From an uncultured Candidatus Saccharibacteria bacterium (GTDB lineage Bacteria > Patescibacteriota > Saccharimonadia > Saccharimonadales > CAZJQT01): DNA of 40,848 nucleotides. Positions 1 through 40,848 of the stretch are shown here, piece by piece (position 1 is the first letter of the stretch; every line of letters starts with the position of its first letter). A model generated the notes under the pieces. The model made no database searches, was not told the origin of the DNA, and saw only the letters and a list, made by a program, of their open reading frames with translations. The position numbers and the translations under genes were made by a program. Location of the stretch: contig CAZWRJ010000005.1 of NCBI GenBank assembly GCA_964636215.1, positions 1-40,848 of the forward strand. Reading direction: 5' to 3'.

Positions 1-53
1 CATATTAGCCGTTATACGAATCCCGCAACAGGGGTGATTATACCATAGAGTCT

Positions 54-1580
54 CTATAACTCGTGTAGAACCGAAATATGGGCCCCTAGGCTATTAAAAC
101 GTTCAGCCAGATCTTCGTAACCTCGGTTTATAGAATAAACATTGCGCAGGATCGAAACTCCGTCAGCCGCTAACATTGCGATGAGCAGTAATACGGCTGG
201 CCTAAGGGCTGGTGGGCAAACAATATCGGCGCTACTAAACTTAGTCGGGCCATCAATGTAGGCTCGGTGTGGATCAGCTAAGGTAACATTAACGTTTAAT
301 TTCCTAAGCTCGGTGTAGTACAAAGCTCTTTCCTCGTAGACCCAATCGTGAATCAAGGTTCGGCCTTTGGCCACGGCGGCAATTGGTACAAAATACGGCA
401 GATTATCGATGTTCAGCCCAGGGAATGGTCGGGCGTAAATTTTCTCTTCCAGTGCTGTCAAGGTACCATCGTGTTTATGAATATTAATGTTGACGAGTTC
501 AGTAGCCCCGTTTTCGGCTTTATAGGTCTCAGACACGTCAAACTTCAGTCCCATCTTTTTCAACTTTAATAATTCTAGTTCCAAGAATTCAATCGGCGCT
601 CGTTCAATAGTAATTGACGAATTGGTTGTGACAGCTGCGGCAATGAAAGTCATGGCTTCAATCGGATCCTCGCTCGGATAATAAGTGACATTTTTCTTGA
701 TTTGCTTAACTCCCCTAACTCGTAGTGTTGTAGTGCCAATGCCCTCAATCTTCACCCCGAGTTTTTTGAGAAAATAACATAAATCCTGAACCTGATAATT
801 GGCGCTAGCCATCTTGATAACAGTTTCTGACTCAAAACGACTGGCTGCCATCAACACGTTTTCAGTGGTAGTGTCACCGGACTCATAAAGCACAATTTGT
901 TTAGCAGGATGTTTATTTACACTGATGTTGTAATGGCCAGTCTTGGCTACGATATCGACACCAAATTCCTCAAGAGCAAAAAGATGCGGCTCAACGGTCC
1001 GGGTGCCAAGCTTGCAACCACCTGCATAAGGAATTTTGAATTCTTTGAATACGTGCATGAGTGGACCCATCATCATAATGACACTGCGTGTTCTACGTGC
1101 CGCACCCTTGTCCATAGTCTCTAAATTGAACTGAGCAGGAGGTTTAATTTCTAGATCATTTCCAGCAAGCCAGCGGACGCCCACGCCGATACTCTGTAGC
1201 ACCTCAACCAATCGATTAACTTCCTCGATACGTGGCATATGCTTAAATCTGGTAACACCTTTATTGAGCATCGAGGCCATTAACAGTGCCACTGCAGCAT
1301 TTTTGGAGGTATTAACAGTGATCGAGCCCTTCAATTCGTGGCCACCTTCTACCTTCAAATTGACCGCACTACTGCCAATACTAATCAGGGGTTTATTTAA
1401 GACATCGCTAATGCGACCCAAGGTTTCCAGACTTAGATTCTGTTTACCATGTTCAATGCGATTTACAGCGCTTTGACTGGTGCTAAGTTTACGAGCAAAT
1501 TCAGCCTGTGTTAGGCCCCTATCTTGTCGTATCTGGTAAATAAGTTGACCAATCTTTTCGTTTGTAGTCATATAGGCCAC
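54..1580 (-). CDS. murA: UDP-N-acetylglucosamine 1-carboxyvinyltransferase (MurA) with an N-terminal XRE-type HTH domain
   Basis: 508-aa ORF. The first ~65 aa form an XRE-type HTH (GLTQAEFARKLSTSQSAVNRIEHGKQN). The rest matches the MurA/EPSP-synthase fold by eye, including the active-site Cys loop YAGGCKLGTRTVEPH. Confidence 0.9.
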   Translation of the reverse strand: MAYMTTNEKIGQLIYQIRQDRGLTQAEFARKLSTSQSAVNRIEHGKQNLSLETLGRISDVLNKPLISIGSSAVNLKVEGGHELKGSITVNTSKNAAVALLMASMLNKGVTRFKHMPRIEEVNRLVEVLQSIGVGVRWLAGNDLEIKPPAQFNLETMDKGAARRTRSVIMMMGPLMHVFKEFKIPYAGGCKLGTRTVEPHLFALEEFGVDIVAKTGHYNISVNKHPAKQIVLYESGDTTTENVLMAASRFESETVIKMASANYQVQDLCYFLKKLGVKIEGIGTTTLRVRGVKQIKKNVTYYPSEDPIEAMTFIAAAVTTNSSITIERAPIEFLELELLKLKKMGLKFDVSETYKAENGATELVNINIHKHDGTLTALEEKIYARPFPGLNIDNLPYFVPIAAVAKGRTLIHDWVYEERALYYTELRKLNVNVTLADPHRAYIDGPTKFSSADIVCPPALRPAVLLLIAMLAADGVSILRNVYSINRGYEDLAERFNSLGAHISVLHEL

Positions 1581-1712
1581 AACATTATATCGTCCGCGGT
1601 ATAAAATTCAAATACTTTTTGCTCGCTAGTAGAACTGTTAGAATGTGCGTATGATCTAGTGCAAACACTTAACTTATCGACATACCAAATATAAGTGTTT
1701 GAGGAGTTGTCC

Positions 1713-2993
1713 ATGAAAGATCCAAAAGTTGCTAAATTGATCAAATCCGAAGAAGAGCGACAACGCTCTGGTCTTGAGCTAATCCCCAGTGAGAATTATG
1801 TCAGCCGAGAAGTTTTAGAAGCTCTCGGCAGCGTATTTACCAATAAATATTCCGAGGGCTTTCCAGGCAAACGTTATTATGGCGGCCAGGAAAATACCGA
1901 TCCGCTCGAACAACTAGCCATAGACCGTGCCAAAAAGCTTTTTGGGTCCGATCATGCTAACGTCCAATCTCATTCTGGCGCGCCAGCTAATGAAGCTGTT
2001 TATTTCGCTTGGGCCGAACCTGGCGACACTATCATGGGCATGGAACTCAGTCACGGTGGCCATTTGACACACGGTCGACCCGGCACTATGGCAGCCAAAA
2101 TCTTTAATTTTGTACGATACGGCATGAAAGATATTGAAACTGGCGAAATTGACTACGATCAAATGTTAGCCGTAGCCAAAAAGACCAAACCCAAAATTAT
2201 CATCGCTGGTTTTTCTTCATTCCCAAGGGAGCTTGACTATGCCAAGTTTGCCGCTATAGGCAAAGAAGTGAACGCCGTTATGATGGCCGACATGGCCCAC
2301 GTTGCTGGCCTAATTGCTGGAAAACAACTGGCCAACCCGCTAGATTTTGGTTTTCATGTCATGACTACCACCACCCACAAGACTCTTCGTGGACCGCGTG
2401 GGGCGATGATTTGTTCCAATGGCACTGTATCTAATCCGTTTAAACCAGTTGATAAAAAGGTAATAAACTTGCCGACCTTAATTGATCGAACGGTCTTCCC
2501 TGGTATTCAGGGCGGTCCTCATATGAATACCATCGCTGCTAAGGCCATCGCTTTCAACGAAGCCTTACAACCGGAATTTAAGGTTTATGCCCAGCAGGTT
2601 CTCAAAAACGCCAAGCGTTTGTCGGAAGAACTTATGAAACGCGGTTTCAAGCTAGTGACCAATGGAACTGATAATCACATGATGGTTGCAGACGTAAAGA
2701 AGTCCTTTGATATTGATGGCAATACCGCCGAAGCGGTCCTTGACCAAATTGGATTGACCCTAAATAAACAAATTGTTCCGGATGATCCTTTGCCTCCATA
2801 TAGGCCAAGCGGTATACGACTAGGAACACCGGCTATTACAACCCGTGGTCTTAAAGAGAGTGATATGCCAACGATTGCCGACTGGATACAACAAGCCATT
2901 GCTTCGCGTAATGATAGTAAAAAGCTAACCCAACTCAAAAAACAGGTTAGTGAATTTGCATCACAGTTTCCTTTGCCAAGCGACAAGGCTTAA
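1713..2993 (+). CDS. glyA: serine hydroxymethyltransferase
   Basis: SHMT motifs ELIPSENY, SHGGHLTHG and TTTTHKTLRGPRG (PLP lysine). A GAGGAG SD lies 6 nt before ATG 1713, so the GTG at 1695 in the ORF track is less likely. Confidence 0.93.
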   Translation: MKDPKVAKLIKSEEERQRSGLELIPSENYVSREVLEALGSVFTNKYSEGFPGKRYYGGQENTDPLEQLAIDRAKKLFGSDHANVQSHSGAPANEAVYFAWAEPGDTIMGMELSHGGHLTHGRPGTMAAKIFNFVRYGMKDIETGEIDYDQMLAVAKKTKPKIIIAGFSSFPRELDYAKFAAIGKEVNAVMMADMAHVAGLIAGKQLANPLDFGFHVMTTTTHKTLRGPRGAMICSNGTVSNPFKPVDKKVINLPTLIDRTVFPGIQGGPHMNTIAAKAIAFNEALQPEFKVYAQQVLKNAKRLSEELMKRGFKLVTNGTDNHMMVADVKKSFDIDGNTAEAVLDQIGLTLNKQIVPDDPLPPYRPSGIRLGTPAITTRGLKESDMPTIADWIQQAIASRNDSKKLTQLKKQVSEFASQFPLPSDKA

Positions 2994-4063
2994 GGCAAGA
3001 GTTCTGGTTCTTGCTCAAGTGCTATGCCAAACTTGGCTTGCACGGTATCAACAATTTTTTGTTTAAATTTGAGTAAGTCAGCGGTGTTATGGGCATGTTC
3101 ATTGACCAACACCAAAGCTTGTTTATCCCAGGTAGCCATACCAGTCTCAGGATCATGAAAACCTTTGAACCCTTCATGTTCAAGTAAAGCTCCAGCGGCG
3201 ATTTTAACTTTGCCGTCTGGCAAATCCCACATAAATGTCGAGGGCCAGTTAGCTAGTTTGGGAAAATCTTCCAGAAGCTGGTCGGCCTTAGCGCGGTCAA
3301 TTATCGGTAATTTGAAAAACGAGCCATTATTAGCCACTAACGCCGGATTTGGTAGTCTAGAGTTACGAAGTTCAATAACCGCCTGGCGAATTGTGGCAGG
3401 ACTACGTTCGGTAATCTTGTGCTCGTCAAAATATGTTTGAAGGGTGTGGTAAAGTGGCCTATCTATAACACCGGCTGACAATTGCATTACTAGACTTACG
3501 ATTACGAACTTCCCATGATCAACGTTTTTAAAACGACTATTACGATAACCAAAGCTACAATCATCAGCCATCATAATCCTGAATTCCTGGGCTACTATAT
3601 CGTAAACCTCAATAGTCAATAAAACGTCTGATAATTGTCCGCCGTAGGCGCCAATATTCTGAACTGGCGCAGCTCCAGCTGTACCCGGTATCAAAGATAA
3701 ATACTCAATGCCGCTGAGGCCTGCTTGAACGGTGCGTTCTACTACACTGTCCCAGTTCTCGCCACCGCCAACGGTCACAAACGACTTCTCCTCGTCAAAC
3801 TTCTTTATTTCAAAACCGGCATTACGATTAACTATCACTAGTCCCTTAAATCCTTCGTCTCGCCATACGATGTTGCTGCCGTCACCGACGACAATAATCG
3901 GCAGGCCACGGTCCTTGGCCCACTTAACTGCCTCTACAACTTCATTACGCTCGTTGACCTCAGTTAAATAAGCAGCTGGGCCTCCGAGACGCATCGTAGA
4001 ATAGCCCCCTAGCGGCACATTATCCTGAATAAACATGCTCTCAGTTTTACATTCCGCGCTCAT
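2990..4063 (-). CDS. murB: UDP-N-acetylenolpyruvoylglucosamine reductase
   Basis: FAD-binding N-terminus (YSTMRLGGPAAY, VVGDGSNIV) and LIPGTAGAAPVQNIGAYG, typical of MurB. The 3' end overlaps glyA by 4 nt (convergent). Confidence 0.9.
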   Translation of the reverse strand: MSAECKTESMFIQDNVPLGGYSTMRLGGPAAYLTEVNERNEVVEAVKWAKDRGLPIIVVGDGSNIVWRDEGFKGLVIVNRNAGFEIKKFDEEKSFVTVGGGENWDSVVERTVQAGLSGIEYLSLIPGTAGAAPVQNIGAYGGQLSDVLLTIEVYDIVAQEFRIMMADDCSFGYRNSRFKNVDHGKFVIVSLVMQLSAGVIDRPLYHTLQTYFDEHKITERSPATIRQAVIELRNSRLPNPALVANNGSFFKLPIIDRAKADQLLEDFPKLANWPSTFMWDLPDGKVKIAAGALLEHEGFKGFHDPETGMATWDKQALVLVNEHAHNTADLLKFKQKIVDTVQAKFGIALEQEPELLP

Positions 4064-4105
4064 GCTTGCAAGTTTGTGGCCACTGGCGTAGCATAGTTTC
4101 TATAT

Positions 4106-4675
4106 ATGAGTTCTGGGAACAAAGACTCTCGAAGCGTGCCTTACAAGCGATTAGGCGATCATTTAAAAAAGCTTCGCCAACATCGCAAATTGTCCCTTGC
4201 TGAAGCCTCTGGGGCTGTCGAAGTTGACATTGAAGTCCTAAATGCCATAGAAATTGGGTCTGAGCGTCCCAGCGAAGATATCTTATTGCTACTGATAAGC
4301 TATTTAGCCGCCAAAGACGACCTAGCTACCAAGCTTTGGCAACTAGCTGGTTATAATGATGATTTTCGAACTTCCCAAAGTGGGGTGAGCGACGAGCTAG
4401 AAACGACTTCCACTGCCGCTATGGTTATGCCAGCTGATGCTAGGGTTGTTTATACAGATATGCTTAGCGTCACTTCCAACGACTACGGCGTAGTCATCAA
4501 CTTTATGCAAAACAACGGTCCCACCAATCAGCCGATGATTGTTAGCCGCCTTGGGATGAGCAAGGAACATGCCGAGCACGTTTTAACTAGCCTTCACCAA
4601 GTTTTAGCATCAACCAAGCCCAAGCTTTTGCCATCTCGAACCCTCGATAAAAAGTCCAAAAACTCTAAAAAATAA
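4106..4675 (+). CDS. XRE-family HTH protein with a C-terminal DUF3467-like domain
   Basis: N-terminal HTH (LKKLRQHRKLSLAEASGAVEV). The C-terminal segment VVYTDMLSVTSNDYGVVINFMQ...IVSRLGMSKEHAEHVLTSL resembles the DUF3467 pattern as I remember it. Confidence 0.7.
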   Translation: MSSGNKDSRSVPYKRLGDHLKKLRQHRKLSLAEASGAVEVDIEVLNAIEIGSERPSEDILLLLISYLAAKDDLATKLWQLAGYNDDFRTSQSGVSDELETTSTAAMVMPADARVVYTDMLSVTSNDYGVVINFMQNNGPTNQPMIVSRLGMSKEHAEHVLTSLHQVLASTKPKLLPSRTLDKKSKNSKK

Positions 4676-4686
4676 TCTGATTAATT

Positions 4687-4762
4687 TGGTACGCCCGGAG
4701 AGATTCGAACTCCCGACTTTCTGGTCCGAAGCCAGACGCTCTATCCACTGAGCTACGGGCGC
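4687..4762 (-). tRNA. tRNA-Arg (anticodon UCG), CCA encoded
   Basis: The reverse complement GCGCCCGTAGCTCAGTGGATAGAGCGTCTGGCTTCGGACCAGAAAGTCGGGAGTTCGAATCTCTCCGGGCGTACCA folds as a cloverleaf with anticodon loop CTTCGGA. The 1:72 pair is G-U. Confidence 0.85.
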
Positions 4763-4832
4763 ATACATTTAAGATCCACTAACCTACTTAACTGTCCCAC
4801 ACTTTGGCCATAGGGGTCAAGAGGCAGATTAT

Positions 4833-5351
4833 CTAAGCGGCAAACTTATAAGTTACTTTCTGTTTGTCGACCTTGTGGGATTTAGGCTCTTCGTAAACCA
4901 CCTTAAACTCGCCGTTGCTACCAGGCCTTCGTAAGAATAAAATCCAGCCATCATTAGTTTCCCTATATCTAGTCATTTCGGGAGCATCGTGATAGTAACC
5001 GTTGAGCACACCATGGCGATTAAATATTTCGCGCATAGCGACAAATGCAACCACAAAACTTGCACCTGGATTCTGGTATGAAAAAGCAATTAATGCATCG
5101 CCAATACTACTCCGTCTCTCTTCAACCCCTGCAATAATATGTTCCATCTCAGCTATTTTTTCTCTGGTCACGGTTTCAATTGTTCTAGCAACCGTTAAGC
5201 TAACATCGGCCATATCTTTTTCAATAGCTTTTTGTACTTCAGCCTTACGAATACCCTCTGCATCAATTTCTTCGACCATAACATCAGCTGGAACTGGCTC
5301 AATAACCCCATTATCAACAACTAAAAGACCAGATTCTGTTTCCCGAGACAT
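4833..5351 (-). CDS. hypothetical protein
   Basis: 172-aa ORF with balanced, protein-like composition. The antisense ORF 5002..5412 is Ser/Thr/Ile-rich and looks spurious. No family recognised. Confidence 0.6.
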   Translation of the reverse strand: MSRETESGLLVVDNGVIEPVPADVMVEEIDAEGIRKAEVQKAIEKDMADVSLTVARTIETVTREKIAEMEHIIAGVEERRSSIGDALIAFSYQNPGASFVVAFVAMREIFNRHGVLNGYYHDAPEMTRYRETNDGWILFLRRPGSNGEFKVVYEEPKSHKVDKQKVTYKFAA

Positions 5352-5533
5352 AATTTTTCCTAATCAAAATAATAATCCTTACAGACAAATGCTGCAAGCA
5401 CAAACGAATTGACAAATTACTCAGGATTTACTAGTAGTCTAAAGCATGCCGCGACGACGCCGACGACGCCTAGAACCAGCTATTGAAACGGGCGTAAGTG
5501 GTCTACCTATCATTATCATTTCTCCTTTAACTA

Positions 5534-5962
5534 TTATTTAGTCTGCTTAATTTCTTTTAGAGCAGCATCAACTTTATCTGGGTGTATACGTCCTTCATCT
5601 AGTAGTACTGCGCCTTTATCCAGCAATGCCTTTTTGAGACCCTTGGCCCATAGCTGCTCAATAACTAGTACCCCAGCGGATGTATCTTTATCCATCTTGC
5701 TGCCAACTTTATCTACATCTTCCTCAGTAAATAATGGCATATCATCTTGATGTCCTAATAATTTTGCCACGTCTTTTAACTCTTTATGTTGATCTGCAAC
5801 TTCGGCCATGGCTACGTTGCCATCAGAGTCCTTAATAATAAAAACTAAATCAACAACTCTAATCACGCCACTATCAACGGCCTTAGATAGCTCTTCTAAA
5901 ACGCTCCCGTCAAAGTTATTTCCTTTGAAGCCAACTATAATGTAATCTATTGGTCCCAGCAT
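5534..5962 (-). CDS. DUF6325-like protein
   Basis: 142 aa. MLGPIDYIIVGF.GN.F.G.....L...V.SG.IRVVDLVFI.KD.DG and the C-terminal AGVLVIEQLWAKGLKKAL...GAVLLDEGRI match my recollection of DUF6325-type proteins. GGAGAA SD upstream. Confidence 0.65.
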   Translation of the reverse strand: MLGPIDYIIVGFKGNNFDGSVLEELSKAVDSGVIRVVDLVFIIKDSDGNVAMAEVADQHKELKDVAKLLGHQDDMPLFTEEDVDKVGSKMDKDTSAGVLVIEQLWAKGLKKALLDKGAVLLDEGRIHPDKVDAALKEIKQTK

Positions 5963-6046
5963 AATTTCTCCCTAATCATCAATGGAACTTGATATATTCG
6001 AACCCTCCTTTACATGTTTTATTATAGGCTGGTTTTGATAAATGTG

Positions 6047-6062
6047 TGTGACCATAATCACA
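6047..6062. promoter_or_regulatory. perfect TGTGA-N6-TCACA palindrome (CRP/FNR-type operator consensus) in a divergent intergenic region
   Basis: TGTGACCATAATCACA read directly from the sequence, between the DUF6325-like gene (-) and folC (+). It overlaps a CATAAT -10-like hexamer. Confidence 0.25.
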
Positions 6063-6150
6063 ATAATCTCACCTAGCTTTATAAAAAATGGTATTTATAG
6101 ACAGGTAACTACGGTGGCACTAGTGTATCATTTAGTCGAGGTTACGAGAG

Positions 6151-7416
6151 ATGATGATAAAAAATATGGCCGAGGCGGAAGCCGAACTGGCCAAATATAT
6201 GCCGCGTGTCAAAGAACTGCTAGGCAAGGATATTACCCTTGAACGCATGCAGCCAATGCTAGACGTTCTTGACCATCCCGAAAAACAGCTGAAAATTATT
6301 CATGTCGCTGGCACGTCAGGGAAGACCTCCACAGCCTATTACATATCAAGTCTACTAGTGCAGGCAGGGCAAAAAGTTGGTTTAACGGTTTCGCCACATA
6401 TGGACTCTGTGACTGAGCGTCTTCAGATCAATCTCAAACCATTATCGGAGAAACTATTTTGTGAAACGCTTGGAGAATTTTTAGAACTGATAAAGAACAT
6501 TCGGCCAGAACCAACCTATTTTGAACTTATAATCGGTCTAGTATTCTGGTACTTTGCCAAAGCTAAGGTAGATTACGCCGTAATCGAAACCGGTCTTGGA
6601 GGTCTTCACGACGCAACCAATGCAGCCAGACAACCAGACAAAATCTGTGTTATAACCGATATAGGTTACGATCACATGCACGTGCTAGGGAACAATCTAG
6701 AGGAAATTGCCGGGCAGAAGGCTGGGATCATCCATTCTGGCAACCAAGTTTTTATGTATAAACAAGCGGACGTCATTAATCAAGTTATCAAAAAATATAC
6801 ACGAAAACAAAATGCAATACTTAGCACGTTAAGTAATTTTGTGAGCAAGGGTAGGGAAGCTCCAGAAGACTTTAATAAACTACCACTCTTCCAACAGCGC
6901 AACTGGCAACTAGCCCGACAAGTTTACGATCACCTGCAAGCGCGTGATCACCTGCCTTTACTTAGTCATGATGAACTGATCAAGAGCTTTAAAGTACAGG
7001 TACCAGGGAGGATGGAAATTATTAAGCTCAGGAACAAAACTCTAATTATGGACGGAGCTCACAATGAGCAAAAGATGTCGGCTTTTGTTAAGAGTTTTCA
7101 AACAAAATACCCAAATGTCCGAACAGCGATATTATTGGCACTGAAGCAGGGTAAAGAATTCCAAACTGTACTACCGCTGCTTAAACCAATCTGCTCTAGA
7201 TTAATTATTACAAGCTTTGATGTTATGCAGGACCTACCAACTACATCGATTAGCCCAGAAAAGCTTGCGGATTCTGCCGAAAGTCTGGGTTTTATAGATG
7301 TATCTACAGAACCTGATCCTCTTGGGGCTTATCAAAAATTGATGGCCTCAACGGAGGATACGCTAATAATAACCGGTTCATTCTATTTGCTCAGTTATAT
7401 TCGTGTTAGGCTGTAG
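6151..7416 (+). CDS. folC: folylpolyglutamate synthase / dihydrofolate synthase (Mur-ligase family)
   Basis: P-loop HVAGTSGKTST, a Mur-ligase middle domain (ETGLGGLHDATN), and a size (421 aa) typical of FolC. It sits directly upstream of folA. Confidence 0.85.
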   Translation: MMIKNMAEAEAELAKYMPRVKELLGKDITLERMQPMLDVLDHPEKQLKIIHVAGTSGKTSTAYYISSLLVQAGQKVGLTVSPHMDSVTERLQINLKPLSEKLFCETLGEFLELIKNIRPEPTYFELIIGLVFWYFAKAKVDYAVIETGLGGLHDATNAARQPDKICVITDIGYDHMHVLGNNLEEIAGQKAGIIHSGNQVFMYKQADVINQVIKKYTRKQNAILSTLSNFVSKGREAPEDFNKLPLFQQRNWQLARQVYDHLQARDHLPLLSHDELIKSFKVQVPGRMEIIKLRNKTLIMDGAHNEQKMSAFVKSFQTKYPNVRTAILLALKQGKEFQTVLPLLKPICSRLIITSFDVMQDLPTTSISPEKLADSAESLGFIDVSTEPDPLGAYQKLMASTEDTLIITGSFYLLSYIRVRL

Positions 7417-7418
7417 TT

Positions 7419-7895
7419 ATGATCAGAATGATTGTGGCAATAGACGACAAATTGGGCTTAGCTAATGACCACGGTATTCCATGGATGGGTAAACTGCCAA
7501 CGGATATTCAATATTTTCGTCAAAAAACTACCGACGGCAATGTTCTCATGGGCCTAGTTACCTACAAGGAATTCGATAGGCCTCTGTCTCGCAGGCGTAA
7601 TTATGTAATTAATGACACTGATGAAAAAATGCGTCCAGGATTCGAAGAAGTACGCGACCTGCATGGTTTTGTGAAATCTTTTAGTGAAGACCTTTGGATT
7701 ATCGGCGGGGCAGGAGTGTTTGCCCAAACAATTCAATACGCAGACGAATTGTATCTAACAAGGGTTGGCGGTGACTTTAACTGCACCAAGTTTTTCCCAG
7801 AATTTGAGAATGAGTTTGAGCAAGCATCTTCCACAGAAACACAAAAAGAAAACGATATTCCATTCCGTTTTGAAGTCTGGAAACGTAAATCTTGA
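7419..7895 (+). CDS. folA: dihydrofolate reductase
   Basis: 158 aa. IVAIDDKLGLANDHGIPW, LMGLVTYKEF and WIIGGAGVF are classic DHFR motifs. It starts 3 nt after the folC stop. Confidence 0.9.
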   Translation: MIRMIVAIDDKLGLANDHGIPWMGKLPTDIQYFRQKTTDGNVLMGLVTYKEFDRPLSRRRNYVINDTDEKMRPGFEEVRDLHGFVKSFSEDLWIIGGAGVFAQTIQYADELYLTRVGGDFNCTKFFPEFENEFEQASSTETQKENDIPFRFEVWKRKS

Positions 7896-7903
7896 ATCTA
7901 TAA

Positions 7904-8182
7904 TTACTTAGGACAGCCGAATTTTGCAGTTTGGCAATCGTTGTACTGTTGTTTAGTGATACAACCAAGCGGCATACCGTAATTTACATAACCTTCTGGG
8001 CAGTTTCCCTTTGAGTCAGGTTTGGTATATCGAGTCTCCAACGTGTTGTTGTTGGTTGGGCTTTGTCTATTTCGATATATAAAAAAGGCTGAAATAATTA
8101 TCAAAATAACAAGTAAGCCAAGCAACACCCATCTTTTATTCATAACGAAACAATAGCATAAGTTCTCTGTAAATGGCATCAT
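7904..8182 (-). CDS. small membrane-anchored Cys-rich protein
   Basis: One TM helix (WVLLGLLVILIIISAFFIY) followed by a ~55-aa tail with 4 Cys. The true start is probably the internal MNKRW (about 8143). Confidence 0.5.
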   Translation of the reverse strand: MMPFTENLCYCFVMNKRWVLLGLLVILIIISAFFIYRNRQSPTNNNTLETRYTKPDSKGNCPEGYVNYGMPLGCITKQQYNDCQTAKFGCPK

Positions 8183-8268
8183 ACTAATGTTTTAACTTCT
8201 TTTTTGTAAGCAATAGTGTTATAAATAACTACTAAGTTCTAGGTGAAGTAACCTAGCGATCAAAAATT

Positions 8269-10392
8269 ATGCTCAATAGAGATATAAAAGTTAAACTCGT
8301 TAAAGTTAAGTTTCATAGGCATGATGCTCTATTCCCATTATGGAAAATGCTTATCTTTGGAGTGGTCTTTGCCGGCTTAGCGATCTATTTATTACTTAGA
8401 AGTTTCGCAGCTACCCCAGTTGTCGTGACCATCGAGAGCGAAGATATAAGTATACCGGTGGGCGCGTCTGTTATCACTGATGTTTCGGCATCCGGAGGTA
8501 AAGCAGTGCAACTGAACGACAACGGAGCACTTACTGGTAGCATAAACTTCACATCTGATATTTCCAGCATTACGATTAAAGCTAGAGCTACTCAGTGTTC
8601 TGGTAGTCCTGCGCTTACCGCACAAGTCGATGGCAATACTGTATTACCTCTTACTTCTTTGAATTCCACCTCATGGACTGCATATTCGGCTAATGTAAAC
8701 CTTGCATCTGGCTCACATAACCTAACTCTTGCCGCTAGCGATATAATCAGTTCCCAGCACGGTAACAGTAAAAATAATTGTACCCGTGTTGTTTATTTAG
8801 ATGTTACTATTTTTTATGGCAATCCTGCCCCAACAGTTACCTTAAGTGCTTCGCCTCAGTCTGTAGATGCCGGTGAGTCTGCTACTCTTTCGTGGAGTTC
8901 TACCGATGCTAACTTCTGTACTGCTTCCGGAGCTTGGGCTGGTGATAAACCCACGTCTGGTTCGGAGTCAACCAGTGCTATTGATGCAAGCACAATATAC
9001 ACCTTGACATGTACGGGTGGAGGCGGCAGCGTATCAGCTAGCACCACTGTTAATCTAAATACTATTACTTTGCCAGCATCTGGCACAGTATATTATGTGG
9101 ACTGTCTGGGTAGTGACAACAATAATGGTTTGGCAACGACAACACCATGGAAGACATTGGCCAAAGCAGCTCAAGCAACACTCAAGCCAGGTGATAGTTT
9201 ATTACTGAAGAAGGGATGCACTTGGAATGAGCAATTAAGTGCCAAATGGGTCGGTACTAGCACTAGCCCAATATTGATTAGTGCTTATGGCACAGGTAGC
9301 AATCCGCTAATCCAAAGAAGTGCCCAAGGTAACCTTACATATGTAGCTGATGTCAATATCAGTGGTTCATATTTAATCATCGAGAACATCAGGGCTACGG
9401 TAATAAATCCCTACCGTGACGCCAGCTGTCTTCAATCAGACGGTACTTCCATACCATATGGATTCTATGCTGGGTTCGTATTGGCCACCAACAGTAGCTA
9501 CAATACTCTAAGGAATTTGGACGCTTCATCTTTGTCGGTTGGCATCACCATGTCTGACACGACCAGTCATAACAAGCTCCTGAACAATTACTTCCATGAT
9601 ATGCATTACCTATGGCGTCTTCAAAAAGAAGCAGGTGGCGCACAAGGCTCAATTGGCATTAATCTGCACGGTAATGATAATGAAGCCGCCTATAACCTCG
9701 CCGAAAGAAACGGTGCTTCATGTACTTATTCTGACGGTACCGTTTCAAACTACAGTGCCCCATTCGAGGTCTACAACGCCAACCGAAATTATGTGCATCA
9801 CAATATAGCGTTCGGTCACCGTAAACATTTTGAAATGGGCCACAGTACTGCTTTAACTACCGATGACAATATTCTGGCTTACAATCTGTTTGTAAGTAGT
9901 GTAAGTAGTGCGGTAGGGCCTAATATCCACGGATCAGGTAATCCATATGGACCCGTAAACCGCACCCAAATCTATAACAATACGATTATCCTGACTGGCG
10001 CGAATAGTTTGGCTTTGAATTGTGACTGTTCTGGTGGCGCAACAATCAAGAATAATATCTTGGCGGGTGAATCTAAAGCCGCCTTCTATAAGGGTACAAT
10101 AAGTGAGGACCATAATATTTATTGGGATTTCAAAAAGACTTCTGACACGACACAAGATCCATTTGTTCAGTTTAGTTCACCCGTATCCCAGACTAGTATC
10201 GATAGCACTTCACACTTGCTCAATCCATTGTTTATCGATTCGACAAAGGACTGGCACTTGTTATCAACAAGTCCTGCAGTAAGCGGTGGAGGAACAATAT
10301 CGACCGCTGATACCTTGCTATCTACTATCTTATTAAAAGATCTTGACGGGAAAACTACCATTCGCAACGTTGGGGCCTACGTTTACCCCTAA
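8269..10392 (+). CDS. secreted/anchored protein: CBM6/35-like module + Ig-like module + right-handed parallel beta-helix domain
   Basis: N-terminal TM/signal anchor (MLIFGVVFAGLAIYLLL). A CBM-like block (IESEDISIPVG...ASGGKAVQLND...SWTAYSANVNLASGSHNLTL). An Ig-like block (TVTLSASPQSVDAGESATLSWSS). A beta-helix entry motif (YYVDCLGSDNNNGLATTTPWKTLAKA...PGDSLLLKKG). Confidence 0.75.
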   Translation: MLNRDIKVKLVKVKFHRHDALFPLWKMLIFGVVFAGLAIYLLLRSFAATPVVVTIESEDISIPVGASVITDVSASGGKAVQLNDNGALTGSINFTSDISSITIKARATQCSGSPALTAQVDGNTVLPLTSLNSTSWTAYSANVNLASGSHNLTLAASDIISSQHGNSKNNCTRVVYLDVTIFYGNPAPTVTLSASPQSVDAGESATLSWSSTDANFCTASGAWAGDKPTSGSESTSAIDASTIYTLTCTGGGGSVSASTTVNLNTITLPASGTVYYVDCLGSDNNNGLATTTPWKTLAKAAQATLKPGDSLLLKKGCTWNEQLSAKWVGTSTSPILISAYGTGSNPLIQRSAQGNLTYVADVNISGSYLIIENIRATVINPYRDASCLQSDGTSIPYGFYAGFVLATNSSYNTLRNLDASSLSVGITMSDTTSHNKLLNNYFHDMHYLWRLQKEAGGAQGSIGINLHGNDNEAAYNLAERNGASCTYSDGTVSNYSAPFEVYNANRNYVHHNIAFGHRKHFEMGHSTALTTDDNILAYNLFVSSVSSAVGPNIHGSGNPYGPVNRTQIYNNTIILTGANSLALNCDCSGGATIKNNILAGESKAAFYKGTISEDHNIYWDFKKTSDTTQDPFVQFSSPVSQTSIDSTSHLLNPLFIDSTKDWHLLSTSPAVSGGGTISTADTLLSTILLKDLDGKTTIRNVGAYVYP

Positions 10393-10394
10393 AA

Positions 10395-10661
10395 TTATTT
10401 AAAAAAACCGACTGTTATCACAACTAAAATGGTTAAGCCTAGGGCTTTGCGGAAATAGTTAACACCTTCTGTCGCTTCAAAGTATGCCCAGGCAAAAATA
10501 AGTGCCGTACCTAAGTGTTCAAAGCCAGTTTTCAAACGCCCAGTACCTAGTAGCATTGCCATCACTTTAAATGCTGCCCAACCAATTAGTAATATGTTTG
10601 GTGATTGCCAAAGCACTATGTGCTCGTCCTTGTCTTGAAAAAAAGCTTTGTACTTAGTCAT
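10395..10661 (-). CDS. small integral membrane protein
   Basis: 88-aa ORF with three hydrophobic spans. No family recognised. Confidence 0.5.
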   Translation of the reverse strand: MTKYKAFFQDKDEHIVLWQSPNILLIGWAAFKVMAMLLGTGRLKTGFEHLGTALIFAWAYFEATEGVNYFRKALGLTILVVITVGFFK

Positions 10662-10734
10662 TGTGGCTTAATCATAACAAATTCTTTAAACCAGCCGATA
10701 AGCGTAATAGGAAATGGACTACGTTGATAATCTA

Positions 10735-11430
10735 TCACTTAAGACTTGCACGAACGATAACTCTTTTTTCGTAGCTGTTAGTTTTGGAGTTGAAAGTTCC
10801 CCCACACGTAATAAGCGTAAGTTGTCTAGTGACATCAGGCAGTTGCTTAAATTGCTGAACCCTAGTGTCTTTGACGGAATATAGATCTGTGTCTTGTACG
10901 ACAAAATGTTTCCAGGTATGGTCACCGAACTGGATGTCAATAACATCTCCCAATTTTACCTGTCCTAGTTTTTGAAAAATTCCACTATTATAAATTCCGT
11001 GAACGTGACCATCAATAATACTTACCCCAGTCTGGCCGGGAAGCGGACTACTATTATACCAACCAGCTAAGTGAATATTAGACGGCACCCCGATATTGTT
11101 ATTACTGTCGGTCGGCACCTCTTGAACATAGCCCTTTATACCAACTCGTGAAATTAATATTTGCCTGGGGCGATCGTCAGATACTTGGTAATTAACCACT
11201 TTGACAGGTGATTCGTCTGGGTGAGTTGTGGTGGCTTGACTGGTTGAAGGGGTAATAGGCGTCGCTTTACGGTGTGTAGCACTGTACCAGCGCCAGAGGG
11301 CAGGTATCCCAACCAAAATCAAAGCAGACCCTACAAGCAGCAGCAGCGTAGGGGTGTGTTCGCTCTTCAATACCCGTTTTAGGTATTTAGTTGATTGAAT
11401 CTTTTTGGTTAAAACGCCGCGCACTGACAC
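10735..11430 (-). CDS. sortase (class E/F-like transpeptidase)
   Basis: N-terminal TM anchor, catalytic His (IIDGHVHG), the TLITCGG Cys motif and a C-terminal Arg (RVIVRA). The GTG start overlaps the upstream gene by 44 nt, so the start is uncertain. Confidence 0.85.
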   Translation of the reverse strand: MSVRGVLTKKIQSTKYLKRVLKSEHTPTLLLLVGSALILVGIPALWRWYSATHRKATPITPSTSQATTTHPDESPVKVVNYQVSDDRPRQILISRVGIKGYVQEVPTDSNNNIGVPSNIHLAGWYNSSPLPGQTGVSIIDGHVHGIYNSGIFQKLGQVKLGDVIDIQFGDHTWKHFVVQDTDLYSVKDTRVQQFKQLPDVTRQLTLITCGGTFNSKTNSYEKRVIVRASLK

Positions 11431-13099
11431 CAGCTAATACTAGCACCGCCCCAACTAATAAGGGGCTTAATAGGATTAATTTATTCTGAGACTGTAGACC
11501 AGTATTGGGCGCTCCTGTGTCGATAACCGCTGGACCGGCCGGATCAACGATTGTGCCATTAGCCGAACCATCGGCGTCTAGGCTTCCACCGTCAGTAACG
11601 CTGTAGCTTAAAGTAGTTACGGTCTTGGAGCCAATGTGGGCACTGCCAAAGTGTGCACCGGGTATGTCCTCAAACTTTCCGCCAATGAATTTCCTGGCCT
11701 TCCAGCCGGTGGTGTTATAGTTCTTGTCATAAAATAGTTTTATATTGGCCGTATCGCCATGCGAAGCACAAGCAAGGGTATAGTGGGTAAGACCTACGGG
11801 GTAAATAAAGTCACCATCACTGCCCACTTGCGACAGTGATTTTACAGATACGCCAGTAATGGTTGTGCAGCCACCAGTTACTTGAATCGTTTCATACTTG
11901 CCGCCGCCTACTACGATGTTTGGCAGCGTGGCAACGCTGTTTTGATCGCTATCCCTTGTACCATCGTCGTTACCATCTCCACCGTTTGGTCCGTCATTTT
12001 CTGTCGAAGAAGCAATATGATCACTATCGTGTGAAATGGTGTTTTCGATAGTATCTAAGATGCTATTAATATTGCCACTATCTAGACTAGTGTAGTAAGT
12101 AAGAGTAGTTGATTGCCCGGGGGCCAGAGTACCTACATCAAAGTCGATGTTTATAGCAATATCGTCAGTTACCTCTGTACCCTTTGCTTGGGCGGCATTG
12201 TATGCCTCGGAGTCATAAGGATTCTCGTTATCAAAACCGTAAGTTGAAACGCGTGCACGTGAATCGTTACTAAAGTAAAGTAATGGCGCCCGCGAACCTA
12301 TCGCTTGGAACACTGGGTCGTCATTATTCCAACTTGTATCGGCAACCACTACCGCTTTGCCATCTCCCGCCGCAAAGGTATTCAATATTTTATTACGTGT
12401 GGTGAATGATTCTTCACCACCTATATCTTCTGTGTTATCTGGGTCAACGTTGCGCATGTAGCGTACGCGACTGATAGTATGGTCACTGACATTCTTAAGA
12501 GTCACTTGGTTTTTAAAGAATTTGTCACCACTATTAAAGGATACGACCTGGGTGGTTTTAAGGACATCATTGTAGGTGCCTTCACTTGTGGCTTTTAGAA
12601 GATCACCAGATGATTGGTCGGTTACGGTGTTGTCTGGGATGTCTACCGGACACTCCTCCAAAGCGTTCGAACCAGTGAATTGATCGCCATTGAACGTATA
12701 GCCAACGTCCCATCGTTCGTTAGGAGAACCTGGTAAAAAGTAATCCATCCTAAGGTCAGGCGCTACGCCAAAACCAGCAGGGTTAGTGCTCATACCAATG
12801 TTAACTCTAGGGTTTCTCCCGTCATCTAGTGCTCCAAAAAAGCCATCCGGTAGTGAGCTAGGTATGATCTCAGCGTCCTCGCAATCACCATCTCCTGATG
12901 TGGTCCCGAAAGACCCAGCGTGGCTAAGACCAAGTTCAATATAGTCGCCCCCCAGAAAGACATCGCCCGTATCGGTATTAGTGTAAGAGCGTGGCCCAAC
13001 CAAGGCGTGTGCCTTAAGTGTTAGCAGCAGAACTATAGCAAGAAAATACAATACACTAACTGATATCCTTCCAAATCTAACCGAGGTTTCTCTTTTCAC
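11387..13099 (-). CDS. large secreted surface protein with a C-terminal sorting signal (APNTG + TM + basic tail)
   Basis: Signal peptide (VLYFLAIVLLLTLKAHA). C-terminus GAPNTGLQSQNKLILLSPLLVGAVLVLAGVSARRF. It lies immediately upstream of the sortase on the same strand. Confidence 0.75.
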   Translation of the reverse strand: MKRETSVRFGRISVSVLYFLAIVLLLTLKAHALVGPRSYTNTDTGDVFLGGDYIELGLSHAGSFGTTSGDGDCEDAEIIPSSLPDGFFGALDDGRNPRVNIGMSTNPAGFGVAPDLRMDYFLPGSPNERWDVGYTFNGDQFTGSNALEECPVDIPDNTVTDQSSGDLLKATSEGTYNDVLKTTQVVSFNSGDKFFKNQVTLKNVSDHTISRVRYMRNVDPDNTEDIGGEESFTTRNKILNTFAAGDGKAVVVADTSWNNDDPVFQAIGSRAPLLYFSNDSRARVSTYGFDNENPYDSEAYNAAQAKGTEVTDDIAINIDFDVGTLAPGQSTTLTYYTSLDSGNINSILDTIENTISHDSDHIASSTENDGPNGGDGNDDGTRDSDQNSVATLPNIVVGGGKYETIQVTGGCTTITGVSVKSLSQVGSDGDFIYPVGLTHYTLACASHGDTANIKLFYDKNYNTTGWKARKFIGGKFEDIPGAHFGSAHIGSKTVTTLSYSVTDGGSLDADGSANGTIVDPAGPAVIDTGAPNTGLQSQNKLILLSPLLVGAVLVLAGVSARRFNQKDSIN

Positions 13100-13220
13100 T
13101 TTCCCCTCAAAGTAATTATGCTAATTTTAACACAAGACCACTTCTATAAATGGTCATAATTACAACATTACAAATTGCTTAGTATCTCCGTAGGCGCCAA
13201 GTAATTGAATTCAATAAATC

Positions 13221-13297
13221 TGGAGGGCCAGCGGGGACTCGAACCCCGGACACCCTGCTTAAGAGGCAGGTGCTCTAACCAGCTGAGCTACTGGCCC
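13221..13297 (-). tRNA. tRNA-Lys (anticodon CUU), CCA encoded
   Basis: The reverse complement GGGCCAGTAGCTCAGCTGGTTAGAGCACCTGCCTCTTAAGCAGGGTGTCCGGGGTTCGAGTCCCCGCTGGCCCTCCA gives a canonical cloverleaf with anticodon loop CTCTTAA. Confidence 0.9.
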
Positions 13298-13359
13298 GTA
13301 AGCGGAAACTTTAGCAAATTACCCCTGTTTTGGCAATAACTACGCTACAATAACTTGGT

Positions 13360-14169
13360 ATGAAAATACTAAATGGCTCAGAGTTAGCCGGATATATTAA
13401 AGAACGTCAGGCCAAACAGGTTAGGGCTTTGAGACAAGCTCACAAGATCGAGCCAAAACTGGCAATTATTCGAACTAATCCTGATCCAGTGGTGGATAGC
13501 TACATGCGGCTCAAACAGGGCTATGGCGAAGACATTTTAATCGATGTTGATGTACATACTGTCGATCAATCTAAAGCGCTTGAAACCATAGAAAATCTAA
13601 ACAAAGATGAATCAGTTCACGGTATCATTGTCCAAATTCCTTTACCTGACCCCGACCAAACTGATGAAATCTTAAATACCGTTGACGCCGCTAAAGACGT
13701 TGACGGTCTAGCAGTTAAGACTGACTTTGACCCAGCTACACCAATGGCAATTAGTTGGTTGCTCAATGGATATAATGTTGATCTGGCCACCAAACAAATT
13801 GTTATCGTGGGACATGGCCGCTTGGTTGGGCGTCCACTAGAACGCATGTGGAAGACCTCTGGCTACAATGTAGAAGTAGTAGATAAGAAAACTCCTGATC
13901 TTGAAGCAAAGGTCAAATCAGCAGATGTACTAGTCTGTGCTACAGGGGTACCCGGCCTAATCACAAAGGATATGGTTAGACCAGACGCAGTGATTGTGGA
14001 TGCTGGAGTAGCTACGGATAAAAACGGGTTGGTTGGCGATGTAGCAGCGGATGTCCGAGAACTTCCGGGCATAACAATAACGCCAGAAAAAGGCGGGGTA
14101 GGACCACTGACAATTTGTGCTTTGTTTGACAACGTTATTCGTTCTGCCAGACAAACAACAAAATTATGA
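13360..14169 (+). CDS. folD: bifunctional methylenetetrahydrofolate dehydrogenase/cyclohydrolase
   Basis: HGIIVQIPLP, VIVGHGRLVGRPL and PEKGGVGPLT motifs; 269 aa. Confidence 0.9.
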   Translation: MKILNGSELAGYIKERQAKQVRALRQAHKIEPKLAIIRTNPDPVVDSYMRLKQGYGEDILIDVDVHTVDQSKALETIENLNKDESVHGIIVQIPLPDPDQTDEILNTVDAAKDVDGLAVKTDFDPATPMAISWLLNGYNVDLATKQIVIVGHGRLVGRPLERMWKTSGYNVEVVDKKTPDLEAKVKSADVLVCATGVPGLITKDMVRPDAVIVDAGVATDKNGLVGDVAADVRELPGITITPEKGGVGPLTICALFDNVIRSARQTTKL

Positions 14170-14819
14170 CCAAAATAGGAATTTTTGATTCTGGTGTTGG
14201 TGGCAAGTCAGTTGCCAACGCGATAGAAGCAGCTTTGCCTGAAGATGAGATAATTTACGTAAATGATCAAACGCATTTACCCTATGGTAATCGTCGACCC
14301 GATGATATCAAAAACTTAGTAGTCCCAATCCTAGAAGATCTAGTAAAACAAGGTTGCAAAGTAGTAGTAATTGCCTGTAACACTGTCACTACTACAGTAA
14401 TAGAAGAACTTCGCCAGAGAATCAAGGTACCTCTGATTGGGATTGAACCAATGGTAAAACCAGCTGCCGAGCAAACCAAATCTGGTGTAATTGCAGTCTG
14501 CGCTACACCCGCCACCCTGGCCAGCAAGCGTTATTCCTGGCTCAAAGAAACTTATGCAAAAGATGTAGAGATTCTAGAACCGGACTGTAGCGACTGGACG
14601 ACCATGATTGAATCAAATCAGATTGATCACGAACATATAGCTAAACGTATTCTTGAAGTTTGCGAAAAGAAAGCAGACGTTATTGTGTTGGGCTGCACTC
14701 ACTATCATTGGATAGAGAACGAAATTCAATCAATCGCTGACAAGTACGGCGCTAAAGTAATACAGTCTGAGACTCCAGTGGTGGCTGAGCTCAAGCGAGT
14801 TCTTGAACAACTTTCTTAA
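14166..14819 (+). CDS. murI: glutamate racemase (short form)
   Basis: IGIFDSGVGG, VIACNT and LGCTHY catalytic-Cys motifs. It overlaps the folD stop by 4 nt. At 217 aa it is shorter than typical MurI. Confidence 0.85.
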   Translation: MTKIGIFDSGVGGKSVANAIEAALPEDEIIYVNDQTHLPYGNRRPDDIKNLVVPILEDLVKQGCKVVVIACNTVTTTVIEELRQRIKVPLIGIEPMVKPAAEQTKSGVIAVCATPATLASKRYSWLKETYAKDVEILEPDCSDWTTMIESNQIDHEHIAKRILEVCEKKADVIVLGCTHYHWIENEIQSIADKYGAKVIQSETPVVAELKRVLEQLS

Positions 14820-16098
14820 ACTGTTCCCCGCGGTCTTTGTAATTTTTAAATAATCCAAAGCTGGCACAGCCAGTCGATAGAAGTACCACATCTCCAGACT
14901 GTGCATGCGACTTGGCGACGTCCATAATTTCTGACATAGACTTACCTCCCTCGATAACATCCATAAAACCGGCTTGCTTGAGTGCTTCGGCAATCGCCGG
15001 TCCGGTATCTCCGATAACAACCGCTTTACGAACATTGCCTTCTTTTACAGTTTTAGCTAACTTTTCATAAGTAGCACCCTTATCTGAACCACCCAGAATG
15101 ACAATCTTGGGTTGCTCAAAAGCCTCAATAGCCACAATGGCTGTTTCAGGTGTTGTGCCAAAAGAATCATCATAATATTTGGCGCCATCAAATTCTCTGA
15201 CCAATTCCAAGCGGTGTTCCAGACCAGTAAAGCTAGTGAGCACCGAACGCATAGCCCCAGTGTTTTTATCTATCTGCCAAACGGCGGTAACAGCAGCGCA
15301 GGCGTTTTGCCAGTTGTGCTTACCTAGTAGCTTTAGATCTTTTACATCACAAATCGTCTGCCCTTCTATAGATATTTTATCGTCAATAACTTCGGCGCCG
15401 GGTGATTTCATGTAGGGGATTTTATTACCGGCACTAATCTCGGTAACTTTTTTGGAGTTATCACTATCGGCGTAGTAAATTGCAATTTCCTCGGGTTTCT
15501 GCCAACGGAAAAGTTGTTGCTTGGCAGTTATATATTCTTCCAGGTTGTCGTGCCAATCTTGGTGTTCGGGCTCGACCATTAAACAAACTGCCAGAGGTGG
15601 GGAATACCTAAGATCAATTAATTGAAAATTAGCTAGTTCTAGTACAACCCAGTCATCAGCTTGAATACCGACTTTCAGCATATCTAGCGGCGGAATACCT
15701 ATATTGCCGCCCAGATGCACTTTTTTACCAGCAGCTTCCAGTATTTTGGCTATCAGCGTCGAAGTAGTGCCTTTACCTTTAGTGCCAGTTATACCAATGA
15801 TATTTCGGCTTGGACAAACCAAGAAAAATTCATTAGTAACACTAGTCATCTTATCTAGAATATTAGGCATATCCGGATTGGCGTTCTGTATATCACGTGG
15901 GTGCAAAGCAGGCGTGCGTACCAAAAGATCAAACCGCTCCAGATTCTTTAGGTAATCTTCGCCAAGCCGGCTAGCCACATCACTAGGTAAGTTAACCGAA
16001 GTATCTCGGTCACAGATCGTAATTTCGTTTCCATCACGGTTCCAATATTCATAGGCGCTCTGTCCTTGCCCAGCAAACCCGAGGATAGCTACTCGCAT
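14791..16098 (-). CDS. murD: UDP-N-acetylmuramoylalanine--D-glutamate ligase
   Basis: Rossmann-like N-terminus (VAILGFAGQGQS), Mur-ligase P-loop GITGTKGKGTT and a C-terminal DRGEQF. The 3' end overlaps murI by 29 nt (convergent). Confidence 0.85.
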   Translation of the reverse strand: MRVAILGFAGQGQSAYEYWNRDGNEITICDRDTSVNLPSDVASRLGEDYLKNLERFDLLVRTPALHPRDIQNANPDMPNILDKMTSVTNEFFLVCPSRNIIGITGTKGKGTTSTLIAKILEAAGKKVHLGGNIGIPPLDMLKVGIQADDWVVLELANFQLIDLRYSPPLAVCLMVEPEHQDWHDNLEEYITAKQQLFRWQKPEEIAIYYADSDNSKKVTEISAGNKIPYMKSPGAEVIDDKISIEGQTICDVKDLKLLGKHNWQNACAAVTAVWQIDKNTGAMRSVLTSFTGLEHRLELVREFDGAKYYDDSFGTTPETAIVAIEAFEQPKIVILGGSDKGATYEKLAKTVKEGNVRKAVVIGDTGPAIAEALKQAGFMDVIEGGKSMSEIMDVAKSHAQSGDVVLLSTGCASFGLFKNYKDRGEQFKKVVQELA

Positions 16099-16116
16099 GT
16101 TTGTAATTGTATCAGT

Positions 16117-16485
16117 TTAAGCAGCTAGTTCGGCTTTGACCATCTTGGCCACTTCGCTCGGGGTCATTTCTGCCTTAACAATAAAGCGCTTAATTCCAAG
16201 CTCCTTGAGCCCTGGCGGAGCCTCTTGTTCACCCATGTTAGTCAAAATAATCACCTTAATATCTGCACCCCATGTTTTCTTGCGCAGCTCCTCAAGCATT
16301 TCAGCACCGGTCATTTCTGGCATCATAAGATCTAGCAAGATAATATCTGGCTGCATTTTTTCAGCTAAGGCTAAGCCCAATTTACCGTTTTCGGCAGTTT
16401 CAACCTCAAAACCCTCAGTCTCGAACTTGATACGATACATCTGGCTAATTGCTTGGTCGTCTTCAATTATTGCGATTTTTGCCAT
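16117..16485 (-). CDS. single-domain response regulator (REC only)
   Basis: 122 aa. Acidic pocket IIEDD, phospho-acceptor context DIILLDLMMP, conserved T (ILTN) and K (VKA). No output domain. Confidence 0.85.
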   Translation of the reverse strand: MAKIAIIEDDQAISQMYRIKFETEGFEVETAENGKLGLALAEKMQPDIILLDLMMPEMTGAEMLEELRKKTWGADIKVIILTNMGEQEAPPGLKELGIKRFIVKAEMTPSEVAKMVKAELAA

Positions 16486-16497
16486 GTATGTATGCTA

Positions 16498-16905
16498 TCA
16501 CTTTTTAGATGGCTCAGGCTGGGGTTTAGCCGAACCATCTGATTTTAATGTGTGATTAACGATCTCAATTAACTCATTATTAGTGACATTAGCCTTTACA
16601 ATATAGCGCTCAAGGTTTAACTTTTTGAGCCCTTCTGGAGCTTCATATTCACTAACGTTAGTTAGAACAATAACTTTTATGTCCTTGCCCCAATCACTAG
16701 ATCGCATCTGCTTAAGGACATCTTCTCCTGAGAGCATGGGCAACATCAGATCCAGCAAAACCAAATCCGGCAACTCTTGTTTTATAAGCTTTAGTCCGCT
16801 TTCACCGTCGTAAGCTACTACACAGTCATAACCCGCCAGTTTAAGTCTGGTCTGGTAAATATCAGCTAACCAGTTATCATCCTCAATAATTGCAACTTTT
16901 GCCAT
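16498..16905 (-). CDS. single-domain response regulator (REC only), paralog of the neighbour
   Basis: 135 aa with the same motif set (IIEDD, DLVLLDLMLP, VLTN, VKA) plus a short basic tail. Confidence 0.85.
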   Translation of the reverse strand: MAKVAIIEDDNWLADIYQTRLKLAGYDCVVAYDGESGLKLIKQELPDLVLLDLMLPMLSGEDVLKQMRSSDWGKDIKVIVLTNVSEYEAPEGLKKLNLERYIVKANVTNNELIEIVNHTLKSDGSAKPQPEPSKK

Positions 16906-16935
16906 TACTTGTATCCTACGTAATAATACCGAATT

Positions 16936-18087
16936 TCACAACAAATCGGCTGACTTCACCTTTTCTGCAGAACTGTAAGGTATTGAAAGTGTTTCTAGGA
17001 CGTTAAGGCCTCGTTTGAGCGTTGTCATGTCAGCACCGTAGGATAATCGGACAAAACCGTGCAGTCTCGAAAATGCCCGACCAGGCACAATTATTAGACC
17101 ATGCTCGCTGGCTTTATTTACGAATTCGACATCCGTGAGATCATCCGGCGCTTTTACGAATGCATAAAATGCTCCTTGCATCCCATGTACATCGTAACCA
17201 AACTCCTTTAGTTTTGTAGCCATAAGATCGCGTTTGGCATGATATTTATGTAAGACTTCTGGTCTCTTTGTAAGGGCAGCCAAGGCAGCATGTTGGGCAA
17301 TAGATGAGCTTGACATGACAGTGTACTGCAGTAATTCGTTTATTGCATCAACAATCTCGTAAGGACCAGTAATGTAACCGACACGCCAACCGGTCATACC
17401 ATATTCCTTAGAAAAACCGTTCAGAGTAATAGTGTTTGGATATATACTGCCGATGCTAAAATGTTTACCTTCATAAACAAAATGTTCATAGATTTCATCT
17501 GAAATAATTAAGATATTATGCTCTGCTGCCATGGCTGCAATCTTCCTAAGTGTGGCTTCGGAGTAGACAGCTCCAGTTGGGTTGTTTGGCGAATTAATAA
17601 CAATTGCCTTAGTTCGATTGGTAATGCTTGCCTCTAATGTGGGAAGGTCCGGTTGGAAAGTAGGAAGCGTTGAGACATACACAACATGAGCACCTACCAT
17701 GCTAGCAAGGTGTGGGTACGGAGGATAATACGGGTCAAAAACTACAATTTCATCACCTAGATCAAGTATTGCCAAATATACTAACAATTGTCCTGTGGTC
17801 AGCCCAGGTACTATAGTTACGGTCTCGGGAGTTGCTGGTATTTTGTTCTCTCGCACGAGCTTTTCGGCAAGAGCCTTTCGAAGTTCTAGTAGACCATTCG
17901 CGGGAGTGTAGGTAGTTTTGTTCTCCTGGATTGCCTTAATGCCCGCTGCCTTTATGTGTTCAGCAGTCAATTCCTCAGGTACCCCAATACTTAAATCGAT
18001 CGGATCTTTAAGCAGCATTTGCTTCTGCATGGCATCACGAAAGTCGCTAGAGTCAAAATAATTTAGTCGCTGGGATATAAATGACAT
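16936..18087 (-). CDS. class I/II pyridoxal-phosphate aminotransferase (aspartate/aromatic aminotransferase-like)
   Basis: INSPNNPTG and the PLP-lysine motif GFSKEYGMTGWRVGY; 383 aa. Confidence 0.85.
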   Translation of the reverse strand: MSFISQRLNYFDSSDFRDAMQKQMLLKDPIDLSIGVPEELTAEHIKAAGIKAIQENKTTYTPANGLLELRKALAEKLVRENKIPATPETVTIVPGLTTGQLLVYLAILDLGDEIVVFDPYYPPYPHLASMVGAHVVYVSTLPTFQPDLPTLEASITNRTKAIVINSPNNPTGAVYSEATLRKIAAMAAEHNILIISDEIYEHFVYEGKHFSIGSIYPNTITLNGFSKEYGMTGWRVGYITGPYEIVDAINELLQYTVMSSSSIAQHAALAALTKRPEVLHKYHAKRDLMATKLKEFGYDVHGMQGAFYAFVKAPDDLTDVEFVNKASEHGLIIVPGRAFSRLHGFVRLSYGADMTTLKRGLNVLETLSIPYSSAEKVKSADLL

Positions 18088-18195
18088 GTTTATTTTATAT
18101 AGTAAATACTGATAATATTCTACACTAATTAATTATAAATCGCAACTGTTGAACCTGCATGCTACATTTTAGTCGTAAGATGGCATAATACTAAC

Positions 18196-19719
18196 ATGAG
18201 TAAACTATTACTACCTCGTGGGTATCGAAGTGCAGAATTGCTGCACCACCGTTTTCACAATCAACCCGAAAATGTGTGGATCCAAAGAGGACGCGAACGT
18301 ACTCTTAAGCTTTTTCATCAGATGGCACATCGTGTACCAGCCTATAAAGAATTTCTTAAAAACAATCATTTTTCGCCGAAATCTGTGCAATCGACTAGAG
18401 ATCTTTCAAAAATTCCACCCATAAATAAAGATAACTACTTACGACAATATCCCAAAAGTATGTTGTGCTGGGATGGAGAATTTGGTCACGGTCAATGGGT
18501 AATTTCAACCACCTCGGGTTCGACTGGTCAGCCCTATTATTTCCCACGTGAAAATAGCCAGGATTGGCAATACGCTGTCACTGCTGAGCTTTATTTACGA
18601 AATAATTTTACGATTCAAAACAAAAGCACACTTTATATTGTGGCTTTTCCTATGGGGGCATGGATTGGAGGCTTGTTTACTTATGAAGCACTAAAATTGG
18701 TAAGCGAGCACGGAGGCTATGACCTAAGCATAATTACGCCCGGTATTCATAAGCAGGAAGTCATTAATGCAGTCAAACAGCTTGGTGGCGACTTCGATCA
18801 AATTATCATTGGCGCCTATGCGCCCTTTCTGAAAGATATCTTAGACGACGGTGTGCGAGAGGGAATTGATTGGAAGCAATATAATATCGGTTTTGTGTTT
18901 TCGGCTGAAGCTTTTACTGAAAAGTTTAGAGACTACGTTTTTAAAATAACCAGTCCTAAACGTCCATTATTAGCTACACTTAACCATTACGGAACGGTTG
19001 ATCTGGGTACCATGGCCCACGAAACTCCTGAATCTGTGTTAATCAGGCGGCTTCTAGTAGAAAACAACCAGTTGAGTACTCTGTTTCCCGAGGCTGTCCG
19101 TCAGCCAACCTTCGCTCAGTTTGATCCCGGATTGTTCTATTTTGAAGAAGAAAACCACAATCTATTTTGTTCGGCTTTTAGCGGTCTACCATTGGTTCGT
19201 TACGACCTCAAAGATTACGGCGGCGTGCTAAAGCGAAGCGAAGTACATAAAACGTTGAGTCAGGCGGGGATAGACATTGAGGCAGCTATCAAAAAAAGTC
19301 ACATTGAAGACACTACTTGGAATTTGCCGTTTGTTTATGTGTATGAGCGCAATGACTTTAGCGTAAGTTATTACGCCTTTTTAATTTATCCGGATATGAT
19401 TCGCCGAGCACTGCAAGTCGATGAATTGGGTGATTCCATAACTAGCAAATTCACTATGCTGGTGGATTACAGTAGCCAGGGTCGTCAGCAGCTAACAATA
19501 CACATTGAGCTTGGGCACGGAGTTAAATCGGAAGAGGCACTTGCTAATAAAATACAAACTACAATCCACGAACGACTTATCGAAGAGAGCTCTGAATATC
19601 GTGAAGTTGCGAAAACCATGGGTGATATCGTTAAACCGTTTATTAAACTTTGGCAATATGAGGATCCTACTTATTTCCGTCCGGGCACAAAGCAAAAATG
19701 GGTTGTGAAAGAAAAGTAG
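18196..19719 (+). CDS. PaaK/coenzyme-F390-synthetase-like adenylate-forming enzyme
   Basis: AMP-binding P-loop variant TTSGSTGQPYYFPR about 105 aa from the N-terminus. The size and layout fit the phenylacetate-CoA ligase / CapK superfamily. The substrate cannot be called. Confidence 0.7.
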   Translation: MSKLLLPRGYRSAELLHHRFHNQPENVWIQRGRERTLKLFHQMAHRVPAYKEFLKNNHFSPKSVQSTRDLSKIPPINKDNYLRQYPKSMLCWDGEFGHGQWVISTTSGSTGQPYYFPRENSQDWQYAVTAELYLRNNFTIQNKSTLYIVAFPMGAWIGGLFTYEALKLVSEHGGYDLSIITPGIHKQEVINAVKQLGGDFDQIIIGAYAPFLKDILDDGVREGIDWKQYNIGFVFSAEAFTEKFRDYVFKITSPKRPLLATLNHYGTVDLGTMAHETPESVLIRRLLVENNQLSTLFPEAVRQPTFAQFDPGLFYFEEENHNLFCSAFSGLPLVRYDLKDYGGVLKRSEVHKTLSQAGIDIEAAIKKSHIEDTTWNLPFVYVYERNDFSVSYYAFLIYPDMIRRALQVDELGDSITSKFTMLVDYSSQGRQQLTIHIELGHGVKSEEALANKIQTTIHERLIEESSEYREVAKTMGDIVKPFIKLWQYEDPTYFRPGTKQKWVVKEK

Positions 19720-19720
19720 C

Positions 19721-20809
19721 ATGGAAACTCCAGTAATCATTGCAGAGGGTGAAGTCGAACAATTTAAGTCTGCCCACAAAATTTGGCGCGAGATCGATAT
19801 ATATAAAGACCAGCTAGCTGAACTGTATGAGGTTAATTTTCCCGCCGCACAAAATGACGAAGTCAAAAAGGCGGCTTATATACAAGAAAGCACACCAGCC
19901 CAATGCTGGGCATATTTTCCCTGGTCAGGCGTACTACTTCGAACCGTTACGGAACCTGAGCTTTTTCAACTAAGAACCAACCGGAATAAAAACTTGCTGA
20001 CCCAAGAAGAACAAGAAAAATGCGGCCAAGCCTGTGTTGGGGTTTTTGGTTTGTCAGTCGGCAATAGTATTGCCGTTACGTTGGCCTATAGCGGGATCGG
20101 CGGGCAATTAAGATTGGGAGATTTCGATAAGATTTCCACGACCAACCTGAACCGTTTACACGCTAGCTTGAGCGATGTTGGTAGGCCCAAAATCCAAGTA
20201 GCCGCGCAACAAATTTGGGAACTGAATCCTTTTGCCAAACTAGATTTATTCGATCAAGGAGTTAAAGAAGCCGATCTAGCAAGGTTTTTTGGTGAACCAA
20301 AACCCCTTCTCGTTTTTGATGAAATAGACGACTTCCAAATGAAGATCAAACTTCGCCTTAAGGCAAAAGAAGAGCATATACCAGTCGTTATGCTTACTAG
20401 CCTAGGTGATAGCGTACTAATTGATGTTGAACGTTTTGACCTCGACCCAGGTACTACCCTATTCAATGGGCTGATAGGAGACACACCAGAAGAAATACTG
20501 CGCTCTGAAATTGGCGAGCGTGAAAAAATAAAGTACGCCATTGATCTGGTAGGCAGCGATTACATCCCGGCGCGTGCGTTGGAATCACTCTTTGAAATAA
20601 ACCGGACTCTTATTGGTAGACCACAGCTGGCCGGCACAATCATGATAGATGGCGGACTGGCTGCTTTTGTGGCTAGACAAATCATTCTTGGTCAATCTAT
20701 GCCAAGCGGAAGATATTATCTGTCGTTGGATAAAACATTTGGTATCAAAAATGATGATGGTGCCCATAAGTCAGCTGTCGCGAAACTTGATCAACTACTG
20801 GGAAGATAA
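19721..20809 (+). CDS. ThiF/MoeB/HesA-family E1-like adenylyltransferase (similar to the N-terminal half of Rv1355c)
   Basis: Rossmann/E1 nucleotide motif GVFGLSVGNSIAVTLAYSGIGGQLRLGDFDKISTTNLNR. It starts 2 nt after the upstream stop. Confidence 0.75.
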   Translation: METPVIIAEGEVEQFKSAHKIWREIDIYKDQLAELYEVNFPAAQNDEVKKAAYIQESTPAQCWAYFPWSGVLLRTVTEPELFQLRTNRNKNLLTQEEQEKCGQACVGVFGLSVGNSIAVTLAYSGIGGQLRLGDFDKISTTNLNRLHASLSDVGRPKIQVAAQQIWELNPFAKLDLFDQGVKEADLARFFGEPKPLLVFDEIDDFQMKIKLRLKAKEEHIPVVMLTSLGDSVLIDVERFDLDPGTTLFNGLIGDTPEEILRSEIGEREKIKYAIDLVGSDYIPARALESLFEINRTLIGRPQLAGTIMIDGGLAAFVARQIILGQSMPSGRYYLSLDKTFGIKNDDGAHKSAVAKLDQLLGR

Positions 20810-22698
20810 TGGATTTAACAAAACCAAACTACCAAGCCTGGCTAATAAATGAGAAGGATTACCCGAAGAGTGGGACGATCGAAGAGAAGATTTGGTTCAT
20901 AGTTGGCTATGGCATTTTGGCACCGTCAACCCATAACACTCAACCCTGGCTGTTTGAGGTTAATGACTATAGGTTATTTATTACACCCGACTCAAAATTA
21001 ATGCTGACCGGTGCTGACCCATCAGGTCGCAATTTACAGATAAGTTTGGGCTGCTGTGTTACTAACATATTAATTGCAGCTGCGTACTTTGGTTTTAGGA
21101 CAAAGGATAAGTGGGCAAAAGATGCAATTACTATTACCTTTGAAAAATATCAACCAAATCGATCAATTAAGGATCTGTTTGATGCTATGCCTCAAAGATA
21201 TTCCGACAAAATGCCTTATAAAAATAAACCACTCAAGGCTAATCACAGCGATCAACTCTTGCTTAACCTATCTGATTCAGGCGGCAGCCTAATTCTCTTT
21301 TCTGACAAAGAGGTAATCGACCAGATTGCAAGGAAACAAGCTGCAGCTACTCTGGGTTATAAAAATAATCGGGAATTTTTTGAGGAACTCAGTCATTGGC
21401 TTCAACCATCAAAAACAGAATCAGAGTATGGCATGCCTGGTTTTGTAGTAGGTCTGTCCAATGGACAATCGAAGATCTTCAAACCATTAATTCGTAAACT
21501 TAAGCCAACTGTTAAACTGTTAGCCAAAAAAGACCATACAGCTGTTGCTAGTAGTTCAGCTATTGGCTTTATATCTACACAAAATGATGCTACGCAAGAT
21601 TGGTATAATGCTGGGAAAAAATATGAGCGGCTTGCTCTGCATGCGACATCGCTTGGACTGGTTATGGCTCCAATGGCAGCCTTAATTGAGGATAAAGAAC
21701 AACGTGCTCAAGTTTCTAATACTCTCAAAATAGATGGCAACCCACAAATATTCTTTCGATTAGGATATAGTAAGCATAAGCCATATCACACGCCAAGACG
21801 AAGGGTTGGACATTCTGCAATGGAAACACAACGACAATTGATGAAAAACCTGGGGATAGCAGTTGAGTCTAATCGCATTAAAATAGATTCCTACGATATT
21901 AATTACATCGTAGCAGGTAGTGGCAAGCCTGTGCTTATGCTGCACGGGGCTAATATTGGTTGGGCTCAATGGTTTCAAAACATTGTGGAAATTTCTAAAT
22001 ACTTTAAGGTCTACGCCTTGGATATGCCTGGGGCAGGCAGTTCAACTAAAGTTAACTTCCACGAAACGAATTTCGAAAAGGATTATCTACGCATCGTCGA
22101 TAAGTTTATTATGAAAATGAATCTGAATAATGTGAATATTGTAGGAAGCTCTTTCGGAGGCTGGGTCGCATTAAGACTGGCAATCGAAAACAAACCTTAT
22201 TTAAATAAAATAGTTTTAACTAATCCTCTTGGTTTTACTACACATATGCCTTTGAGATTCAGGCCTGTGTCTCTCAGGCCTTTTGCTTTGTTCCTGAGTA
22301 AAACTGCATTAAAGCCTGTTCGCAAGAATAAAAATCTAGAAAAGTTTATGAGGGATGTTTTCTACGATAAAAATTTACCGTTGTCTAGTTTGTTCGTGGA
22401 CTACTTTTACGAACTATCAAAAACCTCACACAATATTTTGTTTATTAGTCGGTTGGCTCATCCTACCGGCATGCGTAAGGAGTTATTTCTAGGTAAAGAT
22501 TTATCTAAAATTTCTAAACCCGTATTTGTTATCTGGGGTAAGGAAGACCCTCTGATGCCGTTTAAGACTGTAGAAAAAAATATCCATCTCATACCGGGAG
22601 TCAAACTAGAGACTCTTGAAGAAGTAGGGCATATGCCTCCGGTTGAGGTTCCTACTAAATTCAATAAACTAACAATAAATTTTTTGAAAGATAAATAG
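20809..22698 (+). CDS. fusion protein: Acg-type nitroreductase-like FMN domain + alpha/beta hydrolase domain
   Basis: N-terminal half carries the LAPSTHNTQPW signature of Acg/Rv2032-type nitroreductases. C-terminal half has HGANIGW, the nucleophile elbow GSSFGGW and a C-terminal GHMPPVE. Its ATG overlaps the upstream TAA by 1 nt. Confidence 0.7.
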   Translation: MDLTKPNYQAWLINEKDYPKSGTIEEKIWFIVGYGILAPSTHNTQPWLFEVNDYRLFITPDSKLMLTGADPSGRNLQISLGCCVTNILIAAAYFGFRTKDKWAKDAITITFEKYQPNRSIKDLFDAMPQRYSDKMPYKNKPLKANHSDQLLLNLSDSGGSLILFSDKEVIDQIARKQAAATLGYKNNREFFEELSHWLQPSKTESEYGMPGFVVGLSNGQSKIFKPLIRKLKPTVKLLAKKDHTAVASSSAIGFISTQNDATQDWYNAGKKYERLALHATSLGLVMAPMAALIEDKEQRAQVSNTLKIDGNPQIFFRLGYSKHKPYHTPRRRVGHSAMETQRQLMKNLGIAVESNRIKIDSYDINYIVAGSGKPVLMLHGANIGWAQWFQNIVEISKYFKVYALDMPGAGSSTKVNFHETNFEKDYLRIVDKFIMKMNLNNVNIVGSSFGGWVALRLAIENKPYLNKIVLTNPLGFTTHMPLRFRPVSLRPFALFLSKTALKPVRKNKNLEKFMRDVFYDKNLPLSSLFVDYFYELSKTSHNILFISRLAHPTGMRKELFLGKDLSKISKPVFVIWGKEDPLMPFKTVEKNIHLIPGVKLETLEEVGHMPPVEVPTKFNKLTINFLKDK

Positions 22699-24890
22699 TG
22701 GACTTCGAAAGCTTTAGACTACCAGTCCTAATATTTACGGTAGCCATCAACAGCTTCTTGGCCACGGTTGTTTTTAAAAGTAATCGTAAGAATGCTACAA
22801 ACCAAATTTTTGGTATCTTGTCAGTGGTTACAACACTATGGCTTGTCGATGTCTACCTATCAGTCTCACCTACATTCATAAATGAAGGTTTACTTTGGGT
22901 AAGAATGAGCATATTTCTAGCATCAGCCCAGATACTCTTTTTTTATTTACTCGCACACACGTTGCCCCACCAAGAGCTTCAGTTAAAAGGCAAACCTCTA
23001 TATTTATTGGTAGCTGGGACCCTTGTTGTTATGGCTACAGCCATTTCACCTTTTGCCTTTACGGGAGTGAATATTATCAACTCACGAGTTGAAGCAATAC
23101 CAGGTCCAGGATTGCCGCTGTTCGTATTATTTGCAATCAGTCTAAGTTTCGCAGCCATTTATAAGCTTTTTAACAAGCTTCGAAATGCTTCTGGCCACGA
23201 GAGGAATCAATATAGCTATGTAGTGGTAGGTTTGGTGATGATGCTAGGTCTACTTATTTTTACAGTACTAATACCAGTCGCAGTTTTTAAAAACAGTCAG
23301 TTTGTTTCTCTAGCTCCCCTTTATACGATTATTTTCTTAGGGATGACGACCATAGCTATTATTAGGCACCGCTTATTCAACATAAGAAGAGTCATAGCCC
23401 GATCGGTGACCTATTTGTTGGTTCTTACTTCGTTTGTGCTTGCTTATACCGGTGCCGTGTTACTAGTCTCATACATCTTCTTCAAAGATTCACATATCGA
23501 TACCAGTCACCATATAACATACATTCTTTTGGCACTTACTTTTACACCAACTTTATATTGGCTGAAACATCAATTCGACAAGGTTACAAATCGGATTTTC
23601 TTTAAGGATGCATATGATCCTCAAGAAGTGCTTAATGAACTCAGCGGTGCAATAGTGGCTGAAATTGATTTACATCGAATTCTTAATAAAACGCGCCTCT
23701 TGTTAACCTCCGCGATAAAAAGTTCATTTGTCGAATTTGTACTACTAGAGGATGATCATCCAAAACTAGAAGTGTCTAAAAACTTTAGAGAGCAGGATCA
23801 TTTACGCGATATCAGCAAACATATGCAAGAGCAAAATAAAGACGTACTCATTACCGAAGAATTGACTGAATATCATAGTCTTAAGGACGATTTAATTAAA
23901 GACGGTGTCGCTATAAGCTTAAGACTCAAAACCCAACACCAAGTAGTTGGTTACGTATTATTCGGTGAGAAACAAAGTGGCGATGCATACAGTAAGCAAG
24001 ACGAAAAACTTCTTAGCATCGTGGCAAATGAGCTAGCAGTTGCAATCCAGAATGCTATGCGTTTTGAAGAGATCAAACAATTTAATGTCACCCTGCAGCA
24101 GAAAGTCGATATGGCCACAAAACAACTGCGCTTAACAAATGAAAAACTACGGGAAATTGACGCTACCAAGGATGAATTTATCAGCATGGCTTCTCACCAA
24201 CTCAGAACACCTCTCACTAGTGTTAAGGGCTATTTGAGTATGGTGCTAGAGGGTGATGCCGGTAAAGTTACGGGCACCCAACGTAAACTGCTGGACCAAG
24301 CTTTCACTAGCTCTCAACGCATGGTTTACCTGATAGCCGACTTGCTGAATGTTTCCCGACTCAAAACTGGTAAGTTTATTATAGAAACAACCCCAACTAA
24401 TTTAGCGGATATGGTGGAGGGTGAGATCAACCAACTTACAGAAACAGCCAAAGCACGTAAGCTGGTGCTTAGCTACTCCAAGCCCAAAAAGTTCCCAACT
24501 CTTATGTTAGACGAAACTAAAATGCGCCAGGTGGTTATGAACTTTGTCGACAACGCCATTTACTACACACCTAGTGGCGGACATATTGAAGTCAAGCTCT
24601 CGGAGGATGATAAAAATATTCAGCTAACTGTTGAGGACGACGGTATTGGCGTGCCTAAGGACGAACAGCCTCACCTGTTCGGAAAATTCTACCGGGCTGG
24701 CAATGCCCAGAAGGCCCGGCCGGACGGTACTGGGCTCGGACTTTTCATGGCTAAGAAAGTTGTGATTGCTCAAGGTGGGAATATTGTCTTTCATAGTGAG
24801 CCAGGCAAGGGCAGTACCTTTGGTTTTGCATTTGAAAAAGCAAAGCTGCTCCCTGTAGTTACCGAGCCCGAAACTGCTGTTGCCAAATAA
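22698..24890 (+). CDS. sensor histidine kinase (N-terminal 7TM sensor, GAF-like, HisKA, HATPase_c)
   Basis: About 7 hydrophobic helices in the first 290 aa. H-box SMASHQLRTPLTSVKGY, N-box NFVDNAIYYTP, G1 DDGIGV and G2 GTGLGL. Its GTG start overlaps the upstream TAG by 1 nt. Confidence 0.85.
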   Translation: MDFESFRLPVLIFTVAINSFLATVVFKSNRKNATNQIFGILSVVTTLWLVDVYLSVSPTFINEGLLWVRMSIFLASAQILFFYLLAHTLPHQELQLKGKPLYLLVAGTLVVMATAISPFAFTGVNIINSRVEAIPGPGLPLFVLFAISLSFAAIYKLFNKLRNASGHERNQYSYVVVGLVMMLGLLIFTVLIPVAVFKNSQFVSLAPLYTIIFLGMTTIAIIRHRLFNIRRVIARSVTYLLVLTSFVLAYTGAVLLVSYIFFKDSHIDTSHHITYILLALTFTPTLYWLKHQFDKVTNRIFFKDAYDPQEVLNELSGAIVAEIDLHRILNKTRLLLTSAIKSSFVEFVLLEDDHPKLEVSKNFREQDHLRDISKHMQEQNKDVLITEELTEYHSLKDDLIKDGVAISLRLKTQHQVVGYVLFGEKQSGDAYSKQDEKLLSIVANELAVAIQNAMRFEEIKQFNVTLQQKVDMATKQLRLTNEKLREIDATKDEFISMASHQLRTPLTSVKGYLSMVLEGDAGKVTGTQRKLLDQAFTSSQRMVYLIADLLNVSRLKTGKFIIETTPTNLADMVEGEINQLTETAKARKLVLSYSKPKKFPTLMLDETKMRQVVMNFVDNAIYYTPSGGHIEVKLSEDDKNIQLTVEDDGIGVPKDEQPHLFGKFYRAGNAQKARPDGTGLGLFMAKKVVIAQGGNIVFHSEPGKGSTFGFAFEKAKLLPVVTEPETAVAK

Positions 24891-24923
24891 CTTGTGCTTT
24901 CAAAACAATTATGTTTATAGTTA

Positions 24924-24952
24924 TTGACAAGTTGTGATGGTTGTGGTAGAAT
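24924..24952 (+). promoter_or_regulatory. near-consensus sigma70-type promoter (TTGACA-17 nt-TGgTAGAAT) with no ORF behind it
   Basis: TTGACA at 24924-24929, a 17-nt spacer, an extended -10 TG at 24944-24945 and TAGAAT at 24947-24952, all read directly from the sequence. Confidence 0.6.
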
Positions 24953-24955
24953 TTG

Positions 24956-25044
24956 GTCATCTTTGCGCGGAGCAAGGAGGTGGGTACATCTCAGGACCGG
25001 TGGATCTCTATAGGAGACCCGGGATGTTTCGTCCGCAAGATGAC
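24956..25044 (+). ncRNA. candidate structured RNA: ~89-nt imperfect long hairpin starting at the predicted TSS
   Basis: GTCATCTT (24956-24963) pairs with AAGATGAC (25037-25044). Further pairing GCG/GG with CCGC, CATC/GATG, CCGG/CCGG and an apical TCTC-TATAG-GAGA. It contains an orphan AAGGAGGTG. No known RNA family recognised. Confidence 0.35.
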
Positions 25045-25394
25045 ACCTTAACAAGTCAGATCATTACAGTTCATTTCTAGAGTTACTTTGATAGCTCTGA
25101 AATAAGCCTCCGGTAAGTTTACTAGAGGCGTTTTAGCGTTTTGGTAAATCAATGTAGATCAGCTAGTATCAGGCAGCTATAGCAAATGTGGTTAATATAC
25201 CACCTCTGTTAATAAGCATTACTGGTATTAGATGGTCTGCATTGGTTGAGTGGTATCAACTGATTGGTTGAGCTTTTTGCTCCCAACTGGTCAATATCTC
25301 CCAAACGCAGAACTGTGACAACAATTTACTTTCAAGATTCAAAGAAGTCTGGAGCAGCACTTTAATAGTCATAACTGGCTATTAGGGCGCTACT

Positions 25395-25419
25395 CCAGAC
25401 CCTTCCGGGCCTGGTTTTT
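25395..25419 (+). terminator. putative intrinsic terminator at the left edge of the high-GC island
   Basis: CCAGACCC-TTCC-GGGCCTGG (8-bp stem with one A/C mismatch) followed by TTTTT. Confidence 0.4.
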
Positions 25420-25527
25420 GCGGGAACATCTGACGCCGACGGCTTCTGCCTAAGCTGAGGATGGTCCTCGGGCCCCGCCCGGAACCTAAGTCCCCAATCA
25501 ACGACAGAAGAAAGGTAGGTGTTCGCC

Positions 25528-26256
25528 ATGCCGGCGACCCAACCCCCGTCCCAACGTCCGCCCCGCGGTCGCGGTGCTCAAGGTGGAGGCCATCAGCCCC
25601 CGCCCACCAACCCCACGCAGGCCTGGATGACCGGAGTCGATCAGTTCGGCGCCGACACCGTGGCCTGGATGGCGCGCACCGACGGCCGTCTCGACTTCAC
25701 CGACGCCCAGCTCGACTGGCAGCGCGACTTCAACGGTCTCGCCGTCCAGTGGGCCGAAGCCGTCGACGAGTGGGGTCAGACCGCCGAGACGCGGTTCACC
25801 ACGCTGTTCGACCGGACCGAGGCGCTCAGGGCGCACGTCAACGACAACCGTCAGGCCACGACCAACCTGCACCGTCGACTCACCGTCGTCGAGCGGGCCG
25901 CTGGCATCGCCACTCGGATCCCGTTGTGGGGCTACCTCATCGTCACCGTGGCTGGCTGTCTCGCTGGGCTCCTCTGGAGCGCTGCCGACTTCGCCCGCGA
26001 CGCGACGATCACGGACGCGGCCGGTACGGTCTCGCACGTGACGGTCAGCTACCAGATCGCCGAGAACCCGCTGTCCGCCATCATCGTCGGCCTGCTCGTC
26101 GGCATCATCGCCCTGGTCTTCGTACCCAGGGAGGTGCCCCCCGAGCCGGAACCGCAGAACACGGGCGCCAACCCCCAGGCCCAGCCCGCCGCCCAGCAGC
26201 AGCCGCAGAACGCGCAACCCGCGCCGACGCAGCCGCAGCCCGTGGCAGGACTCTGA
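25528..26256 (+). CDS. membrane protein with two TM helices and Pro/Gln-rich termini (island gene 1)
   Basis: This is the frame with strong GC3 bias and a realistic composition. TM spans are IPLWGYLIVTVAGCLAGLLWSAA and LSAIIVGLLVGIIALVFV. ATG 25528 lies 8 nt after GGTAGG; the alternative is GTG 25519. Competing frames are Arg/Gly-rich junk. Confidence 0.75.
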   Translation: MPATQPPSQRPPRGRGAQGGGHQPPPTNPTQAWMTGVDQFGADTVAWMARTDGRLDFTDAQLDWQRDFNGLAVQWAEAVDEWGQTAETRFTTLFDRTEALRAHVNDNRQATTNLHRRLTVVERAAGIATRIPLWGYLIVTVAGCLAGLLWSAADFARDATITDAAGTVSHVTVSYQIAENPLSAIIVGLLVGIIALVFVPREVPPEPEPQNTGANPQAQPAAQQQPQNAQPAPTQPQPVAGL

Positions 26257-26380
26257 GGGCGCAAGGAATAGAGGCCTAAAAACCTCACCGGCATGACACC
26301 GGTCAACATGTCCGTAATATAACGGGGTAGCTCCGTTACGCGCATCCGTCCCTGGCGTGGTCAATTAGGGAACGTGGAAA

Positions 26381-27331
26381 ATGGAAAGGATGGTGGTCCA
26401 GATGGGCCTTCTTCGCCGAGTCGGAGGTGGCGTCGCCGCGGGCCTCCTCCTTCTGTTTGTGGTGTCGGCGTTCTTCCCGGTGCTGAACCCGTTCGCGGGC
26501 GCAGCAACGACTACGTCGACGACGTCAACGACAACACCTCCCGCGGGGTGTACCAGCCAGTTGCACTTCTACGCGACGGACGTGTCCAGCAACTTCAACG
26601 GACCGCCGGTCATCCAGACCGACGTTCCCGGACAAGAAGCTGAGCTCCACACCCGTCGCTGCGCAGACCCGGCCCTTGTGGTCGAACACGCGCATGTCAA
26701 CCAGTTGCCCGGCTTCGCCGAGTTGAATGGTGACCAGCAGTTCGCGGACAAGGTCCGAGAACTGGCCTGGAACCATGAGCTCTGGGGACAGACCATCAAG
26801 CAGCTGGAAGACAAGGAGGCCACGGCAGTCGCTTCCGACGAGACCATGAGCGGGTCGTATGACACGCTCTACATGCTCGACGGTGTGACAGACGTTCCGC
26901 TGATCCGTAAGGCACAGCCCGATCGTCCGTCGTTCGCGGTCCTGCGGTTCACCTACGCCGATGGTTCGGTGGTGAACTTCAAGCTCGACTGCGGGTTCCA
27001 GCCAGTCGGGCAGTTCCCGAACGTGCCGCCGGTGGAGACACCTCCCCCGCCTCACGTTCCCCCGCCGCCGTCAACCACGACGACGGTGTGCATCCCCAAC
27101 GGGCACGAGAACTGCGGCAAGGACGCATCAACGTCGCCGTCCACCTCGATCGTGGTTACCTGTCCGGATGGATGGCATCTCCCTCGTGGAGGTACTTCCG
27201 TCAGCGACTGCGTCAAAGATGTGGTCATCACCACGACCACCACCACGGCCCCGGCTCCGCCCACAACGGTAAGCCCACCCGTGACACCCCCAAACACCAG
27301 CCCACCGACCACAGGCGTTCAGCCTCACTGA
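26381..27331 (+). CDS. secreted Thr/Pro-rich protein (island gene 2)
   Basis: GC3-biased frame. Signal peptide (GGGVAAGLLLLFVVSAFFPVLNPFAGA), a poly-Thr linker, a ~200-aa globular part, then a PPVETPPPPHVPPPP linker, a 4-Cys module and a TTTTTAPAPPTTVSPPVTPP tail. Start could be ATG 26381, 26390 or 26402. Confidence 0.75.
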   Translation: MERMVVQMGLLRRVGGGVAAGLLLLFVVSAFFPVLNPFAGAATTTSTTSTTTPPAGCTSQLHFYATDVSSNFNGPPVIQTDVPGQEAELHTRRCADPALVVEHAHVNQLPGFAELNGDQQFADKVRELAWNHELWGQTIKQLEDKEATAVASDETMSGSYDTLYMLDGVTDVPLIRKAQPDRPSFAVLRFTYADGSVVNFKLDCGFQPVGQFPNVPPVETPPPPHVPPPPSTTTTVCIPNGHENCGKDASTSPSTSIVVTCPDGWHLPRGGTSVSDCVKDVVITTTTTTAPAPPTTVSPPVTPPNTSPPTTGVQPH

Positions 27332-27368
27332 TCGACCGGCAAGTACGGAAGGGAGGTGGTCCAAGTTC

Positions 27369-27437
27369 GGGTCCTGGTGCACGTGCTGCCCAAGCACACT
27401 CTCCCACTCACCCCTCCGGGAGAGAGCACCAGGACCC
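27369..27437 (+). repeat. nested inverted repeat (three-way-junction-like) at the right edge of the island
   Basis: Perfect 12-bp outer stem GGGTCCTGGTGC / GCACCAGGACCC. It encloses two hairpins: GTGCT-GCCCA-AGCAC and CTCTCCC-(12 nt)-GGGAGAG. Confidence 0.55.
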
Positions 27438-27523
27438 TCAGGTCTCTTGAAAGTATTAAGCTCTAGGCTTTGAGCGCGCAGCTAATGCGTGATCGCCTAT
27501 TGAGCGAAGTTGTCACAAAACTT

Positions 27524-27585
27524 GTGAGTCTGGTTTGCCTTTCGGCAATCGCGCATCCGCGCACCAGACTCACAGCAACTTTTTA
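27524..27585 (+). terminator. second nested inverted repeat followed by a T-run (terminator-like)
   Basis: Perfect 11-bp outer stem GTGAGTCTGGT / ACCAGACTCAC. It encloses TTGCC-TTTC-GGCAA and GCGC-ATCC-GCGC, followed by AGCAAC and TTTTT. Confidence 0.45.
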
Positions 27586-27690
27586 TGAATTGTAACGATC
27601 TGATTTGGACGCTCCTTAACAATCTACTCAGCGACAACTTTCAATAATTTCAATTTGCTATTTAATTCATTTTTCACCAAGGAGGTGTAT

Positions 27691-29277
27691 ATGAAACGAT
27701 TACTTTCACGTCTGTCGACTCGTAGCAAGCTGGCAATTGGTGCTGCATTAGCACTAGTTGCGATTGCCATACCAGCAGTGGTTATGGCCGGCTTTGGTCC
27801 AGATCGACCGACAAAAGTTTACACTGGCCCAGGAACTCCTGGGTTCGATCATGTTACGTTTGACTCATTCACTAATGTTCCCGGTATAGGTGACGAGCGC
27901 GCCTTTTTCACTGGCGCCTATCCTAACGGAACCGTCTTAACTGATCCGCTTGCGGAAGTTAAGGACGGTGACGAACTGACCCTACAAGTTCTAGTTCACA
28001 ACAACGCTGATGCTAGCCTTAACACTGTGCCCGATGGCCACGGTGGTTTCAAGGGAATCGCCAAGAACACAATGGTGCGAGTAGCTCTGCCAACTGGTTC
28101 TAAAGCCAGCCAACAGGCTACAGCCTACATAAGTGCTGACAATGCCCAGCCTCAGCAAATATTTGACACCATGAACTTCGGTTCTAAAGACGGTAGTTCC
28201 TTTAGCTTGGAATACGAAAAGGGTAGTGCCCACGTCCGTGGTAACTACATCAACCAAGCCTTAAGTGACAACATCGTAAGTGGTGGTGCACTAGTTGGTA
28301 CAGTAGCCGCTGACGGTAACGTCAAAGGTTGTTTCCAACAAGAAGTACTGGTCACCCTAAAAGTCAAGGTCCATATACCTAAGTACACTATCCAAAAGGA
28401 AGTGCGCTTCAAGGGACAAGGTCCCAGTGACTGGAAGGAATCAGTTAACGCTAAAGTTGGTGACACCCTAGAGTGGTCAATTAAGTTTGACAACCTTGGA
28501 TCCGAACAACTCAATAACGTAATTGTTCTTGACCAAGTTCCAGCTGGACTAAATGTTGTATCCCAATCAGTAGTTCTCTATAACGGAAACTACCCAGATG
28601 GTTACACATTTCCTGACAGCGCTATTCAAGCCAATGGCCGCCAGATTAATGTAAATATCGGCAGCTACAATCAACTTGACCCTAGCGACCAAGCCAATGG
28701 TTTGGTGTCCGCTCAGGTAATCTTTGCTACTAAAGTTGCAGAGCTTTCTGGCGATAAGTGTGGAACAGTTGGTTTAACTAACCAAGCCTGGATCACACCA
28801 GAAGGTCTCAGCTATATCTACGACACAGCAAGCGCAAACGTTAACTCTGGCAAAGAATGTCAGAACCCAACATTTGTTTGTAAAGCTGTCACCGTTGACA
28901 AGCTAGACGACCGAACTGTCAGTGTCAAAGTGACACCTGACTTCACTGGTAAAGACGTTAGTGTGGAAAGCTACACCTACAATTTCGGTGATGGCTCAAC
29001 TCCAAAAACTACCGATCAAACACCGCTAAAGCACACCTACGCTAAGGACGGCACCTATCACATCGTGACTAGTGTCAACTTCTTGGTAAAGGGTCAAATG
29101 CATAACGGTGTCACTAGTGACGCTTGTGCCCAAAACGTTACCTTTAGTACTGAGACAACTCCTCCAAGTGAGTTGCCAAACACTGGTGCTGGTAATGTTG
29201 TCGGTATCTTCACCGCAGTCACCGTAGCTGGCGCATTAGCGCACCGCTACTGGTTGAACCGCCGTGTAAGTGCTTAA
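27691..29277 (+). CDS. LPNTG-anchored surface protein with DUF11-like and PKD domains
   Basis: AAGGAGGTG SD 5 nt before ATG 27691. Signal peptide ending AVVMA. DUF11-like block (VGDTLEWSIKFDNLGSEQLNNVIVLDQVPAGL). PKD signature (YNFGDGS...HTYAKDGTYHI). C-terminal LPNTG + TM + RRVSA. Confidence 0.85.
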   Translation: MKRLLSRLSTRSKLAIGAALALVAIAIPAVVMAGFGPDRPTKVYTGPGTPGFDHVTFDSFTNVPGIGDERAFFTGAYPNGTVLTDPLAEVKDGDELTLQVLVHNNADASLNTVPDGHGGFKGIAKNTMVRVALPTGSKASQQATAYISADNAQPQQIFDTMNFGSKDGSSFSLEYEKGSAHVRGNYINQALSDNIVSGGALVGTVAADGNVKGCFQQEVLVTLKVKVHIPKYTIQKEVRFKGQGPSDWKESVNAKVGDTLEWSIKFDNLGSEQLNNVIVLDQVPAGLNVVSQSVVLYNGNYPDGYTFPDSAIQANGRQINVNIGSYNQLDPSDQANGLVSAQVIFATKVAELSGDKCGTVGLTNQAWITPEGLSYIYDTASANVNSGKECQNPTFVCKAVTVDKLDDRTVSVKVTPDFTGKDVSVESYTYNFGDGSTPKTTDQTPLKHTYAKDGTYHIVTSVNFLVKGQMHNGVTSDACAQNVTFSTETTPPSELPNTGAGNVVGIFTAVTVAGALAHRYWLNRRVSA

Positions 29278-29296
29278 CAAATACCACTAAAAAAGT

Positions 29297-29331
29297 GAAA
29301 TCCCCGGGCTATTAATAGTCCGGGGATTTTC
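29297..29331 (+). terminator. intrinsic terminator
   Basis: GAAATCCCCGG-(12 nt)-CCGGGGATTTT hairpin running into a T-tract, 20 nt after the stop codon. Confidence 0.75.
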
Positions 29332-29384
29332 ATATTCACCTCTGTTATGTTACAATTTGCCCGTTCATAAAGCCGCTTTTTTGC

Positions 29385-29459
29385 GGTCCCATCGTCTAGC
29401 GGTTAGGACACCAGGTTTTCATCCTGGCAACAGGGGTTCGATTCCCCTTGGGATCACCA
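29385..29459 (+). tRNA. tRNA-Glu (anticodon UUC), CCA encoded
   Basis: GGTCCCATCGTCTAGCGGTTAGGACACCAGGTTTTCATCCTGGCAACAGGGGTTCGATTCCCCTTGGGATCACCA folds as a cloverleaf with anticodon loop TTTTCAT. Confidence 0.9.
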
Positions 29460-29523
29460 AGTATAACCTTTTGATTAACAGATACTTGTCCGATTAAGCC
29501 ATAACCAGTTACACTAAAGGTAA

Positions 29524-30963
29524 ATGGTGGACAGTACTAGAAGAATCCCTAATGTTCCAATTGCTGAATTCAAGCGTACTAAAATAGTAGCCACAGTTGG
29601 ACCAGCCACGAACAGTTACGCGGCTATTCTGTCATTGATTAAAGCCGGGGCTAATGGAATAAGACTAAACTTTAGTCATGGCACTTACGAAGAAAGAACG
29701 CAACAGATTAAATGGATCCGAAAAGCTTCCGAGGAGTACGGTAAACCTGTTTCTATAATCCAAGATCTTCAAGGTCCCAAAATTCGCCTGGGCGATTTCG
29801 AGGGAGTGGTGCCGGTGGTTACTGGCCAGAATCTACAGTTTAAATACCAAGCTGATTACCAACGAGACAAAATCTTCCCAACCCAATATGATTTGTCCAA
29901 AAAAGTGAAGCGAGGCGAGCGCTTGTACCTCTATGACGGCAAAATCAGAACTACAGTCAGTAGTGTGACCGACGACGTCATACACGCTAGAGCTGAAAAC
30001 GACGGTATCTTAATACAACGTAAGGGCATTAACCTACCAGATACTAACTTTGAAGGTGATGTCATAACCGCTAAAGACAAAAAGGACTTAGCCTTTGGTT
30101 CAACCCAAGACATTGATTATGTAGCCCAAAGCTTTGTGCAGAGCGCCCAAGATATCGCTGCTATACGTAAGCTTATCCAAAACCTAGGCATGAACGCCAA
30201 AATTATCGTTAAATTCGAAACCAAAGCGGCTGTCGAAAATATGGAGGCAATTGTCAAAGAGGCTGATGTAATTATGATTGCTAGGGGTGACCTGTCGGTT
30301 GAAGCTCCAACTGAATCAGTGCCATTAATCCAGCGTCAATTGATTGATCTTGGCAAAATCCATACCAAGCCGACCATCGTAGCAACCCAGATGTTATTTA
30401 GTATGATCGAATCACCCGAACCTACACGAGCAGAAGTTTCGGACGTGGCTACAGCTGTTCTACTGGGTGCTGACGCCTTGATGCTTAGCGACGAAACAGC
30501 TAACGGTAAATATCCAGAAATGGCCGTGGAAACGATGAAGAAGGTAATTTTATATACTCAGTCACACGCTGTAGCCAAGACAAATATGGAAGGTGAGTCA
30601 CCTGAAGCCAACCGTCAAAGTGCTATTTCCAACTCGATCATTAAGCTAGCCGATATTTTAGATGCCGCCGCCATTGTTGCCGAGACTAAATCAGGTGCCA
30701 CAGCCCTAAGGATTGCTGCTCATCGTCCAGTTCGACCAATTATTGCCGTTACTAGTGAGGCTCGGGTATCACAGCAATTGGCTATCGTCTACGGTACCAA
30801 GAATTACGTTCGGCCGGATGACAAACTAGCGGCCACTAAATTAACTAATTGGTTACGCGAAAAGAAAGTACTGAACAAGGGTGATATCGTAGTGACAGCT
30901 TCAGGACAACATCCCGGTGTGGTTGGCACGACTGATACTATTAAAGTAAGGGTACTAGAGTAA
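29524..30963 (+). CDS. pyk: pyruvate kinase
   Basis: KIVATVGPAT, RLNFSHG, IIVKFETKAAVEN and MIARGDLSVE motifs; 479 aa. Confidence 0.9.
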   Translation: MVDSTRRIPNVPIAEFKRTKIVATVGPATNSYAAILSLIKAGANGIRLNFSHGTYEERTQQIKWIRKASEEYGKPVSIIQDLQGPKIRLGDFEGVVPVVTGQNLQFKYQADYQRDKIFPTQYDLSKKVKRGERLYLYDGKIRTTVSSVTDDVIHARAENDGILIQRKGINLPDTNFEGDVITAKDKKDLAFGSTQDIDYVAQSFVQSAQDIAAIRKLIQNLGMNAKIIVKFETKAAVENMEAIVKEADVIMIARGDLSVEAPTESVPLIQRQLIDLGKIHTKPTIVATQMLFSMIESPEPTRAEVSDVATAVLLGADALMLSDETANGKYPEMAVETMKKVILYTQSHAVAKTNMEGESPEANRQSAISNSIIKLADILDAAAIVAETKSGATALRIAAHRPVRPIIAVTSEARVSQQLAIVYGTKNYVRPDDKLAATKLTNWLREKKVLNKGDIVVTASGQHPGVVGTTDTIKVRVLE

Positions 30964-30987
30964 AGACTAATAAGGGTGGAATGAAAC

Positions 30988-32280
30988 GTGGGCTTCTGGA
31001 AAAAAACAATTAAAGAATATGATCTTGGCGGCAAGCGTATCCTGCTGCGTGTTGACTACAATGTGCCACTGGATGATGACGGCCACATTACTGATGATTA
31101 CCGCATTAAAAAGTCGTTACCAACCATCCAGTACTTACTTGAGCAAAATTGCAGTTTAGTTATTTGTTCGCATCTCGGACGACCCGAAGGCAAGGTCGAT
31201 AAGCACTTAAGCCTCAAGCCCTGTGCCGAGAGGCTTAGTAAATTGATTAAAAAACCGGTTGAGTTTGCTGAAGATTGTATTGGTGAAGAGGTAACCAGGA
31301 AAGTTAACGAGCTGAAACATGGTGAACTGTTGGTTCTAGAAAATGTTCGTTTTCACCCTGAAGAAGAAGCCAATGATGAAGGTTTTGCCAAACAGATGGC
31401 CGCATACGGGGAAGTTTTTGTCCAAGATGCCTTTGGAGTTGTGCATCATCCAGCAGTGACGGTATCGGAATTGCCCAAATATCTGCCAGCAGTGGCCGGT
31501 CTTTTGGTGGAGAAGGAAGTTGATACTATAACCAACGCTATAGATAACCCTAATCGTCCGCTGATGGCCATCATTGGCGGTGCCAAGATTGTTGATAAAA
31601 TCGACATCCTAAACCGGTTCATTGATATAGCCGATTTCGTGGCTATTGGCGGTGCTATGGCCAACACATTTCTAAAAGCCGAAAAAATTGCCATAGGTAA
31701 AAGCGTGGCTGAACCCAAAGAACTACCTCTGGCTAAACTAGTTCTAGAAAAAGCTCGTGAGAAGGCCAAAAAACAACCATTCATCTTTTACTTGCCGCAG
31801 GATGGGGTAGTCGCTACTAGTCTTAGTAAAACCGCCAAAACCCGGATCGTTGACTGGGAAGCTCATGTAATTGCCCAAGAAGAAAACTATCCAAAATTAC
31901 CACCAAAACGCAGCGGTCAAGTTGGCGAAAGTGAACTAATTCTAGATATTGGACCTTTTTCTGGTGCCTTTATTGCCGGTGGTATGCAGCTAGCAAACAC
32001 CGTTATCTGGAACGGCACAATGGGTGTAACTGAAACGCCTGCCCTGCATGGACCGGTCGGACCATTTGCTCACGGTACCGAACTGATCGTTGAAGCTATG
32101 CTTGGTGACTATGGTCATAAACCATTCAGCTTGGTGGGTGGCGGCGATACCGTTGGCTATATCGAAGAACGTAAACTAACTGATTGCTTTAACCATGTCT
32201 CCACCGGAGGCGGTGCTAGCCTAGAACTGCTGAGTGGTAGACCATTGCCCGGGGTTGAGGCTTTATTGAATAAAGAGTAG
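30988..32280 (+). CDS. pgk: phosphoglycerate kinase
   Basis: RVDYNVPL, SHLGRPEG, GGAKIVDKI, GGGDT and STGGGASLE motifs. GTG start. Confidence 0.9.
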   Translation: MGFWKKTIKEYDLGGKRILLRVDYNVPLDDDGHITDDYRIKKSLPTIQYLLEQNCSLVICSHLGRPEGKVDKHLSLKPCAERLSKLIKKPVEFAEDCIGEEVTRKVNELKHGELLVLENVRFHPEEEANDEGFAKQMAAYGEVFVQDAFGVVHHPAVTVSELPKYLPAVAGLLVEKEVDTITNAIDNPNRPLMAIIGGAKIVDKIDILNRFIDIADFVAIGGAMANTFLKAEKIAIGKSVAEPKELPLAKLVLEKAREKAKKQPFIFYLPQDGVVATSLSKTAKTRIVDWEAHVIAQEENYPKLPPKRSGQVGESELILDIGPFSGAFIAGGMQLANTVIWNGTMGVTETPALHGPVGPFAHGTELIVEAMLGDYGHKPFSLVGGGDTVGYIEERKLTDCFNHVSTGGGASLELLSGRPLPGVEALLNKE

Positions 32281-32296
32281 GATAAGCGTAAGAATT

Positions 32297-33103
32297 ATGC
32301 GTAAAACGCTCATTGTTGCCAACTGGAAAATGAATCTTAACGTCAGTGAGGCCAGCTTGCTGGTACATCGCTTAAGTGAACGGATTCGTATTCACCGCGA
32401 TCTGGAAGTGGTGCTAGCGCCAAGTATGTTGGCCCTGCAACCCTTGAGCGTCCAAATCGACCGCCGTAAATTCCGTCTAGCCGCCCAAAACGCCTATCTT
32501 AAGGACGAAGGTGCTTATACAGGAGAAGTCAGTTTCACGATGCTACGTGACCTAGTTAACTACGCCATTGTTGGGCACTCTGATCGTCGTTATAAATTTG
32601 GTGAAGATCTAGCGACCATTAGAGACAAAATGGCCGCCTGTGTTCGAAATGAAATTACACCGATCCTATGCGTTGGCGAAACCAAGCAGGAACGCTTAGA
32701 TAACGAAACCATGCAGGTTATTCATGATCAGGTAACATCGGCTCTCGCTAATGTAACAGCTAGTGAAGTTGAGAACGTCGTCGTTGCCTACGAGCCGGTT
32801 TGGGCGCTAAGCAATGGCACCGATTATGCTCATCACGAAATACCAACACCCGATATCATAGCCCGGGCAGCTAAAGCTATCCGTAACAATATCCGTAACT
32901 TATTTAGTCAAAGGACTGCTGAGCGGGTTCGAGTACTTTACGGTGGCAGCAGCAGCTCCTCTACAGCCACAGGTCTACTAGCAGTAGAAGGTATCGACGG
33001 TTTACTAGTTGGCGGTGCCAGTTTAAACTATCAAGAGTTTAGCGGCATCGTAGAGGCCGCGTATCGATTAGGACATAGCGAGCAGAAAAATGGCGACCAG
33101 TAA
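32297..33103 (+). CDS. tpiA: triosephosphate isomerase
   Basis: VANWKMN, VGHSDRR, CVGE, AYEPVWA and GGASL motifs. Completes a pyk-pgk-tpiA row. Confidence 0.9.
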   Translation: MRKTLIVANWKMNLNVSEASLLVHRLSERIRIHRDLEVVLAPSMLALQPLSVQIDRRKFRLAAQNAYLKDEGAYTGEVSFTMLRDLVNYAIVGHSDRRYKFGEDLATIRDKMAACVRNEITPILCVGETKQERLDNETMQVIHDQVTSALANVTASEVENVVVAYEPVWALSNGTDYAHHEIPTPDIIARAAKAIRNNIRNLFSQRTAERVRVLYGGSSSSSTATGLLAVEGIDGLLVGGASLNYQEFSGIVEAAYRLGHSEQKNGDQ

Positions 33104-33749
33104 AGATAAAACCGGTGACAAAAAAACCATGGACGTCTCTCGTCCTGGTAAGGCTGCACCTGACAGTTCATCGCGCCCAGTTATAGTTACTCATCGACCC
33201 ATGGTTCAGGATCCGATGGTTAAGGACAAGGACGAGTCTAAAGAGCCTGAGGACGAAACCAAAAAGACTATGTCTTATGGTAACAAGGTTATAGCACCAC
33301 TTAGCGAAGAATCTAATACGGAAGACTCCAAAACTGCAGTTGATGAAACCAAGACTGAGGTTAAGGAAACAGAAGACAAGCCTGAAGAAACCACTAAAGA
33401 AGAGAAACCAGCCACTAGCCCCGAGGATATCGAAACCAAACCTAGCAGTGATCAAACGGGTGAAGAGGAAGCAGTAGTTGATGCTACCGCCGAACAAGTT
33501 AAAACTAATAAAAAACCAGAACTAAGCGCCGAAGAAAAAAAGCGCCAGGAAGCTATTCAAAAATTAGTTAATGAGAAAAAATATGTCTTACCTATCGGGC
33601 AGTTTACCAAACGCCGTAATAATCGTAGAGCCGTTTTGATTCTCGTGCTTGTGGCTGTAGTAGCGTTTATGGCCGCTGATTTATTAATTGACGCCAACAT
33701 AATTCAGACCTCAATCAACCCGCCGATAAGTATTTTTCACGATCATTGA
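33090..33749 (+). CDS. acidic/Lys-rich low-complexity protein with a C-terminal TM anchor
   Basis: 219 aa. Long E/K/T/D-rich region (KTEVKETEDKPEETTKEEKP), then RRNNRRAVLILVLVAVVAFMAADLLI. It overlaps the tpiA end by 14 nt. Confidence 0.6.
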   Translation: MATSKDKTGDKKTMDVSRPGKAAPDSSSRPVIVTHRPMVQDPMVKDKDESKEPEDETKKTMSYGNKVIAPLSEESNTEDSKTAVDETKTEVKETEDKPEETTKEEKPATSPEDIETKPSSDQTGEEEAVVDATAEQVKTNKKPELSAEEKKRQEAIQKLVNEKKYVLPIGQFTKRRNNRRAVLILVLVAVVAFMAADLLIDANIIQTSINPPISIFHDH

Positions 33750-33777
33750 CCAAAATTAGGTCTGTTACAATAACCAA

Positions 33778-35910
33778 GTGTTAGACGACCTATTTAAGGG
33801 GCTAAATCCGGAGCAAAAAAGGGCAGTGGAGACCACCAATGGGCCATTGCTGATTCTAGCTGGTGCCGGTTCAGGCAAGACCAAAACGCTTACCCATCGA
33901 ATCGCCTATTTGATTGCCACCAAAAAAGCCACTCCGCCAAATATTTTGGCTGTGACTTTTACCAACAAAGCAGCCGGTGAAATGCGCCAAAGAGTAGCCG
34001 AGCTACTAGGTCAACGAGCAGAAGACAGATCTTTCATGCCATTTATGGGTACGTTTCACAGTATCTGTGTAAGGATATTGAGGCGTGACGCTGAACATGC
34101 CAATCTACCGCCTAATTTTGTAATTTTTGACGAAGACGACAGATTAGCAGCCATAAAACAAGCCAGTCGTGAGCTGATGCTTGATGACAAAGCTTTTCCA
34201 CCCAGAACCATAGCTAGTTTAATTAGCAGTGCCAAAAATGAACTGGTTAACCCGACTGATTACGATAATCTGGGTAGTGGCCCACTTCATAAGGCCTCAA
34301 GTAAAGTCTATCCATTGTATGAAAGAATTCTTAGGAACAATCATGCCCTGGATTTTGATGATCTGATTGGTAAAACAGTACTGTTACTGCAATCCAATCA
34401 AACCGTCAGGGAGCGCTGGCAAACACAACTTCAGTTCATAATGATCGACGAATACCAAGATACCAATACTGCCCAGTACAAACTTGTAAAATTGCTTACC
34501 AATAAAGCGCACAACATCGCAGTAGTTGGTGATGATTGGCAGAGTATCTACTCCTGGCGAGGGGCAGATTTTCGAAATATCCTAAATTTTGAAAAGGATT
34601 ACCCCAAAGCCACAGTTATAAAGCTCGAACAAAATTACCGTAGCACCAAAGCTATTCTGGACGCAGCTCACGCCGTAATTACTAAAAACCAAAAACGCTC
34701 CGAGAAAAAACTATGGACCAATGTTGACGGTGGCCAACCCGTCCAAATTGTTCAGGTGTCCAACGAAAGAGCTGAGGGCGAAACAATTATTAGACGTGTA
34801 AAAACAGCGGTTGATCTCAAAGCGCACCGTTACAAAGATTTTGCGGTGCTTTATAGAACCAATGCTCAGAGTCGGGCCATTGAAGAGAGCTTTGTGCGCT
34901 ACGGTATACCATACCGAATTGTCGGTGGCACCCGTTTTTATGACCGCAAGGAGATAAGAGATCTGATGGCCTATCTTCGACTGATTTATCAGCCAGAGGA
35001 TAAAGTTAGTTTTGCTCGCATCGTTAATGTGCCAGCTCGTGGTATTGGCGCCAAATCGCTGGAACAATTTTGGCAGTGGCAAACTGTCAATAGCCAGGAT
35101 CTATTAACAGCCTTATCAACCGTAAGTAATCATCCAGGTTTGACGCCAAAGGCTAAGAAAGGCTTAGGTGAGCTTGGTGATATTATCAGCCGATACCACG
35201 AGCTAAAGGATGAAACACCCTTGCCAAGTTTGCTCGATAGTTTAATTAGGCGTCTGGATTATTTAACCTATCTAGACGATCACACCCCCCAAGGAGAAGC
35301 TCGTCAAGAGAATGTTCGCGAGCTACTCAGTGTGGCCCAAAACTACCTAGACGTTGGACTAGACGGATTTTTAGAAGAAACCTCTCTGCTAAGTGATGTC
35401 GATACTGCTAATTTCGATGATGACGCCGTAGTATTAATGACGCTCCATAGTGCCAAAGGCCTAGAGTTTCCGGTAGTATTTATGATTGGAATGGAAGAGA
35501 CCATCTTTCCACACTCCAGATCGCTATATGACCAGGCCGAAATGGAAGAAGAAAGACGGCTTTGTTATGTGGGCATGACTCGGGCTAAGGAAGAACTTTA
35601 TCTACTACATGCCACTAGTCGATTACTTTATGGTGGCCAACAACATAATCCGCCTTCACGTTTTTTGTCTGAAATCGAGGGTGAAGTCCAACTTGGTTCT
35701 AGATTTGACGAATTAATGCAAACACCAACAGCAGACGAGAATGAACAGCGTTACTTACCGGAACTTAACGAAGGAGATGGTGTGAAACACAGTGTTTTCG
35801 GTATGGGCACGATACTGGAAATGGAAGGTGATACAGCGACGATTTACTTTAAGGGGAAAGGCACTAAGAAGATAAATATTGCCTTTGCTCCGCTGGAAAA
35901 AATGGAATGA
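33778..35910 (+). CDS. pcrA: ATP-dependent DNA helicase PcrA/UvrD family
   Basis: Walker A AGAGSGKT, motif [40 protein letters not shown] and [12 protein letters not shown] start. Confidence 0.9.
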
Positions 35911-36368
35911 AGAACTTGAGAATATTCTTTGGCCGGATTGGTTTTTGGCTAGGCTGGCCGATTTGGTTTTTTATGCTGAGATACAGCCAAAGAACTAGAG
36001 TGTTAATAGTGAGCGGCAAGCAAGTACTAGTTGTGCGTAGCTGGAATGGGGACCCGCGCTGGGAATTACCAGGTGGCGGCATCAGGCGAGGCGAATCACC
36101 AACTAGAGCCGCTGCTCGCGAAGTTCTCGAAGAAACTGGCGTAGTACTAGACCCAGCTAAACTTAGATCACTCGGACAGGCAACCACTAGTCAATTTGGT
36201 CTAAAATTTAATTTCGAAAGGTTTGTGGTCGTACTTGGTGATCTGCCAACACCCAAGGCCAAAAGCCTGGACGTTATTGAAGCTGTTTGGTTACCACTTG
36301 AGGATGCTAAAGCTAATGCGGCTCCCTACTTTTTAGACCTGCTCGGCGCCTGGAAAGGTGATGTCTAA
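35907..36368 (+). CDS. NUDIX hydrolase with an N-terminal hydrophobic segment
   Basis: Nudix box [24 protein letters not shown]. It overlaps the pcrA stop by 4 nt. Confidence 0.8.
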
Positions 36369-36386
36369 TCTGTTAGAATAAACATT

Positions 36387-36415
36387 GCCGCTTTAAATCA
36401 GAGCGGCGGTTTGTA
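36387..36415 (+). terminator. putative intrinsic terminator
   Basis: GCCGCT-(9 nt)-AGCGGC followed by GGTTTGTATATT. The stem is short, so support is moderate. Confidence 0.4.
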
Positions 36416-36417
36416 TA

Positions 36418-37680
36418 TTGAATATGAGAAAAAAATCAGCCATATCCCGGCTAACGTCCAAAGAACTACATAAGCATCCTTTTGTCATACCGGTCATCAC
36501 ATTGCTTGGCCTGTGTTTTTTGACTATGGTTGGTGGTATTTTTTTGAGTGGCCGATCAGCTAATCTAGGAGATTCGCACGTGGTACAGCTATCGGCTGAT
36601 GGTAATCGGCAAGTACTACCTACCACTTCCACCACAGTCGGCCAGTTTCTAGAACGGGCCAAAATAACTTTACATGAAGGTGATGTGGTTGAACCGGCAC
36701 CAGACACACCAATAGACGCTGATGACTTCCGGATTAATGTATATCGGGCTCAACCAGTAACCATTATTGATGGCGAGCATCGTATTCAATCGCTTAGTGC
36801 TGCCACTACACCACGTAGCATAGTGGCTCAGGCCGGGCTCAAAGTCTATCCAGAAGATGGTGTTGATAAAGTAGTGCCAGATAGCGACATTCTCAAAGAA
36901 CAAGTAATCGGCACACAGATTGTCATAACTAGATCGGTGCCAGTTAATCTTAATCTTTATGGCACACCTGTGGTGGTCCGGACTCACGTTAAAACTATCC
37001 GAGATTTGTTGGCCGAGAAGCAAGTAGTTCTGGCTGCTGGCGATAAAGTCCAGCCAAGTTTAGGTACTAAACTGAAGCCCAACATGCAGGTTTTTATCAC
37101 TCGCTTTGGCATCAAAATAAAGACAGTTAAAAAGCCCATTCCACCAAATATAAAGTACGTTGATGACAATAGTCTGAGCTTTGGCACCACCGCTATTCGC
37201 CAGAAGGGCAGTCCCGGCCAGAGTCTAATAACTTATCAGGTGACTCTGAAAAATGGTAAGGAAATTAGTCGCACCAAAATTCAGGAAGTCAGAGTTGAAG
37301 ACCCAGTACCGGAAATAATTGCCCGCGGCAAAGCCATCTACATCCCGGCCGATAAAAGCCAATTAATGGCCACTGCCGGTATACGATCCAGTGATTATCC
37401 TTACGCCAACTACATAATTAGTCACGAATCGGGCTGGTGCCCAACCAAATGGCAAGGTCAAGTCGGTTATTGCCCACCATACTATGAGTCAATTCACTCC
37501 CCGGATAGCGGCTATGGCTATGGACTGTGTCAAGCTACCCCAGGCAGTAAAATGTCGACCGCTGGTAGTGATTGGCAAACTAGTGCTGTAACTCAACTAA
37601 GATGGTGCAGTGGCTATGCCGGACGTTATGGTGGTTGGGCCGGTGCCTATAATTTCTGGATTGGTCACGGGTATTGGTAA
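36418..37680 (+). CDS. RpfB-like wall protein: TM anchor, 3 x DUF348, G5, C-terminal Cys-rich lysozyme-like (Apf/transglycosylase-like) domain
   Basis: DUF348-like repeats (e.g. VQLSADGNRQVLPTTSTTVGQFL). G5 block (KYVDDNSLSFGTTAIRQKGSPGQSLITYQVTLKNGKE). C-terminus SHESGW...GYGLCQ...RYGGWAGAYNFWIGHGYW. Start is TTG 36418 or ATG 36424. Confidence 0.75.
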   Translation: MNMRKKSAISRLTSKELHKHPFVIPVITLLGLCFLTMVGGIFLSGRSANLGDSHVVQLSADGNRQVLPTTSTTVGQFLERAKITLHEGDVVEPAPDTPIDADDFRINVYRAQPVTIIDGEHRIQSLSAATTPRSIVAQAGLKVYPEDGVDKVVPDSDILKEQVIGTQIVITRSVPVNLNLYGTPVVVRTHVKTIRDLLAEKQVVLAAGDKVQPSLGTKLKPNMQVFITRFGIKIKTVKKPIPPNIKYVDDNSLSFGTTAIRQKGSPGQSLITYQVTLKNGKEISRTKIQEVRVEDPVPEIIARGKAIYIPADKSQLMATAGIRSSDYPYANYIISHESGWCPTKWQGQVGYCPPYYESIHSPDSGYGYGLCQATPGSKMSTAGSDWQTSAVTQLRWCSGYAGRYGGWAGAYNFWIGHGYW

Positions 37681-37730
37681 CATTCCGCTCAAGCTTGCAC
37701 CAAAATGCTTCTAGTATAGAGTAGGCATAT

Positions 37731-38519
37731 ATGAAGGAAATAACTCCTAAAAAATCACTTGGTCAGTATTGGCTGAATGACCCTGATGCTATAAAAGCCA
37801 TATGTAAGGCGGGGCAGGTGGACACAAAAGACACTGTGCTAGAGATTGGACCAGGGACAGGCACCCTTACTCGGCAGCTCGTAAAACTAGCTGGACAGGT
37901 TATTGCCGTAGAATTTGATGAAAATCTGGCAGGTAAACTGTCTGAGCAAGGATTTCCTAGTAACCTACAAATCATTAAAAGCGATATTCTAAAATTCAAC
38001 CTAACGAGTTTGCCTGCTGGCTACAAAATTGTGGCCAATATCCCTTACTATTTGACCAGTAAGCTTCTCCGAGTTTTATCCGAGACTTCCAATCAGCCTA
38101 GTAAGGTGGTGCTACTTGTTCAAAAAGAGGTAGCCGAAAGAGTAGCAGCTAAGCCTGGCGATATGTCACTGCTTAGTGTTAGCGCTCAGTTTTACTGGAA
38201 AATAAGCCTTGGCCAAGTAGTGCCAGCTTGTCTATTTACGCCACCGCCAAAAGTGGATTCCCAGATTTTAATTATGGACCAGAGGGAAGGACCACTGTTT
38301 TCCGGCGTGGATACTAAACTATTATTTAGAGTGGTAAAAGCCGGTTTTAGTGCACGTCGTAAAACCCTTCTCAACTCTTTAAGCGATGGGTTAAAGCTAG
38401 ACAAAGACCGAACCAACCACATTCTGAGCAAATCACATATTTCGGCCACAGCTCGAGCTCAAACTTTAAATTTAGAAGACTGGCATCGCTTAAGCCAAGC
38501 CTACCAAACCGTATTATAA
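37731..38519 (+). CDS. rsmA: 16S rRNA (adenine1518/1519-N6)-dimethyltransferase
   Basis: SLGQYWL, SAM motif VLEIGPGTGTLT, NIPYYLTS and C-terminal FSARRKTL. Confidence 0.9.
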   Translation: MKEITPKKSLGQYWLNDPDAIKAICKAGQVDTKDTVLEIGPGTGTLTRQLVKLAGQVIAVEFDENLAGKLSEQGFPSNLQIIKSDILKFNLTSLPAGYKIVANIPYYLTSKLLRVLSETSNQPSKVVLLVQKEVAERVAAKPGDMSLLSVSAQFYWKISLGQVVPACLFTPPPKVDSQILIMDQREGPLFSGVDTKLLFRVVKAGFSARRKTLLNSLSDGLKLDKDRTNHILSKSHISATARAQTLNLEDWHRLSQAYQTVL

Positions 38520-38546
38520 GTCCCCTGCACCACCACAAATTAATAC

Positions 38547-38575
38547 TTGACGTGTTAAGTATCCAGGCATATACT
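38547..38575 (+). promoter_or_regulatory. candidate promoter of the MarR-MFS operon, overlapped by an imperfect palindrome
   Basis: TTGACG (38547-38552), a 17-nt spacer and TATACT (38570-38575). The palindrome ATACTT-N8-AAGTAT (38543-38562) covers the -35. Confidence 0.45.
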
Positions 38576-38600
38576 TTGGTAAAGGAGTTAAAAGTCATCC

Positions 38601-39068
38601 ATGGGCCCGACAAACACAATTGGTTACCTGCTCCAGCACTTGTCTGGTGTCTTGGCTAAGCAATCTGACCAAGTATTACTTGAACGACTAGGGATTGGCT
38701 TCTCCCAGTTCAAAATCTTGATGGTTCTGGAGCGTAATCCTCACATTCAGCAACATGTGATTGCCGAACGTCTGGGGCAAACCGAAGCTAGTATTAGCCG
38801 CCAAATAAAGCTGATGCACGAAAAAGGGCTGCTACAAACCACCGTTAGTCCTAACAATCGACGTCAACATTTGACCTCGCCAACAGCCAAAGGGCTTAGG
38901 CTGAACGAAGAGGCGCTCCGAATTTTGAACAACTATCATTCACAGATGTTTGATAGCCTAGGGGACAAAAAGAGACAACAGCTCATGGAGTCACTAACGC
39001 AAATGCATCAGTTCACCTGCCAGGCTGGCAAAACTGGAGCCTGTGATCACCCCTTAAATAACACTTAA
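38601..39068 (+). CDS. MarR-family transcriptional regulator
   Basis: 155 aa. The winged-helix region (FKILMVLERNPHIQQHVIAERLGQTEASISRQIKLMHEKGLL...NRRQHLTSPT) fits the MarR pattern. AAAGGAG SD. Confidence 0.8.
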   Translation: MGPTNTIGYLLQHLSGVLAKQSDQVLLERLGIGFSQFKILMVLERNPHIQQHVIAERLGQTEASISRQIKLMHEKGLLQTTVSPNNRRQHLTSPTAKGLRLNEEALRILNNYHSQMFDSLGDKKRQQLMESLTQMHQFTCQAGKTGACDHPLNNT

Positions 39069-39080
39069 TGCACAAGAGTA

Positions 39081-40403
39081 ATGCCTATGAAAAATATTAA
39101 AGAAAAAATGTCCGGAAAAGCCCTACCAATTGTCATAATGACAATCTTTTTAGATGTGCTTGGTGTCGGTATTTTGATACCTATAATCCCGCAGTTACTA
39201 GCCAATCCAAACTCAGCTTATTATCTTTTGCCAGCTGGTTGGACATTCAAGGGCGGACTTATTTTACTTGGCTGGTTACTAGCTATTTATCCGTTTATGC
39301 AGTTCTTGGCCACGCCTATTTTAGGTCAATTATCTGATCGCTATGGCCGAAAGCCAGTGTTAGCTTTTAGTATTTTTGGCACAGCCGTTGGCTACATTTT
39401 ATTTGCGATCGGAATCTTAACCCAAAACCTACCATTACTGTTCTTTAGTCGTGCTCTTGACGGTATAACGGGAGGTAATTTAAGCGTCGCGCAGGCCGTT
39501 ATTGCTGATGTAACACCCATGAAAGATCGTGCTAAAAGGTTTGCTCTAATCGGTGCGGCCTTTGGTTTCGGATTTGTGCTTGGGCCATATCTGGGCGCCA
39601 AACTAGGCAGTCCGAATGTTAGCTTCTTTGGTTTGTTCCACAGCCCCAGCTGGTTTAGTCCAGCCACGCCTTTCTGGTTTACTGCCGGACTTAGTTTCAT
39701 TAACTTCCTATTGGTAGTTACACTTTTGCCGGAAACCCACAAACAACTGCGTCGCGTCAAAGTAAAAATCACCAAATCAGTCCACAACATCGTAACAGCT
39801 ATGTCTTACCCAGGGCTTAGAGTGATTTTTCCTTCGGTGTTTCTTTTCTGGGGCGGGTTTGCCTTCTTCCAAACATTCTTCCAAGTACTTTTGATTCAAA
39901 AACTGCACTTTAGCCAGAATAATATCGGCGACTTCTTCGCCTACGTTGGTATTTGGATTGCACTCGTTCAAGCAGTCTTTACGCCGATGATCGCGAAACG
40001 ATTAAAACCTTATCAAGTGGTCCGTTTTAGTCTGATTGGTTCCGGGCTAACCTTGTTTATGTATCTAATGGCTTCTAGTGCAAGTGATTTGATCTGGATT
40101 ACTCCAATATTTGCATTCTTCCTTGGTAACTCCATCGCCAACCTCACGGCTCTTGTCAGTATATCGGCCGATCAAAATATCCAGGGTGAAGTTTTGGGAA
40201 TCAACGCATCAGTTCAATCCCTGGCTCAGTTCTTCCCAGCAGCTCTCAGTGGGTACTTGGCTGGAATAGGGGTGAGCGTGCCTGTCTTGGCTGGAGGTAT
40301 AACGGTGCTTATGGGTGGATTATTGTTCATAGCCATTTACCGTCCACCACATCATCTTTTGCATCAAGATTACGGCACCCCCGCTACCTCAGCCGGACAC
40401 TAG
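39081..40403 (+). CDS. MFS transporter (drug:H+ antiporter / Tet-like)
   Basis: About 12 hydrophobic helices. MFS motif A GQLSDRYGRKPVL and a motif-C-like GAAFGFGFVLGP. Confidence 0.85.
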   Translation: MPMKNIKEKMSGKALPIVIMTIFLDVLGVGILIPIIPQLLANPNSAYYLLPAGWTFKGGLILLGWLLAIYPFMQFLATPILGQLSDRYGRKPVLAFSIFGTAVGYILFAIGILTQNLPLLFFSRALDGITGGNLSVAQAVIADVTPMKDRAKRFALIGAAFGFGFVLGPYLGAKLGSPNVSFFGLFHSPSWFSPATPFWFTAGLSFINFLLVVTLLPETHKQLRRVKVKITKSVHNIVTAMSYPGLRVIFPSVFLFWGGFAFFQTFFQVLLIQKLHFSQNNIGDFFAYVGIWIALVQAVFTPMIAKRLKPYQVVRFSLIGSGLTLFMYLMASSASDLIWITPIFAFFLGNSIANLTALVSISADQNIQGEVLGINASVQSLAQFFPAALSGYLAGIGVSVPVLAGGITVLMGGLLFIAIYRPPHHLLHQDYGTPATSAGH

Positions 40404-40438
40404 ACATAAGCACTATAAGAGTGTATAATATCTGTTAC

Positions 40439-40847
40439 GGGGCTGAATTTTAAGCTTGACGTTGGACTTTATCAGTTAGATCAGCAGGCCGCTTGTCAGC
40501 GTTATAGACAAACCACGAATAAGTGCAAATACACGAATTCGCGAATTTGTAGCTAGTATTAAGCAAAGTGCCGCAGCTTTTGTTGCCAGCTTTCGCCCAC
40601 TAGCTTCAGTTTCAGTTACAGCTTAATTACTGTAACCGCGCCTAGCACGACATCAGATAGCGCCAGTGCGTGTCATATCATCTGGTTGCACCAAGTGCTT
40701 GATTCGACAATTGGTTAAGAATTTGAATCAAACTGTGAAGCCTTTTGATCATTTTTACGCTTCGCAGTATTTAAATGATCTAAGCCTGTAGGAAAGACTA
40801 ACTAGGTAGACTAGCGGACCCGGGGGTAGTACCCGGCAGCTCCACCA
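40439..40847 (+). ncRNA. ssrA: tmRNA (SsrA)
   Basis: The 5' GGGGCTG pairs with the 3' CAGCTCC-ACCA, giving the G3:U70 alanine identity pair. A T-arm-like CCGGG-GGTAGTA-CCCGG follows. An internal open frame ends at TAA (40624-40626), which sits in the loop of hairpin GTTACAG-CTTAATTA-CTGTAAC. TATAAT at 40424-40429. Confidence 0.8.
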
Positions 40848-40848
40848 A

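What the first reader, a model, noticed from the sequence alone, without database searches (positions are those of the whole stretch)
18196..24890. Translationally coupled operon: PaaK-like ligase, ThiF-like E1, Acg-nitroreductase/hydrolase fusion and a 7TM-GAF histidine kinase
Four genes are packed with 2-nt, 1-nt-overlap and 1-nt-overlap junctions (19719/19721; ATG overlapping TAA at 20809; GTG overlapping TAG at 22698), which implies co-translation. Two different adenylate-forming enzymes plus an FMN nitroreductase-type domain and a serine hydrolase form a small-molecule or peptide activation-and-modification toolkit. I saw no recognisable substrate, carrier or precursor gene.

From memory, mycobacterial Rv1355c (MoeY)-family proteins fuse this ThiF-like domain to an Acg-type nitroreductase domain. 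Here the same pair is split and re-fused differently. That suggests a conserved but functionally uncharacterised ThiF+nitroreductase partnership of actinobacterial flavour, hard-wired here to a membrane sensor kinase. Such an enzymatic cassette is unexpected in a minimal, biosynthetically poor genome.
Basis: partly seen in the sequence, partly recalled or inferred. Interest (0 to 1): 0.65.

Follow-up and report, generated by a model that had tools for sequence, protein, structure and literature searches.

The report
Oxazolone-type enzyme cassette wired to sensor kinase
A soil Saccharibacterium (an ultrasmall CPR bacterium) carries a gene cluster, conserved across many CPR lineages, that joins enzymes resembling the recently discovered oxazolone-making pathway to a membrane sensor kinase, which suggests these minimal bacteria make and sense a small amino-acid-derived signal.

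Summary
The four ORFs and their tight junctions are real.

The unit is larger than reported. A divergent arm at 16117-18087 carries an aminotransferase and two receiver-only response regulators.

The cluster is strongly co-conserved. In 55 independent CPR loci found through the ligase alone:
- ThiF is present in 55/55.
- The 7TM kinase is present in 54/55.
- The nitroreductase is present in 41/55.
- An aminotransferase (29) or a Leu/Trp-type amino-acid dehydrogenase (21) is present, never both.
- Fusion proteins link dehydrogenase-ligase-ThiF and ThiF-nitroreductase-hydrolase.

The ThiF plus nitroreductase pair is no longer uncharacterised. It is the oxazolone synthetase chemistry of OxzB, TyzB/TyzC and TrzS (TrzS is Rv1355c).

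The new points are these. The acyl-CoA N-acyltransferase of all known pathways is missing; the ligase and the transaminase or dehydrogenase stand in its place, apparently doing its job. An azlactone-type hydrolase is sometimes added. The cassette is almost always linked to a two-component system.

I read it as a new variant of a known kind, probably a self-made ligand plus its sensor. A recent actinobacterial origin is not supported.

The parts
16117..16485 (-). Response regulator 2, receiver domain only (122 aa)
   Evidence: PF00072, 80 bits, no output domain. A response regulator lies in the cluster in 39/55 related loci.
16498..16905 (-). Response regulator 1, receiver domain only (135 aa)
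   Evidence: PF00072, 66.6 bits. The 'LLDLMLP' acceptor-Asp context is visible in the sequence.
16936..18087 (-). Class I/II PLP aminotransferase (383 aa), divergently transcribed from the ligase
   Evidence: PF00155, 228 bits. Best PDB relatives are T. thermophilus AspAT and P. horikoshii aromatic aminotransferase. It is present in 29/55 loci and is replaced by a Leu/Trp-type dehydrogenase in 21/55, never both.
18088..18195 (.). 108-bp divergent intergenic region, presumed to hold both promoters
   Evidence: This is the only non-coding gap inside the unit. Only weak promoter-like matches were found. The promoter function is inferred.
18196..19719 (+). PaaK-fold adenylate-forming ligase (507 aa), a CPR-specific family
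   Evidence: No Pfam hit. Weak N-terminal PaaK hits (E 6e-9). The AF2 model has pLDDT 82 and pTM 0.84. Foldseek matches: PaaK1 and BT_0428 at E 1e-18, then HCL, AjiA1 and ClxA. Invariant motifs are TSGSTGxPYYFPR, YGTVDxGT, RYDLKD and a C-terminal K499-Q-K-W. Identity across CPR is 49-83%.
19721..20809 (+). ThiF/E1-like ATP-dependent cyclase candidate of the TrzS/Rv1355c type (362 aa)
   Evidence: NF005901 N-terminal half scores 290 bits; the next-best ThiF model scores 72 bits. D203 aligns with MoeB D130 and is at least 90% conserved, together with NLNR142-145, K157 and DxERxD235-240. The alignment with Rhodococcus and Mycolicibacterium Rv1355c-family proteins is collinear. The AF2 model has pLDDT 90.
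20809..21828 (+). Nitroreductase-superfamily flavin-dependent oxidase domain, Acg type (residues ~1-340 of the fusion)
   Evidence: NF047509 scores 216 bits against a cutoff of 199. The Rv1355c C-terminal half scores 87 bits. PDB 2ymv (Acg) matches at E 4e-11. APSxHNxQPW and R130 are conserved. The domain boundary is approximate.
21829..22698 (+). Alpha/beta-hydrolase domain, closest to MCP hydrolases and enol-lactonases (residues ~341-629)
   Evidence: PF00561, 74 bits. HsaD and BphD are the best PDB hits, E 4e-28. G-S-S108-F-G-G, D240, H268 and H39-G40 (domain numbering) are at least 90% conserved. The domain occurs only where the nitroreductase is present (11/11).
22698..24890 (+). Sensor histidine kinase: 7TM region, probable GAF domain, HisKA and HATPase_c (730 aa, GTG start)
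   Evidence: HisKA_7TM 37.9 bits, GAF_3 22.4 bits (below cutoff), HisKA 60 bits, HATPase_c 99.6 bits. The H-box SHQLRTPL and the N and G boxes are visible. It is present in 54/55 related loci.

Best explanation
The unit spans 16117-24890. It reads as a small-molecule biosynthesis cassette of the oxazolone-synthetase type, coupled to its own two-component system.

Proposed order of steps:
1. The aminotransferase (a Leu/Trp-type amino-acid dehydrogenase in other CPR lineages) interconverts a hydrophobic or aromatic amino acid and its 2-oxo acid.
2. The PaaK-fold ligase uses ATP to activate a carboxylic acid. It delivers an N-acyl amino acid, either directly like the CoA-independent PaaK-fold ligases AjiA1 and ClxA, or through a thioester. 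In this way it replaces the acyl-CoA N-acyltransferase (OxzA/TyzA/TrzA) of the known pathways.
3. The ThiF-like enzyme adenylates the amino-acid carboxylate and cyclises it to a 5(4H)-oxazolone, as TrzS, TyzB and OxzB do.
4. The flavin oxidase desaturates C-alpha/C-beta.
5. The fused Ser-His-Asp hydrolase opens or transfers the azlactone, for example to an N-acyl dehydroamino acid.
6. The product, or an intermediate, is the ligand of the 7TM-(GAF) histidine kinase. The kinase phosphorylates the receiver-only regulators.

Shown:
- Domain identities.
- Intact catalytic motifs.
- Conserved synteny and gene fusions.

Inferred:
- Substrates.
- Order of steps.
- CoA independence of the ligase.
- That the kinase senses the product.
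For: - **ThiF identity.** The window's ThiF belongs with Rv1355c/TrzS rather than with generic ThiF or MoeB: 290 bits against at most 72 bits. They share the motifs GLSVG, NLNR, ExD, DVERFD, PQL and SGR. The catalytic Asp is conserved.
- **Known chemistry.** TrzS, TyzB/TyzC and OxzB are experimentally shown oxazolone synthetases (PMC12856293, PMC10404671, 10.1101/2020.06.11.147165).
- **Oxidase linkage.** The flavin oxidase is adjacent here with a 1-nt overlap and is fused to ThiF in relatives.
- **Ligase fold.** It is PaaK-like with intact adenylation motifs. Its structural neighbours include the PaaK-fold ligases AjiA1 and ClxA; that these act without CoA is from my own knowledge of that literature.
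- **No acyltransferase.** No GNAT or OxzA-like gene is in the window. No other conserved gene appears across the loci.
- **Amino acid / 2-oxo acid step.** The aminotransferase and the Leu/Trp-type dehydrogenase are mutually exclusive (29 against 21, never both). This is non-orthologous displacement pointing to an amino acid / 2-oxo acid step.
- **Fusions.** ELFV-ligase-ThiF (P0203), ligase-ThiF (P0206), ThiF-NTR-ABH (P0209, P0124) and ThiF-ABH (P0201) are collinear with the proposed order.
- **Hydrolase placement.** The hydrolase occurs only where the oxidase is present (11/11).
- **Kinase linkage.** The kinase is present in 54/55 loci and a response regulator in 39/55.
- **Literature context.** Oxazolones are water-labile and have been proposed as signals, and trzAS sits next to c-di-GMP genes (PMC12856293; 10.1101/2020.06.11.147165).
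Against: - No product is known, and everything chemical here is inferred.
- The oxidase domain fits the Acg-family model (216 bits) better than the TrzS oxidase half (87 bits). True Rv1355c proteins score only about 115-119 bits on the Acg model.
- The residues I map to TrzS(Msmeg) R540 and Q651 are not conserved in the window protein. That mapping is itself uncertain.
- The oxidase is absent from 14/55 loci, so desaturation is not essential to whatever the core does.
- The ligase could simply make a CoA thioester.
- The kinase could sense an external cue and regulate the enzymes, rather than sense their product.
- The receiver-only regulators give no hint of the output.
- The GAF call is below the Pfam threshold.
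Confidence: 0.45

Rival explanations
1. The enzymes form a catabolic or salvage route for aromatic or branched-chain amino acids. Transamination gives a 2-oxo or arylacetic acid, a PaaK-like step makes a CoA thioester, and an MCP-type hydrolase follows. The kinase merely regulates the route in response to substrate.
For: - Source databases name the ligase 'phenylacetate-CoA ligase'.
- The fold is closest to PaaK1.
- The hydrolase is closest to HsaD and BphD, which cleave C-C bonds.
- An aminotransferase or dehydrogenase is the usual first step of amino-acid breakdown.
Against: - The ligase scores 35 bits against a 700-bit PaaK cutoff.
- No other paa or ring-cleavage genes are in the window or conserved across the loci.
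- ThiF (55/55) and the flavin oxidase have no role in such routes.
- The hydrolase is present in only 11/55 loci.
- CPR bacteria generally lack the downstream respiratory and TCA capacity (my own knowledge).
Confidence: 0.12
2. This is a peptide or protein modification system (RiPP-like or E1-like). ThiF adenylates the C-terminus of a peptide, of a carrier protein, or of the kinase or regulator itself. The nitroreductase-type enzyme then oxidises the product, as in azoline-to-azole (TOMM) chemistry.
For: - Most characterised ThiF-like enzymes act on peptides or proteins (PMC12596934).
- Foldseek neighbours include AclA, PaaA and MccB.
- TOMM clusters pair an E1-like protein with a nitroreductase-fold dehydrogenase (my own knowledge).
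- ThiF has an extra N-terminal domain of about 90 aa with no structural match in the listed alignments, which cover only about 260 columns of the E1 core.
Against: - No YcaO, ThiS/MoaD-like protein, protease or transporter is present.
- No conserved small ORF is present; the intragenic gaps are at most 1 nt, and the region downstream of the kinase is not conserved even in the closest relative.
- By sequence, ThiF, including its N-terminal extension, is collinear with TrzS-family enzymes, which act on small molecules.
- Fusion to an amino-acid dehydrogenase and an acid ligase argues for a small-molecule substrate.
Confidence: 0.08
3. The kinase does not sense the cassette's product. The conserved adjacency reflects regulation in the other direction: the two-component system senses a host or environmental cue and controls the enzymes. 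Alternatively, it reflects a shared but chemically unrelated role in envelope or host-interaction physiology.
For: - Receiver-only regulators act by protein-protein contact and could target the enzymes directly.
- The 7TM region is poorly conserved (median 29% identity) while the enzymes are well conserved.
- The cluster sits among cell-wall genes such as MurD, the racemase, MurB and MurA.
Against: - Linkage survives gene-order shuffling and strand changes across at least 10 CPR lineages. This is more typical of a producer/receptor pair.
- The cell-wall neighbours are syntenic only within Saccharimonadia.
Confidence: 0.25

Closest known systems
TrzA/TrzS (Rv1356c/Rv1355c) N-acyl tryptazolone pathway of mycobacteria and Rhodococcus (PMC12856293)
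   Same: - The ThiF-like cyclase and the nitroreductase-superfamily flavin oxidase are homologous and collinear with TrzS.
- The catalytic Asp of the adenylation motif is conserved.
- Some CPR relatives carry the same ThiF-oxidase fusion.
- Both sit next to signalling genes: c-di-GMP genes in Mtb, GGDEF on the Rhodococcus plasmid.
   Different: - ThiF is a separate protein here, not fused to the oxidase.
- Scores fall below the family cutoff: 290 + 87 bits here and 353-382 bits for CPR fusions, against a cutoff of 476.
- There is no TrzA-type acyl-CoA N-acyltransferase.
- A PaaK-fold ligase plus an aminotransferase or dehydrogenase is present instead.
- The oxidase fits the Acg-family model better.
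- A hydrolase and a histidine kinase with response regulators are added.
OxzA/OxzB oxazolone synthetase (Pseudoalteromonas rubra) and TyzA/TyzB/TyzC (Mtb Rv2336-2338c)
   Same: The two-step logic is the same: ATP-dependent ThiF cyclisation plus O2/FMN-dependent desaturation of an N-acyl amino acid. The Tyz system is also split into separate ThiF and oxidase genes (PMC10404671).
   Different: Those systems start from a fatty acyl-CoA and an N-acyl amino acid synthase, and they make lipid-like tyrazolones. I did not have OxzB, TyzB or TyzC sequences, so no direct comparison was made.
PaaK phenylacetate-CoA ligase and the PaaK-fold ligases AjiA1 and ClxA (benzoxazole pathways)
   Same: The two-domain adenylate-forming fold is shared (TM 0.76 to PaaK1, E 1e-18). 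The P-loop, the RYxxxD hinge motif and the C-terminal Lys are present.
   Different: - Identity is only 15-16%.
- The protein is about 80 aa longer.
- There is no Pfam hit.
- It scores 35 bits against a 700-bit PaaK cutoff.
- The gene context is unrelated to paa catabolism.
- The acceptor (CoA or an amine) is unknown.
Acg / Rv3131 / Rv3127 family (DosR-regulon 'nitroreductases' of M. tuberculosis; PDB 2ymv)
   Same: The window domain passes the NCBIfam Acg-family cutoff (216 against 199 bits) over the full model length. Its only PDB nitroreductase hit is Acg.
   Different: Here the domain is fused to a hydrolase and genetically tied to a ThiF cyclase. Acg-family proteins of Mtb are stand-alone and have no assigned substrate.
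Producer-plus-receptor operons such as agrBDCA (peptide signal with a multi-TM histidine kinase) or bphO-bphP and pyp-pcl-tal (ligand/chromophore synthesis genes next to the sensor)
   Same: The genetic logic is the same: ligand-making enzymes are encoded with a sensor kinase and its regulator. This comparison rests on my own knowledge of those systems.
   Different: There is no homology of the biosynthetic parts. Ligand sensing by this kinase is untested.

Membership tests
Oxazolone synthetase pathways (OxzAB / TyzACB / TrzAS) | ThiF-like cyclase of the TrzS/TyzB/OxzB sequence cluster | tested here: met
   NF005901 (Rv1355c family) N-terminal half scores 290 bits, E 2e-86, against at most 72 bits for any other ThiF model. 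The alignment with two annotated Rv1355c-family proteins is collinear.
Oxazolone synthetase pathways (OxzAB / TyzACB / TrzAS) | Conserved Asp of the adenylation motif (TrzS D217; ThiF/MoeB D130 equivalent) | tested here: met
   D203 aligns with MoeB D130. It is at least 90% conserved in 76 CPR homologues and aligned with the ExD motif of Rv1355c-family proteins.
Oxazolone synthetase pathways (OxzAB / TyzACB / TrzAS) | Nitroreductase-superfamily flavin-dependent oxidase adjacent to or fused with the ThiF gene | tested here: met
   The next gene overlaps ThiF by 1 nt. ThiF-NTR fusions occur in relatives. The oxidase is present in 41/55 loci.
Oxazolone synthetase pathways (OxzAB / TyzACB / TrzAS) | Oxidase belongs to the FDO-A subgroup and keeps the residues probed in TrzS (R540, Q651) | tested here: inconclusive
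   - The window domain scores 216 bits on the Acg-family model and 87 bits on the Rv1355c C-terminal half.
- True Rv1355c proteins score 115-119 bits on the Acg model.
Oxazolone synthetase pathways (OxzAB / TyzACB / TrzAS) | Adjacent acyl-CoA-dependent N-acyltransferase (OxzA/TyzA/TrzA, N-acyl amino acid synthase) | tested here: not met
   There is no acyltransferase or GNAT Pfam hit on any window ORF of at least 120 aa. Unbiased clustering of ORFs around the cluster in the related loci (duplicates removed) found no further conserved family.
Oxazolone synthetase pathways (OxzAB / TyzACB / TrzAS) | Product is an N-acyl 4-alkylidene/arylidene-oxazol-5-one | not testable with these tools
   This requires expression and LC-MS/UV.
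Rv1355c family protein (NCBIfam NF005901, equivalog) | Single ThiF-oxidase fusion protein scoring at least 476 bits | tested here: not met
   The window genes are split and score 290 and 87 bits. CPR fusions P0170 and P0124 score 382 and 353 bits. Actinobacterial members score 840-1015 bits.
Phenylacetate-CoA ligase PaaK | Equivalog-level sequence match and paa catabolic gene context | tested here: not met
   It scores 35 bits against a cutoff of 700 and 27 bits against 646. No paa genes are in the window. Only the fold is shared.
Phenylacetate-CoA ligase PaaK | Forms a CoA thioester | not testable with these tools
   The acceptor specificity cannot be read from the model.
Acg family FMN-binding oxidoreductase (NCBIfam NF047509, subfamily) | Full-length match above the curated cutoff | tested here: met
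   It scores 216.2 bits against a cutoff of 199. Residues 31-333 match model positions 2-315 of 319.
Meta-cleavage-product (C-C bond) hydrolases HsaD/BphD | Ser-His-Asp triad on an alpha/beta-hydrolase fold, and an equivalog-level match | tested here: inconclusive
   The triad S108/D240/H268 and the HG oxyanion motif are conserved. HsaD is the best PDB hit (E 4e-28). However, the score is 104 bits against a cutoff of 400. It belongs to the fold, but membership of the C-C hydrolase family is not shown.
Two-component sensor histidine kinase with HisKA_7TM sensor | HisKA_7TM, HisKA and HATPase_c above Pfam cutoffs; H, N and G boxes present | tested here: met
   Scores are 37.9/28.6, 60.2/26.9 and 99.6/26.4 bits. 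The boxes are visible in the sequence.
Two-component sensor histidine kinase with HisKA_7TM sensor | GAF domain between the membrane region and HisKA | tested here: inconclusive
   GAF_3 scores 22.4 bits against a cutoff of 27. Weak GAF or GAF_2 hits recur in homologues.
TOMM / azole RiPP clusters (E1-like protein + YcaO + FMN dehydrogenase + precursor) | YcaO cyclodehydratase and a precursor peptide gene | tested here: not met
   No YcaO is in the window. No conserved small ORF is present.

The most novel reading that the evidence does not exclude
CPR bacteria carry a self-contained chemical signalling circuit. They build an oxazolone, or a ring-opened N-acyl dehydroamino acid, entirely from amino acids and ATP, without acyl-CoA. 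The co-encoded 7TM-GAF histidine kinase is its dedicated receptor.

This would be the first small-molecule signalling system defined in Patescibacteria. It would also be the first physiological role assigned to natural oxazolones.

A more extreme sub-variant has roughly 0.05 probability. In it, the arylidene-oxazolone, which absorbs at 360-400 nm and shows E/Z isomerism, is a bound ligand or chromophore of the kinase. That would be analogous to bphO-bphP or pyp-pcl-tal operons.
Probability: 0.3. Interest if true: 0.85.

Novelty: new variant of a known kind. Interest (0 to 1): 0.66.

Why it matters
- **A rare enzymatic module in minimal genomes.** Patescibacteria/CPR have stripped-down genomes, yet this seven-to-eight-domain module is retained across Saccharimonadia, Paceibacteria, Microgenomatia-type and ABY1-type lineages. 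Its ligase is 49-83% identical across them. That makes it one of the few conserved non-housekeeping enzymatic systems in the group, and I found no description of it in the searchable literature.
- **An open question becomes testable.** The authors of the oxazolone papers state that the physiological role of oxazolones is unresolved and speculate about signalling. A natural, near-obligate genetic link between oxazolone-type enzymes and a sensor kinase with its regulators offers a direct test: make the product, then add it to the kinase.
- **An acyl-CoA-free entry route.** The cassette suggests a way into N-acyl amino acid / oxazolone chemistry that uses a PaaK-fold ligase plus a transaminase or dehydrogenase.
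- **A lead on Acg-family function.** It places an Acg-family oxidase in a defined pathway context. This may inform the unknown function of the DosR-regulon Acg proteins of M. tuberculosis.

Tried and rejected
- **Exact-protein look-up of the window ThiF:** not on record.
- **RNA evidence for co-transcription:** only four soil-metagenome DNA runs hold the sequence and no RNA runs were found. Co-transcription was therefore not tested.
- **Anti-phage defence:** PADLOC gave only generic E1 and HATPase similarities. Rejected.
- **Precursor peptide:** no space inside the operon. The small ORFs downstream of the kinase lie in sequence that is not conserved even in the closest relative. Rejected.
- **Hidden acyltransferase or other conserved partner:** unbiased ORF clustering found only shadow frames and flanking housekeeping genes.
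- **Recent actinobacterial transfer of the operon:** the GC content matches the genome, the distribution is CPR-wide, and the NJ tree puts three actinobacterial ThiFs outside the CPR clade (small sample, no bootstrap). Not supported.
- **Structured RNA in the 600-nt gap after the kinase:** only chance-level miRNA-model hits to a hairpin.
- **Origin of the high-GC island:** tblastn of both island ORFs against plasmids found nothing.
- **Presence in a genetically tractable Saccharibacterium:** the S. epibionticum gene tables contain no 'ThiF' or 'phenylacetate' annotation. The cluster is probably absent there, but this rests on annotation words only.
- **Mapping of TrzS R540/Q651:** done only indirectly through a Mycolicibacterium homologue. 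I treat it as inconclusive.
- **Names for distant ThiF representatives:** mostly unavailable.

Full report
**1. Observation**

The junctions are TAG-c-ATG (1-nt spacer at 19720, not 2 nt), TAATG (1-nt overlap at 20809) and TAGTG (1-nt overlap at 22698). Comparable overlaps occur elsewhere in the window, so tight packing is normal for this genome. The GC content of the operon (37-44%) matches the window average, about 43% outside the island noted in section 8.

HMM searches confirm the domain calls:
- ThiF: PF00899.
- Acg-family FMN oxidoreductase: NF047509, 216 bits against a cutoff of 199, residues 31-333.
- Alpha/beta hydrolase: residues ~351-627.
- Kinase: HisKA_7TM, HisKA and HATPase_c. 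The GAF signal is sub-threshold (22 against 27 bits).

The first protein has no Pfam hit and only weak N-terminal PaaK similarity (E 6e-9). An AlphaFold2 model (pLDDT 82, pTM 0.84) matches PaaK1 and BT_0428 over both domains (Foldseek E 1e-18, TM 0.76, 15-16% identity). The next matches are 2-hydroxyisobutyryl-CoA ligase and the benzoxazole-pathway ligases AjiA1 and ClxA. Invariant motifs fit an active adenylate-forming enzyme: TSGSTGxPYYFPR, YGTVDxGT, RYDLKD and a C-terminal K-Q-K-W.

**2. Organism and extent of the unit**

Homologue names place the window in Candidatus Saccharimonadales (TM7, CPR). The sequence comes from soil metagenomes.

Upstream and divergent from the ligase lie a class I/II aminotransferase (16936-18087) and two receiver-only response regulators (16498-16905 and 16117-16485). 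The rest of the window is housekeeping: MurA, SHMT, MurB, FolC-like, DHFR, FolD, a racemase, MurD-like, glycolysis genes, UvrD and tmRNA.

**3. Co-conservation**

Contexts of ligase and NTR-hydrolase homologues show the same cluster with shuffled fusions.

A scan of species-representative genomes with a ligase alignment found 321 loci. The best 80 have 49-83% identity and carry CPR labels: Saccharimonadia, Paceibacteria, and Doudna-, Magasanik-, Woyke-, Gottesman-, Lipton-, Kaiser-, Roizman-, Woese- and Adlerbacteria. A few MAGs are labelled Gammaproteobacteria or Polyangiaceae. These interleave with CPR sequences in the ThiF tree, so the labels are probably wrong, but I did not verify this.

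I compared the window's domains with all ORFs of these loci by BLASTP. Among 55 non-duplicate loci with adequate flanks:

| Component | Loci (of 55) |
|---|---|
| ThiF | 55 |
| 7TM kinase | 54 |
| Nitroreductase | 41 |
| Response regulator | 39 |
| Aminotransferase | 29 |
| Leu/Trp-type ELFV dehydrogenase | 21 |
| Aminotransferase and dehydrogenase together | 0 |
| Hydrolase | 11 |

- The hydrolase occurs only where the nitroreductase is present.
- Gene order and strand vary, which argues against simple inherited synteny.
- Fusion proteins tie the parts together: ELFV-ligase-ThiF (P0203, 1242 aa), ligase-ThiF (P0206), ThiF-NTR (many), ThiF-NTR-ABH (P0124, P0209) and ThiF-ABH (P0201, P0215).
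- Unbiased clustering of all other ORFs near the cluster found no further conserved gene and no acyltransferase.

**4. What the ThiF/nitroreductase pair is**

The literature now says otherwise.
- OxzB of Pseudoalteromonas rubra, a ThiF-nitroreductase fusion, is an oxazolone synthetase acting on N-acyl tyrosine made by OxzA (bioRxiv 10.1101/2020.06.11.147165; reviewed in PMC12596934).
- M. tuberculosis TyzA/TyzB/TyzC make N-acyl tyrazolones (PMC10404671).
- Rv1356c/Rv1355c are TrzA/TrzS and make N-acyl tryptazolones. ThiF-type ATP-dependent cyclisation is followed by O2-dependent desaturation (PMC12856293).

The window ThiF scores 290 bits on the Rv1355c-family model (positions 39-349 of 722), against at most 72 bits on any other ThiF or MoeB model. 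I retrieved annotated Rv1355c-family proteins from Rhodococcus and Mycolicibacterium plasmids. The alignment is collinear through both halves and shares GLSVG, NLNR, ExD, DVERFD, PQL and SGR in ThiF, and APSxxNxQPW plus a conserved Arg in the oxidase.

D203 aligns with MoeB D130, the residue class mutated as D217A in TrzS, and is conserved in the CPR family. The ThiF model (pLDDT 90) matches AclA, ThiF, MoeB, PaaA, MccB and TcdA over the E1 core only. The N-terminal ~90 residues are family-specific but shared by sequence with TrzS-type proteins.

**5. Where it departs from the known pathways**

- **(a) No N-acyltransferase.** All known pathways begin with an acyl-CoA-dependent N-acyl amino acid synthase. 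None is present here.
- **(b) A different front end.** The ligase is universal by construction of the sample, and a transaminase or a Leu/Trp-type dehydrogenase occurs in 50/55 loci. The dehydrogenase's best hits are LeuDH at 229 bits, TrpDH at 205 bits and ScyB at 270 bits. The two enzymes are non-orthologous but catalyse the same amino acid / 2-oxo acid interconversion. Their strict alternation is the clearest functional clue.
- **(c) The oxidase is Acg-like by profile.** It scores 216 bits on the Acg model, whereas true Rv1355c proteins score 115-119 bits on that model. The positions I tentatively map to TrzS R540 and Q651 are not conserved.
- **(d) A hydrolase is sometimes appended.** It has an intact Ser108/Asp240/His268 triad and is closest to HsaD, BphD and enol-lactonases.
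- **(e) A two-component system is nearly always attached.**

**6. Mechanism proposed**

A hydrophobic or aromatic amino acid and its 2-oxo acid are interconverted. The ligase activates an acid with ATP and supplies an N-acyl amino acid. ThiF adenylates its carboxylate and closes the oxazolone. The flavin oxidase introduces the exocyclic double bond. The hydrolase opens or transfers the azlactone.

Supporting inferences:
- An ATP-driven front end would suit organisms that generally lack fatty-acid and acyl-CoA metabolism. That is my own knowledge of CPR genomics and was not tested on this 40-kb window.
- The order of domains in natural fusions (dehydrogenase-ligase-ThiF; ThiF-oxidase-hydrolase) matches this sequence of steps.
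- The kinase most simply acts as the receptor of the product. Oxazolones are labile and have been proposed as signals, and trzAS neighbours c-di-GMP genes.

None of this chemistry has been demonstrated. My confidence in the whole scheme is about 0.45.

**7. Rivals**

- **Catabolism of aromatic acids.** It fits the database names but not the gene content.
- **RiPP/E1-type peptide modification.** It lacks YcaO, a precursor and a carrier.
- **Regulation running from the kinase to the enzymes.** This remains a serious alternative for the signalling half.
- **Anti-phage defence.** No support.

**8. Origin**

The module is not a recent actinobacterial import. Its composition matches the genome, it is CPR-wide, and three actinobacterial ThiFs fall outside the CPR clade in an NJ tree (limited sampling, no support values).

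By contrast, a 2-kb high-GC island immediately downstream is absent from the closest relative and looks foreign.

**9. Novelty**

I found no paper linking CPR with ThiF, oxazolones or this kinase. The chemistry class is known. What appears undescribed is the front end, the hydrolase, the obligate two-component linkage and the CPR-wide distribution. I therefore rate it as a new variant of a known kind.

Noticed in passing
window 25400-27500: A high-GC island (57-64% against ~43% for the window) lies between the kinase and tRNA-Glu. The plausible genes are 25519-26256(+), a P/Q-rich protein with two TM segments, and 26381-27331(+), a T/P-rich secreted protein with a signal/TM segment. Neither has a Pfam hit. 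The island is absent from the closest relative L006, which is otherwise syntenic from tRNA-Lys to tRNA-Glu. It is possibly foreign DNA from a high-GC organism, such as an actinobacterial host. tblastn against plasmids found nothing.
   Followed up: partly
window 24891-25500: About 600 nt of non-coding sequence follows the kinase stop. It holds the best promoter-like site of the region (TTGACA-17-TAGAAT with TG, 24924-24952) and a long hairpin at ~25145-25250. There is no credible Rfam match and the stretch is not conserved in L006.
   Followed up: partly
window 54-1580 (-): The MurA-like enolpyruvyl transferase (EPSP_synthase domain, residues 77-493) carries an N-terminal XRE-type HTH domain (residues 14-65). 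This is an unusual fusion of a DNA-binding domain to a cell-wall enzyme.
   Followed up: no
L001 (CP064992.1, complete Ca. Saccharibacteria genome) 8742-15830: In this genome the same cluster looks fragmented. The aminotransferase is split into two ORFs, ThiF is truncated to 271 aa, and the kinase is split into a 7TM part and a catalytic part. This is either pseudogenisation or indel errors in the assembly.
   Followed up: no
L001 3294-4055 (-): A heliorhodopsin gene (PF18761) lies about 6 kb upstream of the cluster in a related Saccharibacterium.
   Followed up: no
L004, L032-L034, L046, L048, L051, L053, L060, L070, L079, L080: Public MAG records labelled 'uncultured Gammaproteobacteria' or 'Polyangiaceae' carry this CPR-type cluster. 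In the ThiF tree they interleave with named CPR lineages, so their taxonomic labels are probably wrong.
   Followed up: partly
L086 (Rhodococcus sp. AQ5-07 plasmid) 2935-7028: An Rv1355c-family (TrzS-like) gene sits on a plasmid next to a GGDEF-domain gene. This echoes the c-di-GMP neighbourhood reported for trzAS in M. tuberculosis.
   Followed up: no
L087 (Streptomyces sp. NBC_01471 plasmid) 4830-6628: A stand-alone TrzS-type ThiF (422 bits on the Rv1355c model) is followed, with overlap, by a GNAT-family gene and has no nitroreductase. This is another variant architecture of the family, outside CPR.
   Followed up: no

Follow-up and report, generated by a model that had tools for sequence, protein, structure and literature searches.

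The large 'ornate' non-coding RNAs of bacteria, OLE, ROOL, GOLLD and raiA, are each represented by an Rfam family. Structured leader RNAs that bring about processive antitermination are known from phage HK022 (put) and from Bacillus (EAR), and the variable lipoprotein loci of mycoplasmas carry conserved expression-site leaders before variable surface-protein genes. The Saccharibacteria are ultrasmall epibionts, and very little is known of how they regulate their genes or of which genes serve interaction with the host. In the portion of a recent perspective on the phylum that we drew on (PMC11665869), riboswitches are mentioned only as possible engineering tools.

We analysed a stretch of 40,848 nucleotides from an uncultured Saccharibacteria genome (the window), in which an earlier note had pointed to an orphan promoter followed by about 0.5 kb of ORF-free, structured sequence and had read it as a candidate novel non-coding RNA or leader. 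That reading holds up, in that no Rfam family reaches its threshold here and covarying helices are kept in many Saccharibacteria. The stretch is a member of a structured RNA family that is restricted to Saccharibacteria, real and uncatalogued. In the window, positions 24958-25527 are probably the long 5' leader of a surface-protein operon, a long-form member of this family that would act as a regulatory RNA in cis. The features of the locus are these:

22698..24890, plus strand: histidine kinase gene of 7TM-HisKA-HATPase type, 730 aa (Pfam)
24891..24897, plus strand: conserved DNA motif CTTGTGC, 26 nt 5' of the -35 hexamer
24924..24952, plus strand: sigma-70-type promoter, TTGACA (24924-24929), 17-nt spacer, extended TG, TAGAAT (24947-24952)
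24956..25044, plus strand: P1 domain, a 5' hairpin closed by GUCAUCUU/AAGAUGAC and containing the purine-rich GGAGGUGGG
25046..25073, plus strand: nearly invariant core, with the 22-nt TTAACAAGTCAGATCATTACAG at 25048-25069
25066..25072, plus strand: 5' strand of P2, ACAGUUC, the 3' part of the core, pairing with 25310-25316
25075..25305, plus strand: central domain, long forms only; in the minimum-energy fold, hairpins at 25075-25103 and 25107-25130 and more at 25255-25300
25147..25247, plus strand: conserved central hairpin, GUAGAUC...GGUCUGC stems round self-complementary CUAGUAUYAG stretches
25310..25316, plus strand: 3' strand of P2, GAACUGU, within a family-conserved CAGA..GUGAC block
25347..25400, plus strand: P4 hairpin, the most stable element, GUCUGGAGCAGC.../...GCUACUCCAGAC; -33.0 kcal/mol, z -7.3
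25395..25419, plus strand: weak terminator-like hairpin, CCAGACCC-UUCC-GGGCCUGG followed by U5, its 5' arm overlapping the P4 3' arm
25420..25527, plus strand: last part of the putative 5' UTR, with a Shine-Dalgarno-like AAGGUAGG at 25512-25519 and a tentative P5-like helix
25528..26256, plus strand: gene A, 242 aa, coiled coil and C-terminal membrane helices (ORF table); GC3 0.87
26381..27331, plus strand: gene B, secreted, 316 aa: signal peptide, globular domain (conserved Cys-Gly motif), Pro/Thr-rich tail; GC3 0.76
27655..29277, plus strand: gene C, surface protein: DUF11/PKD domains, LPNTG sorting signal at the C terminus (Pfam); GC3 0.43

The promoter, the ORF-free gap and the hairpins described in the earlier note are all present, whereas its terminator-like T5 end and its mini-ORF do not carry the meaning it gave them. 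Between 24891 and 25460 the plus strand has no ORF of at least 60 aa, the largest being of 48, 33 and 32 aa, and on the minus strand an 87-aa ORF at 24791-25054 overlaps the end of the kinase gene; the interval 24890-25519 is the widest gap between ORFs of at least 100 aa in the window. The sequence in this gap is strongly structured, with a folding energy for 24958-25425 of -172.7 kcal/mol compared with -126.9 +/- 6.2 kcal/mol for shuffled sequences (z -7.4; 0/100 shuffles equal). The GC content rises abruptly near 25400, from 42% to 68%; we rejected a misassembly at this point, as a like step is found 3' of the RNA in the 20 other loci profiled, and a contig of a different sample within the study covers 25158-25688 without difference.

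The near-consensus promoter scores 11/12 against the consensus, with the extended TG present, and is the best of five promoter-like sites in 24000-28000 (shuffled sequences give 1.8 +/- 1.4). Its description as an orphan is not borne out: the next promoter-like site on the plus strand lies only at 26293. In each of the 21 loci looked at, an ORF of at least 80 aa begins on the same strand, 169-755 nt past the core. The pattern TTGACA-N17-TGnTAnnnT is present in 89 of 99 distinct copies of the family. Transcription is likely to start at about 24958 (CATC), because CAUC recurs family-wide 5-7 nt past the -10 hexamer. Further upstream, CTTGTGC (with at most one mismatch) occurs within 50 nt 5' of the -35 hexamer in 41 of the 68 copies with enough upstream DNA, at a spacing of 25-26 nt in 38 of these 41, compared with 3/99 for a control region; the 10-mer CTTGTGCTTT has two occurrences in the 740-kb genome. 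We propose this motif as a candidate binding site for a transcription activator. The gene immediately 5' encodes the histidine kinase (HATPase_c 1.9e-28, HisKA 2e-16, HisKA_7TM 2.3e-9 in Pfam), and in 10 of 17 other loci scanned a co-oriented gene for a kinase of like type is likewise the immediate upstream neighbour; under the rule used, no upstream ORF was obtained for three more loci.

The window RNA is a long form of about 570 nt, in a family whose RNAs range from about 270 to 570 nt, and its elements in order are the 5' hairpin domain, the core, the long-range helix P2, the central hairpin and P4, after which come a Shine-Dalgarno sequence and the ATG at 25528. The 89-nt hairpin of the earlier note (24956-25044) folds to -36.6 kcal/mol (z -3.0) and does contain the Shine-Dalgarno-like AAGGAGGTG, at 24974-24982. 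Short-form relatives have a 5' hairpin at the equivalent place with a GGUGUGAG-type apical loop, and by resemblance only the GGAGGUG of the window may be equated with that loop motif. In the alignment fitted to the covariance model, all 15 pairs of the three helical segments of P1 show compensatory changes.

The 3' part of the core takes part in the long-range helix P2. The best complement to the 9-mer at 25065-25073 is 25309-25317, with 8/9 pairs, and the minimum-energy fold pairs the two as well; in relatives the partner co-varies with the 3' part of the core (UAGUUUA/AAACUAG, CAGCGCA/CGCUG, UAUAGUG/CACUAUA), and in the model-fitted alignment the corresponding helix 4 is 85% paired. P2 would enclose nothing in the short forms and a central domain of about 230 nt in the long ones; short-form relatives have a tetraloop or small hairpin in place of this entire domain. 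Within it, the GCCTC...GAGGC hairpin of the earlier note occurs in the minimum-energy fold at 25107-25130, and the conserved central hairpin folds to -45.4 kcal/mol (z -5.8). A motif scan flagged the central hairpin in 13/99 copies, of which about ten, the window included, fold alike by our own reading, and RNAalifold on eight long-form copies, again including the window, gives 21 pairs with 8 compensatory. As for the segment GTCTGGAG (25347-25354), which had been presented as an alternative partner of CTCCAGAC, the two do pair, but in the dominant hairpin at 25347-25400 and not as a minor alternative.

The remaining 3' portion, 25420-25527, is by itself no more stable than its shuffles (z -0.2); a P5-like helix may tentatively be drawn between GCGGG at 25420-25424 and CCCGC at 25474-25478. 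The short forms have here a domain closed by a covarying helix of 8 bp, with its end 8-20 nt 5' of the Shine-Dalgarno sequence. The family covariance model (R1) matches the window in parts, at 25046-25109 (25.9 bits) and 25254-25401 (22.7 bits), with the P4 part of the model falling on 25349-25399, and we assign the P1 domain and the 25420-25527 tail of the window to family elements by analogy.

The family architecture is carried by covariation. A full-length MAFFT alignment spreads over 1770 columns owing to variable insertions, and we therefore used sub-blocks together with the covariance model, which was built on 12 copies and aligns 46. In the 46-copy alignment, itself fitted to that model, 89.4% of cells are paired compared with 74.7% on shuffling and at most 43% in slid controls, 43/48 pairs are changed on both sides, and the covariation score is 0.396 against 0.184, a value as high being reached in 0/500 shuffles. 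P4 of the family (GGRAGCAGC/GCUGCUCCC) was recovered by RNAalifold on a MAFFT alignment of 23 copies, with 16 of its 19 pairs compensatory, and shows compensatory changes in 20/20 pairs of the model-fitted alignment. The elements shared by the family are, in order, P1 with its purine-rich GGUG-type motif, the core of about 22 nt, P2, P4, P5 and the ribosome-binding site.

The near-invariance of the core across the 99 copies is partly built in, as most of them were retrieved by a core pattern. In BLASTN searches across the order, only the core region aligns outside the family of the source genome, in 7 genomes from 7 other families, where 28-35 nt match at 89-93% identity; no alignment extends into the flanks. 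The core pattern is found in 54/401 genomes of the order (49/323 of those of high quality), against 9 genomes, by our own count of the table, for a reversed-pattern control. Among 185,579 species genomes it matches 104 stretches; of the 80 listed, nearly all carry the names Saccharibacteria, Saccharimonadales, -ia or -aceae, Microsaccharimonas or Patescibacteria group, or no name, the exceptions being titled Parcubacteria (2) and Dongiaceae (1). One genome has six copies, some of them 720-1950 nt apart and each preceding a different small gene. A phage origin is not supported, with 0 pattern matches in viral contigs. Nor does presence in 54 of 401 genomes agree with a housekeeping RNA, of which one per genome throughout the lineage would be expected. 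The source genome has its RNase P RNA elsewhere (contig C12, 2492-2841, 240 bits), and Rfam models do not detect SRP or 6S RNA in it; the patchy distribution rules out that the present RNA is either of the two.

With gathering thresholds, Rfam 15 finds three tRNAs and the tmRNA in the whole window and nothing else. A permissive scan of 24800-25600 returned six hits, all to eukaryotic miRNA or lncRNA models and far under threshold, the best being to a plant microRNA model (23.3 bits; cut-off 89). Among known families, T-box, SRP, 6S, RNase P, OLE, ROOL, GOLLD, raiA, HEARO and lysM-TM7 were considered and rejected, none reaching its gathering threshold. A full-text literature search found no description of the RNA; the motif lists of discovery papers sit in their supplements, where an earlier listing is possible.

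The earlier note placed the end of the RNA at the hairpin plus T5 at 25395-25419, and this does not stand up. The hairpin has 7/8 stem pairs and the U5 tract, is absent from the list of a terminator scan, and folds to -10.1 kcal/mol (z -0.3), which 62 of 200 shuffled sequences equal; we rejected it as an intrinsic terminator on this ground of stability. On co-folding it loses to P4 at 25347-25400 and does not form. As this hairpin is weak, unlisted and out-competed by P4, the structured RNA most likely runs on to the start codon at 25528 instead of stopping at 25419; the hairpin is possibly an attenuator specific to the window. Across the family, sites of the hairpin-plus-T5 kind occur in 9 of 99 copies and at differing positions. 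In the plus-strand rows inspected, a Shine-Dalgarno sequence and start codon lie 17-27 nt after the last conserved helix. No pairing that hides the Shine-Dalgarno sequence was found as a common alternative of the family, and in most short forms inspected this sequence falls just outside P5. By-eye reading suggests that a pyrimidine tract 5' of P4 could compete for the 5' arm of P4.

Downstream, the start of gene A is probably the ATG at 25528 rather than the GTG at 25519, a choice made because of the spacing to the Shine-Dalgarno sequence. Gene A belongs to no Pfam family and has no homologue at E <=0.001 among 1012 candidates. Gene B has 39 homologues besides its own entry (37-68% identity), unnamed or 'hypothetical', the sole organism named being Saccharibacteria. 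Its AF2 model has 150 residues at pLDDT >=90 and matches no fold in the searches made (Foldseek best E 0.15; VIA best Z 4.1, rmsd 2.2 over 52 residues). Gene C is syntenic, each copy matching 17-19 of 20 other loci, with 33-73% identity among the listed best matches. Genes A and B have GC3 values of 0.76-0.87 in a genome of 44% GC, whereas gene C is of normal GC. In most loci the gene next after the RNA encodes a small membrane protein, and in multi-copy genomes small genes that are unrelated and of normal GC follow this leader too. Of 15 metagenome loci with gene B relatives, none carries the core or matches the model, and in the five of them inspected A-like, B and C genes stand behind shorter, different leaders. 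The RNA was rejected as the cause of the GC anomaly, as gene B relatives without the core are also GC-enriched; 15 of 98 copies of the RNA have no GC rise downstream. One copy adjoins an IS1595-type transposase gene.

These data suggest a model in which the promoter at 24924-24952 would serve an operon of two or three genes, A (membrane), B (secreted) and possibly C (LPXTG). We infer that the region is transcribed and acts in cis as a leader of the riboswitch or protein-binding kind, in which an effector, be it a protein, an RNA or a small molecule, would find its recognition site in the core and the helices that surround it, and the state of the 3' half (P4/P5) would set the amount of full-length, translatable mRNA. 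In the window the read-out could be attenuation, with P4 (-33 kcal/mol) sequestering the 5' arm of the weak hairpin-plus-U5; read-through into gene A would then be the default, and termination at 25419 would need P4 to be disrupted. Small-molecule aptamers do not usually show an unbroken invariant stretch as long as 22 nt, and the core would suit a partner of protein or nucleic acid, or a site at the DNA level, at least as well. Several candidate partners find no support. Antisense matches to the core in the source genome are of just 10-13 nt and about as numerous as by chance. Pairing of the core with 16S rRNA, tested on three relatives as the assembly itself lacks 16S, gives -13.4 to -16.4 kcal/mol, which 39-88% of shuffled cores equal. 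Neither the Rho RNA-binding domain nor CsrA was found in the genome, which is 97.7% complete, and for want of the former Rho-dependent polarity is unlikely as a target.

A leader fits better than a free-standing RNA of about 0.5 kb or about 180 nt, because the promoter is not an orphan, terminator-like hairpins are confined to 9 of 99 copies and a same-strand ORF follows in 21/21 loci. It is unlikely, but deserves weighing, that the family is instead an abundant stand-alone RNA, either a transcript of its own or a 5' product of the mRNA, which works in trans or in a ribonucleoprotein, perhaps with the small membrane protein whose gene adjoins it, as OLE RNA does with OapA. Such an RNA would account for the near-consensus promoter with its extended -10 in 89 of 99 copies, for the large and ornate structure with its long invariant stretch and for the small membrane protein gene that comes next in most loci; the hairpin and U5 at 25395-25419 could yield an RNA of about 460 nt, and a genome in which Rfam models detect neither 6S nor SRP RNA is one whose RNAs are not all accounted for. 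Against this, the few terminator-like sites are inconsistently placed, that of the window does not exceed its shuffles in stability and loses to P4, and the conserved structure reaches the Shine-Dalgarno sequence of the next gene. The downstream genes moreover vary by lineage and hence offer no constant protein partner, and a core pattern in only 54 of 401 genomes speaks against a housekeeping RNA. Coding, in the form of a small protein or leader peptide whose conservation would explain that of the region, is barely credible. The 18-codon mini-ORF of the earlier note (25024-25080) does begin with an ATG at 25024, with GGAG 7 nt upstream, nearly every copy leaves two of the three frames open across the core, and several variable core positions are third-codon positions in one frame, but the search pattern itself largely fixed which positions vary. 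The mini-ORF is not conserved, its in-frame ATG being missing in 82/99 copies, and we rejected a leader peptide for this reason and because the open spans are short, with inconsistent starts, in all frames. Stop-to-stop spans across the core have medians of 37.5 and 33 codons, any start, GTG and TTG included, is found in only 63/99 and 49/99 copies, in the window a TGA placed 5 nt 5' of the 22-nt core shuts the alternative frame, which also lacks a start codon, and covarying helices overlap the frames.

The core might also work at the DNA level, as a recombination or cassette-exchange site or an operator for a DNA-binding regulator, marking the upstream border of a replaceable gene cassette, with RNA structure secondary, a reading that we hold to be improbable. 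It draws on a core that is nearly invariant between flanks diverged past recognition by BLAST, and on the contrast between the hypervariable, compositionally foreign sequence 3' of it and a conserved gene C and kinase; the six closely spaced copies of one genome, each with a different small gene, and the transposase gene beside one copy would also suit it. Yet the helices round the core covary, with many G-U pairs that exist on the transcribed strand only, which fits RNA over duplex DNA, and the orientation to promoter and downstream genes is constant. The core has no dyad except GATC, a recombinase gene is no regular neighbour, the element does not occur in viral contigs, and GC-rich A and B genes are also found without the core. 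The preferred reading remains that of a leader transcribed into a surface-protein operon.

Going beyond the single locus, it is conceivable, if doubtful, that the family represents large sensor RNAs of a new class, working in Saccharibacteria as a portable 'regulon tag'. A single effector would recognise the core with its helices and so co-ordinate whichever fast-evolving, compositionally foreign surface or effector cassettes lie behind it. The effector could be a dedicated RNA-binding protein, or a signal tied to the neighbouring 7TM histidine kinase or to contact with the host bacterium, and among the cassettes would be the GC3-rich A/B genes, which in many families of the order keep a composition remote from that of the genome. 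If this is true, the RNA marks host-interaction genes of epibionts and gives a handle for finding them. We describe here a native structured RNA with a strong, conserved promoter that is tied to rapidly diverging membrane, secreted and LPXTG proteins beside a sensor kinase. It offers a testable entry into post-transcriptional control in the phylum, a marker of a hypervariable surface locus with a conserved GC3 anomaly, and, for genetic tools, a ready-made module of strong promoter and leader. RNA biology gains from it a new large family with an invariant element of 22 nt.

Among the known systems closest to the family are riboswitch-type and other cis-regulatory leaders, such as T-box leaders or the lysM-TM7 motif of Weinberg et al. 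(2017; PMC5737381). Like them, the present RNA has a promoter on its 5' side and the first gene of an operon on its 3' side, in the position of a 5' UTR on the same strand (promoter in 89/99 copies, ORF in 21/21 loci, transcription being presumed), and has a conserved core with covariation, one of the three alignments behind this having been fitted to the model. One core is likewise joined to differing 3' ends and genes by lineage, and in the window the 3' arm of a stable hairpin overlaps with a hairpin resembling a terminator. Unlike riboswitch-type leaders, the family, at about 270-570 nt, exceeds most aptamers in size and has no Rfam match, its invariant 22-mer is contiguous where theirs are dispersed conserved nucleotides, its genes for fast-evolving surface and membrane proteins give no hint of a ligand, and no consistent Shine-Dalgarno-sequestering or terminator alternative was found among its copies.

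With OLE, ROOL, GOLLD and raiA the family has in common large size, high structure, near-invariant stretches, restriction to one lineage and an adjoining small membrane protein gene; it differs from them in matching none of their models at E up to 10, in a structure that reaches the ribosome-binding site of the next gene, and in usually lacking a terminator and a constant neighbouring protein. The put and EAR leaders offer an analogy, in that a structured RNA acting in cis at the opening of a long or compositionally foreign surface operon could here too act on the polymerase, although neither sequence nor structure matches and terminators to override were not found in most copies. The variable loci of mycoplasmas resemble the present ones in placing a conserved promoter and 5' UTR before hypervariable surface genes and in occurring in multiple copies in one genome. 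They differ in that no invertible elements, repeats or recombinase genes were seen here, and in that conservation at these loci extends beyond sequence alone to the covarying helices of an RNA.

Our analysis describes a structured RNA that lies in the window between a histidine kinase gene and a group of surface-protein genes. The gap that follows the kinase gene is the largest in the window between ORFs of at least 100 aa, and, as the earlier note had observed, no + strand ORF of at least 60 aa begins there until 25461/25519. The promoter at the head of this gap, which that note had singled out for its strength, ranks first among five promoter-like sites in 24000-28000 (shuffles 1.8 +/- 1.4), and the next + strand site in the promoter scan comes only at 26293.

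Features of the RNA locus in the window
up to 24890, + strand: histidine kinase gene (7TM; Pfam)
24891-24897: DNA motif CTTGTGC, upstream of the -35 hexamer
24924-24952, + strand: promoter TTGACA, 17-nt spacer, TG, TAGAAT (score 11/12)
24956-25044: 5' hairpin (-36.6 kcal/mol, z -3.0)
25147-25247: long central hairpin (-45.4 kcal/mol, z -5.8)
25347-25400: hairpin P4 (-33.0 kcal/mol, z -7.3)
25395-25419: hairpin plus T5 (-10.1 kcal/mol, z -0.3)
25512-25519, + strand: SD-like AAGGUAGG, before ATG 25528
25528-26256, + strand: gene A, coiled coil and membrane helices
26381-27331, + strand: gene B, signal peptide, globular domain with conserved Cys-Gly, Pro/Thr tail
27655-29277, + strand: gene C, LPXTG surface protein with DUF11/PKD domains (Pfam), after a 324-nt low-GC spacer

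The stretch 24958-25425 folds as RNA to -172.7 kcal/mol, compared with -126.9 +/- 6.2 for shuffled sequence (z -7.4), a value equaled by none of 100 shuffles. The 5' hairpin proposed in the earlier note is confirmed, and a BLASTN search with 24891-25460 showed conservation in relatives, returning matches in 10 of 60 genomes; the other two genomes of the window's own family gave none. Seven of the matches, from seven different families, cover one stretch of 28-35 nt at 89-93% identity, with the remaining query unaligned, and their surroundings are alike: a strong promoter, a CAUCC-type transcript start, the near-invariant 22-nt core (25048-25069 in the window), conserved hairpins and then genes. 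A degenerate pattern for this core is found in 54 of 401 genomes of the Saccharimonadales (a count that takes in the window's own genome and two unpublished ones, G342 and G352, which no other result here depends on) and in 49 of the 323 high-quality ones, almost always as a single copy; the reversed pattern matched 9 order genomes, counted from the table. Across 185,579 prokaryotic species, with one genome each, the exact pattern occurs in 104 stretches; the 80 listed are nearly all titled Saccharibacteria, Saccharimonadales, Saccharimonadia, Microsaccharimonas, Patescibacteria group or the like, or lack an organism name, the exceptions being titled Parcubacteria (2) and Dongiaceae (1). Viral contigs contained no match to the pattern. 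All loci together yielded 132 copies, 99 of them distinct, in which the near-invariance of the core is partly built in, most having been retrieved by the pattern; the BLASTN matches provide the unbiased evidence.

The RNA occurs in a short and a long form. Short forms, the majority among copies from species genomes, span about 270 nt between the start of the transcript and the ATG; long forms, to which the window belongs, add hairpins to the 5' domain and insert a central domain some 230 nt long. The 5' hairpin, P1, varies widely in sequence across subgroups while keeping its fold. The site that had been read as an orphan Shine-Dalgarno (SD) sequence (24974-24982) lies inside this domain and resembles the purine-rich GGUG-type motif in the P1 apical loop of relatives, a putative equivalence based on this likeness. 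In P2 the 3' part of the core pairs with a downstream strand, ACAGUUC 25066-25072 with GAACUGU 25310-25316 in the window; this partner strand co-varies with the 3' end of the core in relatives, and the shortest members reduce the element to a perfect 8-bp hairpin with a tetraloop. P4 is a long hairpin of the GGRAGCAGC/GCUGCUCCC type. P5 is a further domain closed by a covarying 8-bp helix, with the SD 8-20 nt and the start codon 17-27 nt beyond it (plus-strand rows).

Covariation supports this architecture. From 23 copies aligned plainly with MAFFT, RNAalifold recovers P4 with 19 pairs, 16 of them with compensatory changes, and for eight long-form copies including the window it gives a central hairpin of 21 pairs, eight compensatory; these counts are free of the bias of an alignment fitted to a model. 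A covariance model (R1) that combined 12 short-form copies and a hand-specified structure found 46 full-length copies at E <= 1e-8 among 80 loci. In the resulting alignment, which by its fitting favours the structure, 89.4% of 1866 cells are standard pairs (74.7% shuffled), 43 of 48 pairs change on both sides and the covariation score is 0.396 (0.184 shuffled), none of these measures being matched in 500 shuffles; sliding the partners by 1-3 columns lowers pairing to 29-43%. The window matches R1 only in part (25046-25109 at 25.9 bits, 25254-25401 at 22.7 bits), which is what one would expect of a long form that has diverged.

The RNA belongs to no catalogued family. Scanning the whole window with Rfam at gathering thresholds, the check that the earlier note had proposed, returned three tRNAs (4690-4762, 13224-13297 and 29385-29456) and a tmRNA (40439-40847, where the contig ends) and nothing else, and a permissive scan of 24800-25600 gave six chance-level matches to eukaryotic microRNA and lncRNA models (best 23.3 bits, threshold 89). 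The own assembly (740,556 bp in 37 contigs, 44.3% GC, 97.7% complete), in which the window makes up all of contig C5, carries its RNase P RNA on another contig, and Rfam models detected no SRP RNA (small or large), 6S RNA or 16S rRNA on any of its contigs. The 16S rRNA is probably unassembled, and the SRP RNA may have diverged too far for the models to recognise it; a role for the present RNA as stand-in for SRP or 6S RNA is ruled out by its distribution. A literature search of article full texts met no description of it, nor do passages of PMC11665869 and PMC5737381 contain one; the only Saccharibacteria-specific motif met was lysM-TM7, named in PMC5737381.

Whether such an RNA is free or a leader had been left open, with the hairpin plus T5 suggested as its end. 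That hairpin is equaled by 62 of 200 shuffles, is not among the terminator-scan calls and overlaps the 3' arm of P4, failing to form when the two are folded jointly; only 9 of 99 copies have comparable sites, and these lie at differing places. Each of the 21 loci examined over several kb has a same-strand ORF that begins 169-755 nt downstream of the core, and in relatives the conserved structure extends to the ribosome-binding site. On these grounds we read 24958-25527 as a predicted 5' UTR of about 570 nt, ending at the SD-like site and ATG 25528. The mini-ORF proposed within the RNA is not sustained, since its in-frame ATG is absent from 82 of 99 copies, and none of the reading frames across the core is gene-like.

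The promoter form TTGACA-N17-(TG)TAnnnT is present in 89 of the 99 distinct copies. CTTGTGC precedes the -35 hexamer in 41 of the 68 copies whose upstream DNA reaches far enough (control region 3/99), at a spacing of 25-26 nt in 38 of the 41. It may serve as an activator site, perhaps for the partner of the adjoining kinase. The window and 10 of 17 other loci scanned have a 7TM histidine kinase upstream; this neighbour, together with the fixed-distance motif, suggests two-component transcriptional control on top of the RNA. In one relative (L053:1380-2159) an IS1595-family transposase gene takes the position directly upstream of the leader that the kinase holds in other genomes.

Genes A and B behind the window's leader are compositionally foreign. 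An island at 25264-27588 has 63% GC, where 400-nt windows of the own genome average 44.3 +/- 3.7%, and is the largest of its kind there; the ~2-kb stretch of genes A and B (25420-27450) runs at 60-70%, as at the same position in loci L043-L062. GC3 is 0.87 in gene A and 0.76 in gene B (up to 0.96 in relatives), and 0.43 in gene C. Gene A has no Pfam family and no homologue at E <= 0.001 among 1012 candidates. Gene B has 39 homologues besides the window's own (37-68% identity), all unnamed or hypothetical, with Saccharibacteria the sole organism named. Its AlphaFold model is confident (150 residues at pLDDT >= 90; residues ~50-210 above 90), with a six-stranded sheet that comes after four to five helices, and the conserved Cys in a DCGFQP / RCGNP motif; neither Foldseek nor VIA found a fold match in the PDB (best Z 4.1), and the modelled domain may be a new fold. 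Across loci, A and B are linked only through chains of weak similarity, while each gene C matches 17-19 of 20 others (best matches listed, 33-73% identity). Just after gene C, at tRNA 29385-29456, many other metagenome contigs pile up in a depth spike.

An assembly artefact does not account for the GC step, which is seen again behind the RNA at each of the 20 other loci profiled, and a contig of another sample spans 25158-25688 without difference. Among 98 copies, downstream GC exceeds upstream GC by > 0.05 in 73 and by > 0.10 in 45, with no rise in 15. High GC is kept at the same locus in many families of the order, with A and B proteins diverged almost beyond recognition and normal evolution of the flanking gene C; possible causes are GC-biased gene conversion at a hot spot of recombination, repeated transfer and selection. 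A second island in the own genome (C8:20053-22065, 61% GC; two minus-strand genes of 344 and 243 aa, GC3 0.78-0.83) has no RNA copy before it and has the look of DNA gained by ordinary horizontal transfer.

The RNA also occurs apart from the GC-rich genes, and they apart from it. Multi-copy genomes of low GC have the leader in front of small, unrelated genes: one MAG (L073/L074 and L101-L103) has six copies on three contigs, some 720-1950 nt apart, each with its own promoter and before a different small gene (~90-190 aa) of normal GC, and two more genomes have two copies each (L076/L077; L113/L125). None of 15 metagenome loci encoding gene B relatives has a core or R1 match, and in the five inspected the A-like, B and C genes stand behind shorter, different leaders. 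Because the RNA precedes unrelated genes elsewhere and gene B relatives occur without it, the leader is a modular element.

Our data establish a conserved promoter with its conserved upstream motif, an RNA of several covarying helices that contains an invariant 22-mer, its place before genes and its modular use. We propose that the leader would act in cis on the expression of the genes behind it, through recognition of the core region by some effector. The most concrete read-out in the window would be competition of P4 with the weak hairpin plus U5, read-through being the default; no uniform terminator or SD-sequestering alternative was found across the family. The candidate partners tested, namely an antisense partner in the own genome, 16S rRNA, Rho and CsrA, found no support.

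The RNA is new, solidly supported and open to test, in a phylum for which native regulatory RNAs have hardly been described, and it accompanies a hypervariable surface locus whose GC3 anomaly is conserved. In size and ornateness it is similar to OLE-type RNAs; unlike these, it is structured right into the ribosome-binding site and lacks a protein that is always its neighbour. It would function most like a 5' leader of the riboswitch or protein-binding type, and is a new family within this known kind of element, the structured 5' leader.
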